Below are positions 1 to 64,000 of a stretch of 64,000 nucleotides of DNA, piece after piece. Location of the stretch: positions 525,287-589,286 of the forward strand of contig JAODBD010000003.1 in NCBI GenBank assembly GCA_025463785.1, in the 5' to 3' direction. The position numbers and the translations under genes are program-made. This stretch comes from Glaciihabitans sp. (GTDB lineage: Bacteria; Actinomycetota; Actinomycetes; Actinomycetales; Microbacteriaceae). Numbering within the stretch: position 1 is the first letter of the stretch; every line of letters begins with the position of its first letter. The notes under the pieces are model-generated. The model saw only the letters and a list, made by a program, of their open reading frames with translations, was not told the origin of the DNA and made no database searches.

Positions 1-228
1 AGCACGGTTGAGCAGAAGCTGTCCGAACTGGGCGTCACCGACGTTGATATTGTCGGTATCGCGACCGACTACTGCGTGCGCGCTTCGGCCATTGACGCAC
101 TGCACTCGCACCGTCGCGTGCGCGTGCTGACCGACCTCATTGCGGGCGTTGCTCCCGACTCGAGTGCTGCGGCGCTCACAGAATTACGGCTGGCCGGTGC
201 CACCGTAGTCGCCGCGAACGGAGAATAA
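1..228 (+). CDS. cysteine hydrolase (isochorismatase/nicotinamidase family), C-terminal part; 5' end lies outside the window
   Basis: Frame 1 is open from base 1 to TAA at 226-228. The translation ...VDIVGIATDYCVRASAIDAL... carries the ATDYCV catalytic-Cys motif typical of PncA/isochorismatase-like hydrolases. Confidence 0.6.
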   Translation, partial: STVEQKLSELGVTDVDIVGIATDYCVRASAIDALHSHRRVRVLTDLIAGVAPDSSAAALTELRLAGATVVAANGE

Positions 229-335
229 GAACATCCGAATCCTCGGAGGCTGAACTGCTTGCGAAAGTGCCCGACCAGCTGTTCATCGGCGGCGAGTGGG
301 CCGGCCGGGAGGGCGGACTCGAGGGCCGTCGATGA
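228..335 (+). pseudogene. remnant of an aldehyde dehydrogenase N-terminus (GabD/SSADH-like)
   Basis: Frame 3 reads ...SEAELLAKVPDQLFIGGEWAGREGGLEGRR* with the stop at 333-335. LL..VP..LFIGGEW is the characteristic N-terminal signature of ALDH-superfamily enzymes. There is no start codon and no continuation in any frame. Confidence 0.45.
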
Positions 336-423
336 AGTATCTGATGACGCCGAACCCGTTCGCGTAGGCGCCAGCCACTCACGCAGCCCCCATCCACACC
401 GCATCCCACCCGTGCCCCGGGTT

Positions 424-505
424 GCATAACTCATGCCGATTGACGCCGGGAGGCCCGCGTCGCCGCGTGTCGCGGCAAAACCGTGGCAACTGTCAGGAGT
501 TATGC
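424..505. repeat. palindromic-terminus element, copy A1 (about 82 nt)
   Basis: Left arm GCATAACTC(ATGCC) at 424-437, right arm GAGTTATGC at 497-505 (exact reverse complements), and an internal conserved core GCGTGTCGC at 465-473. A C-rich tract (about 380-420) lies immediately to the left. Confidence 0.7.
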
Positions 506-606
506 GCGGCCGACGTCGACGGGTTGCGATGGTGACCGCGGCGCGCCAATCAGATCTCGGCCGGGCGACCGTGGGCTGGAATTCTGGCGCGGTCGAGTCG
601 GCCACC

Positions 607-692
607 GTGCATAACTCCGGCTAGTTTTGCTGCGGGAGGCTCTGCTGCCGCGTGTCGCAGGTGTTCCGTCGCGGATGACAGGAGTTATGCAC
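607..692. repeat. palindromic-terminus element, copy A2 (about 86 nt)
   Basis: GTGCATAACTCC at 607-618 and GGAGTTATGCAC at 681-692 form a 12 nt perfect inverted repeat. The core GCGTGTCGC lies at 650-658. The interior shares GGGAGGC...GCCGCGTGTCGC with copy A1. Confidence 0.7.
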
Positions 693-694
693 GT

Positions 695-796
695 GGGAGG
701 ACGGGCACGGCTGGGAGGACCGGGAGGACTGGCACGGCTGGGAGGACGGGCACGGCTGGGAGTACTGGGAGTACTGGGACTACCGGGAGGGACGGG
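695..796. repeat. 9-bp periodic G-rich tandem array (about 11 units, GGGAGGACN / GGCACGGCT / GGGAGTACT variants)
   Basis: Direct reading shows GGGAGGACG GGCACGGCT GGGAGGACC GGGAGGACT GGCACGGCT GGGAGGACG GGCACGGCT GGGAGTACT GGGAGTACT GGGACTACC GGGAGGGAC. The array ends at the trmH-family ATG (797). Confidence 0.8.
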
Positions 797-1588
797 ATGA
801 GCGTCATCGAGATCGACTCGCTCGACGATCCGCGGTTGGCCGACTACTCGCACCAGACCGACGTCGCGCTCAAGAAGTCGGGCGGCGGCCTGTACATCGC
901 AGAGTCGCTGCTGGTGCTCCAGCGTGCGATCGCCGCCGGGCACGTGCCGCGGTCGGTGCTTGCGCTCGGCAACTCGGTCACCGAGGCCGTCGCGGCGACC
1001 ATCGGTTTCGACATCCCGATCTTCAGCGGGCCATCCGACCTGCTGGAAGAGCTCACCGGCTACCTCCTGCATCGCGGCCTCATCGCCGCCATGAACCGTC
1101 CGCCGCTGCCCGAACCCCGTGAGTTGATTCGGGATGCCCGCCGCATCATCATCCTCGAAAACGTCGCAGATCCAACGAACGTCGGCGCCATCTTCCGCTC
1201 GGTCGCCGCGATAGGTGCGGATGCTGTGCTCGTCACTCCGCGCTGCTCCGACCCGTTCTACCGTCGCGCCATCCGCGTCAGCATGGGCACAGTGCTGCAG
1301 GTACCGTGGACGCGCGTCGGCGACTGGGCCGCGACCCGGGAACTGCTGACCACATCCGGATTCCAGCTGGCTGCGCTGGCGCTCTCGGATGACGCCGTCG
1401 ACCTGAAAACGTACGCCCGGTCTGCGCCCGCCCGCGTCGCCCTCGTGCTGGGTGCCGAGGGCGAGGGATTGACTCCGGAGGCGATCGCTGCCGCGGATGT
1501 GGTGGTGCGCATCCCAATGGCGCACGGTATCGACAGCCTCAACGTTGCGGCGACCGCGGCCGTGGCAATGTACGCGCTGGTGGATTAG
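797..1588 (+). CDS. TrmH/SpoU family RNA 2'-O-methyltransferase
   Basis: 263 aa ORF with the SpoU motifs ILENVADPTNVGAIFRS, LVLGAEGEGL and IPMAHGIDSLNVAATAAVAMY. Confidence 0.9.
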   Translation: MSVIEIDSLDDPRLADYSHQTDVALKKSGGGLYIAESLLVLQRAIAAGHVPRSVLALGNSVTEAVAATIGFDIPIFSGPSDLLEELTGYLLHRGLIAAMNRPPLPEPRELIRDARRIIILENVADPTNVGAIFRSVAAIGADAVLVTPRCSDPFYRRAIRVSMGTVLQVPWTRVGDWAATRELLTTSGFQLAALALSDDAVDLKTYARSAPARVALVLGAEGEGLTPEAIAAADVVVRIPMAHGIDSLNVAATAAVAMYALVD

Positions 1589-1651
1589 GGGTCAAACGAC
1601 GCTTCTCACGAGAGGGGCGCGAGGGGTAACCGCCTGCCACAATGTTCGTCC

Positions 1652-1675
1652 GCCTCACCTGAAAGCAGGCGAGGC
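1652..1675. terminator. hairpin between convergent genes (possible bidirectional terminator)
   Basis: GCCTC-A-CCTG / AAAG loop / CAGG-C-GAGGC. It sits directly downstream of the minus-strand ABC exporter stop (1676) and about 64 nt after the trmH-family stop. Confidence 0.4.
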
Positions 1676-3532
1676 TCAGACGAGCAGCTGGTGCTTCGCG
1701 AGTTCACGGTAGAGCGGCGTCGATGCGACCAGCTCGGAGTGGGTGCCGACGCCGACCACGAGGCCGTGGTCGAGCACCACGATTTGGTCGGAGTCGACGA
1801 CGGTCGAGAGGCGATGCGCGATGACGATCAGGGTGCGATTCTCGGCGACCGCATCGATGGCCTCCCGAAGCAGCTGCTCGTTGAGCCCGTCGAGCGACGA
1901 CGTCGACTCGTCCAGCAGCAGGATGGGCGGAGCCGACAACAGGGTTCGCGCGATCGCCAGGCGCTGGCGCTCGCCACCGGAAAGCATGATGCCGTCCTCG
2001 CCGACCTCGGCATCGAGCCCGAGTTCGTTGCGCTCGAGGACCTCGGTCAGGTTGACGGCGTGCAAAACCGAAATGCACTGCTGGTCGGTCGCGTCGGGCG
2101 AGCCGAGCGTCAGGTTTTGGCGGATTGTCCCGGCCAGAACAGGCGCATCCTGCTCGACGTAGCCGATCTGTGCGCGCAGCGCAGTGCGATCGAGGGCACG
2201 GATGTCGACGCCGCCCAGTCGCACCACGCCGGCGGTCGGGTCGTAGAATCGCTCGATCAGGGCAAGGATCGTGCTCTTCCCGGCGCCGGATGGCCCTACC
2301 AGCGCGGTGCGCTTGCCGTGCGGAACCGTGAACGAGACGCCGTGCAGCACCGTGAGATCGTGGGCAGGGAGGGCGTCGGGAGCGACCTCGGCGATGGCCT
2401 TCTCGGTCTCCGACTTGTGCGCCTTCTCTGGGTAGGTGAAGACGACGTTCTCGAAGCTGACAGCGGCGTCCTGTTCGATGGCGGCGACCGGGGCGACGCC
2501 GGCATCCGGCTCGGATTCGCTCGGCAGGTCGATGATCTCCTGGATGCGACCGAGTGCGCCGAGCGCCTGGCTCACCGAAGTGACGGCCCCGAACGCGGAG
2601 CCGAGCGGCGCGATCATGGTGAACAGCAGGATGATGAACGCGATGAGTGAGGCGATCGACAGCGCGCCACTCGCCACGCGGAAACCACCGACACCGAGGA
2701 CGACCAGCACGGAAACCTGGAGCGCAACACCCGCAATCGGCACGACCAGCGCCGAAACCTTCGCGACCTTGATGCCCATCGTCCAGGCGCCCTGCGCGTC
2801 CTCCTGCACGGCGTCGATCTCACGCTCGGTCGCGTTCGACGCGCGAATGGTGCGGATGGCGCCGAGCGCCCGCGAGACACTCGCGGCCAGCTCGCCAACC
2901 TTGGTTTGTTGGGCCTGGCTTGCGAGCCGAATGCGCCCGGACAGCGTGCCGACGCCCACGATCGACACCCCGATCACGAGCACTGTGAGCCCGAGCAGGA
3001 TCGGGTCGATGAACGCCATTGCGATGAGCGAGCCGATGAACTGCAACGCCCCACCGATCGAGTCGATGAGGCCCTGCGTCATGACCGAGTAGAGCAACGT
3101 TGTGTCGGAGCCGACACGGGAAACCAGGTCACCCGTGCGGCGCGTGTCGAACTCGCTGATCGGCAGCCCGAGCAGTCGTCGGATGAGTCGCTTGCGCACC
3201 GACAGCACAACGGTCGTTCCCATGCGCTGCAACAGGTAGTGCTGCACGCCGCTGATGAGGGCGGATGCCACCAGCAGGATGATCACGGTGGCCGCGATCC
3301 ACCCCCACGGCTGCTTCGCCTGGAACACGGTGATGCCCTGCCGAACCAGCAACGGCTGTGCAACGGTCGTGAGCGAACCGATCACGCTGAGGATCACGAC
3401 GACCGCGACCATCGCCTTGTTCTGCAGCAAATAGGGGAGCAGCTGGCTGAATTTCGCCCGCGGTCCCTCGCTCGACTTGCCGCGACCGAAGAGGCCGCGC
3501 CGCGCTGGCGCCGCCTGGGTATCTGTGCTCAT
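1676..3532 (-). CDS. ABC transporter, fused permease/ATP-binding protein (MsbA/multidrug-exporter type)
   Basis: The ORF is 1676..3649; the internal ATG at 3532 (MSTDTQAAP...) was chosen as start. It has six N-terminal TM segments, Walker A GPSGAGKST, the signature LSGGERQR and Walker B ILLLDE. Confidence 0.88.
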   Translation of the reverse strand: MSTDTQAAPARRGLFGRGKSSEGPRAKFSQLLPYLLQNKAMVAVVVILSVIGSLTTVAQPLLVRQGITVFQAKQPWGWIAATVIILLVASALISGVQHYLLQRMGTTVVLSVRKRLIRRLLGLPISEFDTRRTGDLVSRVGSDTTLLYSVMTQGLIDSIGGALQFIGSLIAMAFIDPILLGLTVLVIGVSIVGVGTLSGRIRLASQAQQTKVGELAASVSRALGAIRTIRASNATEREIDAVQEDAQGAWTMGIKVAKVSALVVPIAGVALQVSVLVVLGVGGFRVASGALSIASLIAFIILLFTMIAPLGSAFGAVTSVSQALGALGRIQEIIDLPSESEPDAGVAPVAAIEQDAAVSFENVVFTYPEKAHKSETEKAIAEVAPDALPAHDLTVLHGVSFTVPHGKRTALVGPSGAGKSTILALIERFYDPTAGVVRLGGVDIRALDRTALRAQIGYVEQDAPVLAGTIRQNLTLGSPDATDQQCISVLHAVNLTEVLERNELGLDAEVGEDGIMLSGGERQRLAIARTLLSAPPILLLDESTSSLDGLNEQLLREAIDAVAENRTLIVIAHRLSTVVDSDQIVVLDHGLVVGVGTHSELVASTPLYRELAKHQLLV

Positions 3533-3642
3533 GGGATCAGCTTCGTCCGTACTTCTTGTGAACTGCCTGTTTGGATACGACGCGGATGCGCGCTTTCCGC
3601 GGCAATCCGGCGGGTCAGTCGTCTGGTCTAGGCTCTTATCCC

Positions 3643-4569
3643 GTGCCACAAGCCGTGATTACAGCATCGTCGCTGACCAAGAAGTATAAGGATTTTGTCG
3701 CCGTCGACGGAATCTCGTTCGAGGTTGCGCCCGGCGAATCCTTCGGGCTCCTCGGGCCGAACGGTGCTGGCAAGTCCACCACGATGCGCATGGTCGGCGC
3801 CGTGTCGACGCGGACGAGTGGCGATCTCAGCATCCTGGGTCTCGACCCCAATGACCACGGCCCTGAGATCCGGTCGCAGCTGGGTGTCGTTCCCCAGCAG
3901 GACAACCTCGACCAGGAGCTTCGGGTTCGCGACAACCTCATCGTGTACGGCCGCTACTTCGGCATCCCGGCCAGGCAGGTCGCCAGGCGTGCCGATGAGC
4001 TGCTCGAGTTCGCGCAACTCACCGATCGGGCGAAGTCGCGGGTGGACGACCTCTCCGGGGGGATGAAGCGGCGGCTCACGATCGCGCGCGCTCTCGTGAA
4101 TGACCCCCGCATCCTGTTGCTCGACGAGCCGACGACGGGGCTCGACCCGCAGGCTCGGCACATTCTGTGGGATCGCCTGTTTCGGTTGAAAGAACAGGGC
4201 ACGACCCTCGTACTCACGACGCACTACATGGACGAGGCAGAGCAGCTCTGCGACCGGATCGTGGTCGTCGACAAGGGCGCAATCATGGCCGAAGGATCGC
4301 CGGCCGCGCTGATCAAGCAGTACTCGACCCGCGAGGTTGTTGAGGTGCGCTTCGGATCGGACCGCAATGCCCAGGTCGCCACACAGCTCGACGGGATTGG
4401 CGAACGCAGCGAGGTGCTGCCCGACCGCATCCTGATTTACAGCGACAATGGCGAGGCCGCTCTCACGAGGATCGTTGAGCGCGGCCTCAGCCCGATGACG
4501 AGCCTCGTGCGCCGGTCGAGCCTCGAGGATGTATTCCTTCGGCTGACCGGTCGGAGCCTGATCGAATGA
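3643..4569 (+). CDS. ABC transporter ATP-binding protein (DrrA/NodI-like, ABC-2 exporter ATPase)
   Basis: Walker A GPNGAGKST, signature LSGGMKRR and Walker B LLLDEPT. The start is uncertain: GTG 3643 or GTG 3655, while the ORF is open from 3571. Confidence 0.88.
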   Translation: MPQAVITASSLTKKYKDFVAVDGISFEVAPGESFGLLGPNGAGKSTTMRMVGAVSTRTSGDLSILGLDPNDHGPEIRSQLGVVPQQDNLDQELRVRDNLIVYGRYFGIPARQVARRADELLEFAQLTDRAKSRVDDLSGGMKRRLTIARALVNDPRILLLDEPTTGLDPQARHILWDRLFRLKEQGTTLVLTTHYMDEAEQLCDRIVVVDKGAIMAEGSPAALIKQYSTREVVEVRFGSDRNAQVATQLDGIGERSEVLPDRILIYSDNGEAALTRIVERGLSPMTSLVRRSSLEDVFLRLTGRSLIE

Positions 4570-5384
4570 CCACGGCAGTGGAGCGCGACGCCATCATCGC
4601 GGCCGGCAGCAAGCCGCGCCGGTGGGGGTCGTTCTATGTCGCTGAGCACCGTATCCGTTCCATGCGCGCATACCTTCAGACGCTCGTCGTCACCAGCTTT
4701 GGCAACCCGCTGGTGTACCTCTTCGGCCTTGGCGTCGGCCTCGCGCGCCTGGTGCCGACCGAGATCGGACACGCGACCTACCTCGAGTTCGTCGCACCCG
4801 CACTGCTCGCTTCGGCTGCGGTGACCGTGGCGGCGGAGGAGTGCACCTACCCCGTGCTGATGGGCTTCAAGTGGAATCCCATCTTCTACGCCATGAACGC
4901 TGCGCCCATCTCTGGCACGCAGATCGTCAACGGCCTGGTGCTCGCCGTTGGGGTGCGTATGCTGCCGACCGTCGGCATCTACTTCGTGTTCATGCTGCTG
5001 TTCGGGGCGGTGCCCAGCGCGCTCGGTGTGCTCGGCATCCTCATCGCCGTTTTTACCGGGATGTCCGTCGGCCTGCTGATCATGGCCTACACCTCGACGA
5101 TAGTTGAGGATCGCGGCCAGATGGCCCTCATCCAGCGCTTCGGAATCATGCCGATGTTCCTCTTCTCGGGTACGTTCTTCCCGATCACCCAGCTGCCGGT
5201 CTACCTGCAATGGATCGGCTGGATCTCGCCGCTCTGGCACGGCACGCAGCTCGGGCGGGATGCCAGCTACGGGCAAAGCGAACCAGTCTGGCTCATCGCG
5301 GTCCACATCGCGTACCCGCTCGCGCTCGGTGCCTTCGGCTGGTGGTCGACGGCCCGCACCGTGACGAGGAGGTTGAACGCATGA
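4566..5384 (+). CDS. ABC-2 type transporter permease
   Basis: 272 aa polytopic membrane protein. Its ATG overlaps the ATPase stop (ATGA). Confidence 0.85.
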   Translation: MTTAVERDAIIAAGSKPRRWGSFYVAEHRIRSMRAYLQTLVVTSFGNPLVYLFGLGVGLARLVPTEIGHATYLEFVAPALLASAAVTVAAEECTYPVLMGFKWNPIFYAMNAAPISGTQIVNGLVLAVGVRMLPTVGIYFVFMLLFGAVPSALGVLGILIAVFTGMSVGLLIMAYTSTIVEDRGQMALIQRFGIMPMFLFSGTFFPITQLPVYLQWIGWISPLWHGTQLGRDASYGQSEPVWLIAVHIAYPLALGAFGWWSTARTVTRRLNA

Positions 5385-6217
5385 CGACAACGCCAGCCGC
5401 GCCCAGCACGTTCACGCCGCCGTCGCGCGGGCGGTTGCTCGGCTCGATCTATGCGGGCAACTCGCGCGCCGTTCTCGGTCGCGGCCTTCTCGCAACGCGT
5501 ACCTCCAACTATTGGATCATCCTCAGCGGCTTCTTCGAGCCCGTGTTCTACCTGTTGTCGCTCGGTATTGGGCTCGGGTCACTCATCCACGGCGTGACTA
5601 CGACGACGGGGCAGGTGGTCTCGTACCAGGCGTACATCGCGCCTGCGCTGTTGGCGGTTTCGGCCATGAATGGCGCCATCTACGACTCCACGTGGAACGT
5701 CTTCTTCAAGATGAACTACGCGAAGCTGTACGAGGGGATGCTGGCGACATCCATTGGTCCCTTCGATGTCGCGCTCGGCGAAATTGCGTTCGCTCTGCTG
5801 CGCGGGCTGCTGTACGCCATCGGATTCATGGTCGTCATGCAGGTGTTCGGGCTGAACCTCGCCTGGACCGCGCTCCTCGCCCTGCCCGCAGTTCTGCTCA
5901 TCGCCTTCGGCTTCGCCAGCCTCGGGATGGCCGTGACAAGTTACATGAAAACCTTCCAGCAGATGGACTGGATCAACTTCGTGATGCTGCCGATGTTCAT
6001 CTTTTCGGCGACGTTCTACCCGATCACGGTCTACCCGCAGGCTATCCAGTACATCATCGAGGTGCTGCCGCTCTGGCACGGGGTCGAACTCGTGCGGGGG
6101 CTGACGACGGGGTCACTCAGCTGGGGGCTTCTCTGGCACGTGCTGTATTTTGCGGTGATGATCACAATCGGACTGATCTTCACGACCAAGCGGCTCAAGG
6201 CGCTGTTTCTCAACTGA
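5381..6217 (+). CDS. ABC-2 type transporter permease (second subunit)
   Basis: The internal ATG at 5381 (MTTTPAAPS...) overlaps the previous stop (ATGA). The protein is polytopic and paralogous to the preceding permease. Confidence 0.85.
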   Translation: MTTTPAAPSTFTPPSRGRLLGSIYAGNSRAVLGRGLLATRTSNYWIILSGFFEPVFYLLSLGIGLGSLIHGVTTTTGQVVSYQAYIAPALLAVSAMNGAIYDSTWNVFFKMNYAKLYEGMLATSIGPFDVALGEIAFALLRGLLYAIGFMVVMQVFGLNLAWTALLALPAVLLIAFGFASLGMAVTSYMKTFQQMDWINFVMLPMFIFSATFYPITVYPQAIQYIIEVLPLWHGVELVRGLTTGSLSWGLLWHVLYFAVMITIGLIFTTKRLKALFLN

Positions 6218-6936
6218 TGGCCGTTCGCAAGTCGAGATCTCCTGGTCGGCCGCGGCATCCGGCTCGTACCCGCGCCGATGGGCGATCTCGAGCGGCACGG
6301 GCACGGACCGTCGCTCGCTATCGCGCCGCTCGCCGCAGTCGGAGGCTTGCGGCAATTCTCGTTGGCGTCGGGCTTTTTGCTGTCGTGATCGTTGTCGCCG
6401 TCGTCCTTCTGCGCCCGACCCCGACGCTTGCGCCACCGCGCGCCCATCCGCTTGCCGTGAGCTGTCCGGATGTGCTGCCGGTCATGGTCGGCAAGCTCCG
6501 CGTGCCCGCTGGCCCCATCGGCGGCTATTGCCAGCCGCAGCTCATCAACGCCGCCCTGATCATGAACGCGGGGCGCCAGTACGTCCTGCCCATCCGCAGT
6601 CAGGAGATCGGCGTGATGACGGCCATCGGTGAGTCCGGCCTGCGAAACCTCACCTTCGGTGACAAGGTAGGCCCCGACAGCCGCGGCGTGTTTCAGCAGC
6701 GAAGAAACTGGGGGCCGCTCTCGGAGCGGATGAATCCGTACATCGCCGCCCAGAAATTCTTCGGCCGGATGCTCGGTGTCCCCGGTTGGAACACCCGGCC
6801 GCCGACCGAAGTTGCGCACGCCGTCCAGGCCAACGCCGATCCCAACTACTACACGAAGTTCTGGGCGAGGGCGCAGGAGATTGTGGTGGCGCTCGCCGCC
6901 GACGAAGTGGTGATTCACCGGCGTGGAGTCGTGTAG
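6217..6936 (+). CDS. membrane-anchored hypothetical protein with an SLT/lysozyme-like motif (GESGLRNL...DSRGVFQQR)
   Basis: The ATG at 6217 overlaps the permease stop (TGATG). It has an Arg-rich N-terminus, one TM (LAAILVGVGLFAVVIVVAVVLL) and an extracytoplasmic domain. The functional call is inferred from motif resemblance only. Confidence 0.6.
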   Translation: MAVRKSRSPGRPRHPARTRADGRSRAARARTVARYRAARRSRRLAAILVGVGLFAVVIVVAVVLLRPTPTLAPPRAHPLAVSCPDVLPVMVGKLRVPAGPIGGYCQPQLINAALIMNAGRQYVLPIRSQEIGVMTAIGESGLRNLTFGDKVGPDSRGVFQQRRNWGPLSERMNPYIAAQKFFGRMLGVPGWNTRPPTEVAHAVQANADPNYYTKFWARAQEIVVALAADEVVIHRRGVV

Positions 6937-6956
6937 CGGGTGCAGTCGCGCGCGAC

Positions 6957-7838
6957 CTACCGGGTGAGCGGCGGCTGTGCCCCAACGTACTGCACGGCCG
7001 CACCGCCCGCGACGATGCCGGCCTTTACCGCCTCGGCGAGGCTTGAGCCATCTGCCAGAGCGGCCGCCAGGGCACCCGCAAACGCGTCGCCGGCACCGGT
7101 CGTGTCGACCACCGGAACGCGTTCCGCCAGAATGTGCTGCACTCCGCTGGCGTCGGCGACTACCGCGCCATCGCCTCCCAGCGTGATTGCAACCGAGCGG
7201 CTGGAAGCGAGCAGGCGCTTCGCGACGATCTGGGCATCCACGGGGCTGTCGATGATGCTGCCGGCGAGTTCAGAGGCCTCGGTCTCATTGAGGATGAGCG
7301 GGTCTGCCCAGCCGAGGGTGTGCGACGGCACTCTTTGGGAGGGCGAGAGGTTGAGCACGAAGCGACCACCGAGTTTCTCGGTCGCGGTCGCGGCTGCGGC
7401 GACAACCTCGACGGGAATCTCGAGTTGGGCGAGTACGACCGATCCCGCGGTGACCAGCTCGTTCACCCGCGCGACGACGGCGTCCACCTCGAGGGTGCCG
7501 TTGGCCCCGGCGGAGACGACGATCGAGTTCTCGCCATCATGGGTCACGGTGATCAGCGCGACACCGGTCGCCGTGGTCGACCTCACGACACACGAAACGT
7601 CGACACCGACCGCTTCGAGATCAGCAAGGATGTCCGCCCCGGTCGAGTCGTCGCCGACGGCTGCCAGAAACACGGGCTTCGCTCCCGCACGCGCCGCGGC
7701 GGCAGCCTGGTTGGCGCCCTTGCCGCCGGTGCCGGTGGAGACCTGCCCGCCGAGTACCGTCTCGCCGGGCAGCGGATGCCGGTCGACGAGCACCGTGTAG
7801 TCGCGGTTGGCCGAACCCAGGACGATGAGGCGAGCCAT
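6957..7838 (-). CDS. rbsK: ribokinase (PfkB family)
   Basis: MARLIVLGSANRDY..., GGKGANQAAAAA and DTTGAGDAFAGAL motifs. The internal ATG at 7838 was chosen as start. Confidence 0.85.
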   Translation of the reverse strand: MARLIVLGSANRDYTVLVDRHPLPGETVLGGQVSTGTGGKGANQAAAAARAGAKPVFLAAVGDDSTGADILADLEAVGVDVSCVVRSTTATGVALITVTHDGENSIVVSAGANGTLEVDAVVARVNELVTAGSVVLAQLEIPVEVVAAAATATEKLGGRFVLNLSPSQRVPSHTLGWADPLILNETEASELAGSIIDSPVDAQIVAKRLLASSRSVAITLGGDGAVVADASGVQHILAERVPVVDTTGAGDAFAGALAAALADGSSLAEAVKAGIVAGGAAVQYVGAQPPLTR

Positions 7839-7914
7839 CCCGTTACTCGGCCATCGTCGTGCGGTCGGCATCACAAGTTTTCTTGCTGGTCACCGCACCA
7901 TGCTAGTAGCGACG

Positions 7915-8406
7915 CTACTGGTGAACCGCGCCACCGCGGCGGAGTGACCGCAACAGGACGGCCGTCGCGACGGCGGCCTCTGCGGCCTCTTCGCCCTTGT
8001 CTTCCTTTGAGCCGGGGAGACCTGCCCGGTCGAGACCCTGCTGCTCGTCATCGAGGGTGAGCAGCCCGAAGCCGATGGGCTTGCCCGTCGCGATCGAGAC
8101 CTCGGTGAGGCCGCTGGTTGCGGCATCCGACACGTACTCGAAGTGCGGGGTGCCTCCACGGATTATGACGCCGAGGGCGACCACGGCATCCGCCCCTGCT
8201 TCCAGCACCGCCTTCGAGACCACGGGCAGTTCGAAGCTGCCAGGCACGCGCACTTCGGTCACCTCGACGTTGGATGCGGCGAGCGCACGGTGGGCGCCGG
8301 CGAGCAGTCCGTTCGAGATCTCTTCGTGCCATTGGCCGGCGACGATCGTCACCTTGAGTCCGGTGCCGTCGGTGTGCTGGATGCTGGGTGCGCCCGAGCC
8401 GCTCAT
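7915..8406 (-). CDS. ribH: 6,7-dimethyl-8-ribityllumazine synthase
   Basis: 163 aa with VPGSFELP and IRGGTPHFEYV motifs. It is the last gene of the rib operon. Confidence 0.93.
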   Translation of the reverse strand: MSGSGAPSIQHTDGTGLKVTIVAGQWHEEISNGLLAGAHRALAASNVEVTEVRVPGSFELPVVSKAVLEAGADAVVALGVIIRGGTPHFEYVSDAATSGLTEVSIATGKPIGFGLLTLDDEQQGLDRAGLPGSKEDKGEEAAEAAVATAVLLRSLRRGGAVHQ

Positions 8407-9689
8407 TCTGTGGATCCCTTCTGGTTCGCCAGCACTTTGCCGTCGAGGGTGTCATTGTCTGGAAGAACGTGGCCCATGCGGTCACGCTTCGCTTCGAGGT
8501 ACTTTTCGTTGAACTCGCCGACGCCGACGACGAGCGGCACGCGGTCGATTACCTTGATGCCGCGCTCCTTCAGCTGGCGCAGTTTCTCAGGGTTGTTTGT
8601 GATCGCCCGAACCTCAGAGATGCCGAGATCCTCAAGGATGGCGACGGCGGCCCCATAATCGCGCCCATCTGCCGGGAATCCCAGCGCCAGGTTCGCGTCC
8701 AGGGTGTCGAGGCCGTCCTCCTGGAGGCGGTAGGCCTTCAGCTTGTTGATGAGGCCGATGCCGCGACCCTCGTGGCCGCGCATGTAGATGACGATGCCGC
8801 CCTCTTGCTGGATGGCGTCGAGCGCGGCGTCGAGCTGTGGGCCGCACTCACACTTCTCCGAGGCGAACACCTCACCCGTCAGGCACTCGGAGTGCACGCG
8901 CATGAGTGTGCCGTTGGTGGGGTTGCCCGAGATGATCGCGAGGTGATCTGCTCCGGTCTGGCGGTCGCGGTATGCCCGGAAGCGGAACGCGCCATGCTCG
9001 GTCGGCACAGTCGTCTCGACCTCGAAGATCACGCGCGAGGATTCCGGAATCTCGACGGAGAGCGGAACATCGGTATCGCAGTGCCATTCCTGCAGGTACT
9101 CGATGAGGGCGCCAACGGTCGTGACGACGAGTTCTTCGCGCTCACCAAATTCGATGAGCTGGGGCAGTCGCATCATCTCGCCGTCATCGCCGACAATCTC
9201 GCCGATCGCTCCGACCGGGATGAGGTCGGCCAGCTTGAGCAGGTCGACCGCCGCCTCGGTGTGGCCGCCTCGCGAACGCACTCCGCCATCCACCGCCCGA
9301 AGGGGGAGGATGTGGCCCGGCCGGTTGAGGCTCGCCGGCGTCGACTCCATGCTGGCCAGTACGCGCAGGGTATGCGCCCGGTCGGCAGCGCTAATGCCGG
9401 TGCTGAGGCGATCGGCCGCGTCAACCGTGACCGTGTACGCGGTGCCCAACGGATCCTGGTTGTCGAGCACCATGAGCGGAAGCTCGAGGCGATCGGCGAT
9501 CTCGTGCGTCATGGGGGCACAAATGAAACCGGAGGTGTGACGGATCATGAACGCCAGCCACTCCTGCGTCGCGAACTGGGCGGCGATGATGAGGTCGCCC
9601 TCATTTTCGCGGCTCTCGTTGTCGACCACGATGACTGGCCGACCCTCGCTGAGTGCTGCCAGGGCTGTGGGGATGTCGGCGAGACTCAT
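8403..9689 (-). CDS. ribBA: bifunctional 3,4-dihydroxy-2-butanone-4-phosphate synthase / GTP cyclohydrolase II
   Basis: 428 aa. The N-terminal DHBP synthase part carries DNESRENEGDL and the C-terminal GCHII part carries HSECLTGEVF...CECG. Confidence 0.93.
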   Translation of the reverse strand: MSLADIPTALAALSEGRPVIVVDNESRENEGDLIIAAQFATQEWLAFMIRHTSGFICAPMTHEIADRLELPLMVLDNQDPLGTAYTVTVDAADRLSTGISAADRAHTLRVLASMESTPASLNRPGHILPLRAVDGGVRSRGGHTEAAVDLLKLADLIPVGAIGEIVGDDGEMMRLPQLIEFGEREELVVTTVGALIEYLQEWHCDTDVPLSVEIPESSRVIFEVETTVPTEHGAFRFRAYRDRQTGADHLAIISGNPTNGTLMRVHSECLTGEVFASEKCECGPQLDAALDAIQQEGGIVIYMRGHEGRGIGLINKLKAYRLQEDGLDTLDANLALGFPADGRDYGAAVAILEDLGISEVRAITNNPEKLRQLKERGIKVIDRVPLVVGVGEFNEKYLEAKRDRMGHVLPDNDTLDGKVLANQKGSTE

Positions 9690-10354
9690 GACTCGCTCCT
9701 CTCGTTTGAGATTGAAAACCCGATAGGTGTGCGGGGATCGCGGATGGAGCTGGGCTCGTCATCCGCACCGAACTGGATGAGACGCTGAACCTGCCTCGCG
9801 AGGATGTCGGTCTCGATGTTGACCCGGTCGCCGACAACCTTGCTTCCGAGGGTCGTCGCCTCGAGGGTTTCGGGGATGAGCGAAACCTCGAACCAGTCGC
9901 CGCCGACGGCGCTGACCGTGAGCGAGATTCCATCGATCGCGATGGAGCCCTTCCGCGTGACGAGTGGGGCGTGCTCGGCATCGAGGCTGAGGCGCACGAC
10001 GCGCCAGGCGCTGCCATCCTCGATGCGCAGGATGCCGCTGGTGCCGTCGATGTGACCCTGCACGATGTGGCCGCCGATGCGGTCGCCCACCTTCGCGGCG
10101 CGCTCGAGGTTCACCCGGGTACCGGGTGTGAGCCCCGAAAGCGTGCTGGCGGCGATCGACTCGGCCATGACGTCCGCGGTGAACCAGTCGTCGCCCTGGT
10201 CGATGACCGTGAGGCAGACGCCGCTGACCGAGATCGAGTCGCCGTGTTTGGCGTCAGAGACCGCAATGGGTGCCTTGACGGTGACGCGGGCGGCGTCGGC
10301 CGTTTGCTCCCAGGCGATGATCTCGCCGAGTTCTTCGATGATTCCGGTGAACAT
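9686..10354 (-). CDS. ribE: riboflavin synthase alpha chain
   Basis: MFTGIIEELG... with the duplicated lumazine-binding repeat (GDSISVSGVCLTV / GSIAIDGISLTV). Confidence 0.92.
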   Translation of the reverse strand: MFTGIIEELGEIIAWEQTADAARVTVKAPIAVSDAKHGDSISVSGVCLTVIDQGDDWFTADVMAESIAASTLSGLTPGTRVNLERAAKVGDRIGGHIVQGHIDGTSGILRIEDGSAWRVVRLSLDAEHAPLVTRKGSIAIDGISLTVSAVGGDWFEVSLIPETLEATTLGSKVVGDRVNIETDILARQVQRLIQFGADDEPSSIRDPRTPIGFSISNERSES

Positions 10355-10356
10355 GG

Positions 10357-11451
10357 CTATGCTCCTGTTCTCTCGTTGGCTTTGCGGCGCGCAGAGGCGC
10401 GAGTATCGAGCCCAGCCCCGCCGCGCACCGGCCGTGCCGTGAGTAAAAGATCGCCGCCCAGCTGCTCGACGCTTCGGACATCCAACCTCTTGATGCCGGG
10501 CATGCTCGTTACGCCGATGTCGCCGATCGCGAGCTTGTCGCCGCCCAGCAGTGTCGGCGAGAGGTAGATGGCGTACTCGTCGACCAGGTCTTCTGCGACG
10601 AGGGCGCTTACCAGCGTCGGGCCACCCTCGACGAAGGCGCGACGGATGCCGCGATCAAACAGCGCGCCGAGGATCGCGGGCAGATCCCGGCTCGCCGTCT
10701 CGATCAGGCCGGCCGGGTGTCGCCGGAGTTTCGCAGCCGCCGGGATTGCACGCTCACCGACGACAACGGGAACCGGCTGGTGCTCCATGAGCTCGCCGGC
10801 ATCCCCGCGTGCTGTCAGCGACGGATCGTCGGCGAAGACAGTGCCGGTGCCGACCAGGATGGCATCGTTCGCGGCGCGCTGCTCGTGCACCCGCTGGCGG
10901 GCGGCCGTGCCGGTGATCCACTGGCTGGAACCGTCTGCTGCTGCGGCACGGCCGTCGAGCGTCGATGCCCACTTCACTGTGACGTAGGCGCGGCGAAGGC
11001 GGGTCGAGGTGAGCCAGACGCGGAGGAACTCTGTCGCCTCATCGGCGAGCAGGCTACCCGTGACGGTGACGCCCGCCTCGGCCAGGCGCTCGGCGCCGCC
11101 GCGAGCAAGCAGGCCCGGGTCGCTGACGGCGAAGAAGACCTCGTGGATGCCGGCGGCGATCAGCGCCTCGGAGCACGGCCCCGTACGCCCGGTGTGATTG
11201 CACGGCTCGAGCGTCACCACGGCGGTGAGGCCGCGCGCGTCCGGGCGGCCGTCGACCTGGGGGAGTTGGGAAAGGGCATCCACCTCGGCGTGTGCTGTTC
11301 CGGCGCCGCGGTGCCAGCCCTCGGCGACCGTATTGCCGTCGGAGTCGAGGATGACGCAGCCGACCTGCGGGTTGTCGCCGGTTGCCGGGCCGCGCGACGC
11401 GAGATCGAGGCCGTGGCGCATCGCCTGCTCGAGTTGCTGTCGTTCGATCAT
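10357..11451 (-). CDS. ribD: bifunctional diaminohydroxyphosphoribosylaminopyrimidine deaminase / 5-amino-6-(5-phosphoribosylamino)uracil reductase
   Basis: Deaminase zinc motif HAEV...LEPCNHTGRTGPC plus a C-terminal reductase domain. The internal ATG at 11451 (MIERQQ) was chosen because it lies 5 nt after a GAGGA Shine-Dalgarno sequence. Confidence 0.9.
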   Translation of the reverse strand: MIERQQLEQAMRHGLDLASRGPATGDNPQVGCVILDSDGNTVAEGWHRGAGTAHAEVDALSQLPQVDGRPDARGLTAVVTLEPCNHTGRTGPCSEALIAAGIHEVFFAVSDPGLLARGGAERLAEAGVTVTGSLLADEATEFLRVWLTSTRLRRAYVTVKWASTLDGRAAAADGSSQWITGTAARQRVHEQRAANDAILVGTGTVFADDPSLTARGDAGELMEHQPVPVVVGERAIPAAAKLRRHPAGLIETASRDLPAILGALFDRGIRRAFVEGGPTLVSALVAEDLVDEYAIYLSPTLLGGDKLAIGDIGVTSMPGIKRLDVRSVEQLGGDLLLTARPVRGGAGLDTRASARRKANERTGA

Positions 11452-11454
11452 CCG

Positions 11455-11650
11455 GTCCTCAGTTCTGAGGCTCCGGGGATTGGTCGTGTGAGACCTGGTG
11501 CGTGGCGACGCCAAACACCGTGTGCTGCCTCCCATCCGGACTTTAACCGTCGGTCTCGGAGTTTCACCGAGTCAACCGCGTCGACTTTCGTCTGGACGGC
11601 TCGTGGACTATCACCACCGGTTCGGACTCTCACCGACCCCGGAGCACGTT
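11455..11650 (-). ncRNA. FMN riboswitch (RFN element) with an SD-sequestering expression platform
   Basis: The minus strand reads GUGCUCCGGGGUCGGUGAGAGUCCGAACCGGUGGUGAUAGUCCACGA...GGUGAAACUCCGAGACCGACGGUUAAAGUCCGGAUGGGAGGCAGCAC, which matches the conserved RFN core. The downstream hairpin CCUCAGAACUGAGG (plus-strand 11457-11470) includes the ribD SD. Confidence 0.92.
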
Positions 11651-11695
11651 TCTACTGTACTAAACGCCACCGGCGCGTGGGTATTCCCGCGTAAC

Positions 11696-11745
11696 ACCGC
11701 CGCCCACCCGCCCCGCCGCCCACCTCCCGTCCCGCGCCGCCATCC
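11696..11745. repeat. C-rich low-complexity tract (G-rich on the minus strand)
   Basis: CACCGCCGCCCACCCGCCCCGCCGCCCACCTCCCGTCCCGCGCCGCC. It is approximately inverted with respect to the G-rich tract at 12968-13085. Confidence 0.7.
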
Positions 11746-11748
11746 GCT

Positions 11749-11828
11749 CGTAACTCATGCTGCGCCGCGCCGCGGGGTCTCCTTACCGGCGTGTTGCATC
11801 CAGCTGCCAGCTCGTGGCATGAGTTACG
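11749..11828. repeat. palindromic-terminus element, copy B1 (about 80 nt)
   Basis: CGTAACTCATGC at 11749-11760 and GCATGAGTTACG at 11817-11828 form a 12 nt perfect inverted repeat. The core GGCGTGTTGC lies at 11788-11797. Confidence 0.7.
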
Positions 11829-11938
11829 CACGCCAGCGCCGCGCGCGACCTCTCCTCGGCAGGGTGCCGATAGCCGGGAGTTTTCACAGAAACGGCCTCG
11901 GGTCGTTCCGGTGGCGCTATGCAAGGAACGATTTTGGG

Positions 11939-12802
11939 ATGGCGTGGGCAGAGACGTTCGAATCCGTCGGCCTGGTGATCGCCAGCCGGAACGAGCTTGT
12001 CAGCTGCGGCGCGCGACCGCGGAGCCTCACGGCGGCCGTGCGAAACAACTATCTGATCAGAGTGCGTCGCGATCACTACGCGCTGCCGGGCACCGCAGAA
12101 GACATCGTTCAGGCCGTACGCGTGGGTGGCAAGATTGCCTGCGTCACGGTGCTCGCACGTGCCGGGATTTTCGTCTTCGACGCGACGTTCCCCCATGCTC
12201 ACCTTCGCAAGGCCGCGTCGCGGAGCCGGTCGCCACGTAATCGATTCGTCCCATTGACGGTCGACAACCGCGACGGCGTGGAGTTGCACTGGGTTCCCCT
12301 CGCAGAGCCCGAGCGCGCGAATGAGTTTTCGGTGGGGCTGCGCGACGCGCTGATCCAGGCGGTTCGATGCCAGCATCCATGGATGGCGGTTGCCTCGCTC
12401 GACAACGCCCTCTACCTTGGCCTCGTCGACCGGGGCGACATCCGTTACATCTTTCAGCAGCTGGGTGCGAAGTATTCGTACCTCGAGAAGCGGCTCAACG
12501 GTCGGAGCGAGTCCGGCCAGGAGTCGGTGCTGCGAATGATCCTGGACGAATTGGGGCTCGACTACGAGATCCAGGTGACCTTCCCGGGCATCGGACGAGT
12601 CGACTTTCTCGTCGAGAATCGCTTGGTGGTCGAGGCCGACAGTCGGGTGGCTCACGATGGGTGGGAACTCCACGTCCGCGATCGTGATCGCGACATCGAC
12701 CTGGCGCGACGCCACCTTATGAGCATCCGCCCCGCTTATCGGCGCACCATGTTCGCGCCGGATGACGTTCGGGATGCGATCCTCGGTCTTCTGACGGCTT
12801 AA
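11939..12802 (+). CDS. wHTH (AbiEi_4-like N-terminus) + DUF559/Vsr-like PD-(D/E)xK-fold protein
   Basis: The internal ATG at 11939 (MAWAETFES...) was chosen as start. The N-terminus reads L..CGARPRSLTAAVRNNYLIRVRRDHYALPG and the C-terminus reads SESGQESVLRMIL..LGL....QV..PGIGRVDFLVENRLVVEADSRVAH. The start is uncertain because the ORF is open from 11498. Confidence 0.7.
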   Translation: MAWAETFESVGLVIASRNELVSCGARPRSLTAAVRNNYLIRVRRDHYALPGTAEDIVQAVRVGGKIACVTVLARAGIFVFDATFPHAHLRKAASRSRSPRNRFVPLTVDNRDGVELHWVPLAEPERANEFSVGLRDALIQAVRCQHPWMAVASLDNALYLGLVDRGDIRYIFQQLGAKYSYLEKRLNGRSESGQESVLRMILDELGLDYEIQVTFPGIGRVDFLVENRLVVEADSRVAHDGWELHVRDRDRDIDLARRHLMSIRPAYRRTMFAPDDVRDAILGLLTA

Positions 12803-12874
12803 CCAGGGCTCTCGGGGCTGGCTTGCCTGTGGCTGTTCCGCGGGCGTTCGCGCCGCCGGATGGTTCCCGCGCGC

Positions 12875-12955
12875 GCATAACTCATGCCGCTCTGGTGATT
12901 TGCTCGGCAACACGCCGCCAGACAGCCCATTCGACCGTTGTCAGCATGAGTTGCG
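12875..12955. repeat. palindromic-terminus element, copy B2 (about 81 nt, inverted relative to B1)
   Basis: GCATAACTCATGC at 12875-12887 and GCATGAGTTGCG at 12944-12955. The core lies on the opposite strand (GCAACACGCC at 12907-16). Confidence 0.7.
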
Positions 12956-12967
12956 AACCACACAACC

Positions 12968-13085
12968 CGGGCGCGGTGGCGGGGCGGGGCGGCGGGTGTG
13001 GGGCAGTGGGCCGGCGCCGGGGCCGGGGCCCGGGGCCGGGGCCCGCGGCCGGGACCGTGCCGGTGGCGGGGCGGCGCGCGCGGGC
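12968..13085. repeat. G-rich low-complexity tract with (GGGGCC)n-like runs
   Basis: GGTGGCGGGGCGGGGCGGCGGGTGTGGGGCAGTGGGCCGGCGCCGGGGCCGGGGCCCGGGGCCGGGGCCC... It has many runs of 4 or more G. Confidence 0.75.
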
Positions 13086-13086
13086 G

Positions 13087-13806
13087 CTACAGCGCCGCGA
13101 GGAGCGGCGGCAGTTCGGCCAGCGTCGTGATCGTGTGGACTCCGGATGCCGCTGCCGAGCGAACCTCTTCGGCCGAAGCCGCTCCACCGCGGTTGACCCA
13201 CACGCCCGCAAGCCCCGCGGCGGCCGCGCCGATCGCGTCGGTGTTGAGCCGATCACCCACGTACGCAGCGGAAGCGGGAGACACGCCGAACAGGTCGCAC
13301 GCGTGCAGGAAAATGCTCGGGTCGGGCTTCACGGCACCGAAATCGCCCGATGTCACGATGTGCTCGAACCACGGTGTAAGCCCGAGCACATCGAGCTTGG
13401 GCTGCTGAAAGTGGGTAACCCCGTTCGTGATAATCCCGAGCCGCAAACCGCGGAGCGCCGCGAGCATGGGCACCGCGTCGTCGTGCAGCGTCCACGCCGC
13501 GCGATAGTGCGCCAGGTAGTCCTCGAACCAGGTCTCGGCCGCGAGGTTGTCGGCAAAAGTGATTCCGTACGGTTCCATGAAGTCTCGCGCGCGGGCGTGA
13601 CGCTGGCCCAAATAGTCGAGTTCGCCGCCCAGATACCGCGTGTAGTGCTTCTCTTCGAGCGCGGTCCACCGTGTGGCCTCGGCGCCCTCATCGAACGGAC
13701 CCGGCAGTTCGGTGAGCGATTTCAGGTGCGCAACCACCCCATCCTCAACTGCCCGCCGGTGGGCGAAAAGCGTATCGTCGAGGTCGAAGAGCACTACGGA
13801 GATCAC
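13087..13806 (-). CDS. HAD-superfamily hydrolase (subfamily IA)
   Basis: Motif I is VLFDLDDTLF, followed by GIITNG and the motif IV region YVGDRLNTDAIGAAAAG. GTG 13806 was chosen as start, although the ORF is open to 13854. Confidence 0.8.
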   Translation of the reverse strand: MISVVLFDLDDTLFAHRRAVEDGVVAHLKSLTELPGPFDEGAEATRWTALEEKHYTRYLGGELDYLGQRHARARDFMEPYGITFADNLAAETWFEDYLAHYRAAWTLHDDAVPMLAALRGLRLGIITNGVTHFQQPKLDVLGLTPWFEHIVTSGDFGAVKPDPSIFLHACDLFGVSPASAAYVGDRLNTDAIGAAAAGLAGVWVNRGGAASAEEVRSAAASGVHTITTLAELPPLLAAL

Positions 13807-13839
13807 GTCACTATCTTGGCCCGTGGAGGATGAGTGGAT

Positions 13840-14649
13840 ATGACCAGACCGCACGATGACGGCAGCGCCGGCGATGTCGACTACGCGAACCTGGCATCCG
13901 GTTATCTAAATTACCGCCGACCGGATTTCAGAATCCAGCTCCAAATCGACCGTGCGCTTGGCGATGCCTTCACCGTGCTCAACGTCGGTGCAGGCGCGGG
14001 GGGATATGAGCCCGCCCAGTGCGATGTCACGGCGGTCGAGCCATCGGCATCCATGCGGGCTCAGCGGCGGTCGGCGAAACCGGCGATCGATGCGACAGCA
14101 GAAACGCTTCCCTTCGCGGACGCGAGCTTCGACGCGAGTATGTCGACGATGTCTGTGCACCAGTGGCCGGATCTCGAGGCCGGGCTTGCGAACATGCGGC
14201 GTGTCACGAAGGGTTCGGTGGTGATCATGACCGCTGACCCTGCGCTCGTCGAGCGGTTCTGGCTGAACGACTACGCGCCAGAGGTCATGTCGACGGAGGC
14301 TCGTCGATTTCCGGCGATCGACCGCGTCGCGAACGCGCTCGGTGGCGAAATCGCCGTCGAGGTGGTGCACATACCACTTGACTGCACCGACGGATTCAAC
14401 CAGGCGTACTACGGCCGCCCGGAGGTGCTGCTCGACGGCGGCGCGAGGCGCGCGAACTCGGCGTGGAGTTTTGTCGGACCCGAGGTCGAAGATCGTTTCG
14501 TACACGACCTTCGGGTCGATCTCGCTTCGGGCGCATGGGATGAGAAGTACGGACACCTCCGCATCCTTCCGACCTTCGACGCGTCGCTCAGGCTGGTGGT
14601 TTCACGGCCGGCCACCCCGGCTGGGCTTCGCGCGAGTCGCTCGCGCTGA
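13840..14649 (+). CDS. class I SAM-dependent methyltransferase
   Basis: VLNVGAGAGGYE is the SAM-binding motif I. The ATG at 13840 lies 9 nt after a GGAGGA SD. The 3' end overlaps the convergent GNAT gene by 62 nt. Confidence 0.8.
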   Translation: MTRPHDDGSAGDVDYANLASGYLNYRRPDFRIQLQIDRALGDAFTVLNVGAGAGGYEPAQCDVTAVEPSASMRAQRRSAKPAIDATAETLPFADASFDASMSTMSVHQWPDLEAGLANMRRVTKGSVVIMTADPALVERFWLNDYAPEVMSTEARRFPAIDRVANALGGEIAVEVVHIPLDCTDGFNQAYYGRPEVLLDGGARRANSAWSFVGPEVEDRFVHDLRVDLASGAWDEKYGHLRILPTFDASLRLVVSRPATPAGLRASRSR

Positions 14650-15145
14650 TCTCCCCGTGCCAGGCCGCTCTCGGCTTGCCATCGCGGTGCAGGTGCGACG
14701 AGTCATACTCTCCGCGATAGCTAAAGCCCGCCTTTCGAGCCACGGATGCCGACTGCGTGTTGCCGACGAGGCACTCCCAAACAACCCGCTGCACACCCGT
14801 TGAGAACACCCAGTCGAGGATGCCGCCAACCGCCTCGGTCATGTAGCCGTTTCCGCGATGCGCGGCGCCGATCCAGAAGCCGATGTCGCCACGGGTGCGG
14901 AAGCTCGCGGCGCCCAGATACTGCCCGTCCAGCCGGAGCGCCCAGCCGTACTCGACGTCGAGCTTCCAGCCGTTCGGCACAAACTCGGTCACGTACTCGA
15001 GCCCGTTGTCGCGCGTGTACGGCCACGGGGTCGTCAGCACCGTTTCGAACACCGGGTCCTGGCAGTGCGCGACGATCGTCTCCACGTCGTCGAGCGTCGG
15101 CTGATCGAGCACCAACCGTGGCGTCTGCAGAACGACGGGCTTCAT
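14588..15145 (-). CDS. GNAT family N-acetyltransferase (RimJ/RimL-like)
   Basis: MKPVVLQTPRLVLDQPTLDD...; the core is GFWIGAAHRGNGYMTEAV...ARKAGF. Its ATG overlaps the trpS stop (ATGA). Confidence 0.8.
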   Translation of the reverse strand: MKPVVLQTPRLVLDQPTLDDVETIVAHCQDPVFETVLTTPWPYTRDNGLEYVTEFVPNGWKLDVEYGWALRLDGQYLGAASFRTRGDIGFWIGAAHRGNGYMTEAVGGILDWVFSTGVQRVVWECLVGNTQSASVARKAGFSYRGEYDSSHLHRDGKPRAAWHGEISASDSREAQPGWPAVKPPA

Positions 15146-16149
15146 CGGCGCGGCAGCAGGCCGATGCGGTCGTACACCTCGTCGAGCTTGGGTTGCGCAA
15201 TCGCCTCGGCGCGGTCGGCGTTGGTTGCGAGAATCCGGTCGAGCTCGGCCGGGTCGGCCAGCAGCTCGAGCGCTCGCGACCGGATCGGCTCGAAGGTGGC
15301 GACCACGGCATCCGCCACAGTCGATTTCAGATCGCCATACCCGCGGCCCTCGAACGATGCCTCGAGGTCGGCAACGGGCGTCGAGGTGAATGCCGACAGG
15401 ATGGTCAGCAGGTTCGAGACGCCCGGCTTTGCGGCGCGATCGAAGCGAACGACTCGATCGTCGTCTGTCACCGCCGCTTTGATCTTCTTCGCGGTCTTCG
15501 ACGGCTCGTCGAGCATCCAGACGACGCCGCTGTCGGAGGCGGCCGATTTGCTCATCTTGGCCTCGGGGTTCTGCAGGTCGTAGATGCGCGCAGTCGCCTT
15601 CAGGATGACCGGCTCGGGAACAACGAAGGTCGTGCCGAACCGCGAATTGAACCGGTTGGCGAGGTCGCGCGTCAGCTCGATGTGCTGCTTCTGGTCGTCG
15701 CCGACGGGCACGACGTTGGTGTCGTAGAGCAGGATGTCGGCCGCCATGAGCGTCGGGTAGGCGAACAGCCCAACGGATGCGGCATCCGTGCCCTGCTTCG
15801 CCGCCTTGTCTTTGAACTGGGTCATCCGGCTGGCCTCGCCAAAGCCGGTGAGTGTGTTCAGGATCCAGGCCAGCTCGGGATGCGCGGGTACATGAGACTG
15901 GATGAACAGAATCGAGCGCTCCGGGTCGATCCCCGCCGCAATGTACTGGGCCACCGTGCGGCGGGTTTGCTCGCGCAGCAGCGCAGGGTCTTGCGGAACG
16001 GTGAGTGCGTGCAGGTCGACCACGCAGAAGATCGCGTCGTTGGTCGACTGCATCTCCTTCCACTGGAGGAGCGCGCCGATGTAGTTGCCGATCTGAAGTG
16101 AATCGGCGGAAGGCTGCATTCCCGAGAAGAGTCGTGGCTTGGTGCTCAT
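15142..16149 (-). CDS. trpS: tryptophan--tRNA ligase
   Basis: 335 aa, with FSGMQPSADSLQIGNY (HIGH-region equivalent) and KMSKS. Confidence 0.95.
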   Translation of the reverse strand: MSTKPRLFSGMQPSADSLQIGNYIGALLQWKEMQSTNDAIFCVVDLHALTVPQDPALLREQTRRTVAQYIAAGIDPERSILFIQSHVPAHPELAWILNTLTGFGEASRMTQFKDKAAKQGTDAASVGLFAYPTLMAADILLYDTNVVPVGDDQKQHIELTRDLANRFNSRFGTTFVVPEPVILKATARIYDLQNPEAKMSKSAASDSGVVWMLDEPSKTAKKIKAAVTDDDRVVRFDRAAKPGVSNLLTILSAFTSTPVADLEASFEGRGYGDLKSTVADAVVATFEPIRSRALELLADPAELDRILATNADRAEAIAQPKLDEVYDRIGLLPRR

Positions 16150-16178
16150 GCGTACAGTCTTTCAGAGCGACGGAGCCG

Positions 16179-17030
16179 CTACAGCGCGTAGTCGACGACG
16201 ACCGGTGTGTGGTCGCTGAAGCGCTCCTCGTAGGTCTCGGCCTTGTCGACCGCGTAGTTCGTCACGGTCGCCGCCAGCGCGGGGGTTGCGAGCTGATAGT
16301 CGATGCGCCAGCCGGTATCGTTCGCGAAGGCCTGCCCACGCCAGGACCACCAGGTGTAGGGGCCGTCTACCTCGCCCGCCCACCGGCGGCCGACATCCAC
16401 CCAGCCGAGGCCAGCGCCAGCGTTGTAGGCGGGGTCGTCTTCGGCGCCGACAAAACGATCCCAGTAGGCGCGCTCGTCGGGCAGGAAGCCCGCGGACTTC
16501 TGGTTGCCGCGCCAGTTGCGGATGTCGAGCTTGCGATGCCCGACGTTCAGGTCGCCCAGAATCACGGCGTACTTGCTGTGCTGTTCGAGCTCGGGCATGC
16601 GAGCTTCCATCGCGTCAAGAAACGTGTACTTCTCGACCTGTTTCGGAGTATCGGCCTCGCCCGAATGAACATAAGTGGACACAACCGTGACGATGTCGTC
16701 GCCAACCTCGTAGTCGGCCTCGAGCCAGCGGCCCGCCGAGTCGAACTCTTCGGCCCCGAGCGTCACGCGATGGATCGTCGCCCCACGGTGTTTGGACGAG
16801 CCGGCCCGTGAAGCAATCGCGACGCCCGCGCGACCCTTCGCAGTCGCGGCGTCGTGCAGGATGTCCCAGTCGGGCCCGAGCAGGCCTTCAAGATCTGCCG
16901 TGGATGCTCGCACCTCCTGAATGGCAAGGATGTCGACATCCCGAGAATCCAGCCACTTCGCCATGCCGCGGCGGTAGGCGGCGCGCACGCCATTGGTGTT
17001 AATGGTCGCGATGCGGAGGGGTTGGGCCAT
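16179..17030 (-). CDS. xthA: exodeoxyribonuclease III
   Basis: LRIATINTNGVRA..., DILAIQEVR and a C-terminal SDHTPVVVDY. The internal ATG at 17030 was chosen as start. Confidence 0.9.
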   Translation of the reverse strand: MAQPLRIATINTNGVRAAYRRGMAKWLDSRDVDILAIQEVRASTADLEGLLGPDWDILHDAATAKGRAGVAIASRAGSSKHRGATIHRVTLGAEEFDSAGRWLEADYEVGDDIVTVVSTYVHSGEADTPKQVEKYTFLDAMEARMPELEQHSKYAVILGDLNVGHRKLDIRNWRGNQKSAGFLPDERAYWDRFVGAEDDPAYNAGAGLGWVDVGRRWAGEVDGPYTWWSWRGQAFANDTGWRIDYQLATPALAATVTNYAVDKAETYEERFSDHTPVVVDYAL

Positions 17031-17040
17031 GGAAAAAAGT

Positions 17041-17994
17041 CTAGTGACGGGCACCGACTTCGGAGCCCGGCATCCCGCTCACGGGTACGTGGCGGTCATC
17101 GACGGCGACCCTGATCCAGGATGCCGAAATCAGGATCACCTGGCAGACGAAGTTGAAGAAAATGAGCAGCCCGAGGATGACTGCGAACGAGGCGAGCAGC
17201 GGATTGCTCTTCGACACGCCGAGCAGGCTCCCGCCCAGCACTTTCAACGCTCCAAGGCCGAGCGCCCCGGCCAGGACGCCGCCGCGCAGTCGCTTCCACG
17301 GGATCTCGACGCCCGACAGCACGCGGAACAGCGCACCGAGGATCGTCGCATCGAGCGCGAACATGACGGCGAGCGTGACGATGCGCCCCGCTATTGCCCC
17401 GAGCACCGAGTTCGACGAGACTCCGATGAGCGGCAGCAGCGCTGTCGTCCCAGCCGAACCGGCCACCGAGAGGGCCGCCGAGACGATCAGCAGGATCCCG
17501 AATCCGACCGCGACCCCGAGGTCTTTGAGCTTCAGCATGACGAAGTTGGTCTTCGGCTGCGGCAGCCCAAAAATGATGCGGATGGCCGCCCGCGCCGACG
17601 CGAGCCAGCCGAGCGCCGTGACCAGGACGCCGACCAGGGCGATCGCCCCGGTCCAGGAGAAGACCCCGGCGTTGAGGAGTACCTTCGGATCGATCGCGCC
17701 CGAGGATGAACCAGGCTGCTTGATCAGTCCCGGAATGCTGTTCGAGAGCGCATCGATGATGGGCTGCTGGAGCTGGTGGTTGCCGGCGACGACCAGTCCG
17801 GCAATCGAAAACCCCACCCAGACGCCAGCGAACACGGCGAAAATGGCCTGGTAGGCGAGGCCGCTGGCGAGAATCGGCCCCTGCACGGCGCCGTAGTTGA
17901 GAAACACGCGCACGGCAAACAGTTTTTGCACCCGAACGACCAGAACGCCGAACTTTCCTGACTTTCTCGGGTGCCTGATTTCATCCTGCGTCAC
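17041..17994 (-). CDS. YihY/BrkB family membrane protein
   Basis: 317 aa polytopic protein with the N-terminal pattern NYGAVQGPILASGLAYQAIFAVFAG typical of the YihY family. Confidence 0.8.
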   Translation of the reverse strand: MTQDEIRHPRKSGKFGVLVVRVQKLFAVRVFLNYGAVQGPILASGLAYQAIFAVFAGVWVGFSIAGLVVAGNHQLQQPIIDALSNSIPGLIKQPGSSSGAIDPKVLLNAGVFSWTGAIALVGVLVTALGWLASARAAIRIIFGLPQPKTNFVMLKLKDLGVAVGFGILLIVSAALSVAGSAGTTALLPLIGVSSNSVLGAIAGRIVTLAVMFALDATILGALFRVLSGVEIPWKRLRGGVLAGALGLGALKVLGGSLLGVSKSNPLLASFAVILGLLIFFNFVCQVILISASWIRVAVDDRHVPVSGMPGSEVGARH

Positions 17995-18180
17995 CGTTCC
18001 ACCCTAGGGCGCCCATTCGCGGCCCCGGATGGGGTTGCGCGCGTCGGAGAATTGCCCCATAAGTGGGGGCAGGCGGTGGAGTCTGTGAGTATCTTTCGCT
18101 GTTACCTTCGGAGAACCTGTGCTGCATCCGAGCGCCCGGTAAGTGTGCGGCACGTTCTGCCGCTGTAGTCGAGGTATGCC

Positions 18181-21100
18181 ATGTCAGCGATCAGTACCCG
18201 CCGCGCGACGTTCCCGAAGCGGAATCTCACGAAATACCTCGGACTCGCCACCGCTGTCATTCTGGGCGTCGGACTCCTGAACGGCCTCGCGGTTTCAGCT
18301 GCGCAAGCCACCCCAACGGCGTCGCTGGTGGTTCGCCTGCTATCGCCAACGGGCAAGGTGGTAAAGGATGGCGATGTCGTCGCGTTCCCTATGACCAATG
18401 GCAGCTATGACGCTTCGCGACCCATCGTCGACCTCCCGCCTGTCGCACACCACCCCGGCACTTACGCAGCAGATGGTTTTGTGGCGGGAGACACCGAGAC
18501 GCTGGTCCTGTTTGGTTCTCCCTCGTCCTCTTTGGCGGCTCAGTTCCTCGGTGGCGGCCAGGACCCGGACTCGGCAACTATCCTCACCCTGACGGCCGGC
18601 GCGAATTCCCTCGACGCGTCATTCGCGCCGTCCGGAACAATTAGTGGAACCGTCAAGAATGCCAAGGGCAAGGCCATCGCAAATGTCTGCGTCGAGCCCT
18701 ACCAGTTCGATGGCAAGAATTGGAATTCCATCGGCGGGTCCTTCTTTGGTTGCGGCGCTTGGACGAACTCGAAGGGCAAGTACAGCTTCAACCCTGGCAG
18801 CGCTGGCAGCTACAAGCTCGAGTTCTTCGACCAGACCGGAAAATATCTGCCACAGTTCTCGAACGGGGCGGCGGACGTTGCGGATGCGACATCCATCTAC
18901 CTGAATGACGGAAAGTCGGCGACAGTAAACACCATCCTGTCGCTTGGCGGCAGGATCAGCGGCAAGCTGGTCGCCCCCGGCGGCGTGCCGCTTGACCTCC
19001 AGGTCGACGCGTACCAGCTGACCGGAAATCCGACTGACGGCTTCACCGCGTCGTCGCGGGTCGGCATCTACACGGAGTCGAACAGCCACGGGTCCTTCAC
19101 ACTCACCGGTCTTCCCACCGGATATTACGCACTCGGCTACGAGGACCCGTTCGACGGCTCGGGCGCCGGATTTATCGGCGGCGACCACCCGACGGATGCG
19201 ACGCCGTTCCTCGTGACCGCGCCGGCGACCACGGCTATCGGCACGACGACGATCGGCGCTGCCGCGACCGTGACCGGAACGCTCGGCGTAACGCTGACGG
19301 GCCCAAGTGGTGTACCGCTGCAAAACGAAGATGGTTCTGTCTGGCTCACCACGTCGGATGGTGCCGACTACTATCCGGCCAGTTCGACCGGCAACGTCTA
19401 CCACTTCACGCAACTCCCAGCCGGTGACTACCATCTTGTCGCTGACATCGTGGGAGACTTCGGCCCGCTATTCGAGCCAGTCGTGCAGGCCATCACCACC
19501 CATGCGACCAACGAAACCCGGAGCCTACAGGTCGGCACCTATGCGCCGGTCGCTTTCACCTCGGATGCCTCGCTCTCGACACTCTCTCCGATCGCGGGCA
19601 GCCAGCTCAGCGTTGACCCGGGCACCGTTAGCAAGACGGCCCCCAATTCGACAACCGGTTACCAGTGGTTCCGGACGGTGAACGGTGTTCGGCTGCCGAT
19701 CCGCGGCGCGAAGTCGGCTACGTACACGCCGACCACGGGCGATGTTGGCGACATCCTGAGCGTGCGGGTTACCCAGATCTACGAGCTCGATGCAGACCGG
19801 GAATACATCAGCCAGGAGGAGACCGATCAGCTGGTCGCCGCGTCGGATGCCGTCGCCAACGGCCCGCAGATCACGTCATCTGGCCAGCCACAGTTGACCA
19901 CCGAGGGAGCCGCGCGTGTGGGCTCACCGATCGGCGTCGACCCTGGCAACTGGAGTGTCGCCGGGGCACACTACGCGTACGAGTGGTTCCGCGGGACCGA
20001 CCCCATCATCGGCCAGACGGGCTCGACCTATACGCCGGTGCCAAGCGATCTCGGCGACTCGATCTCCGTTCAGGTCACCGCATCCAAGGTCGGATTCGTG
20101 ACGTCGGATGCCGCCGCGAGCGGCCCGGTCACGATCGGCAAAGGCATCCTGACCGCAATCACGTTGCCCAGGGTCATGGTGACGAAGTCGCACGGCATCC
20201 GCCACTTTGCGGTGACCTCGGGCACCTGGTCTGCCCCAGATTCCACTGTCAGCTACCAGTGGAATCTCGACGGAAGTCTTGCCGGCACTGGCAAGACCTT
20301 CACCTACTCCGGGAAGTCGGCTGCGGTGACTGCCGTAGTGACGGCGGCGAGCGATGGTTACGCGGACAGCTGGCAAACGGTAATTGCAGCGAAGGGCGTC
20401 TTCGCTGCCGGTGCGAACTGCAGCCTGCAAACTCAGTCGCCCCTGCTCTTCCAGGTGAACCTGAGCGTCGGTGTACTCTGCCAGAGCCTCAACCTCCCGA
20501 GCGGGAGCGGAGAGATTGTTGTGGCGACGAATTGGCAGCGCCTCGTGTACGGCAAGTGGGTCACGATCTCGCACTCGAAGTCCGGCGCATACACGACCAT
20601 CGCCGCCGACATGGGCAGAACCATTCGAATCGGGATGGGCGTCCACTCCGACTACTACACGTCGCCTGTCAACTACGAAGAGACGACCTTCACCGGACGG
20701 ACGGATCTGCAGGGCAACGCAACGGCGACCATCTCGCCGTCGCAGGTCGCGCTCGGGGATGTTGCATCCGTATACGTGACCGGCCTGCCCGTACCCGGAA
20801 TCACCCACAGCTACCAGTGGCAGTACCAGCACAACGGCGGAGCATGGACCACGATTTCAGGCGCGACAAAGTCGAGCCTGAGCGTGAAGTCGCCGGTATC
20901 GACTGGCGACCAGCTGCGCGTTGAGGTCACGAGCATCGCGCCGGGGTTCATCTCCGCGACGATTGACAGCTCAGCGGTTTCGGTGGTCGTCAAGACCGTC
21001 ACGAACCTGACGCCACCGACTGTCTCGCCGGATGGCGTCCCCGCGGGTGGTACGGCCACGGCCAAGCCGGGAACCTGGAACGCGAAGAGCCTTACCTTCA

Positions 21101-22410
21101 CCTACCAGTGGCAGCTCGATGGCACCGACATCCCGAGTGCGACGGCCATGACCCTCATCACCGACCTGTCGCAGGTTGGTCATCAGCTGACGGTCACCGT
21201 CGTCGGCCACAGGTCTGGCTACCTGGACTCAGACGCGGTTACCTCGGCGCCGGTCGACGTGCTCGCAGCCATCCAGCCGCCGCTGACCCCGGCCGGTGCC
21301 TCGCTCACGGGCGTCAAGTACCTGTCGACTGCGACGACACCGGACCCCAACACGGCGTTCGGCTTCCCGTCGACGTTCCACTCCTTCGCAACCACCTACA
21401 AGTGGACGTTGTCGGGCAAGACTCTCGCTGGAATCACGGGGCCAACCTACGTGCCGAAGTCGAGTGACATCGGCAAGTCGTTGAGCGTCACGATGTCGTA
21501 CAGCTCGGCGTTCTACCAGTCGGGGAGCGAAACTTCGCCGAAGTACACCGTGCAGAAGGCCGACCCGGTGCAACTCGATGCCCAACTCGAGCCGTCCAGC
21601 GGGTCGTATGCGCCAGGAACCGTTCTGACGGCGTTCACTGATTCGACGAGCGGTTCACCGGTCACCGTGCAGTGGCAGTCCTCGCTCGATGAGTCGACCT
21701 GGACCAACATCTCGCACGCGACGAAATCGACGTACACGCTCGCTCCCGCGGATGCCGGCAAGTGGATTCGCGCGGTTGTCACCTCCCACACGAAGAACCA
21801 CCTGGACTCCATCGTCACCACCGGTGACGTCTCGGTTGACTACCTCGGTGCCCTGACGGCCCTTTCGGCGCCGACCATCTCAGCACCGCAGGTTGGCGTG
21901 GCTACGACGATCAACAGTGGTTTGTGGTCCGCAGGCGGCGTGACGGTTGCATACCAGTGGATGCTGGACGGCCAGGCGATCCCGGGCGCAAGCTCGGCGA
22001 CCTTCACGCCGACCGGCACCCTGGTTACCCAGGACCTCTCGGTTGAGATCAGTGCGAGCAAGGTGGGTTGGTCCGGGCATCCCGTGGTCGAATCCAATAC
22101 CGATGCAATCGCGTTTGGCGCCGTCCTGACCGTGGTGACCAAGCCAGTTATCACGGGAAGCGCAAAGACCTGCTCGACGCTGACGGTCACCCCGGGGAAG
22201 TGGAAGGTCGGCGGCACGGTCGTCACCTACCAGTGGTTCGCGGACGCCAACCCGATCGGTGGCGCGACGGGATCGACGCTGACGATCCCGTCGAATGCGG
22301 CTGGCGTGAAGTTCCACGTCGAATTGACGGCTAACGCTCACGGCTACTTGCAGGGCGTATACGACACGGCCAGCACGGCGGCGACTACCGCAGCGGCGAC
22401 CTGCCACTAG
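18181..22410 (+). CDS. giant secreted repeat protein 1 (carboxypeptidase-regulatory/Cna-B-like beta-sandwich modules followed by about 10 Ig-like YxW...GATxxTY...VxVT repeats)
   Basis: 1409 aa with a signal peptide ...GLAVSAAQA/TP. There is no LPXTG motif and no C-terminal TM. The repeat period is about 85-95 aa. Confidence 0.85.
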   Translation: MSAISTRRATFPKRNLTKYLGLATAVILGVGLLNGLAVSAAQATPTASLVVRLLSPTGKVVKDGDVVAFPMTNGSYDASRPIVDLPPVAHHPGTYAADGFVAGDTETLVLFGSPSSSLAAQFLGGGQDPDSATILTLTAGANSLDASFAPSGTISGTVKNAKGKAIANVCVEPYQFDGKNWNSIGGSFFGCGAWTNSKGKYSFNPGSAGSYKLEFFDQTGKYLPQFSNGAADVADATSIYLNDGKSATVNTILSLGGRISGKLVAPGGVPLDLQVDAYQLTGNPTDGFTASSRVGIYTESNSHGSFTLTGLPTGYYALGYEDPFDGSGAGFIGGDHPTDATPFLVTAPATTAIGTTTIGAAATVTGTLGVTLTGPSGVPLQNEDGSVWLTTSDGADYYPASSTGNVYHFTQLPAGDYHLVADIVGDFGPLFEPVVQAITTHATNETRSLQVGTYAPVAFTSDASLSTLSPIAGSQLSVDPGTVSKTAPNSTTGYQWFRTVNGVRLPIRGAKSATYTPTTGDVGDILSVRVTQIYELDADREYISQEETDQLVAASDAVANGPQITSSGQPQLTTEGAARVGSPIGVDPGNWSVAGAHYAYEWFRGTDPIIGQTGSTYTPVPSDLGDSISVQVTASKVGFVTSDAAASGPVTIGKGILTAITLPRVMVTKSHGIRHFAVTSGTWSAPDSTVSYQWNLDGSLAGTGKTFTYSGKSAAVTAVVTAASDGYADSWQTVIAAKGVFAAGANCSLQTQSPLLFQVNLSVGVLCQSLNLPSGSGEIVVATNWQRLVYGKWVTISHSKSGAYTTIAADMGRTIRIGMGVHSDYYTSPVNYEETTFTGRTDLQGNATATISPSQVALGDVASVYVTGLPVPGITHSYQWQYQHNGGAWTTISGATKSSLSVKSPVSTGDQLRVEVTSIAPGFISATIDSSAVSVVVKTVTNLTPPTVSPDGVPAGGTATAKPGTWNAKSLTFTYQWQLDGTDIPSATAMTLITDLSQVGHQLTVTVVGHRSGYLDSDAVTSAPVDVLAAIQPPLTPAGASLTGVKYLSTATTPDPNTAFGFPSTFHSFATTYKWTLSGKTLAGITGPTYVPKSSDIGKSLSVTMSYSSAFYQSGSETSPKYTVQKADPVQLDAQLEPSSGSYAPGTVLTAFTDSTSGSPVTVQWQSSLDESTWTNISHATKSTYTLAPADAGKWIRAVVTSHTKNHLDSIVTTGDVSVDYLGALTALSAPTISAPQVGVATTINSGLWSAGGVTVAYQWMLDGQAIPGASSATFTPTGTLVTQDLSVEISASKVGWSGHPVVESNTDAIAFGAVLTVVTKPVITGSAKTCSTLTVTPGKWKVGGTVVTYQWFADANPIGGATGSTLTIPSNAAGVKFHVELTANAHGYLQGVYDTASTAATTAAATCH

Positions 22411-22462
22411 GGATTAGGGCCGGAATAGCCCGCTGAAACTGGTGCGGTTATGAGACGACCGA

Positions 22463-22520
22463 AGGTTTTTCGCGCCCCGGCGTCATAGTAGGTAGACCTG
22501 TCAGTCTCTATCAGCGAGGG
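22463..22520 (+). promoter_or_regulatory. conserved block upstream of the ECF sigma gene (AGGTTTT-N10-GCGTCATAGTAGG plus about 25 nt)
   Basis: AGGTTTT at 22463-69 and GCGTCATAGTAGG at 22480-92. The same bipartite motif with identical spacing recurs at 24184-24213. Confidence 0.5.
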
Positions 22521-22583
22521 ATGCCACTAGGCAAACCCCACCCCACGCGGGACAATATAGAGGCCCGAGAATGGATCAGGGGG

Positions 22584-24185
22584 ATGAGCGAAGCTGACGA
22601 GAGCCTAACCAGCTCAGACGAAACACTCATTGCGAATGCCCGGTCGGGGGACCAGGGCGCATTCGCGGAGTTGTGGCGTCGTCATTATCGCTCGGGGGCG
22701 CGTGTCGCCCGCCAGTTCACGTCGTCCATAGATGCCGACGACCTCGTTTCTGAGGCCTACACGCGCATCTATCAGCGTGTTCTGGCGGGCGGCGGCCCTT
22801 CCGGAGCATTCAGGCCATACCTCTATACGACCATCCGCAATCTGGCTTCGAGCTGGGGTGCGGCTTCCCGTGACGTACAGGTGGATGACATTCAGGATTT
22901 CGAAGACCCGACGACGATTGACGACCCCGTCGCCGTCGCCCTCGACCGCACGCTCACCGCGCGAGCGTTTCGCTCGCTGCCCGACCGCTGGCAGTCCGTC
23001 CTTTGGTACACCGAGGTTGAGGGGATGGACCCCCACGAGGTCGCTCCGCTGCTCGGGATGAGCGCGAACGGCGTTGCTGCGCTGAGCTATCGTGCCCGGG
23101 AAGGGCTGCGCAAAGCCTGGCTTCAGGCGCACGTGTCCGAGCCCGGGACCTCGGAGTTCTGCAGGTGGACGATGTCGCGTCTCGGCGAGGCGGCCCGCCA
23201 CAGCCTCACCACGCGCGAGCAGGAGAGGATCGACGAGCATCTCCAAACCTGCGCGAAATGCGCGATCGTCAGCGAGGAGGTCGAAGAAGTCGGATCGCAC
23301 CTGGCGATGATTCTGCTGCCGATCATCCTCGGTGGCGTTGCGGGTGGAGTGTTGCTGTCGACGTTGGGTCACGCCGGCGCTGCCGTCGCAGCGAGCGCAG
23401 CAATCCCTTCGGTGCCCGCCTCCTTCGCGGTTCTCTCGGCGCCTGCAGCATTCGCTCCAGCCGTCGGATCCGGACTGGCCATGGGCGCGGCGAGCGGTGT
23501 CAGCGCCCTCGTCGGCACCCTTGCGGTTGTCGCCACCATCGGCGGCAGCATCGCGATTGGGCTTGCGCCGTCGCAGGGTGCGCAGGATGCCGGGCAGACG
23601 ACCTCGGCATCCGCTCCGCACACCAACTCACCCTCGAACGGCACGTCCTCGGCGGGCCACAGCGGCTCCGGTCTGACGCCCATCGGTACTGCGTTGGGCG
23701 CGCTGTCCACCCCATCGGCTACCGACCCCTCGAATCTTGGCGGCACCGCTGGCGTTGGTGGACTGGCTGGCGGCCTGACGAACACTGTCGGCAGCGTCGC
23801 GGGCGGGCTCGGCAATGACGTCAGCAAGGTGGTCGGCGGTGTCAAAACGGTGATTGTTGCTCCCTTAATCGGCGCTCTCACACCGAGCGCTCCTCCGGCC
23901 GGTCACACTGCCGCGGGCGGCGCACCCGTCACAGCAAAAGTGCAACTCGCCGGTAAAGGCACGCCAGGTGCAACCGTCTCGGCGCAAGCGGGCGGGATGC
24001 TTTACGGCACTGCGAAGGTCGCATCCAACGGCAGGTGGTCACTTCTGGTGACCGCTCTTCCCGCTGGGACCGGCACTTTACAGCTGCAACAGCGACTGAG
24101 GGTGCTCGGTATCGAGCTGCCAATCAACATCCCACTGACCCTCAATACCGCCGCACTGGGGATCGTAATCCAGCTTCTTAACTAG
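22584..24185 (+). CDS. ECF sigma factor fused to a ZAS-type anti-sigma motif, one TM helix, an Ala/Gly/Ser-rich spacer and a C-terminal Ig-like domain
   Basis: Region 2 reads DLVSEAYTRIY...FRPYLYTTIRNL and region 4 reads LPDRWQSVLWYTEVEGMDPHEVAPLLGMSANGVAALSYRAREGLRKA. These are followed by C-x26-H-LQT-C-AK-C (HxxxCxxC) and the TM LAMILLPIILGGVAGGVLLSTLG. The ATG at 22584 was chosen as start; the ORF is open from 22521. Confidence 0.85.
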   Translation: MSEADESLTSSDETLIANARSGDQGAFAELWRRHYRSGARVARQFTSSIDADDLVSEAYTRIYQRVLAGGGPSGAFRPYLYTTIRNLASSWGAASRDVQVDDIQDFEDPTTIDDPVAVALDRTLTARAFRSLPDRWQSVLWYTEVEGMDPHEVAPLLGMSANGVAALSYRAREGLRKAWLQAHVSEPGTSEFCRWTMSRLGEAARHSLTTREQERIDEHLQTCAKCAIVSEEVEEVGSHLAMILLPIILGGVAGGVLLSTLGHAGAAVAASAAIPSVPASFAVLSAPAAFAPAVGSGLAMGAASGVSALVGTLAVVATIGGSIAIGLAPSQGAQDAGQTTSASAPHTNSPSNGTSSAGHSGSGLTPIGTALGALSTPSATDPSNLGGTAGVGGLAGGLTNTVGSVAGGLGNDVSKVVGGVKTVIVAPLIGALTPSAPPAGHTAAGGAPVTAKVQLAGKGTPGATVSAQAGGMLYGTAKVASNGRWSLLVTALPAGTGTLQLQQRLRVLGIELPINIPLTLNTAALGIVIQLLN

Positions 24186-24240
24186 GTTTTGGGTTCTCTC
24201 GCGTCATAGTTGGCTGTCTGCTGGGTCTCTTCTGGGGGAG
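24184..24240 (+). promoter_or_regulatory. second copy of the conserved block (AGGTTTT-N10-GCGTCATAGTTGG...)
   Basis: AGGTTTT at 24184-90 and GCGTCATAGTTGG at 24201-13. It starts inside the sigma gene's stop codon and lies about 300 nt upstream of giant gene 2. Confidence 0.5.
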
Positions 24241-24287
24241 CCCAGAACTCCCGCGCTCGCGGATAGGTGCCGCGTGCGTGCAGCAGG

Positions 24288-24319
24288 CCCCGCCGTGGCC
24301 GAGGTCGCGGCGGGGTTTC
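24288..24319 (+). terminator. GC-rich hairpin followed by TTT (terminator or attenuator)
   Basis: CCCCGCCG at 24288-95 pairs with CGGCGGGG at 24308-15 across a 12 nt loop, followed by TTTCG. Confidence 0.45.
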
Positions 24320-24528
24320 GCTGCGTGCGGGCGACTGGCTCTTCGGCAAAAAAACCCCGATTTCAACCGAATTGCCAAAATTGTTACCGTGTCCCAACTA
24401 ATCACCCCCTTTTGGGGTGCGATGAATCCTCGGGAACGCTGGTACGTTTCACATCGAGCGACTGCATACCGTGCGTTGACGTCTGGGCCGTCTTGTCGTT
24501 TTTCGCATCAAATGTTGGGTCGATCATC

Positions 24529-27500
24529 GTGCTTTCTCGCTTCTCCGTGTCTTCTTCTTCGCGTTTTCTCACCGCAGCCGTTGCTGCTCTCGCGATCGGG
24601 GCCATGGCCGCGATCGGGATTGTTGTGATCCCCGCTCAGGCGACCGTGTCGAATCCGTCCGTCACCGTGACCGTGGCTGACGATCTGCACGGATTGGTCG
24701 GCGGGGCGCAGGTGACCGCGTACGAGCAGAGTAACTTCGACCCGTCCTGGAACTACCACGAGGCTCAGACAACGAGTTCCGCTGGCACGGTAACTTTCAC
24801 GAATCTCGACAGTGCCTCGCACTTCAAGTTTTTCGTCAATATCGCTCAGGCGGATCCGGGCCAGGTAAACAATGACGCGGGTGGCTGGATTAACGGGGCG
24901 AATTCGCCGACTCTGGTCCCCGACTCGACGGGAGCCGCAGACGTAATTACGGCCTCGAGCGCGATCTCGATTCCCATTACGCTAGCCGTCGGCAACGTCG
25001 CATCCGGCACCGCTCTCCTTCCAGACAACAGTGTGCTCGTCGGCGGCAGCGCCGACGTTTCGGCCTACCGGCTGACCTCGAATTTCACGACATCCACTCC
25101 CGAACTCGACTATGTTGCGAGGGCACAGGTGGCCGGCGACGGCAGTTACACTCTGCCCGGGCTTCAGGATGGCAGCTACTACTTCCGTCTCGATGACTAC
25201 GCAAGCCCCGCTGACGGGTTCGCCCAGATCACTTACAACGCGGCAGGCGTCCTTGCGCAGGGCAGAACAGACGGTCTCACGGCGGTGGATGTTCATGGCG
25301 CCGTCGTTCAGTCTGTCCAGTTGGCCGCGGCCTCCTACATCACCGGAACAGTGTCGGCCAACCCGGCGCTCAGCGGCATCGGCTCGGGAATCACCGTGTA
25401 CGCGAACCCGGTGAATGACAACGGCACCCTCGACACCACGAGCCTCAACGGCATCGCGCAGGATCAGGCCAACGTCGACCTCACAAACGGCAGCTATTCC
25501 ATTGCCCTCGTGCCCGGCAAATATAAGGTGCAGTTCTACCCGTACAACGTGACCAACTCGTACCCGCAGTGGTACAACAACGCATACGACTCCTCGACCG
25601 CGACGACGGTGACAGTGGACGCGGGCGGCACCACAACCGGAATCGACGCGGCGCTGACTAACGGATTCACCCTGAAGGGTACAGTCACGGCCGGGAACGG
25701 GCATCCTGTCGCCGGCGTCACCGTCGCGCCGGTCGGCACGCTGAACTTTCAAGATGTGACCCCCGTCGTAACAGCGGCAGACGGCAGCTACGAGTTCGAC
25801 AACCTGGCACCGGATGCCTACCAGATCGAGTTCAATGGACAAGCTGCCGGGTACCCGGATGTCTACCTTTCGAGCGGTCCGCACGGATCATCGAACATCA
25901 CCGATGCGGTGACGGTCGGCTCAGTATCGGACACTCAGACAGTCAACTTCGATTACCGTGCGATCTCGACGCTGACCGTCCACCTCGCCAACAAGGCGGG
26001 CGCACCGATTAAGGGTGCGACCATCTACGCCGAGTCGGTCGTCGCTGGCCAGCCGGTATACGACTCGAACCTCGTGATTTCCGTGCCAGTTGTCGGCAAG
26101 ATCGGCAGCTACCGCATTGCGGGGCTCGCAATCGGTGACCCGTACACGCTGGAGATCTTTCCGTCGACAAGCACCAAGGCCGAGGGTTACTTCCCGCAGT
26201 ATCTGGGTGGTAGCCCGGTCAATGACTCCGCGGATGCCGAGGCCTTCGTCGCTACCGACCCGACCCAGTCGCTCGACGTGACAGTGCAGGCGGCGGCGGC
26301 CATCGGCGGAACCGTGACCTCGGCATCCGGCGTCGCGCTGAAGGGTGTCGGAGTATTCCTCTATCGATTCGATGGGACCTACTGGAACGAGATCGACCAG
26401 ATCAGCACCTCCTCGACCGGTAAGTACTCCTACCCGAACGAGCCCGTCGGAAGCTACAAGCTCGAGTTCTTTGCGGGCTTCGGGGTTTCGGGGAAATACA
26501 CCAACTCGTATAACGGCGGGGCGTCCACTCTCGATCAGGCGAAGCCGCTGTACGTCAAGCCCGGATCTCCTCTGACCGTCAACGCAAAGCTATCGACCGG
26601 CGGCTCGATCTCCGGTGTGCTGAAGGCTCCAGACGGTTCTACCCAGTTCGGCTATGGTGTGACGGCCTACCGTCTCAGCGGAACGCCGGGCGCATTCACC
26701 TCGTCGACCATCGTTGACGGCACCGGAGGCGAAACTGGCACGGGTGGAAAATACACCGTGACAGGTCTGGCATCCGGTTACTACGCGCTGAGCTTCTCGC
26801 AGGGCATTGGCCCGACATCGACGTATGGGGATGCCTTTGACCCAGCCCACCCTGGCGCGCACTACGTCAAGGTGACCGCCGGCAAGAGCGTCAGCGCGGG
26901 AACCTCGACGCTGACCGCGCTCGGCAGTGCCGCGACCGGCATTGTCAACGGCCAGATCGTCGGCGGCCCGTCGAATGCGACCGGCACAGTGAGCTTCAGT
27001 TCGAGCGACTATCGATACAACTTTGCGTTGTCGATCAATTCGGATGGCAGCTTCTCGGGCGCGCTCGTACCCGGCACCTACACGTACAGCGTTTGGGTAA
27101 ATGCTGACTCGTCCGGCACGACGTACGAGCCGGAGGTCGGCACCATTACCATCGCGGCCGGCGCGAACGCGGTGCAGGTCGTCACGCGGCCAACGGTACC
27201 GCTGAGCTTCACGACCTTGCCGGTCGTTTCATCGCCCGGCAGCTCGACCGAGGTCGGCACAACCTTTACCGTTGACGCGGCCTGGACGCGTGCGTCGACG
27301 GCTTATGTGCAGTATCAGTGGCTGCGCGACGGTCACGCAATATTCGGTGCAACCGGGACAAGCTACACGGCCGTCGGTGGGGATGCCGGATCCACGATCG
27401 CCGCTCGCGTTCTGGTTCAGGACTACACGATCGATATCTCCACCATCGTCGGAGTCGCCGAAATCGGTGGCGATGGCACGGTGGCTCCGTCCACTGCCCT

Positions 27501-29223
27501 CGCGAGCGATTCATCGAATCTGCCGAGCATTTCGCCTTCCGGAGTCGCGTTTGCGGGACAGACGTTGACGGCATCCCCTGGGCAATGGGGTGTTTCGGGC
27601 GCAACGTTCGCCTACCAGTGGTACCTCGACGCAACGCCCATCAGCGGCGCTCGCAGCCGCACGTACAAGACTCTGCTGTCGCAGGCGCATCACGGCATCA
27701 CCGTGACCGTGTCGGCCACCAAGCCCGGGTACGTTACGCCGCCCGTGGCGACTTCTGGGGATGTAATCATCGATGACCAGCTGGGGTTGCATTCCACGAT
27801 CTCGCCCGTCGTCACGGCAAAGAAGGTTGGCGGGCTCACTCAGTACAGCGTCTCAACGGGTAGCTGGTCGGTCGCGGGAGTGACGTACGAGTACCTGTGG
27901 CGCGCGGATGGAAGCGGAATTTTTGGGGCCGAGAGTAAGACGTACACACCTGCGGCCGGAAACGAAGCCATCACGGTTGACGTCTCCGCGGTCAAGCCCG
28001 GGTACGTGACCGCACAGAAGACCGTGCTCGCACGGCGCGGCATCAATACCAACATCGAGCCGGCACCGGATGTCTATGTCGGGACCACCCAGGTAACCTC
28101 GGACACCCAGCCAGTGAAGGCAGGCGAAAGCCTCACCGTCGATCCGCACGCGGACCAGTGGAGTGCGGTGCAGAACCAGAGGTTCACGTTCGGCTACAAG
28201 TGGGAACGCCAGACCGGCAGCACGTGGGCCGCAATCACCGGCGCCACCAAGTCGGCGTACACAGCATCCACGTCGGATGTCGGGCACAAGCTCAAGGTCA
28301 TCGTCTCGACGGCGTCCCCGTACTACGCGACGCGTAGCTTCACCCAGGCGGCCGGGCTCGGCACCACCGGCGCTCCGACGAACTTCGCCGGACAGGCAGG
28401 GATGAGCTACACGGGCACGTTCCAGCCGGGCACCACAGTTTCGGCGAAGCTGAGCGAATTCCCGACGGGTGAGACGTACACGTATCAGTGGCAGAACAGC
28501 CTGACGAGTGTCGACAGCGACTTTGCGGACATCGCAGGGGCGACGAAGTCGAGCTATGTCATCCATTCGGGCGACGCCGAGAAGTATCTTCGAGTTGTCG
28601 TAACGGCTACCCACGCCGGCGCGCACTCGACGGCTATCTCGGTCTCTCAGCAGGTTTCGGACCTGACAACGTTGGCCACGGTGTCGCCCGCCAGGCTGTC
28701 GGGGTCTGGCGCGGTGGGAACCACGCTGACCCTGGATCTGGGCGTGTGGAACATCGCGGGGGCGACCTATTCGTACCAGTGGTACCGCGGCGACATCGCG
28801 ATTCCGGGGGTGACCGGCACGACGTATAGTCCCATCGGTAGCAGCCTCGGCGATGAGATCTCGGTTGTCGTCCATGCGACTCGGAAGGGTTACACCTCAG
28901 GCACCGCGACCACCAACACGGTCAAGGTGATTGCCGGTGCTCAACCGACGGCATCCACGAAGCCGAAGATCACGGGCACGCTGAGTGACGGATCGACCGT
29001 AGCTGCGACGACGGGCATCTGGAGTTTGGACGGTCTGACCTTCAGCTACCAGTGGATGGCCGGGACGACTCCGATTGCCGGCGCGACCGCAGACACGTAC
29101 CTCGTTAACGCGAATGACCTGTGCGGAGCGTCGCTCAGTGTCGTGGTAACCGCTACGCGCCCCGGGTATCTTTCGGGCGGGAGTCAGAGCCTGGCATTCG
29201 GGACACTGCCGAGCGTCTGCTGA
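24529..29223 (+). CDS. giant secreted repeat protein 2 (paralogue of protein 1; beta-sandwich modules followed by about 7 Ig-like YxW repeats)
   Basis: The ORF is open from 24274. GTG 24529 was chosen as start (TTG 24514 is an alternative) because it gives the signal peptide MLSRFSVSSSSRFLTAAVAALAIGAMAAIGIVVIPAQA/TV. It shares GSYKLEFF modules and a 20 nt identical stretch with gene 1. Confidence 0.85.
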   Translation: MLSRFSVSSSSRFLTAAVAALAIGAMAAIGIVVIPAQATVSNPSVTVTVADDLHGLVGGAQVTAYEQSNFDPSWNYHEAQTTSSAGTVTFTNLDSASHFKFFVNIAQADPGQVNNDAGGWINGANSPTLVPDSTGAADVITASSAISIPITLAVGNVASGTALLPDNSVLVGGSADVSAYRLTSNFTTSTPELDYVARAQVAGDGSYTLPGLQDGSYYFRLDDYASPADGFAQITYNAAGVLAQGRTDGLTAVDVHGAVVQSVQLAAASYITGTVSANPALSGIGSGITVYANPVNDNGTLDTTSLNGIAQDQANVDLTNGSYSIALVPGKYKVQFYPYNVTNSYPQWYNNAYDSSTATTVTVDAGGTTTGIDAALTNGFTLKGTVTAGNGHPVAGVTVAPVGTLNFQDVTPVVTAADGSYEFDNLAPDAYQIEFNGQAAGYPDVYLSSGPHGSSNITDAVTVGSVSDTQTVNFDYRAISTLTVHLANKAGAPIKGATIYAESVVAGQPVYDSNLVISVPVVGKIGSYRIAGLAIGDPYTLEIFPSTSTKAEGYFPQYLGGSPVNDSADAEAFVATDPTQSLDVTVQAAAAIGGTVTSASGVALKGVGVFLYRFDGTYWNEIDQISTSSTGKYSYPNEPVGSYKLEFFAGFGVSGKYTNSYNGGASTLDQAKPLYVKPGSPLTVNAKLSTGGSISGVLKAPDGSTQFGYGVTAYRLSGTPGAFTSSTIVDGTGGETGTGGKYTVTGLASGYYALSFSQGIGPTSTYGDAFDPAHPGAHYVKVTAGKSVSAGTSTLTALGSAATGIVNGQIVGGPSNATGTVSFSSSDYRYNFALSINSDGSFSGALVPGTYTYSVWVNADSSGTTYEPEVGTITIAAGANAVQVVTRPTVPLSFTTLPVVSSPGSSTEVGTTFTVDAAWTRASTAYVQYQWLRDGHAIFGATGTSYTAVGGDAGSTIAARVLVQDYTIDISTIVGVAEIGGDGTVAPSTALASDSSNLPSISPSGVAFAGQTLTASPGQWGVSGATFAYQWYLDATPISGARSRTYKTLLSQAHHGITVTVSATKPGYVTPPVATSGDVIIDDQLGLHSTISPVVTAKKVGGLTQYSVSTGSWSVAGVTYEYLWRADGSGIFGAESKTYTPAAGNEAITVDVSAVKPGYVTAQKTVLARRGINTNIEPAPDVYVGTTQVTSDTQPVKAGESLTVDPHADQWSAVQNQRFTFGYKWERQTGSTWAAITGATKSAYTASTSDVGHKLKVIVSTASPYYATRSFTQAAGLGTTGAPTNFAGQAGMSYTGTFQPGTTVSAKLSEFPTGETYTYQWQNSLTSVDSDFADIAGATKSSYVIHSGDAEKYLRVVVTATHAGAHSTAISVSQQVSDLTTLATVSPARLSGSGAVGTTLTLDLGVWNIAGATYSYQWYRGDIAIPGVTGTTYSPIGSSLGDEISVVVHATRKGYTSGTATTNTVKVIAGAQPTASTKPKITGTLSDGSTVAATTGIWSLDGLTFSYQWMAGTTPIAGATADTYLVNANDLCGASLSVVVTATRPGYLSGGSQSLAFGTLPSVC

Positions 29224-29234
29224 TTGGTTGAGAC

Positions 29235-29268
29235 AACTCTCGCGCCCCCGTTCTGGGGCGCGAGAGTT
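29235..29268 (+). terminator. strong hairpin (14 bp perfect stem) after giant gene 2
   Basis: AACTCTCGCGCCCC (29235-48), CGTTCT loop, GGGGCGCGAGAGTT (29255-68). Confidence 0.7.
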
Positions 29269-29325
29269 ATCCACAGAGCGCCTATTTGGGTATCGAACAT
29301 ATATTCGAACCTCGATAATTGAGGT

Positions 29326-30882
29326 ATGGATTTCATCGACACCTCCATCCGGCTCCCGGAGCAGTTAGCCGCAGCTTCTGCTGCCCTGTCTGCGGTGTCG
29401 AGTGACGTCATCGAGTATCGCGCAGTGGACGATGCGATGTTGCTCGCTCTCAACAGCTCGAGCGCCGACGTTCTGCGGCTTGCGCAGGCGACTGCGGCGC
29501 TCATTGCGGGTGAGATCGCGCGCAGATCGGCTCCCGGCCTGGGTCAAAACGGGCTCGTGCAGCGTCTGGGCCATCGCACGCCAGAGCAATTCATGAAGAA
29601 GTCCACCGGTGCGACGGGGCAGCAGGCGGTCACCGCAGTTCGAGTCGGGCGGATGGTGCAGGATGCCGCAGATGCCGGCGTTGTGGACGTCTCAACCGGT
29701 GAGATCACTGCTGCCGTCGAGCCATGGTTGGCGCCCGTGGCTGCTGCCATTGTCGCGGGCCCGATGACCACTTCTGCTGCCGAGGCGATTGCCCGCGGGC
29801 TCGGGCAGCCAACGCCCGGAGTCAGCGAGGGCGATCTTCTGGTTGCTGCCCGCGCTCTCTGCGCTGAGGCCGCTGCGGGGGTTGATCCCGACCTGCTGTT
29901 TCGCCGGGCGCGACAGCTTCGCGACGAGATCGATGTGGATGGCATCGGTGAACGTGAGGCCGAGCGTCGCAAGCAGCGCTCCCTCACGTTCGTCCAGCTG
30001 CCGAGCGGGATGTCGCGGCTGACCTGGGTCATGGACCCAGAAACCGCTGCGACCGTGAAAGACCTCTATGACCGTGCGACCTCGCCGAAGCTCGGTGGGG
30101 TGCGCTTTGTCGATCCCGATCAGTCGACCCTGGCTGAAGCGATTCGGGCCGATGACCGCACTCCGGCGCAACTGGCATCCGACGCGTTCGAGCAACTGTT
30201 ACGGGCAGGAGCTGACGTTGGCGGGATTGGTCGGGTTGGCGGCGCGGGCGGAGCTGGTGGTCATGGTTCTGCTGGTGCTGGTGCTGGTGCTGGTGCTGGT
30301 GCTGGTTCGGGTTCGGGTTCTGGTTCGGGTTCTGCTCCGCGTGCGGGGATTCTGCTCGGCTCCGGGGCACCGGTCATTCACATTGCGGCAACGCGCTCCG
30401 CCGTCGAGCGCCGCCGCGGTGCGGCGTACATCCGGGGTCAGGCAGACCCGGTTTCGATCGAGACGCTTGAACGGTTGGTCTGCGCGGGCAGTCACAGTGA
30501 GACGGGGTTCGATCCCGCGGGCATCCCGCTCGATCGTGGTCGCGACCAGCGGCTATTCACCGCGAAACAGAAGCAGGTGCTCGCGCTGAGGTGGGGTGGC
30601 TGCGTTCATCCGGGATGCGAGCGGCCGCCGTCCTGGACGGAAGCTCACCATATTGACCACTGGGTCAGGGATCACGGCAAGAGCGACATTGCCGACGGCG
30701 TTCTGCTCTGCAAACACCATCACCTGCTGCACCACAACAAACGGTGGGAGATTCGGCGCGATGAGGGCGGGCGGTATTGGTTGATTCCCCCGACGGAGGT
30801 TGACGCGGCGCAGGCGCCCATCGAGCTGCACGGCAACAGTCGCGTCATGCGAGAACGCGCGCGCGAAGAGCAGTACGCCTAG
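29326..30882 (+). CDS. DUF222 + HNH endonuclease domain protein (13E12-repeat-family-like)
   Basis: 518 aa. The C-terminus reads C..PGCERPPSWTEAHHIDHW...LLCKHHHLLHHN (HNH). There is an internal (GA)n(GS)n linker. Confidence 0.85.
   Translation: MDFIDTSIRLPEQLAAASAALSAVSSDVIEYRAVDDAMLLALNSSSADVLRLAQATAALIAGEIARRSAPGLGQNGLVQRLGHRTPEQFMKKSTGATGQQAVTAVRVGRMVQDAADAGVVDVSTGEITAAVEPWLAPVAAAIVAGPMTTSAAEAIARGLGQPTPGVSEGDLLVAARALCAEAAAGVDPDLLFRRARQLRDEIDVDGIGEREAERRKQRSLTFVQLPSGMSRLTWVMDPETAATVKDLYDRATSPKLGGVRFVDPDQSTLAEAIRADDRTPAQLASDAFEQLLRAGADVGGIGRVGGAGGAGGHGSAGAGAGAGAGAGSGSGSGSGSAPRAGILLGSGAPVIHIAATRSAVERRRGAAYIRGQADPVSIETLERLVCAGSHSETGFDPAGIPLDRGRDQRLFTAKQKQVLALRWGGCVHPGCERPPSWTEAHHIDHWVRDHGKSDIADGVLLCKHHHLLHHNKRWEIRRDEGGRYWLIPPTEVDAAQAPIELHGNSRVMRERAREEQYA
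30262..30335 (+). repeat. in-frame hexanucleotide microsatellites (GCTGGT)n then (GGTTCK)n inside the HNH gene
   Basis: ...GGTTCTGCTGGTGCTGGTGCTGGTGCTGGTGCTGGTGCTGGTTCGGGTTCGGGTTCTGGTTCGGGTTCT..., which encodes SAGAGAGAGAGAGSGSGSGSGS. Confidence 0.85.
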
Positions 30883-30910
30883 AACGCGAGAGCCCGCCGG
30901 CGTATTCGCC

Positions 30911-31035
30911 GTGCCTGCCCGCCAAGCCCTGCGCCTGCCCTGCCAAGCCCCGCCCCGCAAAGCCCTGCGCCCGCTCTGCCAAGCCCTGCCCTGCCAAGCC
31001 CAGTTGCGACGATGACGATGACGACCACGATCACG
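30911..31035. repeat. degenerate C-rich tandem repeats (CTGCCAAGCCC core x4) followed by a GAC/GAT triplet run
   Basis: GCCTGCCCGCCAAGCCCTGCGCCTGCCCTGCCAAGCCCCGCCCCGCAAAGCCCTGCGCCCGCTCTGCCAAGCCCTGCCCTGCCAAGCCC, then GACGATGACGATGACGACCACGATCACG. Confidence 0.7.
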
Positions 31036-31054
31036 CAGTTGCTAACCGGCTGCG

Positions 31055-31834
31055 CTAAAGCGCGATGCTAACCCGATCAGGCGAGCCCTTCAAGATGGCC
31101 TGCTTAACCTCAGCGATCGCCTTGGTGACCTCGATACCGCGGGGGCAGGCATCCGTGCAGTTGAAGGTCGTGCGGCACCGCCACACGCCCTCCTTATCGT
31201 TGAGAATGTCGAGACGAACCTGAGCACCCTCATCCCGAGAATCGAAGATGAAACGGTGCGCATTCACGATTGCGGCGGGTCCGAAGTACTGGCCGTCGGT
31301 CCAGAAGACCGGGCAGCTCGAAGTACATGCCGCACAGAGAATACATTTCGTCGTGTCATCGAATCGCTCGCGCTGAACGACAGACTGCAGGCGCTCTTTC
31401 TCGGGCTTCGACGAAGCCATCAGGAACGGCTGTACGGCCTTGAAGGACTCGAAGAACGGGTCCATGTCGACGATCAGGTCTTTCTCAAGGGGAAGGCCCT
31501 TGATGGCTTCAACGTAGATCGGCTTCGAGATATCGAGGTCTTTCAGCAGTGTCTTACACGCGAGCCGGTTGCGACCATTGATGCGCATGGCGTCCGACCC
31601 ACAGACGCCGTGAGCGCAACTGCGGCGGAATGAAAGCGAGCCATCCTGCTCCCACTTGATCTTGTGCAGCGCATCGAGCACGCGGTCGGTGCCGTGCATC
31701 TCGAGATCGAAGTCCTGCCAGTGTGGCTCGGCATCGACATCCGGATCGAAGCGTCGGATGATGAGGGTCACCGTAAACGACGGGACCTCCGCGATCGGGG
31801 CGGCTGGCGCACCTTCTGCGGTCGCTGTGCTCAT
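31055..31834 (-). CDS. sdhB: succinate dehydrogenase iron-sulfur subunit
   Basis: 259 aa with 2Fe-2S, 4Fe-4S and 3Fe-4S Cys clusters (CAHGVCGSDAM, CILCAACTSSCP, CTDACPRGI). Confidence 0.95.
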   Translation of the reverse strand: MSTATAEGAPAAPIAEVPSFTVTLIIRRFDPDVDAEPHWQDFDLEMHGTDRVLDALHKIKWEQDGSLSFRRSCAHGVCGSDAMRINGRNRLACKTLLKDLDISKPIYVEAIKGLPLEKDLIVDMDPFFESFKAVQPFLMASSKPEKERLQSVVQRERFDDTTKCILCAACTSSCPVFWTDGQYFGPAAIVNAHRFIFDSRDEGAQVRLDILNDKEGVWRCRTTFNCTDACPRGIEVTKAIAEVKQAILKGSPDRVSIAL

Positions 31835-31836
31835 TG

Positions 31837-33729
31837 TTAATACTTTCTTTCCATCGGTGGGTAGTTCGTAATCACGACGGGCTTCCAGTCCAGGGTGATG
31901 TGGTCTCCGGCTTCGGCCGACTCGGGGTCTCCGGTGCGGTACGCCATGGTGTGAACGAGGAACTTCTCGTCGTCGCGCTTCGGGTAGTCCTCGCGCATGT
32001 GACCACCACGCGACTCGTGTCGCGACCGGGCTGAGTAGACGAGCACCTCGGCGAGGTCGAGCAGAAAACCGAGTTCGACGGCCTCAAGCAGATCGGTGTT
32101 GTACCGCTTGCCCTTGTCCTGGATGCGAATGTTCTTGTACCTGGCACGCAGCGTCTCGATGAGGTCGGTAACCTCTTTGAGACTCTCCTCGGTGCGGAAG
32201 ATCTGCGCGTTGCGATCCATCGAATCCTGCAGTTCCTTGCGGATAACGGCGATCCGCTCGGTTCCGTCGCCAGCACGAACGCTGTCGAGGAGCGCACGGA
32301 TGTCGTGTGCGGGGTCCGCCGGAAGCGGCACCCACGGAGCGGTCTTCACGAACTCGACCGCGTTCCTGCCGGCACGCTTACCGAAGACGTTGATGTCGAG
32401 CAGAGAATTGGTACCGAGCCGGTTGGATCCGTGCACCGAAACACAGGCACACTCGCCGGCAGCGTAGAGGCCAGGAACGATGTCGGTGTTGTTTTGCAGC
32501 ACCTCAGCGTTGTTATTGGTCGGAATGCCGCCCATCGCATAGTGGGCCGTAGGCAGAACCGGAACGGGCTCCGTGTAGGGCTCGACACCGAGGTAGGTGC
32601 GCGCAAACTCGGTGATATCGGGCAGCTTCTCATCGATGACAGCGGGCTCGAGGTGCGTGATGTCGAGGTAGAGGTAGTCCTTGTTGGGACCGGCACCACG
32701 ACCCTCGCGAATCTCGAGCGCCATCGAGCGAGCAACGATATCGCGAGGTGCGAGGTCTTTCAGAGTCGGCGTGTAGCGCTCCATGAAGCGCTCGCCCGAC
32801 GCGTTGCGCAGAATTGCACCCTCGCCTCGAGCCGCCTCAGACAGCAGGATGCCGAGCCCGGCGAGCCCGGTCGGGTGGAACTGGAAGAACTCCATGTCTT
32901 CGAGCGGCAGACCCTTGCGCCAGATGATCCCGACGCCGTCACCGGTGAGAGTGTGGGCATTGGATGTCGTCTTGAAGATCTTGCCGAAACCACCGGTCGC
33001 AAAAATGACCGCCTTGCCCTGGAACACGTGCAGGTCGCCCGTGGCCAGTTCGTACGCGACGACACCCGAGGGGACGTCCTTGCCATCGACCTTCGACATG
33101 ACCATGTCGAGCACGTAGTACTCGTTGAAGAAGTTGATGCCGAGGCGAACGCAGTTCTGGAACAGCGTCTGAAGGATCATGTGCCCGGTGCGATCGGCCG
33201 CGTAACAGGCACGGCGAACCGGCGCCGCTCCATGCTCGCGAGTGTGACCACCGAAACGGCGCTGGTCGATCTTGCCTTCAGGCGTTCGGTTGAACGGCAG
33301 CCCCATGTTCTCGAGGTCGAGGACGGCATCGATGGCCTCTTTGGCGAGGATCTCCGCGGCATCCTGATCGACCAGGTAGTCGCCACCCTTGACGGTGTCG
33401 TAAGTGTGCCACTCCCAGTTGTCCTCTTCGACATTGGCGAGGGCCGCAGCCATGCCGCCCTGTGCCGCGCCAGTGTGGGAGCGAGTCGGGTAGAGCTTGG
33501 AGATGACGGCGGTGTTGGCGTGCGGTCCGGCTTCGATTGCCGCGCGCATCCCGGCACCACCGGCGCCCACGATGACGATGTCGTGCTGGTGATAGTGAAC
33601 ACCGTCGATGATCTCGCCGTCGGGAATCATCTGCCGCTCGGGCTGCATCGGCTCGGGCTTCGTGGATTTGGCCGACGTCGATGTACCCGTCGTGGACTTT
33701 GGCGACCTGGGAGTGCGCGGTTCCGCCAT
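31837..33729 (-). CDS. sdhA: succinate dehydrogenase flavoprotein subunit
   Basis: 630 aa with the FAD motif [15 protein letters not shown] and [10 protein letters not shown] (the His that binds FAD covalently). The ATG overlaps the sdhD stop by 1 nt. Confidence 0.95.
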
Positions 33730-34181
33730 CAGTGCGCCTTGCAGAATGCAGGCAGCGTGCCAGCGATCGCGTTCGATGGACAGGGGTCGAAGGTGTAGAT
33801 CACGAGGATTCCCAGCACGAGTAGAACAACGGTTGACACGAGGATGGCGCCGAGCAACGTCTTGCGAAGGATCGGACGGTGCGCGTAGTCATTGGTGACA
33901 GTGCGCATGCCGTTGGCGCCGTGGATGAGTGCGAGGACGAGCATGAGGGTGTCCCACACCATCCAGAACGGGTCCGCCCACTTACCTGCGACGAACGCAA
34001 AGTCGATTGCGCGAACGCCGGCGCCGGAAACCAGGTTGACGAACAGGTGACCGAAGATGAGGACGACCAGGAACAGGCCACTGACGCGCATGTACAGCCA
34101 GCCCCATTTTTCCCAGTTCACGCGACGCTTACGCGGCGGCGTATAAGAGGAGCGGGGTGCTGGAATCGTTTCGGTCGTCAT
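33729..34181 (-). CDS. sdhD: succinate dehydrogenase hydrophobic membrane anchor subunit
   Basis: Internal ATG at 34181 ([10 protein letters not shown]...). Three TM helices. ATGA overlap with sdhC. Confidence 0.85.
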
Positions 34182-34636
34182 GCTGATCCGTGCCCCTGCG
34201 CCTCGAGGATGATGTTCATGATCTGGCGCGGAGCAAAGCCCGCAACAAGCACGATCCACAGCAGAATCACGATGACGAACATCAGGCGCTGGTGACGAGC
34301 ACCGACACTCCAGAAGTCGATCAGGATGATGCGCAGGCCATTCAGGGCATGGAACCCGATGGCGATTACGAGAGCAAGCTCACCGAGACCCATGAGCGGC
34401 GTCTTGTACTCGTTGATGACACCGTTATATGCCTGCGGGGAGATGCGCACGATCGAGGTGTCGAGGATGTGCACGAGAAGGAAGAAGTAGATCGCGATAC
34501 CGGTGATGCGGTGCAGGACCCACGACCACATCCCCTCACGACCACGGTAGAGAGTTCCCGCGAAGCGTCGCGGGGGTTTGATCTTGGGCTTGGCGGCCGG
34601 CGGCGGCGCCAGGGTACCCGCCGAATTCTCTGGCAC
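34178..34636 (-). CDS. sdhC: succinate dehydrogenase cytochrome b subunit
   Basis: GTG 34636 was chosen as start because it is preceded by an AAGGAGG SD. The sequence WSWVLHRITGIAIYFFLLVHILD contains the heme-ligand His region. Confidence 0.85.
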   Translation of the reverse strand: MPENSAGTLAPPPAAKPKIKPPRRFAGTLYRGREGMWSWVLHRITGIAIYFFLLVHILDTSIVRISPQAYNGVINEYKTPLMGLGELALVIAIGFHALNGLRIILIDFWSVGARHQRLMFVIVILLWIVLVAGFAPRQIMNIILEAQGHGSA

Positions 34637-34782
34637 GAGCAACCCTCCTTGGCGGATGATCTGGACCGCGATGCTGCGATCGTGGGACGTTCTCGATGTG
34701 ATGCACGAGGTCTGACGTTCTGGATGCGAACGTCTTCCAGTGTATTCCGGCGACCAGCACGTCGCTGCCAAGGTAAGCCTAA

Positions 34783-35931
34783 TTATCTCGACTTCAAGAT
34801 AGATTTTGGCTCTGAGTTAAGAACGCCCGAACTTACCGACCGGTAGTGCCCGATCAACTCGTCGCAGACACTCTCCCAGGTGCGACCGAGAACACCCCGC
34901 CGACCGGCCTCGCCCATGCGTCTCCGGAGGGCAGGGTCGCGAGCCAGCAGTTCAACGGCTCCCCTTAGTTCTCTCGCTGACGCCGGATCGTAGAGAAAGC
35001 CGTCCACTCCATGGTCGATGAGATCGATGGGTCCACCGGCCCGCGGGGCTACGACTGGGAGCCCGGCGGCGTGCGCCTCCTGCACCGTCTGGCCGAACGT
35101 CTCCTCCTCACCCGTATGCAGGAAGACATCGAAACTGGCATATGCCGCAGCGAGCGCATCACCGTGCAACTGGCCGAGGTAGGTCACGGGCATGCCGGTG
35201 AGTGCGCGTCGCACCGCAGGCATCCCCGGTCCGTCCCCTACGACGACTATTCGGATGCCGGGAACGCCACGCAGCGCGGCCATCTTCTCGAGCTGCTTCT
35301 CCGGCGCCACGCGGCCGACATACCCGACAATGACCTCGCCTCGGGGTGAGAGGTCGGCGCGGAGCAGCCTCGCCGCATCCCCGTCCCGATTGCGCGGGTG
35401 ATAGCCAGTGAGGTCGACGCCCCGGCCCCACCGTTCGAGGCGGGTCATTCCGGCGCGCTCGAGGTCGGCCATGGTCGCCGACGACGGCACAAGAGTCAGG
35501 CTGGCGTCGCGGTGAATACGACGCATGAGTCGCCAGGCCAGTGCCGAGGCGGCGCCGAGGCGATTTCTGCGGGCGTAGCCGGCGACATCCGTTTGGAATA
35601 TCGCGACAGAGGGGATGCCGAGCCGCTTCGCAGACGCGATCGCTTCGGCCCCGAGAAGAAACGGTGAGGCGACGTGCACGATGTCGGGCCGAAAGTGCTC
35701 GATCGCCCGCTGCACGTGGAAGCCGGGCAGACCAACGGGAAACTGGCGATAGGGAAGGCTCGGAACCTCGATGACCGGGAACCCTGCGTAGCTCGCGGGT
35801 GCACCCGCCGTCGGCACCATCACGATGGCATCGTGTCCGCGCAATGCGAGGTGTTCGAGCACCTTGCAGACGCTGGTAGTCACTCCATTGACCGTGGGCA
35901 GAAAGCTTTCCGTCGTCACCAGAACGCGCAT
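34783..35931 (-). CDS. glycosyltransferase family 4 (PimB/MgtA-like alpha-mannosyltransferase)
   Basis: Internal ATG at 35931 (MRVLVTTESFLPTVNGVTTSV...). The C-terminal GT-B region reads TGEEETFGQTVQEAHAAGLPVVAPRAGG (E-x7-E type). Confidence 0.85.
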   Translation of the reverse strand: MRVLVTTESFLPTVNGVTTSVCKVLEHLALRGHDAIVMVPTAGAPASYAGFPVIEVPSLPYRQFPVGLPGFHVQRAIEHFRPDIVHVASPFLLGAEAIASAKRLGIPSVAIFQTDVAGYARRNRLGAASALAWRLMRRIHRDASLTLVPSSATMADLERAGMTRLERWGRGVDLTGYHPRNRDGDAARLLRADLSPRGEVIVGYVGRVAPEKQLEKMAALRGVPGIRIVVVGDGPGMPAVRRALTGMPVTYLGQLHGDALAAAYASFDVFLHTGEEETFGQTVQEAHAAGLPVVAPRAGGPIDLIDHGVDGFLYDPASARELRGAVELLARDPALRRRMGEAGRRGVLGRTWESVCDELIGHYRSVSSGVLNSEPKSILKSR

Positions 35932-36087
35932 GTTCGTCACGTTACGGACGTGCGCTGGCTGGGCAATGACTACGCCGTGGCCGCGCGGTGGCTGGCGAGT
36001 GAACGCGGCAGTGTCCCACTGCTGCATCGCACTGCTCGCGTTGGTCCGCACGTTTTCCGCTGGTACGCACCGTCTATGGTTATTCGC

Positions 36088-37209
36088 ATGACAGAGCGGC
36101 AAAGCGGCCTTGACCGGTTTTACAGTGTGATCCCGGCGGGCGGCATCGGTTCCCGGCTCTGGCCGCTGTCTCGGGCGGATGCCCCCAAGTTCCTGCACGA
36201 TCTCACCGGCTCGGGTCACACGCTCCTGCGCGACACCTGGGATCGGCTCGCGCCGCTGTCGGGCCCCGGCCGCATCATGGTCGTCACGGGTCGCGCGCAT
36301 CGCGCAGCTGTTGAGGCGCAGCTGCCCGAGCTCGAAGACCTGAACGTTGTTCTCGAGAGCGAGGGCAAGGATTCGTCCGCCGCCATCGGTCTTGCGGCGG
36401 CCATCCTGCTCGAGCGCGAACCCAACGTGATCATCGGCTCGTTCGCCGCGGACCACGTCATCGGCAACACACGTCGTTTCAAGCGTGCGGTGATCGAAGC
36501 GGTCGCGGCGGCCGACGCCGGATACATCGCAACCCTCGGCATCTCGCCGACGGAACCGGCCATCGGTTTCGGCTACATCAGCTGCGGGGAAGCCCTCACC
36601 ATCGATGGAGCGCCCAGCGCGCTCTCGGTCGTCAACTTCGTCGAGAAACCCAACCTCGAGACCGCTCGCCGCTACCTGAGCGAGGGCAGCTACCTCTGGA
36701 ACGCCGGAATGTTCATTGCCCGAGCGGATCGACTCCTCGACCAGATGGCCGAGTCCGAGCCGGAGCTTGTGGCCGGCCTGCGGGAACTCGCCGCCGCCTG
36801 GGACACCCCGCAGCGTGGAGCGGTCGTCGACCGCGTCTGGCCGGGGCTCCCGAAGATCGCGATCGACTACACGGTTGCGGAACCGGCAGCAGCGGCGGGC
36901 AAGCTCGCGGTCATCCCCGGCGACTTCGACTGGGATGACGTCGGCGACTTCGCGTCGATCGCCAAATTGCATTCCGCCGGCCGCAATTCCGACCTCGCGA
37001 TCCTCGGAGAGGGTGCCCGCGTCCTCGCCGACTCGTCGACGGGCGTCGTCGTCAGCCAGAGCAAGCGGCTGATCTCGCTGATCGGCGTCACAAACATCGT
37101 CGTCGTCGACACCGATGACGCCCTTTTGGTGACAACGACGGACAACGCCCAGCGCGTCAAAGCGGTCGTAGACGCACTTAAGTTGTCCGGACGCAACGAT
37201 GTCTTGTAA
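36088..37209 (+). CDS. manC: mannose-1-phosphate guanylyltransferase
   Basis: Internal ATG at 36088. The nucleotidyltransferase motif is IPAGGIGSRLWPLSR. Confidence 0.88.
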   Translation: MTERQSGLDRFYSVIPAGGIGSRLWPLSRADAPKFLHDLTGSGHTLLRDTWDRLAPLSGPGRIMVVTGRAHRAAVEAQLPELEDLNVVLESEGKDSSAAIGLAAAILLEREPNVIIGSFAADHVIGNTRRFKRAVIEAVAAADAGYIATLGISPTEPAIGFGYISCGEALTIDGAPSALSVVNFVEKPNLETARRYLSEGSYLWNAGMFIARADRLLDQMAESEPELVAGLRELAAAWDTPQRGAVVDRVWPGLPKIAIDYTVAEPAAAAGKLAVIPGDFDWDDVGDFASIAKLHSAGRNSDLAILGEGARVLADSSTGVVVSQSKRLISLIGVTNIVVVDTDDALLVTTTDNAQRVKAVVDALKLSGRNDVL

Positions 37210-37220
37210 ATACCGCGACT

Positions 37221-37243
37221 AATCCGGTCGAAACCGCCGGATT
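37221..37243 (+). terminator. hairpin after manC
   Basis: AATCCGG, 9 nt loop, CCGGATT, followed by TCGGGGG. There is no clear U-tract. Confidence 0.35.
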
Positions 37244-37388
37244 TCGGGGGTAATCATTTCGGCTTCATTACAAGACAGTCGCGGCTTTGTAACCTTTGGC
37301 TACCCAGTCCAAATCTGGTGCTAGTGCGCACCGTAACATTCGGTAACGTGTATCAATCACGCCCGGCAACCGCTGCCGTGGCTGCTCT

Positions 37389-38495
37389 ATGGAGGCCCTT
37401 TTGAGAATCACATCTCGCGCAGCCGTTTTCACCGGCGTAGCGATCGCCAGCATTGCCCTCCTCGCGGGCTGTGCCGCAGCACCGACCACGACGCCCCAGG
37501 CAAGTGCGCCTGCCAAGTCGAAGTACCTGCCCTGCATCGTTTCTGACGCCGGCGGATTCAACGACCACTCGTTCAACCAGCTCGGCCTCCAGGGCGTGCA
37601 GGAGGCTGCCAAGAAGATCGGCAGCAGCTCCAAGCAGGTCCAGTCACAGACCGCATCCGACTCCGTTTACGAGTCGAACATCACGAACCTCATCGGCCAG
37701 GGCTGCAACATCATCGTTGCATCCGGCTTCAACCTGGTGACCGCGGTCAAGACCGACGCAGCGACCAGCGCGAAGACGGACTTCGCCATGATCGACGACA
37801 ACTCCATCAAGGCTCCGAACGTCAAGCCCGTTGTCTTCGAGACGGATGAGGCCGCGTTCCTCGGTGGCTACGCAGCAGCGGCATATAGCAAGAGCGGCGT
37901 CGTTGCGACGTACGGTGGCGCTGCCTACCCGTCGGTCACCATCTACATGGACGGCATCGCTGACGGCGTCGCGTACTACAACCAGCAGAAGAACGCTCAC
38001 GTCAAGGTTCTCGGCTGGAACGTAACGACCCAGAAGGGCACCTTCGTCGGTGACTTCAGTTCGCAGAACAAGTCGAAGACGATCGCTCAGAACTTCATCA
38101 ACGACAAGGCCGACGTCATCATCCCGGTTGCCGGCTCGCTCTACGAGGGTGCTGCCGCTGCGATCAAGTCGTCTGGTGGCTCCGCAGTGCTCGAGGGTGT
38201 TGACGCTGACATCTACAACACCGACACCAACGGATACAAGGGCCTGTTCCTGACGTCCATCCTGAAGAACATCCAGCCGTCTGTCGCGGCTGTCGTCGAG
38301 CAGGCCGCCGGTGGCGGAACCTTCGACAACAGCCAGTACGTCGGCACCTTGAAGAACAACGGAGTTGGCATCGCGCCGTTCCACGACTTCGAGTCGAAGG
38401 TTCCCGCGACGCTGGCTGCAGAGCTCGCCACGATTAAGGCCGGAATCATCTCGGGCTCGATCAAGGTCACCTCGCCGTCCACGTTCAACAAGTAA
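37389..38495 (+). CDS. BMP-family (PnrA/Med-like) ABC substrate-binding lipoprotein, probable nucleoside binding
   Basis: Lipobox LLAGC. The family pattern is DAGGFNDHSFNQ. Confidence 0.88.
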   Translation: MEALLRITSRAAVFTGVAIASIALLAGCAAAPTTTPQASAPAKSKYLPCIVSDAGGFNDHSFNQLGLQGVQEAAKKIGSSSKQVQSQTASDSVYESNITNLIGQGCNIIVASGFNLVTAVKTDAATSAKTDFAMIDDNSIKAPNVKPVVFETDEAAFLGGYAAAAYSKSGVVATYGGAAYPSVTIYMDGIADGVAYYNQQKNAHVKVLGWNVTTQKGTFVGDFSSQNKSKTIAQNFINDKADVIIPVAGSLYEGAAAAIKSSGGSAVLEGVDADIYNTDTNGYKGLFLTSILKNIQPSVAAVVEQAAGGGTFDNSQYVGTLKNNGVGIAPFHDFESKVPATLAAELATIKAGIISGSIKVTSPSTFNK

Positions 38496-38607
38496 TCAGA
38501 TCGCGCTCGGTCACCTGATCGAGACATACACGGACCCGGCCATCTGGTCGGGTCCGTGTACGTTCTGCGGTCGCGTTACCTGCGCATCGCTATCTAGAGT
38601 GAGTCCC

Positions 38608-40128
38608 ATGAAGCTCGAACTACGCGGCATCACCAAGCGTTTCGGAGCCCTGGTCGCCAACGATCACATTGATTTGGTCGTTCAGCCGGGCGAAATCCAC
38701 TGCCTTCTCGGAGAGAACGGGGCAGGCAAATCAACGCTGATGAACGTGCTCTACGGCCTCTACCAGGCCGATGAGGGCGAAATCCTGCTGGATGATGTCG
38801 TCCAGCATTTCGCCGGGCCAGGCGACGCAATGCGCGCCGGAATCGGGATGGTGCACCAGCATTTCATGCTCATCCCCGTCTTTACGGTCGCTGAGAATGT
38901 GATGCTCGGGCACGAAGAGACCAAGTTCGGCGGCACGCTCGATATTGCGGCCGCACGCGCAAAGGTGCGCGAAATCTCGAGCCGTTTCGGTTTCGACGTC
39001 GATCCGGATGCGCTCGTCGAAGACCTTCCCGTCGGCGTGCAGCAGCGGGTCGAAATCATCAAGGCGCTCTCGAGGGATGCCAAGGTTCTGGTGTTCGACG
39101 AACCCACCGCTGTCCTGACTCCGCAGGAGACGGACGAGCTCATGGCGATCATGGAGCAGCTGAAGAAGACGGGCACCGGCATCGTCTTCATCACGCACAA
39201 GCTGCGTGAGGTGCGTGAGGTCGCAGACAGGATCACGGTCATCCGGCTCGGAAAGGTCGTGGGGGAGGCATCCCCGACAGCCTCGAACGAGGAGATGGCG
39301 TCGATGATGGTCGGCCGCGCCGTCGAACTCACGATTGCCAGGACGGCGCATGAGGAGGGCGGCCCCGCGCTCGTTGTGAGCGGTGTTTCCGTGGTTGACG
39401 TTCGCGGGCAGGTCGTCGTCGATGACGTCAGCTTCGACGTGAAGGCAGGCGAGATCCTCGCGATCGCCGGCGTGCAGGGTAACGGCCAGACCGAGCTCAC
39501 CGAGGCCCTGTTCGGGCTCGAACACAACGTGACGGGGACGATCGCGCTCAACGGCAGGAACCTGCGCGGGCTGAGTGTTCGCAAGGTTCTTGATGCCGGA
39601 GTCGGGTTTATCCCGGAAGACAGGCAGGATGACGGCCTCGTGGCCGAATTCACAATCGCGGAGAACCTGATGCTCGACCGTTCGGACGGCGAACCGTTCG
39701 TCAAGTTCGGCAACCTGCAGCGCGCGTATGTCAACGAGTTCGCGGCGACCAAGGTCAGAGAGTTTGACGTGCGAGCGCAGGGAATCACGACCCCGGTCGG
39801 CCGGCTTTCCGGTGGCAACCAGCAGAAAGTCGTGCTGGCGCGCGAGCTCAGTCGCAAGCTCAGCCTCCTCGTGGCGGCCCAGCCGACCAGGGGACTGGAT
39901 GTCGGATCAATCGAGTTCGTTCACGAACAGATCATTGCGGCACGCGACTCCGGCATCCCGGTCATCGTCATTTCAACCGAGCTCGACGAAGTCGTCGCGC
40001 TCGCCGACCGCATCGCAGTGATGTACCGCGGCACGATCATTGGGATCGTGCCCGGTACAACCTCACGAGAGGTGCTCGGCCTCATGATGGCTGGCGAACT
40101 GCCAGCAGGAACGGAACTCGCAGCATGA
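38608..40128 (+). CDS. ABC transporter ATP-binding protein (duplicated ABC domains)
   Basis: Internal ATG at 38608 (MKLELRGITKRFG). Walker A is GENGAGKST, and the second domain has LSGGNQQK. Confidence 0.9.
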   Translation: MKLELRGITKRFGALVANDHIDLVVQPGEIHCLLGENGAGKSTLMNVLYGLYQADEGEILLDDVVQHFAGPGDAMRAGIGMVHQHFMLIPVFTVAENVMLGHEETKFGGTLDIAAARAKVREISSRFGFDVDPDALVEDLPVGVQQRVEIIKALSRDAKVLVFDEPTAVLTPQETDELMAIMEQLKKTGTGIVFITHKLREVREVADRITVIRLGKVVGEASPTASNEEMASMMVGRAVELTIARTAHEEGGPALVVSGVSVVDVRGQVVVDDVSFDVKAGEILAIAGVQGNGQTELTEALFGLEHNVTGTIALNGRNLRGLSVRKVLDAGVGFIPEDRQDDGLVAEFTIAENLMLDRSDGEPFVKFGNLQRAYVNEFAATKVREFDVRAQGITTPVGRLSGGNQQKVVLARELSRKLSLLVAAQPTRGLDVGSIEFVHEQIIAARDSGIPVIVISTELDEVVALADRIAVMYRGTIIGIVPGTTSREVLGLMMAGELPAGTELAA

Positions 40129-41510
40129 GCGACGATAAGGGCACGGGTTCAGGCGGCGCGGCAGATGATGCCTCGGGCGGAGCCGGAGTTTCCGACCAGC
40201 TCGAGGCGGGCCAGGCACCCATAGCTGCACCTCTCACCGCGGTGGATGTCGACCAGATCCCGGAAGAGCAGCGCGCACCCGAGGTCGACTCGTCGACATC
40301 AAGCTCGGACTCGCGGTTCGCCGAGATCGCGCGGTCGATCGCCACCGGCAGCGGGCTCCTCTCGATCCTTGCCGTCGTCATCGCCCTGGTGGTCGGCGCG
40401 CTTCTCATCATCGTGACCAATCCGGAGGTGCAGACCGCGTCGACCTACTTCTTCGGGCGACCGGCCGACACCTTCGCTGCGATGTGGCATGCGGTGTCCG
40501 GCGCGTACGTGTCGCTGTTCCAGGGCGGGGTCTTCGATCCGACCGCAACGTCGTTTGCTGGCCAGGTGGCACCCATCCTGAACAGCATCGGATTTGCCAC
40601 GCCGCTGATCGCGGCCGGTCTCGGCATCGCTCTCGCGTTCAGGGCCGGCCTGTTCAATATTGGCGCGCAGGGCCAGCTGCTGATTGGTGGGATGCTTGGC
40701 GGCTGGGTCGGCTTCGGGCTGCCGCTGCCGCCCGTGCTTCACCTCATCGTCGCGGTGCTCGCGGCCATCGCCGGCGGCGCTCTCTGGGCGTTCATCGTCG
40801 GTTTCCTGAAGGCGCGCACGGGCGCTCACGAAGTCATCGTAACGATCATGCTCAACTACGTCGCCGTCTACCTGCTGGCCTATCTGCTGACCACTCCGTT
40901 CCTGCAGGCGCCGGGGTCGAACAACCCGAAGAGTCCGGACATCCTGCCGACCGCGCAGTTTCCGAATCTGCTCGGCACGGGCTTCGATCTGAACCTTGGC
41001 ATCGTGCTCGTAGTCGTCGCAACCGTGTTCACCTGGTGGCTGCTTGGCCGCTCGAGCCTTGGGTTCAAGTTTCGCGCCGTCGGTGAGAACCCGAAGGCGG
41101 CCCGGGTGGCCGGCATCGACGTGCCGCGCATCTACATCTACGTCATGGTGCTCTCGGGAGCGCTGGTCGGACTCGCGAGTGCTTACCAGGTGCTCGGCCA
41201 GGGTCCGGGCGGAATCACGGGCGGACTGGATGCAGGGATCGGATTCAACGCGATCACGGTTGCGCTGCTCGGTCGTTCGCGTCCGTGGGGAGTCTTTGCG
41301 GCGGGCATCCTGTTCGGGATCTTCGAGGCCGGCGGATACCGGATGCAGGCCGCGTACGGGGTCAACCTCAACATCGTTTCGGTCGTCCAGTCGGTCATCG
41401 TGCTATTCATTGCAGCGCCGCCGCTCGTGCGGACGATTTTCAGACTGCCAGCCCCCGGGTCAACCCGAAAAAGTTCCCGCTCGACACGGAAGGGTTTGGC
41501 CACCAATTGA
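40125..41510 (+). CDS. ABC transporter permease (BMP-system)
   Basis: ATGA overlap with the ATPase. An acidic N-terminal extension of about 80 aa precedes the polytopic core. Confidence 0.85.
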   Translation: MSDDKGTGSGGAADDASGGAGVSDQLEAGQAPIAAPLTAVDVDQIPEEQRAPEVDSSTSSSDSRFAEIARSIATGSGLLSILAVVIALVVGALLIIVTNPEVQTASTYFFGRPADTFAAMWHAVSGAYVSLFQGGVFDPTATSFAGQVAPILNSIGFATPLIAAGLGIALAFRAGLFNIGAQGQLLIGGMLGGWVGFGLPLPPVLHLIVAVLAAIAGGALWAFIVGFLKARTGAHEVIVTIMLNYVAVYLLAYLLTTPFLQAPGSNNPKSPDILPTAQFPNLLGTGFDLNLGIVLVVVATVFTWWLLGRSSLGFKFRAVGENPKAARVAGIDVPRIYIYVMVLSGALVGLASAYQVLGQGPGGITGGLDAGIGFNAITVALLGRSRPWGVFAAGILFGIFEAGGYRMQAAYGVNLNIVSVVQSVIVLFIAAPPLVRTIFRLPAPGSTRKSSRSTRKGLATN

Positions 41511-42796
41511 CCAGTCTCGACTCAACGCCCCTCATCGCCAAGCTTCGCTCGTCCACTGTCGCATCGCTTCCACGGAGCTGGAAGGCGCCGATCACTCTCG
41601 GCATCTTCGCGGTCATCTGCATCCTTCTGTTCATCGTTTTCGGGCGAAGCGGCTCGACGCACTTCTCCTTCACCGCGGGGCAGACGGGTGCTTTTCAACT
41701 TTCATTGCTGACCGTTCCCACGCGTGCAACCGGAATCGCCGTCACCGTCATCGCCGTGCTCATGGCGCTCGTCAGCATCCGATTCGCCTATGGCAAGCGC
41801 AAGACGCCACTGTGGTTTGTCACGATCTACGCGATTGTCGTCCTGGTCGGATTTCTGACCTGGGTGTCATCCGGGCCGCAGCCGCTCGCGGTCACCGGCC
41901 TGCTCGCGGGGTCTCTCGCCCTCGCGACACCGCTGATCTTCGGTGCGCTCGGCGGAGTTGTGTCTGAGCGGGTGGGTGTCGTCAACGTTGCAATCGAGGG
42001 TCAGTTGCTCGCCGGAGCGTTCGTCTCCGCGATTGTGGCATCTGTCACCCAATCGCTCGTGCTCGGTGTGTTGTCTGCGATGGTCGCGGGTCTGCTTGTG
42101 TCATCCGTCCTCGCGGCGTTCTCGATCAATTACCTTGTCGACCAGGTCATTGTCGGCGTCGTGCTCAACGTTCTGGTACTCGGGCTCACGAGCTTCTTCT
42201 ACTCGACGACACTCACCGTAAATGCTGCGCTCAACACGCCGCCGTCGTTTTCGCCGCTGGCCATACCGGTGCTGAGCCTGATACCGGTGATCGGGCCGGT
42301 GCTGTTCAATCAGACGATCATCGTGTACCTCATGTACCTCGCGATCGCGGGTGTGTTCTACGCGCTGTTCTTCACGCGGTGGGGCCTGCGCGTTCGGTCG
42401 GTTGGCGAGCATCCACAGGCCGCGGACACCGTTGGCATCAATGTGGCGCGCACCCGACTCTGGACCGTCTCGCTGGCGGGCGCGATCGCCGGCCTCGGCG
42501 GCGCGTACTACACGCTCGGGTCTGGCCTCGGGTTCACGATCAATCTGACCAACGGTGACGGATTCATCGCACTCGCTGCGGTGATCTTCGGTCGCTGGAA
42601 TCCCATCCGGGCGACTCTGGCTGCCCTCATGTTCGGGTTCGCCGAGAACCTGCAGTACGTGATTGGCGAGAACTCGCCGATTCCGAGTCAGATCCTGCTG
42701 ATGTTGCCATACGTGGTCACCATCTTCGCCGTCGCTGGCCTGGTCGGGCAGGTGCGGGCGCCTGCGGCATCCGGCCGTCCGTACATTAAGTCGTGA
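41507..42796 (+). CDS. ABC transporter permease (BMP-system, second subunit)
   Basis: The ORF is open from 41285. TTG 41507, which overlaps the previous stop (TTGA), was chosen because the next in-frame ATG would delete TM1. The start has low certainty. Confidence 0.8.
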   Translation: MTSLDSTPLIAKLRSSTVASLPRSWKAPITLGIFAVICILLFIVFGRSGSTHFSFTAGQTGAFQLSLLTVPTRATGIAVTVIAVLMALVSIRFAYGKRKTPLWFVTIYAIVVLVGFLTWVSSGPQPLAVTGLLAGSLALATPLIFGALGGVVSERVGVVNVAIEGQLLAGAFVSAIVASVTQSLVLGVLSAMVAGLLVSSVLAAFSINYLVDQVIVGVVLNVLVLGLTSFFYSTTLTVNAALNTPPSFSPLAIPVLSLIPVIGPVLFNQTIIVYLMYLAIAGVFYALFFTRWGLRVRSVGEHPQAADTVGINVARTRLWTVSLAGAIAGLGGAYYTLGSGLGFTINLTNGDGFIALAAVIFGRWNPIRATLAALMFGFAENLQYVIGENSPIPSQILLMLPYVVTIFAVAGLVGQVRAPAASGRPYIKS

Positions 42797-42885
42797 GTGA
42801 AGAAGTCGTGCGTGACGAAGTCGTGAGTGAAGAAGTCGTGAGTGAAGATTTGAGTGAGAAGTCTCGAGTGAAAAATCGTGAGTGA
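42793..42885 (+). repeat. 15-bp tandem array (GTGAGTGAAGAAGTC x about 6, decaying) forming a 30-codon mini-ORF
   Basis: Units start at 42793, 42808, 42823, 42838, 42853 and 42868. GTG 42793 overlaps the permease stop TGA (42794-96). The mini-ORF stop TGA (42883-85) lies 5 nt inside cdd. Confidence 0.85.
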
Positions 42886-43306
42886 GCCTGTGAGCGATTC
42901 AGCGATCACATCCATCGACTGGGATGCCCTTCGGGCGGTCGCGCTGGAGGCCATGGGGCACGCGTACGTTCCCTACTCGCGCTTCCCGGTGGGGGTCGCC
43001 GCGATCGTCGACGATGGCAGAGTGATCTCCGGATGCAACGTCGAGAACGCCTCGTACGGTCTGACCCTGTGCGCCGAGTGCGCCCTCGTGTCGTCGCTGC
43101 ACATGACGGGTGGCGGCCGGCTGGTCGCGTTCACCTGCGTCGACGGCAAGGGTGGAGCGCTCATGCCCTGTGGCCGCTGCCGGCAACTCCTGTATGAACA
43201 CTCGGCCCCTGGGATGCTGCTTGAGACGGTGTCAGGCATCAAGACCATCGATGAGGTCATCCCTGACGCGTTCGGGCCGCGCACCCTCGAGGAGTTTCGC
43301 GCGTGA
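42878..43306 (+). CDS. cdd: cytidine deaminase
   Basis: 142 aa with zinc motifs CAECALV and PCGRCRQ. Confidence 0.93.
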   Translation: MSEPVSDSAITSIDWDALRAVALEAMGHAYVPYSRFPVGVAAIVDDGRVISGCNVENASYGLTLCAECALVSSLHMTGGGRLVAFTCVDGKGGALMPCGRCRQLLYEHSAPGMLLETVSGIKTIDEVIPDAFGPRTLEEFRA

Positions 43307-44598
43307 TTGAACAGTTCGACGTGGTCGACCTCATCCACACAAAGCGCGACCGCGGCATCCTGTCCACAGATCAGATCAACTGGATGATTGACGCCTACAC
43401 CCGCGGATACATTGCTGATGAGCAGATGTCGGCCATGACGATGGCGATCTACCTCAACGGCATGGAGCGGTCGGAGATTCGCGACCTCACTCTCGCGATG
43501 GTCGCGACGGGGGAGCGGCTCGACTTCTCCGGGCTATCGAAGAAGACAACGGATAAGCACTCGACGGGAGGCGTTGGCGACAAGATCACGCTTCCGCTTG
43601 CGCCGCTGGTCGCCTCGTTCGGGGTGGCCGTGCCGCAATTGTCGGGGCGTGGGCTCGGGCACACAGGGGGCACGCTCGACAAGCTCGAGAGCATCCCGGG
43701 CTGGCGGGCGCACCTGTCGACCGAGGAGTTCTATTCCCAGCTTGATGCGGTCGGTGCTGTCGTCTGTGCTGCCAGCGCAGACCTCGCCCCGGCCGACGGC
43801 AAGCTGTACGCGCTGCGCGACATCACGGGCACGGTTGAGTCGATTCCGCTCATCGCTTCGTCGATCATGAGCAAGAAGATCGCTGAGGGAACGGCCGCGC
43901 TCGTGCTCGACGTAAAGTTCGGTTCCGGTGCGTTTATGAAGGATCCCGCGCGCAGCCGAGAGCTCGCCGAGACTATGGTGCGACTCGGAACGGATGCCGG
44001 GGTAGCGACGGTCGCCCTGCTGACGAACATGAATGTTCCGCTTGGCCTTGCAATCGGGAACGCGAACGAGGTGCGCGAATCGGTCGAGGTTCTGGCGGGT
44101 GGTGGCCCGGCGGATGTCATCGAGCTCACGCTCGCGCTTGCTCGCGAGATGCTCGCGCTCGCCGGACAGCCCGACGCGGATGTCGAGGCAGCCCTCGCGG
44201 ACGGCCGCGCCATGGACACCTGGCGCCGGATGATTTCCGCCCAGGGTGGTGACCCATCCGCCGCACTGCCGACGCCGCGCGAAAGTCACGTCGTTCTCGC
44301 CCCGTCATCCGGGGTTCTTGTCTCGCAGGAGGCGCTGCCGTTTGGCGTCGCGGCATGGCGGCTCGGAGCCGGGCGAGCCCGACAGCAGGATCCGGTACAG
44401 CATGCCGCCGGCATCGACCTGCACGCGAAGCCCGGCGACCTCGTGACCGCCGGTCAGCCGCTGTTTACGCTGCACACCGACGAGCCCGCACGCTTCGATC
44501 GCGCGCTCGAAGTGCTGGAGGGTGCATACACGATTGGGAGTGTGGGGGATTCGGTCGACGACGGTGGTCCGCTCATCCTGGATCGGGTGACCGCGTAG
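43303..44598 (+). CDS. deoA: thymidine (pyrimidine-nucleoside) phosphorylase
   Basis: 431 aa with the DKHSTGGVGDK motif. ATGA-type overlap with cdd. Confidence 0.93.
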   Translation: MIEQFDVVDLIHTKRDRGILSTDQINWMIDAYTRGYIADEQMSAMTMAIYLNGMERSEIRDLTLAMVATGERLDFSGLSKKTTDKHSTGGVGDKITLPLAPLVASFGVAVPQLSGRGLGHTGGTLDKLESIPGWRAHLSTEEFYSQLDAVGAVVCAASADLAPADGKLYALRDITGTVESIPLIASSIMSKKIAEGTAALVLDVKFGSGAFMKDPARSRELAETMVRLGTDAGVATVALLTNMNVPLGLAIGNANEVRESVEVLAGGGPADVIELTLALAREMLALAGQPDADVEAALADGRAMDTWRRMISAQGGDPSAALPTPRESHVVLAPSSGVLVSQEALPFGVAAWRLGAGRARQQDPVQHAAGIDLHAKPGDLVTAGQPLFTLHTDEPARFDRALEVLEGAYTIGSVGDSVDDGGPLILDRVTA

Positions 44599-44607
44599 CT
44601 GGGTAGA

Positions 44608-44703
44608 ACCTGTGCCGACGTCGACCTGTGCTGACGTCAACGTGTGCTGACACCGACCTGCGCCGACGTCAACCTGCGCTGACGTCAACCCGCGCCTACT
44701 CCG
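44608..44703. repeat. 16-bp tandem array (ACCTGYGCYGACGTCR x5 plus 1 degenerate unit) containing TGACGTCA/CGACGTCG palindromes
   Basis: Units start at 44608, 44624, 44640, 44656, 44672 and 44688. The period is not a multiple of 3. Confidence 0.85.
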
Positions 44704-44710
44704 GCCTGAA

Positions 44711-44771
44711 TTGACACGATCGACAGCATCAACCAGACTGCGTATATGAAACTCGATCTCATATATGAAAC
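44711..44771 (+). promoter_or_regulatory. putative sigma-70-type promoter (TTGACA-N17-CAGACT) followed by two TATATGAAAC direct repeats
   Basis: TTGACA at 44711-16, CAGACT at 44734-39, and TATATGAAAC at 44743-52 and 44762-71 (19 bp centre-to-centre). The ahcY-like ATG is at 44781. Confidence 0.4.
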
Positions 44772-44780
44772 AGTGCAACG

Positions 44781-46022
44781 ATGAGCCGGGCAGAACACAG
44801 CGACAGCAGCGGCAACGATGTCGGGATCTCCGCCCGCCCGGACAGCGCCGCCGCCGAGGAGCTCGCCGCGCGCGGCGCCGCACGCATCGAGTGGATCCGT
44901 TCGCGCATGCCGCTGCTTGCAGACGTCCGCACGGAATTCACGGCAACGACACCGTTTGCCGGCCACCGCATCGGAATGTCGCTGCACCTCGAGCCAAAGA
45001 CGGCGGTCCTGCTTGAGGTATTGAGCGCGGGAGGCGCCGAGGTCGTCGCAACCGGCAACCACGGTTCGACCCAGGATGACATCGTCGCCTTTCTTCGAAG
45101 CCAGGGGATGACAGTGTTCGGCTCGCGCGCCGACAGCATCGATCAGCACCACAGGAACGTTGCCGCCGTGCTCGACGCATCGCCCAGCATCCTGCTCGAC
45201 AACGGAGCTGACCTGGTAGCCGGAGCAATTGCGCGCGGCCAGACCATCTTCGGCGGGACCGAGGAGACCACCTCGGGCGGCACCCGGCTGCGTGGCGAAC
45301 TCGCCGGCGACATCCCGTTTCCGATCATCGTGATCAACGACAGCCTGCTCAAGGCGATCGGAGAGAACAAGCACGCCGTCGGCCAGTCGGTCGTCGAGAG
45401 CATCATGCGCATCACGAACCTGCGCATTCCGGGCCGCCGGTTTGTTGTCGCGGGCTACGGATGGTGCGGCCGTGGCATCGCTCACTACCTTCGCGCGATG
45501 GGCGGAAAGGTTGCCGTCGCCGAGATCGACGAGATCAAGGCCTTCGAAGCAGCAATGGACGGCTACCGCGTGGATGACCTGGTCAACCTGGCAAGCTGGG
45601 CGGAGGTGCTGGTCACGGCGACCGGGCATCCGGATATCGTGGCTCCCGACATCCTGGACAGGCTGGAGAATGGCACGGTTCTCGCGAACGCCGGCCATTT
45701 CCCGTGGGAGATCGACACCGCCGCCCTCTACGCGAGTGCGCTGTCAACCACGATGCTCGATGACGCGATCGAGCGGGTCGAGCTGCCCGGCGGTCGGCAT
45801 GTGATCCTGCTCGCGAACGGTCGCATGGTCAACCTCGCCGGCCGCGAACCCAAAGGCAACTCGCTCGAGTCGATGGATCTCGGCTTCCTGCTGCAGGCGC
45901 TGTCGCTCGAGCGAGTCGCGACCGGGGCTGAAACGCTCGTGCCCGGCGCCCAGGCTGTTCCCGATGACCTCGATCGCGAGATAGCACGGCGGATGCTGCG
46001 CGCAATGGCGGCAGGGCGATGA
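44781..46022 (+). CDS. adenosylhomocysteinase-family protein, short (archaeal/Thermotoga-like) type
   Basis: 413 aa with HLEPKTAVL, GNHGSTQDD, EETTSGG.RL and the NAD motif GYGWCGRGIA. Confidence 0.8.
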   Translation: MSRAEHSDSSGNDVGISARPDSAAAEELAARGAARIEWIRSRMPLLADVRTEFTATTPFAGHRIGMSLHLEPKTAVLLEVLSAGGAEVVATGNHGSTQDDIVAFLRSQGMTVFGSRADSIDQHHRNVAAVLDASPSILLDNGADLVAGAIARGQTIFGGTEETTSGGTRLRGELAGDIPFPIIVINDSLLKAIGENKHAVGQSVVESIMRITNLRIPGRRFVVAGYGWCGRGIAHYLRAMGGKVAVAEIDEIKAFEAAMDGYRVDDLVNLASWAEVLVTATGHPDIVAPDILDRLENGTVLANAGHFPWEIDTAALYASALSTTMLDDAIERVELPGGRHVILLANGRMVNLAGREPKGNSLESMDLGFLLQALSLERVATGAETLVPGAQAVPDDLDREIARRMLRAMAAGR

Positions 46023-46741
46023 ATGAGACGGCGCCGGAATATTCCGTTCCGGGCCTCGAGAAGGGGCTCGACATCCTCGAGGTCCTCAGTGCGGAGGCCG
46101 GCGGGCTGACCCAAAGCCAGCTGGCCGACGCCGTTGGCAAGACCGTCAGCCAGGTCTTCCGGGTGCTCGCCACCCTCGAGCGACGCGGATTCATCGCACG
46201 CGACCGGCAGTCCGGCCTCTACCTGCTGTCGACCCGGATGTTCGACCTGGCACACCGCCATCCACCGCTGCGAGGGCTGATCCAGCTCGCCATCGGCCCG
46301 ATGCGCGAACTCGCGGACACGCTCGCGCAGTCCTGCAATCTGAGCGTGATCGACGAGGATCGCGTGCGCATTCTCGCCCAGGCCGAATCACCGGCTGACT
46401 TCGGCTACCGGGTACGGGTGGGCGCGACGTTCCCGATCGAGTCGACGGCGTCGGGCGCCGTGCTGCTGAGCGGGGCGCCGACCGACCTGCGCGAGCGCTT
46501 CGCGGGCGTCGACACAGCCGGGATCGCCGAGCGCGGCTACCTCAGCCGGCCGGATGCCATGCAGGCCGGCGTCACGGATGTCGTGGTCGCGATCCGAGAC
46601 ACCGTCGGTGTCACGATTGCGGCACTCACGATCCCGTACATCGCAACGAGCTACAGCGAGACGGCACTCGCGGTCGTTATCGAGTCGGCGCTCGACACAG
46701 CGCAGGCCATCGAGGTCAAACTGAAAGGCATACCCAGCTAA
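46019..46741 (+). CDS. IclR family transcriptional regulator
   Basis: The N-terminal wHTH reads GLEKGLDILEVLS...LTQSQLADAVGKTVSQVFRVLATLERRGFI, and there is an IclR effector domain. ATGA overlap with the upstream gene. Confidence 0.88.
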   Translation: MNETAPEYSVPGLEKGLDILEVLSAEAGGLTQSQLADAVGKTVSQVFRVLATLERRGFIARDRQSGLYLLSTRMFDLAHRHPPLRGLIQLAIGPMRELADTLAQSCNLSVIDEDRVRILAQAESPADFGYRVRVGATFPIESTASGAVLLSGAPTDLRERFAGVDTAGIAERGYLSRPDAMQAGVTDVVVAIRDTVGVTIAALTIPYIATSYSETALAVVIESALDTAQAIEVKLKGIPS

Positions 46742-46761
46742 GCGACCGGTAGATTTGACCC

Positions 46762-47901
46762 ATGACCACACCCCCCGCCGACCATCTCAATGCCGACGAC
46801 TTCCTGCTGCCCGGCGGGGGTGCAAGCATCACGGCTCTCCCCAAGGTTTCTCTTCACGACCACCTCGACGGCGGACTGCGACCGGCCACCATTCTCGAAC
46901 TCGCTGCCGAGATTGGGCTCGAAGTTCCGGCATCCAGCCCGGCGGCCCTTCAGGAGTGGTTCAACGAGAGCTGCGATTCCGGCGATCTGGTCGCATACCT
47001 GAAGACGTTCGACCTCACCATTGCCGTGATGCAGACGCCCGAGAACCTTGCGCGCGTCGCCCGCGAATTCGTGCAGGATCTCGGCGCTGACGGCGTCGTG
47101 TACGGCGAGATTCGCTGGGCCCCCGAGCAGCACCTGACGACCGGGCTGTCACTCGATGAGGTTGTTGAGGCTGTGCAGGCGGGGCTGGATGCCGGAGTCG
47201 ACGATGTGCGCGCGGCCGGCCACAGCATCCGGGTCGGCCAGCTCATCAGTGCCATGCGCCATCTTGATCGCGGGCTCGAAATTGCCCAACTGGCCGTGCG
47301 GCATCGCGATCGCGGTGTGGTCGGATTCGATATTGCCGGCCCGGAGGACGGCTTCTCTCCCGAGCGGATGAGGGACGCGTTCGATTATCTGGCGCGCGAG
47401 TACCTGCCGCGCACGGTTCACGCGGGCGAGGCGGCGGGGCTCGCAAGCATCGAGAGCGCGCTGTTCGACGGCCGCGCCATGCGCCTCGGCCACGGCGTGC
47501 GCATTGCGGAAGACATCCAGACCGAGCGTGAGGATGACGAGAGCACGTTCGTGACGCTCGGGCCGATCGCCCAGTGGGTCAAGGATCGTGAGATCGCGCT
47601 GGAGACGAGCCCGTCATCCAACCTGCAGACCGGCGCGATCGCCCAGTGGGGAGACGAACTGATTGATCACCCCTTCGATCTGCTGTATCAGCTCGGCTTC
47701 AACGTGACCGTGAACACCGACAATCGTCTGATGAGCAACACGACTCTCAGCCGCGAACTATTCCTGCTCGCGGAGACCTTCGGCTACGACCTTGCCGATC
47801 TTGAGGTGTTCCAGCTGAACGCCGCCGCCGCGTCGTTCCTCGCCCTCGAAGACCGGGAAGACCTCGCCGCCCAGATCTCCGAAGGTTTCGGGCGAGCCTG
47901 A
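46762..47901 (+). CDS. add: adenosine deaminase
   Basis: LPKVSLHDHLDGGLRP, HAGE and SPSSN...TVNTDN motifs. Confidence 0.92.
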   Translation: MTTPPADHLNADDFLLPGGGASITALPKVSLHDHLDGGLRPATILELAAEIGLEVPASSPAALQEWFNESCDSGDLVAYLKTFDLTIAVMQTPENLARVAREFVQDLGADGVVYGEIRWAPEQHLTTGLSLDEVVEAVQAGLDAGVDDVRAAGHSIRVGQLISAMRHLDRGLEIAQLAVRHRDRGVVGFDIAGPEDGFSPERMRDAFDYLAREYLPRTVHAGEAAGLASIESALFDGRAMRLGHGVRIAEDIQTEREDDESTFVTLGPIAQWVKDREIALETSPSSNLQTGAIAQWGDELIDHPFDLLYQLGFNVTVNTDNRLMSNTTLSRELFLLAETFGYDLADLEVFQLNAAAASFLALEDREDLAAQISEGFGRA

Positions 47902-48348
47902 ATGGCGCTTCCCGCCCTCCCACGCGATGCGATCGTTCTCGGCGCCGAGGCGACCGACTGGCGCGATGCCGTGCGCCTTGCCGGTGCAGCCCTCACCGCG
48001 GCCGGAATCGCGCGGCCGGGCTATGCGGGAGAGATGGTGCGGATGATCGAGGAGCACGGCCCATACGTCGTGATCGCTCCGGGGCTGGCGCTTGCACACG
48101 CGCGGCCGGGGCCTGAAGTGCTGGCCGACGGTCTCGCGATCGTTACCCTGGCGACGCCTGTCGACTTCGGACATCCGTACAACGACCCGGTCAGCGTGGT
48201 TTTGGCTCTGGCCGTTGCGTCGGGGGATGCCCATATCGCGCTCGTCGCCGAGCTCGCCAACATCTTCAACGACTCATCCGCCGTCGCCGACCTCGCCGCA
48301 GCGCGCAGTGTCGACGACGTGATGGCCATCATGGGGGCTGCAAAGTGA
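47902..48348 (+). CDS. PTS EIIA component (type 2, ascorbate/mannitol-family)
   Basis: 148 aa with the active-site region IAPGLALAHARP. It starts immediately after the add stop (TGAATG). Confidence 0.8.
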   Translation: MALPALPRDAIVLGAEATDWRDAVRLAGAALTAAGIARPGYAGEMVRMIEEHGPYVVIAPGLALAHARPGPEVLADGLAIVTLATPVDFGHPYNDPVSVVLALAVASGDAHIALVAELANIFNDSSAVADLAAARSVDDVMAIMGAAK

Positions 48349-48617
48349 AAATTGTTGCGATCTGCGGCGCCGGGATCGGGTCGAGCGGCATCCTGAAGGT
48401 CAACGCCGAGCGCGTACTTGGCCGGCTCGGCATTCAGGCGGAGGTCACGGCGGCGCACCTCGCATCTCTGGCCCAGGATGCTGCGAACGCGCAGGTGATC
48501 CTCACGAGTCCGGAGTTTGTGGATGCCATCGGCAAGACCAACGCAGACATCGTGATCGTGGAGAACTACTTCGATACCGCTGAACTCACCCGCAAGCTGG
48601 AAGCCGCGCTCGGGTAG
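48345..48617 (+). CDS. PTS EIIB component (ascorbate/SgaB-UlaB type)
   Basis: 90 aa. MKIVAICGAGIGSSG carries the phospho-Cys motif. GTGA overlap with EIIA. Confidence 0.8.
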   Translation: MKIVAICGAGIGSSGILKVNAERVLGRLGIQAEVTAAHLASLAQDAANAQVILTSPEFVDAIGKTNADIVIVENYFDTAELTRKLEAALG

Positions 48618-48622
48618 CGACC

Positions 48623-48661
48623 AGTGAGGCTAGCCGCTAGTGAGGTTAGCCCCGAGTGAGG
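48623..48661. repeat. 16-bp period triple repeat of AGTGAGG(Y)
   Basis: AGTGAGG at 48623-29, 48639-45 and 48655-61. An inverted copy (GCCTCAC) lies at about 48712-18. Confidence 0.7.
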
Positions 48662-48669
48662 CCCGATTT

Positions 48670-48690
48670 CCCGCGCGTTCGCAGCGCGGG
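48670..48690. terminator. hairpin between convergent PTS-IIB and phosphomutase genes
   Basis: CCCGCGC, GTTCGCA loop, GCGCGGG (perfect 7 bp stem), preceded by TTT. Confidence 0.5.
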
Positions 48691-48716
48691 CACGCCGGAG
48701 GTTTGTCCGTTGAGCC

Positions 48717-50417
48717 TCACGCGAGCAGCGCTCGCATCCCTGCATCCAGCGCTGCGACCTTTGCGGCGGCGGCGTTCTGGCGTTCCCGCGCAGTGCCGTC
48801 GATGCTCGACGCGTCGATGTAAACCTTAAGCTTCGGTTCGGTGCCGCTCGGGCGCACGATGACACGGGATCCATCTTCGGTCCACATGCGAAGGATGTCG
48901 TTCGGTGGAAACTGCGCGAAACCGTTCGCGAAGTCATCGATCGAGGTGATGGCGACCGAGCCGATCTGCGTTGGCGGGTTCGACCGCATCCCGTGCATAA
49001 GTTTCGGAATCTCGGCGAGATCGCTCACGCGAACCGAGATTTGGGATGACGCATACGCCCCAAACTTGGCGGCAAAGTGGTCGGCGTGGTCGGCCAGTGT
49101 CTTGCCTGCGGCTTTCAGTTCAGACACGAGTGCGAGCAGTTCGACCGCGGCGGAAATGCCGTCCTTGTCGCGAATCTTGTCGGGGTCAACGAGGTATCCG
49201 AGCGCCTCCTCATACCCGAACGCGAGGTCGGGAACGCGCGAGATCCACTTGAATCCGGTCAGGGTCTCGGCATGCTCGAGGTGGTATGCGCTGGCGACCG
49301 CGGCCAGCGCCGGGCTCGAAACCAGCGAGTTTGCAAGGGTTCCGTCTTTGTCGGTTACGGTCAAGCGGTCTGCAGCGCGCCATCCGAGCAGCCAGCCGAC
49401 CTCGTTTCCGCTGAGTCTGCGCCACCCGTCAGCCGTCGGCACTCCGACGGCCAGTCGGTCGGCGTCTGGGTCGTTCGCGATCACGACATCGGCGCCGACA
49501 GATGCCGCAACGGCGAACGAGAGGTCCATCGCGCCCGGCTCTTCCGGGTTTGGGAACGCCACCGTCGGGAACGCGGCATCCGGCTCGATCTGCTCGGTCA
49601 CCACGGCCGGAAGCGAGAATCCGGATGCGGCGAAAACGCGTTGCGCCGTCTCCCATCCCACCCCGTGCATAGCCGTGTAAACGAATTTCACGTCCGCGGC
49701 CGCCCGCCCGATGGCGGCCGTCGTAGCGACGTAGGCATCGAGCACCTCCTCGCCCGCGAGCTCGTAGGTCGCAGCTCGTGGCAGAGAACGGATGTCTCCC
49801 GCGGCAACCCGCTCGATCTGCGCCGCGATCTCGCCGTCGGCCGGTGGCACGATCTGCGATCCGGCGTCGATACCGCCCAGATAGACCTTGTATCCGTTGT
49901 CGGCGGCAGGATTGTGGCTTGCGGTCACCATGACGCCAGCGCTGGCATCCAGATGACGAACGGCGAACGCGAGAACCGGGGTTGGCAGCAGGCGGGGGAG
50001 GAGAATCGCCCGGACTCCGGCACCGGCCATGAGCTCTGCGGTGTCGGTCGCGAAGACGTGCGAGTTCTTGCGTCCGTCGTAGCCGATCACGACCGAGGGA
50101 TGCGGCTCCCGGGCCAGCAAAAATGCGGCAAGTCCCGCGGCCGCCTGCGACACCAGCACGCGGTTCATCCGATTGGGGCCGGCACCGAGTGCGCCGCGCA
50201 AACCCGCCGTTCCGAACTCGAGACGGGTGGCGAAACGGTCTTCGAGCTCGGCGAGGGCTGCGGCTGAACCCGCTTCGGTGGCATGGGCGTCTGCCGTACC
50301 GGCGTCGGCTTCGGCACGACCCGCTTCGGCGGCCGTGATCAGGCGATCGAGCTCTGCGCGGGTTTCGTCATCGGGATCCTGGTCGCGCCAGGCTTTGGCC
50401 GCGGCGAATCCGCTCAC
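48717..50417 (-). CDS. phospho-sugar mutase (alpha-D-phosphohexomutase family; probably the phosphopentomutase role given its punA linkage)
   Basis: 566 aa with the active-site sequence TASHNPAADNGYKVY. ATGA-type overlap with punA upstream. Confidence 0.85.
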   Translation of the reverse strand: MSGFAAAKAWRDQDPDDETRAELDRLITAAEAGRAEADAGTADAHATEAGSAAALAELEDRFATRLEFGTAGLRGALGAGPNRMNRVLVSQAAAGLAAFLLAREPHPSVVIGYDGRKNSHVFATDTAELMAGAGVRAILLPRLLPTPVLAFAVRHLDASAGVMVTASHNPAADNGYKVYLGGIDAGSQIVPPADGEIAAQIERVAAGDIRSLPRAATYELAGEEVLDAYVATTAAIGRAAADVKFVYTAMHGVGWETAQRVFAASGFSLPAVVTEQIEPDAAFPTVAFPNPEEPGAMDLSFAVAASVGADVVIANDPDADRLAVGVPTADGWRRLSGNEVGWLLGWRAADRLTVTDKDGTLANSLVSSPALAAVASAYHLEHAETLTGFKWISRVPDLAFGYEEALGYLVDPDKIRDKDGISAAVELLALVSELKAAGKTLADHADHFAAKFGAYASSQISVRVSDLAEIPKLMHGMRSNPPTQIGSVAITSIDDFANGFAQFPPNDILRMWTEDGSRVIVRPSGTEPKLKVYIDASSIDGTARERQNAAAAKVAALDAGMRALLA

Positions 50418-51247
50418 AACTCCACCACAATGCGCGCAAGGAGATCACCGATCACAGCTTCGGCGTTCTTGCCGGCTTCGAGCACCTCGGCATGGCTCAA
50501 TGGAGTCTTCTGGATGCCCGCAGCGAGATTGGTGATGAGTGACATACCGAGAATTTCCATACCGGCCTGGCGGGCCGCGATCGCCTCCAGGGCCGTCGAC
50601 ATCCCGACGATATGACCGCCGAACGACTTTGCCATCTGCACCTCGGCCGGGGTCTCGTACTGCGGGCCGCGAAACTGGCAGTACACGCCCTCATCCAGTG
50701 ACGGGTCGACCGATCGTGCGATCTCACGCAGGCGCGACGAGTACAGGTCTGTCAGGTCGATGAACGTCGCGCCCTCGAGAGGGGATGCCCCGGTCAGGTT
50801 GATGTGGTCGCTGATCAGCACCGGGGTGCCGGGCTTCCAGGTCTCTCGGATGCCGCCGGCACCATTCGTCAGGATCATGGTCTTCACACCGGCGGCGGCA
50901 GCCGTGCGCACGGAGTGCACGACCCGACGAACGCCGTGACCCTCGTAGAAGTGCGTGCGTGCTCCGATGACGAGCGCCCGCTTGCCGTTCGGGAGTTCAA
51001 TCGATCGCAGGGTGCCGACGTGGCCTGCGAGCGCAGGCGTGCTGAAGCCGATGATCTCGGAGGCCTGGACTGTTGCCGTAGTGGCGCCGATGAGATCGGC
51101 GGCCTTGCCCCATCCGCTTCCGAGAGTGAGCGCGATGTCGTGGGATGCGACACCGGTGCGTTCTGCGATCTCGGCCGCCGCCTGGGAGGCAATTTCGAAT
51201 GGATCGACCTGCGGATCGTCAAGTGGGTGCTGAATCGGCGCTGACAT
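50414..51247 (-). CDS. punA: purine-nucleoside phosphorylase (trimeric PNP family)
   Basis: 277 aa with LGSGWG, FYEGH and VGMSTALE motifs. Confidence 0.9.
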   Translation of the reverse strand: MSAPIQHPLDDPQVDPFEIASQAAAEIAERTGVASHDIALTLGSGWGKAADLIGATTATVQASEIIGFSTPALAGHVGTLRSIELPNGKRALVIGARTHFYEGHGVRRVVHSVRTAAAAGVKTMILTNGAGGIRETWKPGTPVLISDHINLTGASPLEGATFIDLTDLYSSRLREIARSVDPSLDEGVYCQFRGPQYETPAEVQMAKSFGGHIVGMSTALEAIAARQAGMEILGMSLITNLAAGIQKTPLSHAEVLEAGKNAEAVIGDLLARIVVEL

Positions 51248-51323
51248 TCCTCAACCCTAGAGGCTCGCACCCGCCGAATGGCCGTGGTTTTGTGCCCGCA
51301 TACATACGAGCGAGAATTGCTGC

Positions 51324-52763
51324 ATGGCCTATGAGTTCGAGCGCAAGCAACGCATCGCGATCGTTGGTGGTGGGCCAGGAGGGTACGAGGCCGCGCTGAC
51401 CGGCGCCCAGCTGGGTGCAGAGGTGACGCTCGTCGAACGCACGGGCGTCGGCGGCTCGGCGGTGCTGACCGACGTTGTGCCATCGAAGACGCTCATCGCG
51501 ACTGCGGAGGCAACGAGTGCGATCGGCGAGGCAACAGAACTCGGAGTCCAATTCTTCACCCGCGGCGAGAACGGCCGCCCTGTGCGGCCGGAGGTCACGG
51601 TCAACTTTGCCGCGGTCAACGACCGTCTGCTGCGGCTGGCACGCCAGCAGTCCGAAGACATGAAGTCGCAGCTCATCAAGGCTGGCGTGCGGATCGTCGC
51701 GGGCGAGGGTCGTCTCGACGGTCCACAGCGCGTCGTCGTCTCGACCGGCAAGGGCAGCAAGGGCGGTACCGACTTCGACGAGATCGACGCAGACACTATC
51801 GTCGTGTCGGTCGGGGCCAGGCCGCGCATGCTGAAGACGGCCATGCCGGATGGCGAGCGCATCCTGACCTGGACGCAGCTCTACACCCTCGATCAGACGC
51901 CCGAGCACCTGATCGTCGTGGGTTCCGGTGTGACCGGCGCGGAGTTCGCTTCCGCCTATATGTACCTGGGTTCGAAGGTGACGCTCATTTCGAGCCGCGA
52001 CCAGGTTCTCCCGAACGAAGACGCCGACGCCGCCCGGGTCATCGAGGACGTCTTCACCCGCAACGGGATGACAGTGCTCTCGAAGAGCAGGGCCGATTCC
52101 GTCAAGCGCACCAAGACCGGCGTCATCGCAACCCTCTCCGACGGACGCACGGTCGAGGGGAGCCACTGCCTGCTCGCCGTCGGCTCGATCCCGAACACGA
52201 CCGGCATCGGCCTTGAGGAGGCGGGTGTGCAGCTCACCGAGAGCGGCCACATTCGGGTGAACCGGGTGGCACGCACCTCGATGCCGTCGATCTACGCAGC
52301 CGGCGACTGCAGTGACTTTCTGCCGCTGGCATCCGTCGCATCGATGCAGGGTCGCACGGCCGTTTTCCATGCAATGGGGGATGCCGTCAACCCCACCGAG
52401 CTGCGCAATATCACCTCAAACATTTTCACGAACCCCGAGATTGCGACGGTCGGCTGGAGTCAGAAGCAGATCGAGGACGGCGTTGCGCAGGGCGAGATCT
52501 ACAAGCTGCCACTGTCATCGAACCCGCGCGCCAAGATGATGGGACTGAAAGACGGTTTCGTGAAACTGTTCGCGCGCACCGGTTCCGGCACCGTCATCGG
52601 CGGCGTGATCGTGGCACCGCGCGCATCAGAACTCATTCTGCCGATCGCACTGGCTGTCGAGCACCGGCTCACCGTCGACCAGTTGGCCAGCGCCTTCTCC
52701 GTGTACCCCTCGCTCACCGGCAGCATCACGGACGCCGCCCGGGCGATGCACATCGTCAACTAG
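51324..52763 (+). CDS. NAD(P)H-quinone dehydrogenase / dihydrolipoamide-dehydrogenase-family flavoprotein (LpdA-like, lacks the redox disulfide motif)
   Basis: 479 aa with the FAD motif IVGGGPGGYEAA and the NAD motif VVGSGVTGAEFA. Confidence 0.85.
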   Translation: MAYEFERKQRIAIVGGGPGGYEAALTGAQLGAEVTLVERTGVGGSAVLTDVVPSKTLIATAEATSAIGEATELGVQFFTRGENGRPVRPEVTVNFAAVNDRLLRLARQQSEDMKSQLIKAGVRIVAGEGRLDGPQRVVVSTGKGSKGGTDFDEIDADTIVVSVGARPRMLKTAMPDGERILTWTQLYTLDQTPEHLIVVGSGVTGAEFASAYMYLGSKVTLISSRDQVLPNEDADAARVIEDVFTRNGMTVLSKSRADSVKRTKTGVIATLSDGRTVEGSHCLLAVGSIPNTTGIGLEEAGVQLTESGHIRVNRVARTSMPSIYAAGDCSDFLPLASVASMQGRTAVFHAMGDAVNPTELRNITSNIFTNPEIATVGWSQKQIEDGVAQGEIYKLPLSSNPRAKMMGLKDGFVKLFARTGSGTVIGGVIVAPRASELILPIALAVEHRLTVDQLASAFSVYPSLTGSITDAARAMHIVN

Positions 52764-52903
52764 GTTTCGGTCGAACCCGGTTGCCGCGAAAGCTGCGAGT
52801 TCGATTTGGGATGCCGCATCCCGACCCCGAGTAATTGTTACCTACGCGGCCGTCTCCGCCCGCTGGCTAGTCTCGGCACAGCCATTTCGAACGGGAGAAC
52901 CCC

Positions 52904-53920
52904 ATGAACACGCCCAAAACACTCGCCATCGTCGCAGCGTTCGCACTTACGCTCGGGGTGATCGCAGCGCCATCTGCCGCATTTGCGACCGCAACCGGTA
53001 CCGTCACGGTGCAGCTGGTGAAGCCGTCCGGAGCGAAGCTCGCCGTCGCAGGTATTGATGAAACCATGCTCTACCGCCACAACGGCACCGTCCTGTGGGC
53101 GCACTTCGCGGTCAGCGACGGTACGGGCAAGGCGACGTTTCCCGGCGCACCGGCCGGAGTACACCTCAATCTGAGCACGTCGAGTAACTCCACCTACCTT
53201 TCAGCCTCCAAGGGTGGCATCGTCGCTAAGGCAGGCAATTCGGTGTCGGTCAAGTTGTCGGTCGCCGTGGGCGCGACGATCGGTGGCATTCTCACGAAGA
53301 CGGGTGGGCTTCCGGTTCCCGGGGCAACTGTCGCGCTCTTCAACTCACACGGCAACCGCGTCGGTCTTGGTACGACGAGCGCCACCGGCGCCTACCAGAT
53401 CGCCCCGATCCGGAGCGGCAAATACAAGGTGCAGTTCAATTCGCGGGCGGTCACCAGTCTGTCGCCGGCCGCGACCAGCATGAGCTGGTCGTACTGGAAG
53501 AACAGCACGAGCTGGACGACAGCGACCTACGTGACGGTGAAGCAGCAGACGGCGTACGCTTCGGCATCCCATCCCGCCAGCATCAACGGCTTCGTCAGCG
53601 GCCAGTTCGTGCTCACAGTAGACGTGAACCTGACGGGTAACCACGGGTCGGCCGACGTGTTGTTCGTCAGCCAGCGCAAGGCGGAAAACTTCGTGACCAA
53701 GGTGGATGCCGCAGGCACGAGCTTTCAGTCGTACCTCAATGCGGGCAAGTATCGCATCGCGATCATCGGCGCCTACGATCCGATCGTTGGGGCATCCCCG
53801 GTCTACTGGTACCGCGGTGATTTGACCGGGCCGACCCTGAGCGAAAGCAAGGCGACCTGGGTCAGCTTTGGCGCAGCCAACAAGACCATCTACTTCGAGG
53901 ATCAGCCACCGACGTTCTGA
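52904..53920 (+). CDS. secreted protein with carboxypeptidase-regulatory-like beta-sandwich modules (small paralogue of the N-terminal parts of the giant proteins)
   Basis: Signal peptide MNTPKTLAIVAAFALTLGVIAAPSAAFA/TA. The module GGILTKTGGLPVPGATVALFNSHGNRVGLGTTSATGAYQIAPIRSGKYKVQF resembles those of the giant proteins. Confidence 0.75.
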   Translation: MNTPKTLAIVAAFALTLGVIAAPSAAFATATGTVTVQLVKPSGAKLAVAGIDETMLYRHNGTVLWAHFAVSDGTGKATFPGAPAGVHLNLSTSSNSTYLSASKGGIVAKAGNSVSVKLSVAVGATIGGILTKTGGLPVPGATVALFNSHGNRVGLGTTSATGAYQIAPIRSGKYKVQFNSRAVTSLSPAATSMSWSYWKNSTSWTTATYVTVKQQTAYASASHPASINGFVSGQFVLTVDVNLTGNHGSADVLFVSQRKAENFVTKVDAAGTSFQSYLNAGKYRIAIIGAYDPIVGASPVYWYRGDLTGPTLSESKATWVSFGAANKTIYFEDQPPTF

Positions 53921-54026
53921 CCCTCGGCGGGTCACTCGCCAATGTGATGGGTCGACCGGCGCCGCCCGCCGCGCGCCGCGCCGCGCGCCCGCCGCCCGCC
54001 GCCCGCCGCACCAGCGTGTGCGCGTA

Positions 54027-54080
54027 GGTTTGTCGTGAGCGCTGACGTGTGTACAGGCGCGCTCGCGGCGAAACACCGCG
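54027..54080. repeat. 54-nt direct repeat, left copy
   Basis: GGTTTGTCGTGAGCGCTGACGTGTGTACAGGCGCGCTCGCGGCGAAACACCGCG. 41 of 54 positions are identical, ungapped, to 55250-55303 (hand count). A C-rich tract (53958-54012) precedes it. Confidence 0.75.
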
Positions 54081-54196
54081 CCACTCACAACGGGACCCCG
54101 CTGCGCCAGTCCTCACCAGCGGAAGTCCGCAGTCATCCATCCCCAGTTCCCGCTGTTGGCATAACCCTGATCCGATTGATTCGGGATGCTGAATCC

Positions 54197-55168
54197 ATGC
54201 AGGATGCTCCGTATCAGGACTGGAGGGACGAGTTCGTTCTCGCCCGTGATGTGCGCTCGCGCGGTGGCCATGCCGAACTGGTGCAGGCCGTGCGCGCGCG
54301 GCGCCTGGTGCCGGTAATCCGGGGGGCGTATCGCCGAATCGACGCCGTGCGCCGGGCGATTGTCGCCGAACATCCCCGTGACGATGCCTTTCGCGCGAGA
54401 ATTCGCGCAGCGCACCTGCTCGCCAGCGCACCTCCGACCTTCGCAGGTTTCGCGGCGGCAGCGATCTGGCGATTGCCTATCCTGGGCGACTGGCCACCGA
54501 TGATCGACGTTCTCGTTGACCCGTCCACTGGTGGACGTTCGAACGCAACACTTCGACGCTCGTACGTTGGCTGGCCGGGGGAGTACGTGGAGGTTGACGG
54601 GCTGAGAGTCACTCCCCTGTCCCACACCGTCGTGGCGACGGCGCGCACCGCCTCGTTCGCGCAGGCGGTCGCGTTTGCCGATGCCGGGTTGCACGGAGCC
54701 GACCAGCGCGGGTCAATCCCTGCGCGAAAGCCCGTTACGCGCGCCGATCTCCTCACCCAGCTCACCCGGTTCGGCGGTGGCCGAGGGGTGCGAAAAGCTC
54801 GCGGGGCGCTGGACTTTGCGGATGGCGCATCGGGTTCTGCGGGCGAGTCGGCGAGCCGGGTTGGAATCCGGCTGCTCGGCATGCCAAAGCCGCAGTTGCA
54901 GGTTCCGTTCTCGGATGACCGCGGTCATATTGGCACCGTCGACTTCTGGTGGCCGGAGTTCAACCTCATCGGGGAGTTCGACGGCGAAGGCAAGTACCTT
55001 CGCGATGAGTTCACCCAGGGCAGGACGGCAGCCGAGGTCGTGATCGACGAGAAGAATCGCGAGAATCGACTGCGTGCCCTCGGGCCCTCGTTGACACGGT
55101 GGGACTGGCCCGTTGCGCGCTCCCTGATCCTGCTGCGGGCACACCTCGCGGCAGCAGGCCTGCGGTAA
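54197..55168 (+). CDS. wHTH + PD-(D/E)xK-fold (DUF559-related) protein, second family member
   Basis: Internal ATG at 54197 (MQDAPYQDW...). The N-terminus reads LVQAVRARRLVPVIRGAYRR and the C-terminus reads IGTVDFWWPEFNLIGEFDGEGKYL...EKNRENRLRALG (D...E.DG..K pattern). Confidence 0.7.
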   Translation: MQDAPYQDWRDEFVLARDVRSRGGHAELVQAVRARRLVPVIRGAYRRIDAVRRAIVAEHPRDDAFRARIRAAHLLASAPPTFAGFAAAAIWRLPILGDWPPMIDVLVDPSTGGRSNATLRRSYVGWPGEYVEVDGLRVTPLSHTVVATARTASFAQAVAFADAGLHGADQRGSIPARKPVTRADLLTQLTRFGGGRGVRKARGALDFADGASGSAGESASRVGIRLLGMPKPQLQVPFSDDRGHIGTVDFWWPEFNLIGEFDGEGKYLRDEFTQGRTAAEVVIDEKNRENRLRALGPSLTRWDWPVARSLILLRAHLAAAGLR

Positions 55169-55249
55169 CGCGCGCGGTGCCCGCCCGGCCGGGCCTGCCG
55201 GGCCTGCCGGACGGTGCCCGCCCGCGCGGGCACCCCCCGCTTGCGCGCA

Positions 55250-55303
55250 GGTTGGTCGCGGGGGCGGCGGTATATACATGGGCGCTCGCGACAAAACACC
55301 GCG
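55250..55303. repeat. 54-nt direct repeat, right copy
   Basis: GGTTGGTCGCGGGGGCGGCGGTATATACATGGGCGCTCGCGACAAAACACCGCG, followed by a G-rich tract and a duplicated CCGCGGCTCGCGGGA (about 55348-55400). Confidence 0.75.
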
Positions 55304-55424
55304 GCAGAGCCTTCGCGGCGGTGCGGCGCGGCGGCGCGTCCGTGGGCCCCGCGGCTCGCGGGACCTGCCACCCGCGGCTCGCGGGAGCCGCCAGCGCGCG
55401 CCGCGGCCAGCGCAGCCCGGGAGC

Positions 55425-57179
55425 TCAGTCTGCGATGTTGAGCAGCAGGTGCCCGGAGGACACCGTCGCACCCAGCGTCGCGTTGAGGGAGGTTACGACG
55501 CCGTCCTTGTGGGCGACGATGGGCTGCTCCATCTTCATGGCTTCAAGCACGAGCACCAGGTCTCCCTTGACGACCCGATCGCCCTCTGCGACGGCCAGCT
55601 TCACGATGGTCGCCTGCATGGGAGCCTTCAGCGAGTCGCCCGTGACCGTGCTGACAGTGCCGCCGCCGCGACGCTTGGGCGCAACTGCGTTGGCAATGCC
55701 GCCGGATGCCGGAAGCAGCTTCGAAGGAAGCGAGACAGCGATGCGCTTGCCCTCAACCTCAACCACGACTTTATGGCGGGGAGCGCCGCCGGCCGCGTCG
55801 TGTTCGAGCTCGCCACTCCACGGCTCGATGTCGTTCACGAACTCGGTTTCGATCCAGCGCGTGTACACGCGGAACGGCGACGAGGTGAACGCCGGGTCGC
55901 GCACGATCTTGCGGTGGAACGGCAGCACGGTGGGCAACCCGGTCACCTCGAATTCGTCGAGGGCGCGCCTGGAGCGTTCGAGGGCATCCTCGCGGGAGGA
56001 GCCGGTAACGATGAGTTTGGCGAGGAGCGAGTCGAAAGCTCCCGTGATGACGTCGCCTGTGGTGACGCCACTGTCAACGCGAACACCCGGGCCGCCGGGC
56101 AGACGCAGTGTATGGACGGGGCCGGGTGACGGCATGAAGTTCAGGCCGGCATCCTCACCGTTGATGCGAAATTCGAACGAGTGGCCGTGCGGTACGGGGT
56201 CGCCGTACTCGAGTACGCCGCCCTCAGCGATCCTGAACTGTTCGCGCACGAGATCGATGCCCGTCACTTCTTCAGACACGGGATGCTCGACCTGCAGCCG
56301 CGTGTTCACCTCGAGGAACGAGATGGTGCCATCTTTGGCGACCAGGAACTCGCAGGTGCCGGCGCCGACGTATCCGACCTCTTTCAGGATGGCCTTGGAT
56401 GAGGTGTACAGCGCGAGATTCTGCTCATCCGTCAGGAAGGGTGCCGGTGCCTCCTCCACAAGTTTCTGGTGCCGACGCTGCAGCGAGCAGTCGCGGGTGG
56501 AAATGACGACGACGTTGCCGTGCGAGTCCGCGAGGCACTGGGTCTCGACGTGGCGCGGCTGGTCGAGGTACTTCTCGACGAAGCACTCGCCGCGACCGAA
56601 AGCAGCGATCGCCTCACGGGTTGCCGACTCGAACAGTTCGGGGATCTCCTCGCGGGTGCGAGCGACCTTCAGGCCACGACCGCCGCCGCCAAACGCAGCC
56701 TTGATGGCGACGGGAAGCCCGTGGATGTCGACGAAGTCGAGCACCTCGTCGGCACCCGAGACGGGGTTGAGTGTGCCCGGTGCGAGTGGCGCCCCGACCT
56801 TTTCCGCGATGTGGCGTGCACTGACCTTGTCGCCGAGCTTCTCGATGGCGTCGGGCGACGGCCCGATCCAGATAATCCCCGCGTCGATAACCGCCTGGGC
56901 GAATTGGGCGTTCTCGGCAAGGAACCCGTAGCCCGGATGGATGGCGTCAGCGCCGGCCCTCCGAGCGACCGAGAGGATCTTGTCGATGACCAGATACGTC
57001 TCAGCCGATGTTGTGCCCTCGAGCGCATAGGCCTCGTCGGCGAGCTTGACGTGCCTGGCATCCCGATCCTGGTCGGCGTAGACGGCAACGGATGCAATGC
57101 CACTGTCGCGCGCGGCACGAATGACGCGCACCGCAATCTCTCCGCGATTGGCAATCAAGACCTTGGTGATGCGAGCCAT
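55425..57179 (-). CDS. acetyl-/propionyl-CoA carboxylase alpha subunit (biotin carboxylase + BCCP)
   Basis: 584 aa. [22 protein letters not shown], an ATP-grasp domain and a C-terminal biotinyl-lysine motif LEAMKME. Confidence 0.93.
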
Positions 57180-57259
57180 AATTACCCCAGCCTATTGGGC
57201 GGCCCGCACGGTTCTTTTGTCCAGAGGCGACAAAACGGATGCCACAACCCGGACGATGC

Positions 57260-57892
57260 CTACAACCCGCGATTCCAAAGGTCTGGCCAGCTCACCCCGA
57301 ACTCGAGCAGAAGCTCACGTGTGAGTGCAAGCGAGAGCCCGACGACCGCGTGCGGATCGCCGCGAATTTCGGCGATAAACGCGCCGCCAAGACTATCGAT
57401 GGTGAAGGCGCCAGCGACCTCAAGCGGTTCGCCGGTTGCAACATACGCATCGATCTCGTCGTCGCTGATGTCTGCGGCAAATCGCACTGTCGCGGTAGAA
57501 ACGCCGCCCGTCGCGCCGCCGATCCTGCCGCCCCTGTGGTCGATCAGCCAGTGCCCCGAGTGCAGCTCACCCTCGCGTCCGCGCTGCGCCAGCCAGCGTT
57601 CGCGGGCGACGGCGGGCAGGTGCGGTTTGCCGTAAACGATTCCGTCGATGTCGAACGCGGAGTCCCCGCCCAGGATGAAGCCGTCGATCTGCTTACCGTC
57701 AACGATCTGCCCGGTCACTGCCTCGGCTTTGAGGCGTGCGAGCAGGAGGACCATCTCGCGGCCGGTCAGCGGCCCGGCGGCTTGCACTGCGGCATCCTCG
57801 TCCACTCCGCTGGCCAGCAGGATCGGCTCGATGCCCGCAGCACGCAGTGTCGCGAGACGTGCGGGCGACGTGGAGGCCAGATAGAGGCGCAC
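57260..57892 (-). CDS. maf: Maf family nucleoside-triphosphate pyrophosphatase
   Basis: 210 aa. LYLASTSPARLATL ... GAFTIDSLGGAFI. Confidence 0.9.
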   Translation of the reverse strand: MRLYLASTSPARLATLRAAGIEPILLASGVDEDAAVQAAGPLTGREMVLLLARLKAEAVTGQIVDGKQIDGFILGGDSAFDIDGIVYGKPHLPAVARERWLAQRGREGELHSGHWLIDHRGGRIGGATGGVSTATVRFAADISDDEIDAYVATGEPLEVAGAFTIDSLGGAFIAEIRGDPHAVVGLSLALTRELLLEFGVSWPDLWNRGL

Positions 57893-57901
57893 GGTGCTCC
57901 T

Positions 57902-59152
57902 ATGCTCGGTGTGTGGGTGATACGCGTGGGTGAAATGCTGGGGCAGGAACTAGAACTCGAGGTTACCAACGTCGCACATGGCGGAATCTCTGTCGCCCGC
58001 ACCGACGGTCGCGTTGTCTTCGTCAGCGACGCCATCCCGGGGGAGCGCGTCGTTGCGCGCATCACCGAGGATTCGAAGAAGTCGTTCTGGCGGGCGGAAA
58101 CCGTTCGGGTCATCACGCCGAGCGAGCACAGGCAGCCCCACATCTGGTCGGCCGCGAGCATCGACCGTGCTCCGGAAGACCGCGCGGGCGGCGCCGAGTT
58201 CGGCCACATCGAGATCGGTCACCAGCGCGAACTCAAGCGCCAGGTACTCACCGACTCCCTCAAGCGCATGGCCGGGGTCGACGCCGACGTCACCGTCGAA
58301 GCTCTGCCGGGCAACGCAGACGGCACGGGATGGCGCACCCGCGTGCGCCTGCACGTCGACGAAAGCGGGCGGCCGGGTCCATTCGCCGCCAGGAGCCACC
58401 GCGTAATCGAGGTGCGCGACCTGCCGCTCGCGACCGCAGCCCTGCAGGAGGTTGCGCCGCTCGGCGACCTGTTCCCCGGCGAGGAGCACATCGACGTGCT
58501 CGACCCGTCGACCGGCGGCGCTCGCCTGATCGTTGGCAGGCAGAAGTCGATGCCGATTCGCGAGCGGGTCGGCGATCGCGAGTTCCGTCTCGACGACGAT
58601 GGATTCTGGCAGGTTCACACTCATGCCGCGGAGACGCTGAGCCGAGCGGTGCAGGATGCCATCGACGAAGCGCTGTTCGACCCCCGCGCGCACAACCTCG
58701 ATCTCTACGGAGGAGTAGGGCTGCTCGCCGCCGCGGTGGGCGACCGCTTCGGAGAAACCACGCGAATCACGAGCGTGGAGAGCGACCCGCGAGCGACCGA
58801 GTATGCCGGCGAAAACCTGAGCGAGTGGGTCGGCGCGAGAGCCGAGACGGGCCGGGTCGAGCGCTGGGTGGCTGCCCTTGCCGCATCTGCTGGCGCAGGT
58901 GAGAAGGCACGCCTGCGTGAGGCGACCGTGGTGCTCGACCCGCCGCGTTCGGGCGCCGGTAAGGAGGTCGTCAATGCGCTCGCCGGCCTGCAGCCCGCCC
59001 AGCTCATCTACGTTGCCTGCGATCCTGTCGCGCTGGCTCGGGATGTCGGACTCCTCCAGGAGCGCGGCTATCACCTCGACCGTCTTCGCGCGTTCGACCT
59101 CTTCCCGAACACGCACCATGTCGAAGCAGTCGCGAGGCTGGTTAGGGCTTAA
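57902..59152 (+). CDS. TRAM-domain class I SAM-dependent RNA (uracil-5)-methyltransferase (TrmA/RlmD family)
   Basis: The TRAM region reads ELELEVTNVAHGGISVARTDGRVVFVSDAIPGERV and the C-terminus reads VLDPPRSGAG...IYVACDP. The start is either ATG 57902 or ATG 57935. Confidence 0.85.
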   Translation: MLGVWVIRVGEMLGQELELEVTNVAHGGISVARTDGRVVFVSDAIPGERVVARITEDSKKSFWRAETVRVITPSEHRQPHIWSAASIDRAPEDRAGGAEFGHIEIGHQRELKRQVLTDSLKRMAGVDADVTVEALPGNADGTGWRTRVRLHVDESGRPGPFAARSHRVIEVRDLPLATAALQEVAPLGDLFPGEEHIDVLDPSTGGARLIVGRQKSMPIRERVGDREFRLDDDGFWQVHTHAAETLSRAVQDAIDEALFDPRAHNLDLYGGVGLLAAAVGDRFGETTRITSVESDPRATEYAGENLSEWVGARAETGRVERWVAALAASAGAGEKARLREATVVLDPPRSGAGKEVVNALAGLQPAQLIYVACDPVALARDVGLLQERGYHLDRLRAFDLFPNTHHVEAVARLVRA

Positions 59153-59174
59153 GCGGGCAGGCAGCAGCAAGCAC

Positions 59175-61082
59175 CTACCAGCTGCCACCACCGCCCCCTC
59201 CGCCGCCTCCGCCACTGAACCCACCGCCTCCTCCGAAGCTCGAGAAGCCCGTGCCACCGCCTGAGCTGACGGTCGCAGGCGACGAACTCATGGCCGCATT
59301 GGCGACCGCGCTGAAGCTCGACACCGCTGCCCCGATCGACGAGATGGCAGCGATCGAGTTAATCGCGTTCAGGGTGGCAAAGTTGCCGACGTACCAATCG
59401 GGCGTCGCGGTGTAGGACCCCTTCTCGGCGAGGCTGGCAAATACCCTTGCCCAGTGCTCCGCCTGACCGAAGGCGATGGCCCATGGCATGTACCGGCTGA
59501 AGACATCCGTACCCTCTTCGAACCGAATCTGGTCGGCCTCGGCGGCCCCGATATACATCCTGAAGCCTTCGAGCTGGATGAAGATGGCGTGCCCGAGCGC
59601 ACTGCGCCGCACCGCGCGCTGTCCCTGCGCGAGCGCAATGACGGCGCCAATGAACGCCCCGACCGGGATGAATGCCCAGGCTTTGTCGACGAAGAACATC
59701 CCGATGAAGACGGCTATGGAGAGCGCGATGGTCCAACCGAGGACCGGATGCGACCGGTGCAGCCTGTCGGCGAAATACTTGCCGGCATCGACCCAGGAGT
59801 CGATTGCCGCCTTGATAACCGTGAGGTTGGTCGAAAACGTGTTGTTCAGCGCCGAAAGCGTGACCGACTTGCGGCCGCCGGCGAAGAGTTTGTCGAGCAG
59901 CAGGGTCTCGTGGGCGAACAGTTTGGGGTCGCTCACCTTGACCAGCTCGGGCGTTGCGACCAGGTTGTAGTCCTTGGCCTTGCGCTTCGCGACGTCACCG
60001 ATCTCTTCGATGCGCAGGTGATGGCGCACGGCGAGGTCGATGAGCGTCGCCGTGATGTCCACCGTCCTGCGTTGCTTTGTCAGCAGCAGATTCGCGGCGC
60101 CGACGGGGAAGCCCGCCGGCGGCTGGTATTCGACGACGAGCGTCTCGTGCATGGGCGCCGTACCGACCGGAGCATTCGCGTGGTCCACCGGAACCGTGCC
60201 GGGCGTCGCGACCGTGAACTCGAGGTCGCGCCGACGGGTCGTCACCAGCAGCAGGTAGCCGAGCGGGATGAGGACGAGCAGCGCGAGCCCCGTTCCCCAG
60301 TTCCACGGAGTCCAGAACGGGTCGGGTCCATCGTTCGATCCCGCGTACCGGACGGGGGCATCCGCGGGCAGATGGGCGGCCAAAATCGGGGCGGTCTGCG
60401 AGAAGGTACCAGCGGGCCAGCCGGCGTCGACCGTGAGACCCTGGCCTGCCGGCACGAACCCTGTCGCGAATCTCGCACCGGAACCATCGGCGCTCTGCGT
60501 CGGGCACAGTGCGGTCGAACCGGGAGCCCCCTGGTAGCAGGCCGTGAGCGAGGGGCTCGATGGGCTGTGGATCGCCACGGTGATCTTGTTCATGCCTACG
60601 GGCCAGTCGTAGCCGGTGACATTCCAGTAGAACTCGTCAAGCGTCGAACCATCGGTCTGCTTGGTTGCATTCAGTGCGCCGCGGATGTCGTAGCTGATCA
60701 CATAGGTCTGCTTGCCCATGAGCGTGGCATTCGCATTTCCCACTTTGATCTCGACGCTGCTCTGCGTCGCGGTCGAAAACAGCGCGGAAGCGCCGCTTGG
60801 ACTCGTCACCTGGATGTTCGTGTAGTCGTAGATGCGGTCCTGGCCGTGCGGCCCAGGAAAGTGCGAATAGAGGTACCGGAAGATGCCGTGCTTGCCCGAC
60901 TCCCCGGCAAAATCGTAGTGAATCGTCTCGACCGTGTGGATGACGCCGCTCGGCGCAATCGTGTAGTCGACGGCGAACGAATCGATGTGTTCGGTGTCGC
61001 CAGCGTATTGCGCCGAGCACCCGGCGAGGCTGAGCGCGAGTCCAGTGAGTACGACGGCTGAGAACGCGACCCTGGAGCGCAT
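59175..61082 (-). CDS. DUF2207 domain membrane protein
   Basis: 635 aa with a lipoprotein-like N-terminus (LSLAGCSA), an extracytoplasmic domain, three TM helices and a Gly-rich tail GGGTGFSSFGGGGGFSGGGGGGGGGGSW typical of DUF2207. Confidence 0.8.
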   Translation of the reverse strand: MRSRVAFSAVVLTGLALSLAGCSAQYAGDTEHIDSFAVDYTIAPSGVIHTVETIHYDFAGESGKHGIFRYLYSHFPGPHGQDRIYDYTNIQVTSPSGASALFSTATQSSVEIKVGNANATLMGKQTYVISYDIRGALNATKQTDGSTLDEFYWNVTGYDWPVGMNKITVAIHSPSSPSLTACYQGAPGSTALCPTQSADGSGARFATGFVPAGQGLTVDAGWPAGTFSQTAPILAAHLPADAPVRYAGSNDGPDPFWTPWNWGTGLALLVLIPLGYLLLVTTRRRDLEFTVATPGTVPVDHANAPVGTAPMHETLVVEYQPPAGFPVGAANLLLTKQRRTVDITATLIDLAVRHHLRIEEIGDVAKRKAKDYNLVATPELVKVSDPKLFAHETLLLDKLFAGGRKSVTLSALNNTFSTNLTVIKAAIDSWVDAGKYFADRLHRSHPVLGWTIALSIAVFIGMFFVDKAWAFIPVGAFIGAVIALAQGQRAVRRSALGHAIFIQLEGFRMYIGAAEADQIRFEEGTDVFSRYMPWAIAFGQAEHWARVFASLAEKGSYTATPDWYVGNFATLNAINSIAAISSIGAAVSSFSAVANAAMSSSPATVSSGGGTGFSSFGGGGGFSGGGGGGGGGGSW

Positions 61083-61185
61083 GTGCAGACTCTATCGGTC
61101 GCTAACGGCCCGCGACACCGCATTCCCGTTACCATGGATTCGGCGGCGGCTGGTGCCCATCGCTCAGGAAAGCAGGGGAACGAGC

Positions 61186-61890
61186 ATGGTGCAGACAACG
61201 TGGCACGAGGCAGATACCGATCTGCGGCCGAGCGGCGTGCGAGTCGCCGTGGTTGACGACCACGAATCCGTGCGTCTCGGGCTCAAGGCCGCCTTCCTGG
61301 ATGAGGGCTACGACTTCGTTCTTGCGGCGGCAACGGTCAACGAGCTCATAGCCGAGCTGAAGGGTCGTGAGGTCGATGTCGTCGTGCTCGACCTGTCACT
61401 CGGCGACGGTTCGACCGTGACCGATAACGTCAAGCGCGTGCAGGCCATCGGCTCTGCCGTGCTCGTGCACAGCATCGCGGATCGAGTTGCCAGTGTGCGC
61501 GAGGCTCTGGCCGCTGGGGCCGCCGGCGTCATCCCGAAATCGTCTGCGACGAAGACCGTTCTGCAGGCCGCAGCAACTGTGGCCCGTGGTGAGGTGCTCA
61601 ATAACCTCGAGTGGGCTACGGCCATCGACGCGGACCGTGACTTTTCGAAAGCCCAACTCGGTCGTCGCGAGCGAGAGATTCTCCACCTGTACGCGTCCGG
61701 GCTACCCCTCAAACTTGCGGCGGAGCAGCTGGGCATCGGGTATTCGACCGCACGCGAGTACTTGGACCGCATCCGTGTGAAGTACGTCGAAGTGGGTCGC
61801 CCGGCGCCGACCAAGGTCGATCTCCTGCGCCGAGCCGTTGAAGACGGCATCCTGCCCGGCCTCGATCCGGATGGCGGGGATGCCCTCTAA
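61186..61890 (+). CDS. LuxR/NarL-family response regulator
   Basis: The REC domain has VVDDHE, VVVLDLSLGDG and IPKS. The C-terminal LuxR HTH reads REREILHLYASGLPLKLAAEQLGIGYSTAREY. Confidence 0.88.
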   Translation: MVQTTWHEADTDLRPSGVRVAVVDDHESVRLGLKAAFLDEGYDFVLAAATVNELIAELKGREVDVVVLDLSLGDGSTVTDNVKRVQAIGSAVLVHSIADRVASVREALAAGAAGVIPKSSATKTVLQAAATVARGEVLNNLEWATAIDADRDFSKAQLGRREREILHLYASGLPLKLAAEQLGIGYSTAREYLDRIRVKYVEVGRPAPTKVDLLRRAVEDGILPGLDPDGGDAL

Positions 61891-63148
61891 CACTGCGCCG
61901 AGGAGCGCGCCCCAGCCGAAGCAGCCGCGCAACCCGATCAGCCTCAAACAGGTTGAGACGATCCTCTCGCGCTCCGTCGCAGTTGTCGGCTTCGTGTTTG
62001 GCGCGCAGACGATTCCACCCCTGCTCGGTCAGATCAAGGATGCCGACCCGATTTGGGCCGTCGTGATCGTCGTCGCCCTGTTTGGCAGCGTCATCGTCGC
62101 CCTGGTGTTTTCATTCCTTCGCCGGTTCGTCAAGATCGGGCATGGGCTTGTCGCTTCGGTCTACGTGCTCGCCCTGATTTCCTGGCCGTTCGCTATTCAT
62201 AACGTCCAGCCGCATCCGATCGACAACTACTGGCTGTACTTCCTGCTCACCGTCGGCACATCTACGGCCGGCATCGCCTTCTCCACCCGCGTCGCATCCA
62301 TCTATCTCTTCGCGGTCCCGGTCGTCTACGGCATCATCAGGATGACACCCCCGGGCGGCAGTGAGAGCCCCCAGCATGCGGCACTCGACTCGATCTACGC
62401 GATCATCCTCGGCGGTGCGGTCAATATCGTCATCACGATGCTCAGGGCCGCAGCACGCAACGTCGACAACGCCCAGAGCACGGCACTCGAACGCTACGGA
62501 CACGCGGTACGCCATCACGCCACCGAGGTCGAGCGCGTGCAGGTCGACTCGATCGTGCACGACAGCGTTCTGACCACCCTCATCTCGGCGGCGCGCGCCT
62601 ACTCTCCCGAAGCGATGGAACTCGCGGCCGTGATGGCAGGCAACGCGATCGGGCACCTGCACGACGCGGCGCTCATGCAGCCGGACGACGGCACGATGGT
62701 GCGCCTGCGTGCCGTTGCCAAACGCATTGCGGATGCCGCCAACGGGATGTCGCCGCCCTTCCAGATTCGCAGCAGCGACGTCGGTTCTCGTTCCATCCCG
62801 GTGAGCGCGAGTGAGGCCGTGTATTCGGCCGCGGTCCAGGCGATGGTCAACAGCATCCAGCATGCCGGGGATTCGCCCAATATCGAGCGCTGGATTTCGA
62901 TGAAGAGTGTTCGCCCTGGCGGCATCGAGGTGGTGATCGGTGACACCGGTCGGGGCTTCACCGCCGCCGCCGTGCCGACCGAGCGCCTGGGCGTTCGCAT
63001 CTCGATTATCGAGCGCGTTACCAATGCCGGCGGCTCTGCCGCAATTGATTCGTCGCCCGGCGAGGGTGCCCGCGTCGTGGTGCGCTGGCCCATTGCACCT
63101 GGCGCCGCCGATCAGGTGCTGATCACGAGGGACGAGGCTTCGCGATGA
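61880..63148 (+). CDS. sensor histidine kinase (polytopic N-terminus, HisKA_3-like H-box, HATPase_c)
   Basis: The ATG at 61880 overlaps the response regulator's 3' end. The H-box is VQVDSIVHDSVLTTL and the ATPase G-boxes are IGDTGRGF...GGSAAIDSSPGEGARV. Confidence 0.8.
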   Translation: MPSNTAPRSAPQPKQPRNPISLKQVETILSRSVAVVGFVFGAQTIPPLLGQIKDADPIWAVVIVVALFGSVIVALVFSFLRRFVKIGHGLVASVYVLALISWPFAIHNVQPHPIDNYWLYFLLTVGTSTAGIAFSTRVASIYLFAVPVVYGIIRMTPPGGSESPQHAALDSIYAIILGGAVNIVITMLRAAARNVDNAQSTALERYGHAVRHHATEVERVQVDSIVHDSVLTTLISAARAYSPEAMELAAVMAGNAIGHLHDAALMQPDDGTMVRLRAVAKRIADAANGMSPPFQIRSSDVGSRSIPVSASEAVYSAAVQAMVNSIQHAGDSPNIERWISMKSVRPGGIEVVIGDTGRGFTAAAVPTERLGVRISIIERVTNAGGSAAIDSSPGEGARVVVRWPIAPGAADQVLITRDEASR

Positions 63149-64000
63149 ATATCGGCATCCCGCGCTATCTGATCGTCGGCATGGCCGCCCTGTTCTCGGC
63201 CTACCACCTGGTGCTGGCCACCTATTCGCTGACCCAGCACATCCCGTTTCACGACGGGCCGATCTTTGTCGCGATGGGGTTATACGCGGTCGCGTCGATC
63301 GCGAGTCTCCTGCCATGGGGACCGTTTCGCATGCCGATCTGGTTGGCGGCATTCAATCTGGCCGTCGTTATCGCCCTCCCGCTCCTCGTAACGAACGAGC
63401 TGGATCACACCAAGTCGAACGGCTACGGCACCTGGTACGTCGCCGCGGTGGGAACTCTGATGACCATTACGTCGACGAGGCGCAGGCACGCCTTCGCCTG
63501 GATCGGTTCGGCCTTTCTGGTTGTGCAGACGGTGCTGTGGGCGGGGCCTGGAGCACTCGCGGGCATCGGAGTCATCGGCAGCGTCGTGTGGGTCGCCGTT
63601 GCTCACGTGCTCAGCACGGGCATGGCGAAGGCCAGCCGGGATGCGCAGCGTTTCGCCCTCGCGGAGCGCGAGGCGACCGACTGGCAGGCCGCGCAGGAGG
63701 CTCACGTGTTCGAGCGGCAGTTCCGGCTTGGGCAGACGAGCAGTATGGCGCTCGACATGCTTCGAACGGTTGAGGAGAGCAATGGGCGCCTCACCGAAGA
63801 TCAGCGCCAGGAGTGCCTGCACCTCGAGGGGGCGATCCGCGACGAGATCCGCGGTCGCAAGCTGCTCAACGACTCCGTGCGCGACCAGGTGATGTCGGCG
63901 AGGCGTCGCGGTGCCACGGTAACGCTCCTCGATGAGGGCGGCATTGATGACCTCTCAGACGATGACCTGGAGCGGGTGCTCAATCGACTCGCGGACGCCC
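63145..64000 (+). CDS. membrane protein of unknown function (third gene of the two-component operon); 3' end lies outside the window
   Basis: The ATG at 63145 overlaps the kinase stop (ATGA). The frame is open to the window end. My own translation is MNIGIPRYLIVGMAALFSAYHLVLATYSL..., with 4-5 TM helices followed by a charged soluble region. This ORF is not in the supplied track because no stop is reached. Confidence 0.6.
   Translation, partial: MNIGIPRYLIVGMAALFSAYHLVLATYSLTQHIPFHDGPIFVAMGLYAVASIASLLPWGPFRMPIWLAAFNLAVVIALPLLVTNELDHTKSNGYGTWYVAAVGTLMTITSTRRRHAFAWIGSAFLVVQTVLWAGPGALAGIGVIGSVVWVAVAHVLSTGMAKASRDAQRFALAEREATDWQAAQEAHVFERQFRLGQTSSMALDMLRTVEESNGRLTEDQRQECLHLEGAIRDEIRGRKLLNDSVRDQVMSARRRGATVTLLDEGGIDDLSDDDLERVLNRLADA

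Follow-up and report, generated by a model that had tools for sequence, protein, structure and literature searches.

The analysed window, a stretch of 64,000 nt, carries four copies of a palindromic element, two near its left end and two that frame a gene for a 287-aa protein. The bounds of the elements were taken from covariance-model matches and converted to window coordinates.

380..420, unstranded: C-rich stretch flanking copy 1 at its 5′ end
421..508, + strand: copy 1, an 88-nt palindrome of the short class, with the plus-strand core GCGTGTCGC
606..693, + strand: copy 2, again of 88 nt, located upstream of a gene for a SpoU methylase
694..796, unstranded: G-rich tandem array of 9-nt units (TGGGAGGAC and similar), abutting the 3′ side of copy 2
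11696..11744, unstranded: C-rich stretch that flanks the cassette externally on the left (5′)
11745..11832, + strand: copy 3 of the element, left frame of the putative nuclease gene
11939..12802, + strand: gene for the 287-aa protein, with an AbiEi-like winged helix and a Vsr/DUF559-like PD-(D/E)xK nuclease domain, framed by copies 3 and 4
12872..12959, − strand: copy 4 of the element, right frame of the putative nuclease gene, with the core inverted relative to copy 3
12968..13085, unstranded: G-rich stretch, containing short tandem repeats, that flanks the cassette externally on the right (3′)

All four copies of the preliminary description are real, each lying within 3–4 nt of where it had been placed. 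The copies share the core (C/G)GCGTGT(C/T)GC, which starts 36–37 nt past the start of AACTC and, as had been observed, is located on the opposite strand in copy 4. The terminal inverted repeats also hold up, with a perfect stretch of 9–12 bp and an imperfect stem that reaches to about 17–19 bp. The C-rich and G-rich tracts described next to the copies are borne out statistically as C-rich 5′ and G-rich 3′ flanks (mean GC skew: left flank −0.15, right flank +0.19). An Rfam scan of window 1–14000 gave no match on the elements at E ≤ 1; the sole match mentioned there is an FMN riboswitch at 11520–11649.

Anatomy and distribution of the element

Only three features of the element are conserved, namely the terminal stem, the off-centre core GCGGCGTGTCGC and the length, which is either 88 or 98 nt and includes a long unconserved interior. 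The arms read (T)GCRYAACTC..., and the covarying stem of about 17 bp surrounds the invariant AACTC/GAGTT, with changes on both sides in 13 of the 19 pairs and a level of covariation that was reached by none of 500 shuffles. In 14 of the 18 exact-pattern matches, GAGTTA follows TAACTC at a distance of exactly 76 nt, whereas the identity between the interiors of the copies is at random level (0.307 vs 0.290 when shuffled). Inside the terminal stem no consensus structure was found, as RNAalifold returns the terminal stem only, and single-sequence folds vary from copy to copy. Mismatches within the stem comprise 37 G·U and 30 A·C without strand bias, and this balance identifies the element as a DNA palindrome rather than a strand-specific RNA; it is as a palindrome at the DNA level that the element is constrained.

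Two further readings of the arms were discarded. A mini-ORF, with the ATG and TGA of the arms in frame at the 76-nt spacing, was rejected because many copies have arms that read CCGG or CAGG. An integron attC reading has against it that GCATAAC/GTTATGC matches RYYYAAC/GTTRRRY only approximately, as well as an unbroken stem and scattered copies.

A genome-wide profile search places about 28 element loci in the 3.3-Mb genome G000, where the pattern AACTCNNGC-N50-64-GCNNGAGTT has 19 matches compared with none for the pattern read backwards, and the family therefore exceeds chance. The element is present in 38 of the 151 sampled Microbacteriaceae genomes and in 30 of 101 genera. A scan of contigs with a degenerate pattern returned at least 116 matches, most of them by chance, with Microbacteriaceae genera named among the matches listed. 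Thus, the family proposed from four copies extends across the genome and into relatives, and the copies are not the ends of a larger IS or prophage. Their intergenic location is upheld for 24 of the 28 copies, which lie outside any called ORF, while the other four fall within 5′ extensions of ORFs whose start is the most upstream start codon (checked for copy 3). Copies are found both upstream and downstream of genes in mixed orientation, many of them between convergent genes, and at four sites they form doublets that lack an intervening gene, 70–260 nt apart and in direct orientation as judged by the cores.

An element also occupies the position of copy 2, upstream of the SpoU methylase gene, in G003, G005 and G006. 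Presence and absence of the element differ at orthologous sites within the genus, and these gains and losses between congeneric species show that turnover is slow. For a comparison of filled and empty sites, a metagenome scan for near relatives with the SpoU methylase protein yielded none above 85% identity, and one near relative of the nuclease cassette was found (L192). No recent copying events were seen, and the random-level identity of the interiors fits better with conservation in place than with active replication. Given that the arms, core and length persist although the interiors have reached saturation, each copy is either selected or corrected in place.

The gene framed by the elements

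The 287-aa product resembles a fusion of an AbiEi-type winged helix with a putative Vsr/DUF559-type nuclease. The structure model has a pLDDT of 94; Foldseek matches its N-terminal half to AbiEi (6y8q) and its C-terminal domain, with target-normalised TM values of 0.75–0.79, to Vsr (1vsr, 1cw0), I-Bth0305I (3r3p) and the DUF559 protein 3hrl. Asp222, Glu232, Asp234 and His239 (D222, E232, D234, H239) are invariant across 50 homologues. The window protein has no Pfam or NCBIfam match even at E ≤ 10, and a sequence search of the PDB gave no matches. Membership of the AbiEi_4/DUF559 group was judged on Pfam PF13338 plus PF04480 or PF18741; the DUF559 cut-off is reached by homologue P0003 (64% identical to the window protein) and the AbiEi_4 cut-off by homologue P0117 (57% identical). 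Homologues are often found on contigs of 1.1–2 kb.

The preliminary description had raised the prospect of a co-distributed TnpA(REP)/IS200-like or other nuclease gene, and such a gene does reside between copies 3 and 4, with repeat-framed counterparts in many genera. It is not TnpA(REP)/IS200-like, because a Y1 transposase (Pfam Y1_Tnp PF01797) is absent from the 97%-complete genome, with control genomes that do match; rather, the enzyme appears to be of the winged-helix plus Vsr/DUF559 type. The repeat-framed cassette spans window positions 11745–12959, and an equivalent layout is found in about 15 genera. Among 20 loci fetched from other genera, 14 are framed on both sides and two more on one side, with protein identity down to 32%. 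Within the genus, the gene is framed likewise in G003, G005 and G011 and partially in G001 and G006. The framing copies are whole elements, and their relative orientation varies, being inverted in G000 and G003 and direct in G005 and G011.

There is one copy of the gene for this repeat family, and the cassette adjoins ribD and/or a HAD hydrolase gene in eight of the 11 genera checked. This one conserved locus indicates that the gene has not moved over family-level divergence: the cassette is vertically inherited and an old resident. Accordingly, the association of the copies with accessory or decayed DNA that had been reported is retained only at the site of copies 1 and 2, where an ALDH gene has been deleted, but does not apply to the cassette. 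The element is present in 14 of the 16 genomes with a close orthologue of the gene compared with 24 of the 135 without one, counts that are uncorrected for phylogeny; these 24 element-positive genomes lack a close nuclease orthologue, and G010 keeps the gene with no detectable element. The arm variants that frame the gene are the same as the dispersed variants in G000, G003, G005/G006 and G011, as well as in G135, G116, G090, G122, G083 and G108, whereas in G085 and G071 the arms of the best dispersed copies differ from those that frame the gene.

Each of the five paralogues in G000 has a palindrome family of its own at its flanks, and three of these families have further copies elsewhere in G000, such that each paralogue has its own specific repeat family. 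Three paralogues found by tblastn in G000 are not close to most elements, and there the link is clear only from orthologous loci. A sister system lies within the window:

54017..54091, + strand: left copy of the second palindrome family (GCGCTGAGGTTTGTCGCGRGCGC...GTAYGTAC...)
54197..55168, + strand: 323-aa gene of the same kind, framed by palindromes of the second family
55240..55313, + strand: right copy of the second palindrome family

This second family has about 11 copies genome-wide, and the 323-aa protein is too divergent for a tblastn match to the first nuclease (E ≤ 1e-4).

Explanations for the pairing of repeat and gene

We consider it fairly probable that REP-like, non-coding DNA palindromes and one resident winged-helix/nuclease gene constitute a long-lived cognate pair, similar to a REPtron. 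We infer that the enzyme acts on the repeats. The winged-helix domain may recognize the arms around the invariant AACTC/GAGTT, whereupon the nuclease domain would nick or cut the extruded hairpin, cruciform or duplex. Such cutting could lead to rare copying of the element into new intergenic sites, and may also preserve the complementarity of the arms within each copy, for instance through Vsr-type processing of stem mismatches. A wider role, which we regard as rather doubtful, would have the Vsr-type nuclease both maintain and propagate the palindromes and leave G-rich short tandem repeats behind. Here, extruded hairpins would be cut where the element ends and where the stem is mismatched, and repair would keep the arms complementary, scramble the interior and now and then seed copies. 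Repair synthesis primed from the two 3′ ends of the element would then generate the G-rich short tandem repeats, which would be seen as C-rich sequence 5′ of the element and as G-rich sequence 3′ of it.

An improbable, albeit serious, alternative is that the palindromes are useful to the host, as bidirectional terminators, 3′-end stabilisers or nucleoid or regulatory sites selected locus by locus, and that the protein is chiefly an AbiEi-like, DNA-binding regulator. The palindrome upstream of its own gene would then be an operator, and the dispersed copies extra binding sites rather than products of an enzyme. AbiEi binds inverted repeats and represses its own promoter, and the AbiEi-like N-terminal half would suit such a role; invariant nuclease residues, however, would be superfluous in a pure regulator, and elements are present on both sides of the gene. 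Conservation of arms, core and length against saturated interiors is also what selected sites would be expected to display, as is the frequent placement between convergent genes and the finding that intergenic positions with an element in G000 are occupied by unrelated hairpins in other species. Mixed orientation, the occurrence of copies upstream as well as downstream of genes and variable presence at orthologous sites within the genus argue against host sites, and at one locus (G000 C9:132171) the element comes after an existing canonical hairpin that has a U-tract. More doubtful still is that the gene is a homing-type selfish parasite that settles between or inside pre-existing palindromes and does not propagate them. 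The fold match to the catalytic domain of the homing endonuclease I-Bth0305I, the gene-free doublets, which could be empty targets, and the short contigs that often carry homologues are compatible with this; yet the gene is single-copy per repeat family at one conserved locus (ribD/HAD hydrolase), and the framing copies are complete, not one target split into halves.

That the element is a family of structured small RNAs or cis-regulatory RNAs, in which a terminal helix and a loop motif are conserved, is very unlikely. While the covarying terminal helix, the fixed length and a conserved 12-nt motif at a fixed position would be in keeping with an RNA, wobble pairs do not stand out against A·C mismatches on either strand, neither consensus structure nor covariation is present inside the stem, the orientation to neighbouring genes is mixed and the interior flips in orientation between species. 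We give least credence, close to none, to an ordinary MITE that is moved in trans by a DDE transposase from an IS that shares its terminal inverted repeats. Such termini would fit, as would the small size and the spread between genes, but the interiors are unrelated between copies, and the genome-wide profile search found complete elements and a few partial arms, with the nuclease cassette as the sole IS-sized unit that has these ends. Target-site duplications of 2–5 bp showed no excess over expectation at any of 14 offsets (0–13). Hence, from the original characterisation as REP/MITE-like, the REP-like part stands, given the dispersed intergenic palindromes, whereas the MITE-like part does not, in view of the lack of duplications, the lack of an IS sharing the ends and the unrelated interiors.

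Relation to known systems and significance

The cognate pair that we favour is most readily compared with the REPtrons, or REPIN–RAYT systems, of Proteobacteria, which combine REP sequences with TnpA_REP (PMC8266576, PMC3337134, PMC3733652). Both have short extragenic palindromes in tens of dispersed copies, one cognate gene per repeat family that is framed by copies of that family, vertical inheritance at a fixed locus with loss of the gene's own mobility, and the capacity for several gene–repeat pairs to share one genome. The enzyme is distinct, however, being a predicted winged-helix plus Vsr/DUF559 PD-(D/E)xK nuclease instead of a Y1 HUH transposase. REP palindromes bear a conserved GTAG or CGTC tetranucleotide at one end (PMC3733652), whereas this tag is absent from the aligned elements here, which are also far longer, with a long unconserved interior and a fixed length. 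In contrast to REPINs, the elements form neither a cloud around a master sequence, as seen from the random-level interiors, nor inverted doublets.

The N-terminal half shares its fold with the AbiEi antitoxin of the type IV AbiE toxin–antitoxin system (6y8q), but the cassette is devoid of an AbiEii nucleotidyltransferase partner and the winged helix is instead fused to the nuclease domain. Vsr, DUF559 proteins and the EDxHD homing endonuclease I-Bth0305I belong to one clade (PMC3424549), with which the window protein shares the C-terminal fold and its invariant acidic and histidine residues. Unlike Vsr, it has no adjoining cytosine methyltransferase gene within the cassette, and, unlike a homing endonuclease, the predicted nuclease is encoded between cognate palindromes and outside any intron or intein. 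MITEs such as Correia elements and Nezha are likewise small and intergenic with terminal inverted repeats, but differ from the elements here, which have no target-site duplication, no parent IS and unrelated interiors.

In the literature on DUF559, REPtron/RAYT and these Pfam families we found no description of an association between repeats and such a nuclease. To our knowledge, REP-type repeats with a domesticated enzyme have so far been tied only to Y1 transposases, mostly in Proteobacteria, and we know of no assigned function in Actinobacteria for the very large AbiEi_4/DUF559 group. The pairing would therefore bring a REP-like genomic logic, with an unrelated enzyme, to a high-GC Gram-positive family. 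If the link is functional, it would provide a role for hundreds of genes annotated as 'hypothetical' or 'very-short-patch-repair endonuclease', and would explain many actinobacterial intergenic palindromes as well as the assembly breaks that they cause. Should the wider role of the nuclease be true, it would represent a new way, without a transposase, in which a repeat family is built up and maintained, and the microsatellites of high-GC genomes would gain a new source. The fixed ribD–HAD hydrolase locus and the species-specific arms make co-evolution directly testable, and the system, if true, would be a tractable example of convergent evolution in partnerships between repeats and enzymes.

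The palindromic element and its copies

The four stretches singled out in the preliminary description are all present in the window (C9:525287-589286 of the source genome, G000; 3.3 Mb, 64% G+C, 15 contigs), where they form copies of an 88-nt palindrome, two of which frame an open reading frame:

421-508, element copy 1
606-693, element copy 2
11745-11832, element copy 3
11939-12802, ORF of 287 aa, between copies 3 and 4
12872-12959, element copy 4

All four carry the inverted termini that had been claimed, built around AACTC...GAGTT, as well as the claimed core, (C/G)GCGTGT(C/T)GC, located 36–37 nt after AACTC, and the fourth copy is indeed inverted, with the core motif on the other strand. 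Throughout G000, the exact pattern TAACTC-N-GAGTTA (N of 40–90 nt) has 18 matches, 14 of them with a spacing of exactly 76 nt, a looser pattern has 19 matches compared with none for the same pattern reversed as a backwards control, and a profile made from the exact-pattern copies recovers ~28 distinct loci and a few partial arms. Thus, the four-copy observation is real and far above chance. A second length class has 86–88 nt between the arms and a central CCCGGAATTCCGCGG-like motif. Element-bearing DNA is also locally duplicated in tandem, namely at C1:25779-26037, where a 175-nt unit with a whole copy is repeated exactly twice, and at C9:433973-434104, where the right half of an element is repeated two to three times alongside the copy at C9:434016.

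In an ungapped alignment of 23 copies and in one of 36 sequences that include seven other genera, only the arms, the core GCGGCGTGTCGC and the length are conserved. The arm consensus is tGCRYAACTC-NN-GCTG...CAGC-NN-GAGTTRYGCa, within which AACTC and GAGTT show no variation in either alignment, and length varies by at most one base within a genome, while the interiors of the G000 copies have a mean identity of 30.7% versus 29.0% when shuffled. The terminal helix of ~17 bp is the only structure recovered by RNAalifold and covaries strongly, with 13 of 19 pairs changed on both sides and double changes in 94 cells versus ~40 expected, a level reached by none of 500 shuffles. Mismatches of the G·U type (37) and A·C type (30) are equally common in this helix, and therefore neither strand is favoured. 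This sequence pattern points to a DNA palindrome, as duplex, cruciform or either single strand, rather than to a strand-specific RNA; the element has no match in Rfam, and we consider a structured RNA highly improbable.

With respect to genomic setting, 24 of the 28 copies lie outside all GC3-supported ORFs, and the remaining four fall within 5' extensions of ORFs whose starts were placed at the most upstream start codon (verified for copy 3 only). Approximately ten copies sit between convergent genes, and the core is found in both directions in tandem-gene contexts. The flanks are C-rich on the 5' side (mean GC skew -0.15, expected direction in 21 of 28 copies) and G-rich on the 3' side (+0.19, 24 of 28), a polarity that is symmetric under reverse complementation and therefore uninformative on element orientation. 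Short tandem repeats occur within 120 nt of 17 of the 28 copies, compared with 25% of random intergenic windows. No target-site duplication of 2–5 bp was found at any of 14 offsets tested, and a classical MITE is the reading to which we give the least credence.

At C9:132059-132136 (660-737 of the fetched stretch L158), a canonical U-tract hairpin (AAAAGGCGA-TTTC-TCGCCTTTT) stands directly upstream of an element; this stretch has several unlinked matches of 66–77 nt in G005 and G011 (same-genus genomes, as are all of G001–G012) at 79–86% identity, and may be another small repeat.

Association of the element with a nuclease-like gene

The 287-aa protein has no match in Pfam, NCBIfam or PDB sequences. 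Its hundreds of homologues are labelled 'very-short-patch-repair endonuclease' or AbiEi-domain protein, and those 57–64% identical to it meet the Pfam thresholds of DUF559 and AbiEi_4. In a confident AlphaFold model (pLDDT 94, pTM 0.89), the predicted N-terminal half resembles the AbiEi antitoxin (6y8q), and the C-terminal domain resembles Vsr (1vsr, 1cw0), the homing endonuclease I-Bth0305I (3r3p) and the DUF559 protein NGO0050 (3hrl), with target-normalised TM values of 0.75–0.79 for 3r3p and 3hrl. Asp222, Glu232, Asp234 and His239 are invariant across 50 homologues. DUF559 falls within the Vsr clade, together with an intron homing endonuclease (PMC3424549).

At the orthologous locus in G003, G005 and G011, the gene is 50–54% identical and stands between two elements; the G006 contig ends after a single copy, and in G001 the gene is frameshifted and accompanied by a full and a miniature element. 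G002, G007 and G009 lack both gene and element and have different DNA at this position. The G001 miniature (L130 3175-3222) comprises 46 nt, two arms and a 14-nt loop, directly after the frameshifted gene; weak model matches of 48–68 nt elsewhere among the orthologous sites may likewise represent copies with internal deletions. Of 20 gene loci from other genera (unfiltered model), with protein identity as low as 32%, 14 are flanked by the element on both sides and two on a single side. As raw counts that ignore kinship, the element is present in 14 of the 16 genomes that have a close orthologue (E < 1e-55), versus 24 of 135 others. In G000, G003, G005/G006 and G011, the gene is framed by the same arm variants that are dispersed in the respective genome, and this is also the case in six further genomes (G135, G116, G090, G122, G083, G108); framing and dispersed arms differ in G085 and G071, both with further subfamilies. 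In 8 of 11 genera examined, the cassette of gene and framing copies adjoins ribD (FMN-riboswitch operon) and/or a HAD hydrolase gene, a position that marks it as a long-standing, vertically inherited resident rather than a roaming element. In the window, an FMN riboswitch (93 bits; 11520-11649, minus strand) lies ahead of ribD, its promoter side pointing to copy 3 with a C-rich tract between.

G000 has five genes of this nuclease kind, each flanked by its own palindrome family:

54017-55313 of the window, family 2, ~11 copies in the whole genome
C8:187860-189280, nuclease paralogue framed by its own palindromes
C9:472220-473600, nuclease paralogue framed by its own palindromes
C15:96860-98470, nuclease paralogue framed by its own palindromes
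Family 3 palindrome, arms CTTTYGGAAATTCAGGAGATC; few partial matches elsewhere in G000
Family 4 palindrome, GTCGGAGWTTCKGSCGAC with inner GCGACACGCCGC/GCGGCGTGTCGC; further copies elsewhere in G000 reuse the GAGTT/AACTC and GCGGCGTGTCGC modules in a different arrangement
Family 5 palindrome, GTTATCSGCGTG...TTCATGAA

Distribution and turnover of the element

A covariance model (R1) places the element in 38 of 151 Microbacteriaceae genomes sampled and 30 of 101 genera; its copy counts per genome are lower bounds, with at least ~29 in the highest genomes. Within the genus, true copies with species-specific arms are present in G003, G005, G006 and G008, and pattern matches in G002, G010 and G012 resemble chance. 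Chance matches also dominate among the matches listed for the degenerate pattern in GTDB representative genomes, where the true members listed belong to Galbitalea, Frigoribacterium, Cryobacterium, Compostimonas and Microbacterium.

The intergenic site between ALDH and SpoU methylase genes bears the element in G000, G003, G005, G006 and G011, a variant with other arms in G012, and no element in G001, G002, G004, G007, G008, G009 and G010. Of five further G000 sites, two are common to G003, G006 and G011, one recurs only in G011 and the remaining two are specific to G000. Other species often have unrelated hairpins or sister palindromes at element-free sites, one sister family having arms CGCAAAGTCGGAATCTGG and a near-identical core, GCGTGTGG. 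In the near relative L192 (85–90% DNA identity over the locus), the left framing copy is present; between L192 760-1380 and window 11650-11840, the right half of the element is 88% identical to copy 3 and the left interior only 48%, and the C-rich tract before it is about four times longer in L192. Change can therefore be more rapid in the interior and flanks than in the arms.

We also note that the homology between L192 and the window seems to break near the element core. The ALDH gene lies between upstream hydrolase and SpoU methylase genes (~1.4 kb gap) in most same-genus genomes and is absent in G000 and G011; in window 228-797, a short N-terminal stub is all that is left of ALDH, and after it come a C-tract and copy 1, then a spacer of 97 nt, and finally copy 2 and an array of G-rich 9-mers. 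Unrelated long palindromes, with arms such as CATAACGGTTGTGCAGGAG, AATTCAGGAGTC and CCGTGAGGGGCGGCAGAAGGCCCT, occupy the same intergenic positions in different species (L177, L179, L180, L183, L184, L189, L190; G001, G003, G005, G006, G011), and some place GAGTT in the left arm and AACTC in the right, opposite to the arrangement in the element family.

Possible action of the protein on the repeats

The nuclease-like gene and the repeat are associated across genomes, and we infer that the protein has some effect on the repeats. Host-useful sites served by an AbiEi-like regulator are conceivable but unlikely, and a homing-type parasitic gene is quite unlikely. No paper describing such a pairing was found in the literature searched for an association of nuclease gene and palindrome. 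The closest known logic to the gene–repeat pairing is that of the REPtron, i.e. REP repeats with their cognate RAYT gene (PMC8266576, PMC3337134). However, the defining enzyme and tag of the REPtron are absent from the element system, which therefore stands outside that family; indeed, G000 has no Y1 transposase (RAYT). The protein and palindrome may nevertheless work similarly to a REPtron. Interiors at random-level identity speak against copy-and-paste as a frequent event and favour selection on, or correction of, each locus's arms, core and length.

Follow-up and report, generated by a model that had tools for sequence, protein, structure and literature searches.

Gene X, at positions 11939-12802 of the window (the whole 64-kb stretch of DNA that was analysed), encodes a predicted DNA-binding nuclease and has on each side a copy of a palindromic hairpin repeat, which is also dispersed between other genes. 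By analogy with the REP/RAYT systems of Gram-negative bacteria, we propose with moderate confidence that gene X codes for a domesticated nuclease paired with a cognate palindromic repeat family, in an arrangement that resembles REP/RAYT with a different enzyme. Such a domesticated pairing fits the data better than the active selfish cassette suggested by the initial annotation. The features concerned are the following.

418..513, + strand: dispersed element copy, preceded by a C-rich stretch (380-420) and located upstream of a SpoU/TrmH-like gene (797-1588)
603..698, + strand: second dispersed element copy, in tandem with copy 418-513
11520-11649, - strand: FMN riboswitch (Rfam)
11696..11745, + strand: C-rich low-complexity tract (68% C), outside the upstream hairpin
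11745..11836, + strand: upstream hairpin element, with arms CGTAACTCATGC (11749-11760) and GCATGAGTTACG (11817-11828) and central motif GGCGTGTTGC
11884..11892, + strand: TCACAGAAA, the window form of motif TCCACAGAT
11939..12802, + strand: gene X, 287 aa (ATG at 11939, stop ending at 12802)
gene X residues ~1-200: AbiEi-like winged-helix DNA-binding part (homologues, profile match, structure)
gene X residues ~205-287: Vsr/DUF559/MTES_1575-type PD-(D/E)xK nuclease domain (homologues, profile match, structure)
12867..12962, - strand: downstream hairpin element, with arms AACTCATGC (12879-12887) and GCATGAGTT (12944-12952)
12968..13085, + strand: G-rich low-complexity tract (62% G, GGGGCC-type repeats), outside the downstream hairpin
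13087-13854, - strand: HAD hydrolase gene

Domains and predicted structure of the gene X protein

Searches of Pfam and NCBIfam did not reveal any match to the gene X protein, even at E<=10, and the domain call is therefore drawn solely from homologues, a profile match and structure. Among 50 homologues, MTES_1575 (PF18741) was recognised in 21, DUF559 (PF04480) in 17 and AbiEi_4 (PF13338) in 12, while the family profile matched the DUF559 structure PDB 3hrl with E=0.004. An AlphaFold model of the protein (pLDDT 94) was compared with known structures by Foldseek. The AbiEi protein 6y8q_A was matched over ~200 columns (E 5e-4, probability 1.00), and a probability of 1.00 was also obtained for each of Vsr (1cw0/1vsr), I-Bth0305I (3r3p) and 3hrl. 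For 3r3p and 3hrl the TM score, normalised to the target, was 0.75, with an rmsd of 2.6-2.9; the C-terminal domain in addition showed a weak resemblance to TnsA. The initial annotation had described a wHTH plus Vsr/DUF559 gene within a symmetric bracket of hairpins and C/G tracts: these features are present at the positions listed above, and the fold is supported by the homologues, the profile match and the model.

AbiEi proteins recognise inverted repeats located in the promoters of their own genes. The AbiEi antitoxins of S. agalactiae (6y8q) and M. tuberculosis (Rv2827c) share their fold with the N-terminal ~200 residues of the gene X protein. Unlike AbiEi, gene X has no AbiEii toxin partner nearby and carries an extra C-terminal nuclease domain, and its inverted repeats are 65-100-nt elements that flank it on either side and recur at other places in the genome. 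The catalytic fold of the nuclease domain is common to Vsr, DUF559 (PF04480), MTES_1575 (PF18741), NGO0050 (3hrl) and the EDxHD homing endonuclease I-Bth0305I (3r3p). The D...ExD...H motif is also common to the Vsr/DUF559/MTES_1575 nucleases, from which the gene X protein differs in that its nuclease is fused to the AbiEi-like DNA-binding part; the protein itself stays under the Pfam thresholds of PF04480 and PF18741. Vsr has a Dcm methyltransferase as partner, whereas none was seen among the neighbours of gene X, and a Vsr/Dcm repair pairing was dropped for want of a cytosine methyltransferase there.

The putative catalytic motif of the gene X protein, which contains GRVDFLVENRLVVEADSRVAH, corresponds to D222/E232/D234/H239. 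These residues are unchanged in 50/50 homologues and align with VDF...EADG of 3hrl. Invariant positions in the family include G219 R220 V221 D222, E232, D234, S235, H239 and W242, as well as D248, R249, R251, D252 and R264. To judge from the sequences, the invariance of the D...ExD...H motif across the family argues for an active nuclease.

Proteins combining a wHTH with DUF559 are common in Actinomycetota, the actinobacterial AbiEi-DUF559 family comprising 4841 cluster representatives. Their annotations are inconsistent ('very-short-patch-repair endonuclease', 'AbiEi antitoxin domain protein' or hypothetical), and no functional study of the architecture was found in the full-text literature on DUF559.

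Hairpins, C/G tracts and upstream motif at the gene X locus

The pattern AACTCATGC-N50-75-GCATGAGTT has 2 occurrences in the 64-kb window, against 0/100 shuffles, and the predicted fold of the upstream hairpin is a long basal stem (z -2.7). The two elements had been described as inverted copies of each other. Their inverted orientation rests on the shared 10-nt central motif GGCGTGTTGC, whereas the identity of their interiors (0.58 overall) lies near that of shuffles (0.56 +/- 0.05). The tracts outside the hairpins had likewise been taken as approximate reverse complements. What is real is their strand bias, a C/G bias of such strength being encountered at just five places in 64 kb; the complementarity of 81% over 27 nt is an ordinary outcome of low-complexity runs. 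Both tracts differ in length between strains, with an indel at 11706 in the C tract, and indels at 13029-13040 together with a 75-nt replacement (sequencing run X7) in the G tract. The relative L018 (91% identical) has ~100 nt extra in the C tract. C-rich outer flanks are found again in relatives, as are outer flanks rich in G or in purines.

Orthologues and paralogues keep a further motif, TCCACAGAT, at ~56 nt before their start codons; it may be a promoter or operator element. A simple sigma-70 scan gave nothing at 11884..11892, and nothing informative came from a simple scan of the locus for promoters and terminators. With Rfam at gathering thresholds, the FMN riboswitch was the sole match, and the hairpins fall outside every known RNA family.

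Conservation of the locus and inheritance of gene X

Gene X lies between the rib leader and the HAD gene, as first annotated, and its neighbours are ribD with its FMN riboswitch, HAD, methyltransferase, GNAT and trpS. It adjoins HAD/GNAT/trpS at 17/17 genome loci from several Microbacteriaceae genera (Lacisediminihabitans, Salinibacterium, Rhodoglobus, Leifsonia-like and other MAGs). In most loci with upstream sequence, ribD-ribE-ribBA was found upstream, either directly or beyond an insert of ~3.5 kb. Orthologues share 51-61% protein identity, which is similar to that of the neighbours, and the codon-position GC of gene X (0.70/0.44/0.77) is host-like, being similar to that of the neighbour genes. 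A dN/dS of 0.11 against L018 indicates purifying selection. Each genome holds one copy at the rib/HAD locus, and no paralogue was found within the 64-kb window. Gene X is thus a vertically inherited, position-conserved gene.

A hairpin with AACTC..GAGTT arms is present ~85 nt before the start codon and/or ~45 nt after the stop codon of gene X at nearly all of the 17 loci, and no such element was detected away from the gene in ~187 kb around the 17 orthologues. The arms vary between genomes and do so together on the two flanks: identity between upstream and downstream arms is 0.82 within a genome, a value reached in 0/5000 permutations, versus 0.70 for permuted genomes. CATG arms occur in the window and in L007, and CAGG arms in L003, L010 and L017, the last of which carries GAAGAACTCAGGCAG on both flanks.

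Dispersed copies of the hairpin repeat

The initial annotation had treated the 80-nt element as the gene's own repeat. The bracket does recur at orthologues and paralogues, but the element is also dispersed between other genes. In the window, copies 418-513 and 603-698 have CCKG/CAGG-like arms, versus the CATG arms that flank gene X, and copy 418-513 has an orthologous counterpart in the relative L035. The hairpin element was found at at least 120 metagenome loci. Gene X was present at 7 among those listed, an eighth contig that seems linked to gene X ends prematurely, and at least 112 of the 120 loci sampled showed no link to the gene. None of these 120 loci had a distant gene X paralogue beside the dispersed elements.

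The dispersed copies are mostly intergenic, with 23 between convergent genes versus 10 between divergent genes, and an all-against-all comparison of flanks indicated that they persist at orthologous sites. A GntR-like gene and an OsmC-like gene are likewise bracketed by such hairpins. Lengths cluster at ~75, 86-88 and 97-99 nt, the whole family ranging from 65 to 100 nt, and the 5' outer side of the dispersed copies has a mean C-G skew of +0.10. Their interiors are nearly unconserved (identity 0.63 vs 0.57 shuffled) and weakly structured (mean z -1). Neither near-identical extra copies of the flanking element nor extra depth over it was found in the source metagenome. There is therefore no sign of recent hairpin replication, as the interiors are near random and near-identical extra copies are lacking. 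The hairpins constitute a dispersed repeat family of Microbacteriaceae without match in Rfam or in the literature searched; no earlier description was found in the literature on DUF559, on AbiEi + Vsr or on REP in Microbacteriaceae.

Paralogues of gene X at other loci

Hairpins bracket gene X paralogues at four other conserved loci, each with its own variants. In the Microbacterium clade the homologues are found at DUF445|X|acyl-CoA dehydrogenase, GluDH|X and adenosine deaminase|X, with hairpin arms GCTCTCAGGA, GGAATTCAGGCA and GAACTCCTC. Four genera carry the paralogue X2, at dapD|X2|citrate synthase; like gene X, it is a single-copy, vertically inherited gene of conserved position. Its hairpins have the gene X half-site flipped, GAAATGCAGGAGTT...AACTCCTGCATTTC. 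Lacisediminihabitans FW035 carries both X and X2 in one genome, each with its own hairpin type and geometry. The bracket common to the paralogues could derive from duplication of the whole unit instead of continuing recognition. As members of the family occupy different loci in different lineages, the unit must have relocated at some past time.

Comparison with repeat systems and proposed mechanism

RAYT genes are single-copy, vertically inherited and flanked by inverted REPs (PMC3337134, PMC3116915, 10.1101/2021.07.10.451892). The REP/REPIN-RAYT systems of Proteobacteria have in common with gene X a single-copy, vertically inherited enzyme gene bracketed by a short palindrome that is also dispersed between genes, the pairing of different paralogues in one genome with different repeat types, and the persistence of repeats at orthologous sites. 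The differences are also clear. RAYT is an HUH/Y1 (IS200/IS605-like) transposase, whereas the gene X protein joins a winged helix to a Vsr/DUF559 PD-(D/E)xK nuclease, and its hosts are Actinomycetota (Microbacteriaceae). The gene X repeat is a 65-100-nt hairpin in which only the arms are conserved, with C-/G-rich tracts outside, and unlike typical REPIN populations it shows no sign of recently replicated, near-identical copies. Because the enzyme is not an HUH/Y1 transposase, we consider that gene X works like REP/RAYT and is not a member of it.

MITEs with an autonomous partner and integron attC sites also have some traits in common with the hairpin repeats: they are short elements whose ends are inverted repeats and whose middle varies. 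The hairpin arms end in ...TAAC / GTTA..., which we take to be a loose resemblance to attC core sites. Unlike in MITE/attC systems, no transposase or integrase and no cassette arrays were seen, and the hairpin copies are old and positionally stable. The attC reading was dropped, there being no arrays, no integrase and a loose end similarity.

The mechanism that we propose is as follows. The gene X protein would be a sequence-specific DNA-binding nuclease composed of an AbiEi-like wHTH and a Vsr/DUF559 PD-(D/E)xK domain. Its cognate DNA would be the conserved arm, 14-20 bp long and of sequence AACTCCTGCAWTT (here AACTCATGC), of the 65-100-nt palindromic repeats; two copies of this repeat bracket the gene at fixed distances and many more stand between other genes. 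The protein would bind the hairpin arms and probably nick or cleave at or beside the hairpin, and this cutting could in addition contribute to the slippage-prone C/G tracts. The flanking copies may serve in autoregulation, in insulation or as a site of enzyme action in cis. The host would thereby keep a domesticated enzyme together with the repeat family that this enzyme recognises. More tentatively, the winged-helix/Vsr-like nucleases of Microbacteriaceae might constitute a second class of repeat-associated enzymes, distinct from the HUH type, in which each paralogue recognises, and generates, maintains or processes, its own C/G-skirted hairpin family.

Alternative explanations

Gene X could alternatively encode an autoregulated factor, a reading that we regard as unlikely although several observations agree with it. 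As AbiEi antitoxins do, the wHTH would bind inverted repeats near its own promoter, the downstream copy would be a terminator or insulator, and the dispersed hairpins would be operators, insulators or terminators organised by the protein; the nuclease would have a separate role (e.g. repair) or a structural one. Consistent with such a factor are the structural resemblance between residues ~1-200 and the AbiEi antitoxin 6y8q, the AbiEi_4 matches among homologues, the constant spacing between upstream hairpin and start codon, and the conserved motif at -56. Hairpin lengths moreover increase in ~11-nt steps, as helical phasing of two duplex half-sites predicts, and the excess of convergent over divergent positions (23 vs 10) points the same way. 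On the other hand, the invariant D...ExD...H would favour an active nuclease, and hypervariable C/G tracts are not explained by a pure regulator. This reading partly overlaps the domesticated nuclease-repeat pairing and does not exclude it.

We find it rather improbable that no functional link exists, the hairpins being generic REP-like terminators or structural repeats, two of which came to lie beside an ancestral copy of gene X and were inherited, together with gene duplicates carrying their flanks. The long persistence of the elements at orthologous sites, the bracketing of unrelated genes and the at least 112/120 sampled loci without connection to gene X are as expected if this were so. 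However, the co-variation of arms within genomes exceeds what independent descent would produce, and all five conserved loci of the family bear hairpins, yet none was seen elsewhere in ~187 kb around the 17 orthologues. The paralogue-specific hairpin geometry within one genome also speaks against it.

The initial annotation had suggested a self-mobilising selfish cassette and had anticipated presence/absence polymorphism at the rib/HAD junction. A currently active element of this type, whether a homing endonuclease or a unit resembling a transposon whose terminal inverted repeats are composite, now appears very unlikely. It would account for the symmetric hairpin bracket, for the likeness of the C-terminal domain to the catalytic domain of I-Bth0305I (3r3p, TM 0.75) and weakly to TnsA, and for the different loci occupied per lineage, which imply past relocation. 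Yet gene X was found at the same place in 17/17 relatives, and the strain variants in four sequencing runs had the same arrangement. Since gene, flanks and position are the same in all relatives found across several genera, present-day mobility or homing is unsupported, and strong purifying selection (dN/dS 0.11), host-like composition and a single copy at the locus, with no near-identical copies elsewhere, speak against it as well. No clean empty site was found by the all-against-all comparison of element flanks or in contigs of the four runs. One contig joins 11650 to 13217 and is uninterpretable, because the two sides are linked by no more than 32-nt patches from a diverged organism. No homologue was present in the phage collection, just distant ones (three Tsukamurella records) were found in the plasmid collection, and neither the protein nor its homologues contain a transposase domain. 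Gene X is intergenic and outside any host gene, intron or intein, whereas I-Bth0305I lies inside an intron or intein.

Least credible of all is a type IV toxin-antitoxin or abortive-infection module (AbiEi/AbiEii) or another anti-phage defence gene, as database entries labelled, for example, 'type IV toxin-antitoxin system AbiEi family antitoxin domain-containing protein' and the homologues' PADLOC matches, all weak and to AbiEi, might suggest: the gene X protein has no PADLOC match, no AbiEii nucleotidyltransferase gene lies nearby, in the window or in the 17 relatives, and synteny in the core genome across several genera is not what a defence island would show.

Significance

The association described here gives wHTH-DUF559 proteins a putative DNA partner that is specific and conserved, namely a family of palindromic repeats with paralogue-specific geometry, and provides the hairpin repeat as a concrete candidate substrate for biochemistry on these proteins. 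The hairpin repeats of Microbacteriaceae are also relevant to genome annotation, assembly and strain typing. Our results suggest that long-lived enzyme/repeat partnerships of the REP/RAYT kind originated on more than one occasion, with catalytic chemistries that are unrelated. If Microbacteriaceae do carry a second class of repeat-associated enzymes, the REP/RAYT lifestyle would have been invented independently in Gram-positive bacteria, and the large actinobacterial 'AbiEi-DUF559' family would gain a function.

Anatomy of the gene X locus

The window carries gene X between two elements of about 80 nt, each with a terminal inverted repeat of its own, and base-biased tracts lie outside them. 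The gene, hairpins and tracts reported in the initial annotation were all borne out at the locus:

8403-11535, minus strand: ribBA, ribE and ribD, left of gene X
11520-11649, minus strand: FMN riboswitch, leader of ribBA/ribE/ribD (Rfam RF00050, 93 bits)
11696-11745: C tract outside the upstream element, 68% C
11749-11760 and 11817-11828: upstream hairpin arms, CGTAACTCATGC and GCATGAGTTACG
11939-12802, plus strand: gene X, 287-aa ORF (ATG at 11939, stop ends at 12802)
12879-12887 and 12944-12952: downstream hairpin arms, AACTCATGC and GCATGAGTT
12968-13085: G tract outside the downstream element, 62% G
13087-13854: HAD-family hydrolase, right of gene X and convergent with it (PF00702, E 9e-31)

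Beyond the HAD hydrolase lie a methyltransferase gene, a GNAT gene and then trpS. The pattern AACTCATGC-N50-75-GCATGAGTT matched the window twice and gave no match in 100 shuffles, and across the 64 kb just five places show a base bias as strong as that of the tracts. Two details of the earlier description held in part. The inverted relative orientation of the flanking copies depends on one common central 10-mer, GGCGTGTTGC, their interiors being otherwise no closer than shuffled sequence (identity 0.58 vs 0.56 +/- 0.05). The two tracts were partly complementary to each other (81% over 27 nt), at a level expected from any C-run and G-run.

Gene X encodes a maintained nuclease

Searched against Pfam and NCBIfam, the window protein gave no match, even at E<=10. 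Its assignment as an AbiEi-like winged helix joined to a Vsr/DUF559 nuclease was supported indirectly, through homologues, profile and model. The best of 323 homologues is 91% identical and all others are at most 61% identical; the named sources (Glaciihabitans, Salinibacterium, Lacisediminihabitans and Galbitalea) are all Microbacteriaceae. Among 50 aligned homologues, 21 matched PF18741 (MTES_1575), 17 PF04480 (DUF559) and 12 PF13338 (AbiEi_4). The family profile matched the DUF559 structure 3hrl (E 0.004), with the VD...EAD of 3hrl paired with VDF...VVEAD of gene X. The AlphaFold model built from the alignment was confident (pLDDT 94, pTM 0.89). In Foldseek, residues ~1-200 retrieved the AbiEi antitoxin 6y8q (E 5e-4) and the last ~90 residues retrieved Vsr (1cw0, 1vsr), the homing endonuclease I-Bth0305I (3r3p, catalytic domain) and 3hrl, with a TM of 0.75 normalised to 3r3p and to 3hrl.

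Residues G219-R-V-D222, E232, D234, S235, H239, W242, D248, R249, R251, D252 and R264 are invariant in the aligned homologues; conservation of the catalytic residues, a check proposed in the initial annotation, was found for the motif D222/E232/D234/H239. Comparison with the 91%-identical relative gave dS 0.38, dN 0.043 and dN/dS 0.11, and GC at the three codon positions (0.70/0.44/0.77) resembles that of the neighbours. The homologue matches, model, invariant residues, dN/dS and host-like GC together indicate that gene X encodes a maintained DNA-binding nuclease, of host-like composition and probably active.

The module occupies a fixed chromosomal position

An ortholog search with one genome per species yielded 17 loci encoding a relative of gene X. 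In 17/17, the gene is immediately followed by HAD and/or GNAT and trpS, and its orientation is that seen in the window. Upstream, ribD-ribE-ribBA was present in 13 of the 17; two loci had other genes (an ABC transporter in L006) and in two the contig was too short. In Lacisediminihabitans-type genomes, four of the 13 among them, an insert of ~3.5 kb separates the rib leader from the upstream hairpin (about 2500-5900 in L001, L002, L005 and L011; 4877-7611 in the further locus L145). The insert of L002 and that of L145 code for a SorC/DeoR-type regulator and a glycerol-3-phosphate dehydrogenase. The module thus has a plastic left border and a fixed trpS side. Across the 17 loci, identities are similar for gene X (51-61%) and for its neighbours (ribD 62-70%, HAD 50-65%, GNAT 33-53%).

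The initial annotation had proposed a self-mobilising cassette and had named the same gene with the same flanks at a constant position in all relatives as the outcome that would refute it; this is what the 17 loci show. Empty sites at the rib/HAD junction were likewise sought, and related genomes and strain variants were all occupied. The window is of soil-metagenome origin, and variants 98-99% identical in other runs kept the arrangement unchanged. One contig of the source metagenome (sequencing run X1, depth ~87) links the riboswitch end at 11650 to the HAD gene at 13217, skipping 1566 nt; it was rejected as an empty site, being joined only by ~32-nt patches of a diverged organism. No paralogue of gene X was found within the 64-kb window and no homologue in the phage collection, and plasmid matches were limited to three Tsukamurella plasmid records at 30-36% identity. 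Given the fixed synteny, the lack of a window paralogue or phage homologue, the distant plasmid matches and the stable strain variants, it is very unlikely that the element actively moves or homes. What stands of the cassette reading is the unit itself, which must have relocated in deep time; in the studied clade, gene X and its hairpins form a chromosomal module that is fixed and under selection.

Concerted evolution of the flanking hairpins

Orthologue hairpins were detected by inverted repeats alone. Nearly all orthologous loci have a 65-100-nt hairpin with arms built on AACTC(C/A)(T/G)GC...GC(A/C)(G/T)GAGTT, at one or both of two positions, ending ~85 nt ahead of the start codon or starting ~45 nt past the stop; the upstream hairpin is a tandem pair in L002, L004, L005 and L011. 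No element of this type was found away from gene X in the ~187 kb of the 17 loci. Within a genome the arm variant is identical up- and downstream: CATG arms in the window, L007 and the 91% relative L018 (upstream copy), CAGG in L003, L010 and L017 (the last with the 19-nt arm GTGAAGAACTCAGGCAG on both sides), CACAAC in L006 and GATAAC in L008/L013. Upstream and downstream arms were 0.82 identical within genomes vs 0.70 +/- 0.02 when permuted, a value reached in 0 of 5000 permutations. Independent descent of two old copies does not predict this excess. The arm sequences thus indicate that the two flanks evolve in concert, be it by gene conversion, by turnover or through a common recognising protein.

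Hairpins accompany the family at independent loci

The family is large: of 1.84 billion cluster representatives searched with its profile, 4841 match at E<=1e-3, and 709 of these also at E<=1e-30. The best 150 of the 4841 are mostly about 290 aa long. Two more distant groups were sampled, Microbacterium-clade members and the second paralogue X2 (DUF559/MTES_1575, ~288 aa). The former occupy three other conserved places, at each of which the gene is flanked by hairpins whose arms are lineage-specific variants of the common theme. X2 was found in four genera (Lacisediminihabitans FW035, Cryobacterium mesophilum, Rhodoglobus and Protaetiibacter larvae), always between dapD and citrate synthase.

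Family members at other conserved loci
DUF445 / gene / acyl-CoA dehydrogenase (L139, L143): arm GCGCTCTCAGGAAGA, both sides in L139
Glutamate dehydrogenase / gene (L140, L142): arm GGAATTCAGGCA, tandem pair upstream in L140
Adenosine deaminase / gene / abhydrolase (L141): arms GAACTCCTC...GAGGAGTTC, two upstream and one downstream
dapD / X2 / citrate synthase (X2 at L144 8001-8867, L146 8001-8870, L147 5001-5870, L148 5001-5861): hairpins of 82-87 nt on both sides, arms GAAATGCAGGAGTT...AACTCCTGCATTTC, the gene X 14-nt half-site flipped

In the FW035 genome, which has both paralogues, the gene X orthologue carries CATAACTCCTGCA-type hairpins and X2 the flipped type. Hairpins were present at 5/5 independent, syntenically conserved loci holding family members: the bracket is a property of gene X. 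The main rival explanation, in which the hairpins would be generic repeats with a structural or terminator role, inherited beside the gene, is made less likely by these five loci, by the concerted up- and downstream arms and by the paralogue-specific hairpin geometry.

Orthologues and paralogues also have in common a motif, TCCACAGAT, ~56 nt upstream of the start codon (TCACAGAAA at 11884-11892 in the window; same offset in L002, L003, L005, L012, L016, L140, L141, L144 and L146), which may be a common promoter or operator.

The element is also a dispersed repeat

Scanning metagenomes with TAACTCCTGC-N50-80-GCAGGAGTTA gave at least 120 element loci. Gene X was detected at seven of the 120 listed (L025, L043, L070, L077, L091, L096 and L135); in L058 the trpS/GNAT flank is present and the contig ends before the gene X site. 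Among the matches listed, L019-L138 provided 129 distinct copies, mostly intergenic (43 between tandem, 23 between convergent and 10 between divergent genes), with 10 placed 'inside' genes by a crude gene caller. Arms in these listed matches are conserved over ~20-24 nt (consensus GCGCATAACTCCTGCAATTTG), and interiors are nearly free (identity 0.63 vs 0.57 shuffled) and, a small apical hairpin apart, only weakly structured (mean z -1). Lengths of the 129 listed copies cluster at about 75, 86-88 and 97-99 nt (ranges 73-77, 84-88 and 96-100 nt), none being intermediate; together with ~64-nt copies in L015 and L016, this gives steps of about 11 nt, near one helical turn.

Also among the matches listed, the 5' flank tends to be C-rich and the 3' flank G-rich (mean skew +0.10 +/- 0.016 each side), with strong skew in 30% (5') and 22% (3') of copies vs 3-4% skewed the other way. 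Both tracts of the initial annotation, C and G, are therefore part of the element family. Such skirts often consist of genuine tandem repeats, with C-rich sequence on the 5' side of the gene and G-/purine-rich sequence on its 3' side (L144 7570-7800 and 9000-9100; L002 7225-7290; L005 5560-5625; L013 5760-5825), such as an 18-nt unit, CCTCCGCCTGCTCTCGTA, present ~12 times in L144, and runs of GGAGGA in L002. Their length differs between close strains.

Copies are kept at orthologous sites with flanks diverged to 75-90%, for example upstream of a TrmH-like gene in the window and in L035. The window has two tandem copies there:

418-513 and 603-698: element copies 5' of the SpoU/TrmH-like methyltransferase gene 797-1588

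A single copy (1537-1622) was seen at the orthologous place in L035, so local copy number is variable. X2-type hairpins also occur apart from X2 (L054, L081, L103), and hairpins bracket genes outside the family, a GntR/FadR-like regulator (L063 285-1356) and an OsmC-like gene (L103 1196-2483). In L103, four elements belonging to two types fall within 1.3 kb. In L138 (2994-4149), ~1.15 kb of extra, visibly AT-richer DNA lies directly beside an element that stands alone in the orthologous L050 (1739-1825); the site may be an insertion hot spot. The window also has an intergenic C-rich tract of GCCGCCC repeats (53951-54010), then an imperfect 23-nt inverted repeat (54020-54081); no kinship of 53951-54081 with the element family was established.

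A proposed REP/RAYT-like arrangement

No description of the gene X-repeat association or of the repeat family was found in the literature searched, and the hairpin family had no match in Rfam. AbiEi proteins act at inverted repeats in their own promoters, and by analogy the flanking hairpin pair may serve autoregulation or insulation. The AbiEi-like part of the protein would recognise the conserved arms and the Vsr-like domain would nick or cut the hairpin or the DNA next to it. Binding of two duplex half-sites on one helix face would be in keeping with the ~11-nt steps in length, and the slippage-prone C/G skirts might have arisen as scars of recurrent nick repair.

Among known arrangements, REP/REPIN-RAYT comes closest; in it, a single-copy, vertically inherited enzyme gene is flanked by its own palindromic repeat substrate, the repeat is dispersed in intergenic DNA and several enzyme/repeat pairs per genome are possible (PMC3337134, PMC3116915, bioRxiv 10.1101/2021.07.10.451892). 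Membership of gene X in the RAYT family is ruled out by enzyme class, as its product is a winged-helix and PD-(D/E)xK nuclease, not a HUH transposase. A full REPIN analogy is opposed by two results: recently replicated, near-identical element copies were not found, and the window's two dispersed copies lack the CATG arms of its flanking copies. By analogy, we propose that gene X works like a REP/RAYT enzyme, as a domesticated nuclease paired with a hairpin repeat, and that this pairing would represent a REP/RAYT-like arrangement with a different enzyme class.

Follow-up and report, generated by a model that had tools for sequence, protein, structure and literature searches.

A membrane-anchored sigma/anti-sigma fusion of Microbacteriaceae with two predicted targets, its own gene and a candidate small RNA

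The gene at 22584–24185 (+ strand) of the window, the whole 64 kb stretch of Glaciihabitans sp. DNA analysed here, encodes a 533-aa protein in which an ECF sigma factor is followed by a zinc-binding-type anti-sigma (ZAS) domain, membrane segments, a linker, and an Ig-like domain. The reading favoured here, with moderate confidence, is that this protein is a self-inhibited, membrane-anchored sigma factor with two conserved predicted targets: P1, in front of its own gene, and P2, in front of a small RNA. The giant secreted proteins encoded on either side of it would then be accessory cargo. Fused sigma/anti-sigma proteins have been catalogued, yet little is known of their release and their targets; SCO4117 is the one member studied so far, with a promoter motif that is still uncertain.

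Architecture and class of the fusion protein

An earlier note on this DNA had described three open reading frames on the + strand (18181–22410, 22584–24185, and 24529–29223), and the middle product as a single chain running from sigma regions 2 and 4 through a ZAS domain, the membrane, and a linker to an Ig-like domain. The three frames are real, and the domain order is borne out by profile matches, invariant ligands, and a structure model. A longer frame enclosing the sigma gene opens at 22521. The start at 22584 is backed over it by a Shine-Dalgarno sequence (GGATCAGGGGGATG) and start codon conserved in all orthologues, and by frame-breaking indels 5' of 22584 in orthologues.

Sigma regions 2 (aa 30–88) and 4 (aa 127–173), encoded at 22671–23102 (+), are recognised by Pfam, NCBIfam, and Foldseek. 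Sigma70_r2 scores above its Pfam cut-off (E 3.9e-7), and the NCBIfam model TIGR02937 (sigma70-ECF) reaches 61.8 bits against a cut-off of 42.9. Sigma70_r4_2 falls under its cut-off in the window protein and passes in five of ten relatives scanned. Foldseek and a PDB profile search match the sigma part to sigmaE/RseA, SigL, AlgU, and SigW. With regions 2 and 4 only, and a match to the ECF-specific model, the protein is an ECF (group 4) sigma-70 factor.

The ZAS motif (aa 193–227; 23160–23264, +) matches zf-HC2 with an E of 3.5e-6 (27.4 bits, cut-off 22.2), and its four ligands are invariant in 30 homologues. The signature reported earlier thus stands; its spacing does not, since the motif reads C193-x25-H219-x3-C223-x2-C226 rather than x26. 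AlphaFold models this region as three helices (pLDDT 77–89). Its helical fold, the HxxxCxxC motif, and the Cys ligand that precedes this motif identify it as a ZAS anti-sigma domain. The same ligand pattern and helical anti-sigma domain are found in RsrA, RslA, and RsiW, the anti-sigma factors of SigR, SigL, and SigW, and solved sigma/anti-sigma complexes, SigW–RsiW among them, have sigma chains that match the sigma part of the window model. However, these three are separate polypeptides, whereas the window ZAS domain is fused about 20 residues past sigma region 4. The model has pLDDT 70–90 across the sigma and ZAS parts and a pTM of 0.28 at full length and 0.48 for residues 1–240, which means that the domains are confident and their mutual placement is not.

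Beyond the ZAS domain lies a hydrophobic block (23301–23564, +), made up of segment 1 (aa 240–258), an Ala/Pro-rich stretch containing a conserved IPAVPASF motif, and segment 2 (aa 309–327). The earlier note had counted one TM helix; two strongly hydrophobic segments, at about 240–258 and about 309–327, are kept in 30 of 30 homologues. Both have Kyte–Doolittle values of 2.0–2.5 and summed insertion-scale values of about -0.7 to +2.1, and values of +4 to +5.5 mark the intervening stretch as non-TM. Residues 236–334 form a 99-residue block without any D, E, K, or R. The low-complexity spacer that follows (aa 335–445), described earlier as Ala/Gly/Ser, contains 21% Gly and 14% Ala, together with 13% each of Thr and Ser and 8% Pro. 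The C-terminal 88 aa (aa 446–533; 23919–24182, +) are modelled as the strands of an Ig-like beta-sandwich (pLDDT 70–76). Big_3_5 matches this part of the window protein under the Pfam cut-off (E 5.8e-4), and homologues match Big_6 or Big_13.

More than 100 full-length homologues of the fusion were found. Sigma and ZAS parts together match 2466 clusters (50% identity) at E ≤ 1e-30, and the best 150 of these 2466 are nearly all long proteins. Big_13, Big_6, Big_7, or fn3 domains occur in the extension of six of ten sampled members; sampled members with a name come from Rathayibacter/Glaciibacter and Microbacterium. The loci of relatives were taken from a metagenome scan, as a scan of genome contigs yielded three loci only. 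In the loci compared, the position of the sigma gene is constant, between BrkB-family/Exo_endo_phos/trpS genes and sdhCDAB. The fusion belongs to a conserved family of orthologues found throughout the Microbacteriaceae, with Ig-like domains at the end of the extension.

Placed by its architecture, the protein is of an already known kind, an ECF sigma joined to its own anti-sigma (ECF48/52/53 type). These groups are defined as ZAS fusions with one or two TM segments and are expected to be released by proteolysis (PMC8999054); the window protein likewise carries sigma, ZAS, and TM segments in one chain and has actinobacterial relatives. ECF52 (including SCO4117 of Streptomyces coelicolor), ECF48, and ECF53 share with it sigma regions 2 and 4, a ZAS domain, TM segment(s), and a long extension; all three groups are confined to Actinobacteria, with proteolytic release proposed (PMC8999054, PMC5826349). 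ECF52 as originally defined has a proline-rich extension and a carbohydrate-binding module, and here the window protein departs from it in both extension composition and C-terminal module. Its linker is Gly/Ala/Thr/Ser-rich (8% Pro) and its end Ig-like. No carbohydrate-binding module was found by Pfam in the window protein and its relatives, only the Ig-like families Big_3_5, Big_6, Big_13, Big_7, and fn3.

The ECF52 group named in the earlier note points to the right class. The note's argument that a sigma factor tied to a ZAS domain and the membrane needs release or switching agrees with what the literature already says of ECF48/52/53 (PMC8999054, PMC5826349). Its statement that no mechanistic description exists needs amending. 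SCO4117 was the subject of a genetic study in 2018, and regulated proteolysis was proposed for its release (PMC5826349, PMC8999054). IutY of Pseudomonas putida also combines sigma and anti-sigma in one membrane protein, which undergoes regulated intramembrane proteolysis by Prc and RseP and is constitutively active when truncated (PMC8999054). IutY is, however, a proteobacterial FecI/FecR-type protein with a TonB receptor and no ZAS motif, and is not an orthologue of the window protein.

Because there are two hydrophobic segments rather than one, the Ig-like domain could face either side of the membrane. A two-pass hairpin would leave both termini in the cytoplasm, with the Ig-like domain and linker inside, and would make the ~45-aa Ala/Pro loop with IPAVPASF the sensor or cleavage site. 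The two conserved TM-like segments, the non-TM stretch between them, and the one or two TM helices described for the ECF48/52/53 groups (PMC8999054) fit this arrangement. Against it, only 7% of residues in the C-terminal part are charged (26% in the N-terminal cytoplasmic part; medians of 30 homologues), a composition typical of exported actinobacterial sequence. The Big-type Ig and fn3 domains found in homologues are also mostly extracellular, and the entire uncharged 99-residue block could make three passes. A two-pass hairpin is a possible topology, held less likely than not. Instead of proteolysis, activation might also rely on a thiol/zinc redox switch like that of RsrA, seated in the ZAS domain, with the membrane part serving only to localise the protein. 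The C-x25-H-x3-C-x2-C spacing equals that of the RsrA zinc ligands (C11/H37/C41/C44), and the four residues are invariant. Many ZAS proteins are not redox sensors, however, and a sigma that changed only its conformation and stayed tethered to the membrane would scarcely be able to work at chromosomal promoters. Reviews favour proteolysis for the fused class (PMC8999054), and a redox switch as the sole trigger is accordingly judged unlikely, with proteolytic release the preferred account.

Two promoter-like motifs and a candidate small RNA

Two copies of a bipartite ECF-type promoter-like motif lie on the + strand around the sigma gene. P1 (GGCGTCATAGT-N-GTCTCT; 22479–22511) has GTCATA at 22482–22487 and GTCTC at 22504–22508. 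P2 (24200–24232) begins 15 nt past the sigma stop codon and has GTCATA at 24203–24208 and GTCTC at 24225–24229. Across loci, the consensus is GCGTCATAG-N13-GTCTCT, with one copy approximately 100–130 nt before the sigma start and one at the sigma stop codon. The 64 kb window holds exactly these two copies and no more, even with three mismatches allowed. In a position weight matrix (PWM) built from 97 sites, window excluded, P2 is the top site of the window (33.0 bits), followed by P1 (31.5 bits), and no other site on either strand of the 64 kb reaches 8 bits. Of 79 loci, 62 have the motif in front of the sigma gene; for P2 or the RNA that follows it the figure is 51 of 64, irrespective of the presence of giants. 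Roughly 20% of loci escape the motif regex, and these are for the most part the remotest (about 50% identity).

P1 is followed by a conserved non-coding 5' leader (22509–22583, +) with the boxes GGGACA and UGGAUCAGGGGGAUG. Orthologues whose proteins are 48–100% identical keep this leader at the nucleotide level, and it contains indels that break the frame. The conserved bipartite -35/-10 motif in front of the gene makes P1 a predicted autoregulatory promoter of the sigma gene. The dependence of P1 and P2 on this sigma factor is a prediction from conservation and geometry. In the parse favoured here, the putative -35 is CGTCATA and the putative -10 is GTCTC; CGTCATA also resembles a sigmaE-type -10, and the assignment could be shifted. 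A first parse (-35 GGTTTT, -10 CGTCATAGT) was dropped as the favourite and is kept as an alternative, because the sequence logo has both motif blocks and their spacing conserved, with GTCTCT at a fixed distance, and the DNA 5' of the blocks unconserved.

The closest resemblance among known signatures is to that of ECF41, TGTCACA-n16-CGTC: in both, a 16-nt spacer separates a GTCA-type -35 from a GTC-type -10. The bases around these elements are not the same (CGTCATAG / GTCTCT in the window family), and ECF41 sigmas have a soluble SnoaL-like extension where the window protein has a ZAS domain and TM segments. The motif proposed for SCO4117, CSGYN-17-SRHA (PMC5826349), is unlike that of the window family.

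Behind P2 lies a structured candidate non-coding RNA of about 100 nt, in which base pairs are kept through compensatory changes. The window-subclade variant (24231–24322, +) consists of an invariant hairpin (GGGAG-CCCAGAA-CUCCC), a middle hairpin, and a 17-bp GC hairpin followed by UUUC. It folds at -60.4 kcal/mol (z -3.9), is kept in three further loci (L003, L004, L008), and is the positional equivalent of a covarying RNA family. In a structure-blind alignment of that family, 90% of cells pair, compared with 41–44% when the partners are slid; 15 of 23 pairs have compensatory changes, and none of 500 shuffles reaches the observed values. An attempt with MAFFT and RNAalifold on 24 RNAs had given a poor consensus (10 pairs, hairpins misaligned) and was replaced by a hand-checked structure, which with 15 seed sequences formed the basis of a covariance model. 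In the alignment to this model (28 matches), the share of paired cells rises to 93%, and covariation extends to 21 of 23 pairs; over the two alignments, sliding the partners leaves 37–45% of cells paired. Beyond the 15 seeds, the model finds the RNA right after the sigma stop codon with E values down to about 1e-20 (e.g., L031, L035, L047, L071, L074, L001, and L044). It has no full-length match in the window itself, where the subclade's RNA has diverged. Rfam 15, 6C included, gave no match at the gathering threshold in the window and four loci, and at E ≤ 10 gave chance-level matches only (L005, 11540–11840; window, 22400–24560).

The RNA is not the leader of a downstream gene, because the convergent sdhB comes next in most loci. 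Its loops are C-rich: GACGUCCCA and GAUCCCAGCC in most genera, and CCCAGAA in the window's subclade. Such loops, as in the 6C-type small RNAs of Actinobacteria, are suited to G-rich ribosome-binding sites. The RNA would also resemble MicA, RybB, and MicL, which form the non-coding arm of the enterobacterial sigmaE envelope-stress regulon; the MicL promoter, like P2, is located within a coding gene or at its end. The window-family RNA is unrelated to MicA, RybB, MicL, or 6C by sequence or covariance model, and it differs from them in that its gene and the sigma gene stay physically coupled throughout a bacterial family. The leader boxes UGGGAC and UGGAUC are complementary to the RNA's two loops. 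These short loop/box complementarities (GUCCCA/UGGGAC and GAUCC/GGAUC, together with CGACGUCC/GGACGUCG in one clade) serve as leads only. Pairing between the RNA and the sigma leader gave no significant signal in a crude comparison using RNAduplex and shuffled controls (median z 0.1).

The giant secreted proteins as probable lineage-specific cargo

Giant 1 (18181–22410, +), a secreted protein of 1409 aa, carries a signal peptide followed by beta-sandwich modules and, after these, Ig-like YxW repeats, and giant 2 (24529–29223, +) is its 1564-aa secreted paralogue (31% identity over 1132 aa, E 8e-82). Each combines a signal peptide and a CarboxypepD_reg/SdrD_B-like N-terminal part with SCAB-Ig/AIR9/ZirU-like YxW repeats. 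The earlier description of two flanking secreted proteins of identical two-part build is upheld by this paralogy, the signal peptides, and the shared modules. A GC-rich hairpin past giant 2 (29235–29268, +), whose core is the same CCCC-N-GGGG palindrome found in front of the giants, is a likely terminator; the consensus terminator scan missed it because of its short U-tract.

The giants carry their own upstream element, a palindrome distinct from the sigma motif. It reads CCCCATAAGTGGGG upstream of giant 1 (18055–18068, +) and CCCCCTTTTGGGG upstream of giant 2 (24405–24417, +). In the form CCCC(C)-N4-5-TGGGG, it lies approximately 100–150 nt before the start of 11 of 11 giant genes examined in five loci, and of three more in L088/L089. 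The sigma motif, by contrast, is absent directly upstream of any giant examined. Its best PWM score upstream of giant 1 is -12 bits, and scores upstream of second downstream giants are also negative.

Of 59 informative loci, 5 have giant-like genes on the upstream side of the sigma gene, and 6 of 53 have them on the downstream side, with none to two per side. They flank it on the same strand in seven loci, all of one subclade. Giant 1 is a clean 4.4 kb indel relative to L062, L081, and L015, relatives that lack it and have an 82–89% identical sigma protein over the part seen. These distributions do not bear out the earlier view of the giant–sigma–giant arrangement as a functional unit.

Giant 2 and its positional equivalents, the first downstream giants, always lie 240–330 nt 3' of P2. 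Since giant 2 is located 3' of the RNA's terminal hairpin, it could be linked to the sigma factor only via read-through. The U-tract of this hairpin is weak and short, and the consensus terminator scan passed over the hairpin, so P2 transcripts could run past it into giant 2, and likewise into its positional equivalents.

The earlier note had taken the giants for obvious candidate regulon members, or candidate ligands of the sigma protein's Ig-like domain. Their adjacency to the sigma gene on one strand in seven loci, the constant distance of the first downstream giant behind P2, and the weak U-tract of the intervening hairpin all speak for such a role. Yet giants are missing from about 90% of informative loci, including the relatives with 82–89% identical sigma proteins (over the part seen), and the motif occurs only at 22479 and 24200, not upstream of giant 1 or the second downstream giants, where the best PWM scores are negative. 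All giants carry the palindrome instead, and the Ig-like domain of the sigma protein has no detectable sequence similarity to the giants' modules (E ≥ 0.2), contrary to the link suggested earlier. Direct regulation or ligand binding is thus improbable. The gene at 52904, also named as a target, has neither the sigma motif nor the palindrome upstream. A different doubt concerns the motifs themselves, which could be operators of another DNA-binding protein that bracket the sigma gene, in which case the 'RNA' would be a structured 3' UTR and terminator of the sigma mRNA. The RNA does occupy the position expected of a terminator, and conservation (GTCTCTTC..GTGAGG) extends beyond the proposed -10. 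However, the motif is directional and equally oriented at both sites, its two blocks at a fixed N16 fit ECF promoter geometry and the ECF41 precedent (GTCA-type -35, N16, CGTC -10), and ECF sigmas usually autoregulate. Two internal hairpins with conserved loops and covarying stems are also more than a terminator needs. Operators of another protein are therefore distinctly improbable, even more so than giants as direct targets.

Proposed mechanism and significance

By homology with known systems, the self-inhibited sigma factor favoured here would at rest have its ZAS helices, with C193, H219, C223, and C226 probably holding zinc, packed on sigma regions 2 and 4 in cis, and the hydrophobic block would keep the protein at the membrane. 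An envelope signal would then cause the chain to be cut within, or close to, the membrane segments, or else the anti-sigma domain might be loosened when its zinc site is oxidised. The freed sigma part of about 190 aa would join RNA polymerase. From P1, predicted in silico, it may transcribe its own gene in positive autoregulation via the conserved leader, and from P2, likewise predicted, the small RNA of ~100 nt, a structured molecule whose loops are C-rich. Small RNAs that depend on sigmaE, and those that have C-rich loops, suggest by analogy that this RNA may act on G-rich ribosome-binding sites. The giants would be secreted, adhesin-like cargo inserted on either side of the sigma–RNA module in one subclade, with their own palindrome and outside the core regulon.

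More tentatively, the tethered sigma factor may be hard-wired throughout the Microbacteriaceae to a dedicated small RNA, through a second copy of the autoregulatory promoter situated where its gene ends, at the stop codon. The C-rich loops would act on G-rich ribosome-binding sites, possibly those of the sigma leader or of mRNAs for envelope and secreted proteins, and the giants of one subclade would have been captured behind the RNA and gated by its terminal hairpin. This extended scenario is possible but doubtful.

The locus corrects a tempting inference of guilt by association, as the giants appear to be lineage-specific cargo at an insertion-prone site. A very sharp predicted motif with two conserved targets per locus, the sigma gene and the small RNA, makes release, specificity, and output directly testable, and the family is present in cultivable genera such as Microbacterium and Rathayibacter. 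If the prediction is true, the RNA would be one of few candidate ECF-dependent small RNAs in Actinobacteria and a new family for RNA databases.

A fused ECF sigma factor of a known class

Three large open reading frames share one strand: giant 1, the upstream secreted protein (18181-22410, 1409 aa), the middle, sigma-encoding frame (22521/22584-24185, 554/533 aa), and giant 2, the downstream paralogue (24274/24529-29223, with two possible starts). The earlier note was right to begin the sigma gene at 22584, where GGATCAGGGGGATG is found in every orthologue and ahead of which indels break the frame. In family searches, the middle product matches Sigma70_r2 and zf-HC2 and scores 61.8 bits against TIGR02937 sigma70-ECF (cut-off 42.9); the match to Sigma70_r4_2 is weak, and Big_3_5 at the C-terminus scores below cut-off. 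The zinc ligands of the ZAS anti-sigma domain (C193, H219, C223 and C226; pattern C-x25-H-x3-C-x2-C) are invariant among 30 aligned homologues. In AlphaFold models, the sigma and ZAS parts reach pLDDT 70-90 (pTM 0.48 for residues 1-240) and the C-terminal ~88 residues form a beta-sandwich (pLDDT 70-76), with the intervening stretch below 50. Foldseek and PDB profile searches with the protein retrieve ECF sigmas, namely sigmaE/RseA, SigL, AlgU/MucA, and SigW/RsiW. The ZAS domain probably inhibits the sigma domain in cis, and release would then proceed via proteolysis or a redox switch.

Rather than the single transmembrane helix originally proposed, there are two segments (~240-258 and ~309-327), which are strongly hydrophobic in 30/30 homologues. 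Both sit within a 99-residue block with zero charged residues, and the Ala/Pro-rich stretch separating them scores as non-transmembrane. A plain two-pass topology would make the Ig-like domain cytoplasmic. Against this, charged residues make up 7% of the C-terminal part vs 26% of the N-terminal part, and the Big_13, Big_6, Big_7, and fn3 domains of homologues favour an exported location, reached by one or three passes.

In the actinobacterial groups ECF48, ECF52, and ECF53, a single chain joins a sigma to a ZAS domain and to one or two transmembrane helices, and activation is expected to involve proteolysis, as shown for the Pseudomonas putida IutY fusion (PMC8999054, a 2022 review). Genetics of SCO4117 (ECF52) found development to be less disturbed in a strain with the sigma domain only than in the full deletion mutant; the authors propose that a protease excises the sigma domain (PMC5826349). 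The earlier view that the arrangement had no mechanistic description was therefore too strong. The fusion does belong to this known class, or is a variant of it, although the window's protein has neither the proline-rich extension nor the carbohydrate-binding module that define ECF52.

More than 100 full-length homologues share 53-92% identity with the sigma protein, with Glaciihabitans, Galbitalea, and Pseudolysinimonas among the named ones. When residues 1-240 were run against 1.84 billion representatives in a filter-only search, 2466 clusters passed E <= 1e-30; the top 150 align across sigma and ZAS, and almost all of these are 350-1190 aa long. An extension with Ig-like or fn3 domains occurs in 6/10 sampled family members (named ones being Rathayibacter/Glaciibacter and Microbacterium). 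The position of the gene is constant, with trpS, Exo_endo_phos, and BrkB-family genes (minus strand) on one side and the sdhCDAB operon (minus strand) on the other.

The giants as cargo of an insertion-prone site

The two giants are paralogous (31% identity over 1132 aa, E 8e-82). Both have a signal peptide and neither has an LPXTG motif; their N-terminal modules are CarboxypepD_reg/SdrD_B-like, and their YxW repeats SCAB-Ig/AIR9/ZirU-like. No similarity was found between these modules and the Ig-like domain of the sigma protein.

The giant-sigma-giant synteny stressed in the earlier note fails in relatives. Giant-like genes lie upstream of the sigma gene in 5/59 informative loci and downstream in 6/53 (counts drawn from 84 distinct loci, the window's own copy included), and their content varies within the giant-bearing subclade. 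Among these loci (L numbers denote individual loci), the window and L008 have one giant on each side, as does L001, where the contig ends within the downstream copy. L004 has one upstream and two downstream, L003 has two downstream and an upstream side cut off by the contig end, L089 has none upstream and two downstream, and L088 has one upstream and a 367-aa relative downstream. In L062, L081, and L015, whose sigma proteins are 82-89% identical over the part covered, the BrkB-family gene is joined straight to the sigma gene. Against these loci, giant 1 shows up as a clean indel of ~4.4 kb (window 17926-22573 vs L062 8573-8815), and flanking genes in relatives without it have 72-83% DNA identity. 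Homology to L080 (1-416; 94% DNA identity) ends exactly at the promoter-like motif ahead of the sigma gene (22481), and the L080 upstream gene is unrelated to the window's. Thus, the varying content, the clean indel, and the L080 break identify the flanks of the sigma gene as an insertion-prone site, with the giants as cargo. A DUF222 gene (29326-30882, plus strand) lies between giant 2 and sdhB, within the variable stretch, and is present in L088 too. Since DUF222 is frequently associated with mobile genes of the HNH-endonuclease type, its presence agrees with a site prone to insertion.

Promoter-like motifs and candidate targets

In the window, GGTTTT-N11-CGTCATAGT occurs upstream of the sigma gene (P1, 22479-22511) and again 15 nt past its stop codon (P2, 24200-24232), with no third match in the 64 kb when 3 mismatches are allowed. 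Two blocks are conserved across loci, GCGTCATAG and GTCTCT(T), and GTCATA is separated from GTCTC by 16 nt; DNA farther upstream is not conserved. Under a PWM from 97 motif sites, all from outside the window, P1 scores 31.5 and P2 33.0 bits, and no other site on either strand of the window reaches 8 bits. P1 is present in 62/79 loci, 100-130 nt ahead of the start codon, and P2, or the RNA behind it, in 51/64, with or without giants. The closest described signature is that of ECF41 (TGTCACA-n16-CGTC; PMC3426412). Given their ECF-promoter geometry and the autoregulation usual among ECF sigmas, P1 is probably an autoregulated promoter and P2 a second target of the sigma factor.

The giants had also been proposed as regulon members, and the gene at 52904 as a possible target. 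Neither suggestion is supported: upstream giants and second downstream giants lack the sigma motif (best PWM scores negative), and 52904-53920 (plus strand) encodes a 338-aa secreted CarboxypepD_reg/SdrD_B protein without the sigma motif or the giants' own upstream element. That element is a palindrome, CCCC(C)-N4-5-TGGGG, located ~100-150 nt ahead of the start in 14/14 giant genes examined and often followed by a TAnnnT hexamer. It occurs ahead of giant 1 (18055-18068) and giant 2 (24405-24417), and in L003, L004, L008, L001, L088, and L089; its core recurs in the terminator hairpin after giant 2 (29235-29268). The palindrome may be an operator, an RNA hairpin, or an insertion scar. Between P2 and the first giant downstream of it are 240-330 nt, which include the terminal hairpin of the RNA. 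Because this hairpin has a short U-tract and is uncalled by a consensus terminator scan, some transcription from P2 may run on into giant 2.

A structured RNA behind the sigma gene

In most loci, the ~100 nt past P2 fold into three hairpins: a short one at the 5' end, a second whose loop is (C)GACGUCC(CA), and a long, GC-rich terminal one whose loop is GAUCCCAGCC or a CCCAG variant. The RNA is not a leader for the downstream gene, since this is usually sdhB, in convergent orientation. In a structure-blind MAFFT alignment of 15 sequences, 90% of cells pair, as against 41-44% when partners are slid, and 15/23 pairs show compensatory changes. The covariance-model alignment of 28 hits, which is fitted to the model and so favours structure, gives 93%, 37-45%, and 21/23, respectively. 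In both alignments, 0/500 shuffles are as high as the observed values. Beyond its 15 seeds, the covariance model places the RNA immediately behind the sigma stop in additional loci (E to ~1e-20), including L031, L035, L047, L071, L074, L001, and L044. No Rfam 15 family, 6C included, matches it. Elsewhere in the window, there is an ordinary FMN riboswitch (RF00050, 93 bits; 11520-11649, minus strand) upstream of the riboflavin operon.

In the window's subclade, the RNA has diverged (window 24231-24322, folding z-score -3.9): the GGGAG-CCCAGAA-CUCCC hairpin is invariant, the middle hairpin varies, and CCCCGCCG...CGGCGGGG-UUUC follows. P2 and the RNA together (window 24200-24322; for example, L005 11581-11711 and L020 11629-11738) occur in most Microbacteriaceae loci examined. 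The C-rich loops, which are conserved, may act against ribosome-binding sites.

Nucleotide-level conservation of the sigma 5' leader (22509-22583) extends over orthologues whose proteins share 48-100% identity, which suggests post-transcriptional control. The leader contains the boxes GGGACA and UGGAUCAGGGGGAUG, with a hairpin ahead of both. These boxes are short complements of two RNA loops and are leads only; no significant RNA-leader pairing emerged from a crude duplex test. In one clade, leader GGACGUCG is exactly complementary to the hairpin-2 loop CGACGUCC (L005, L018, L020, L022, L026, L061, L066, and L086), a match limited to this subset of loci and of unclear weight, as GACGUC is self-complementary. 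In L086, a flanking base is altered in leader and loop alike (GGACGUCAC vs GUGACGUCC). It is the sigma-plus-RNA module that is the part worth following.
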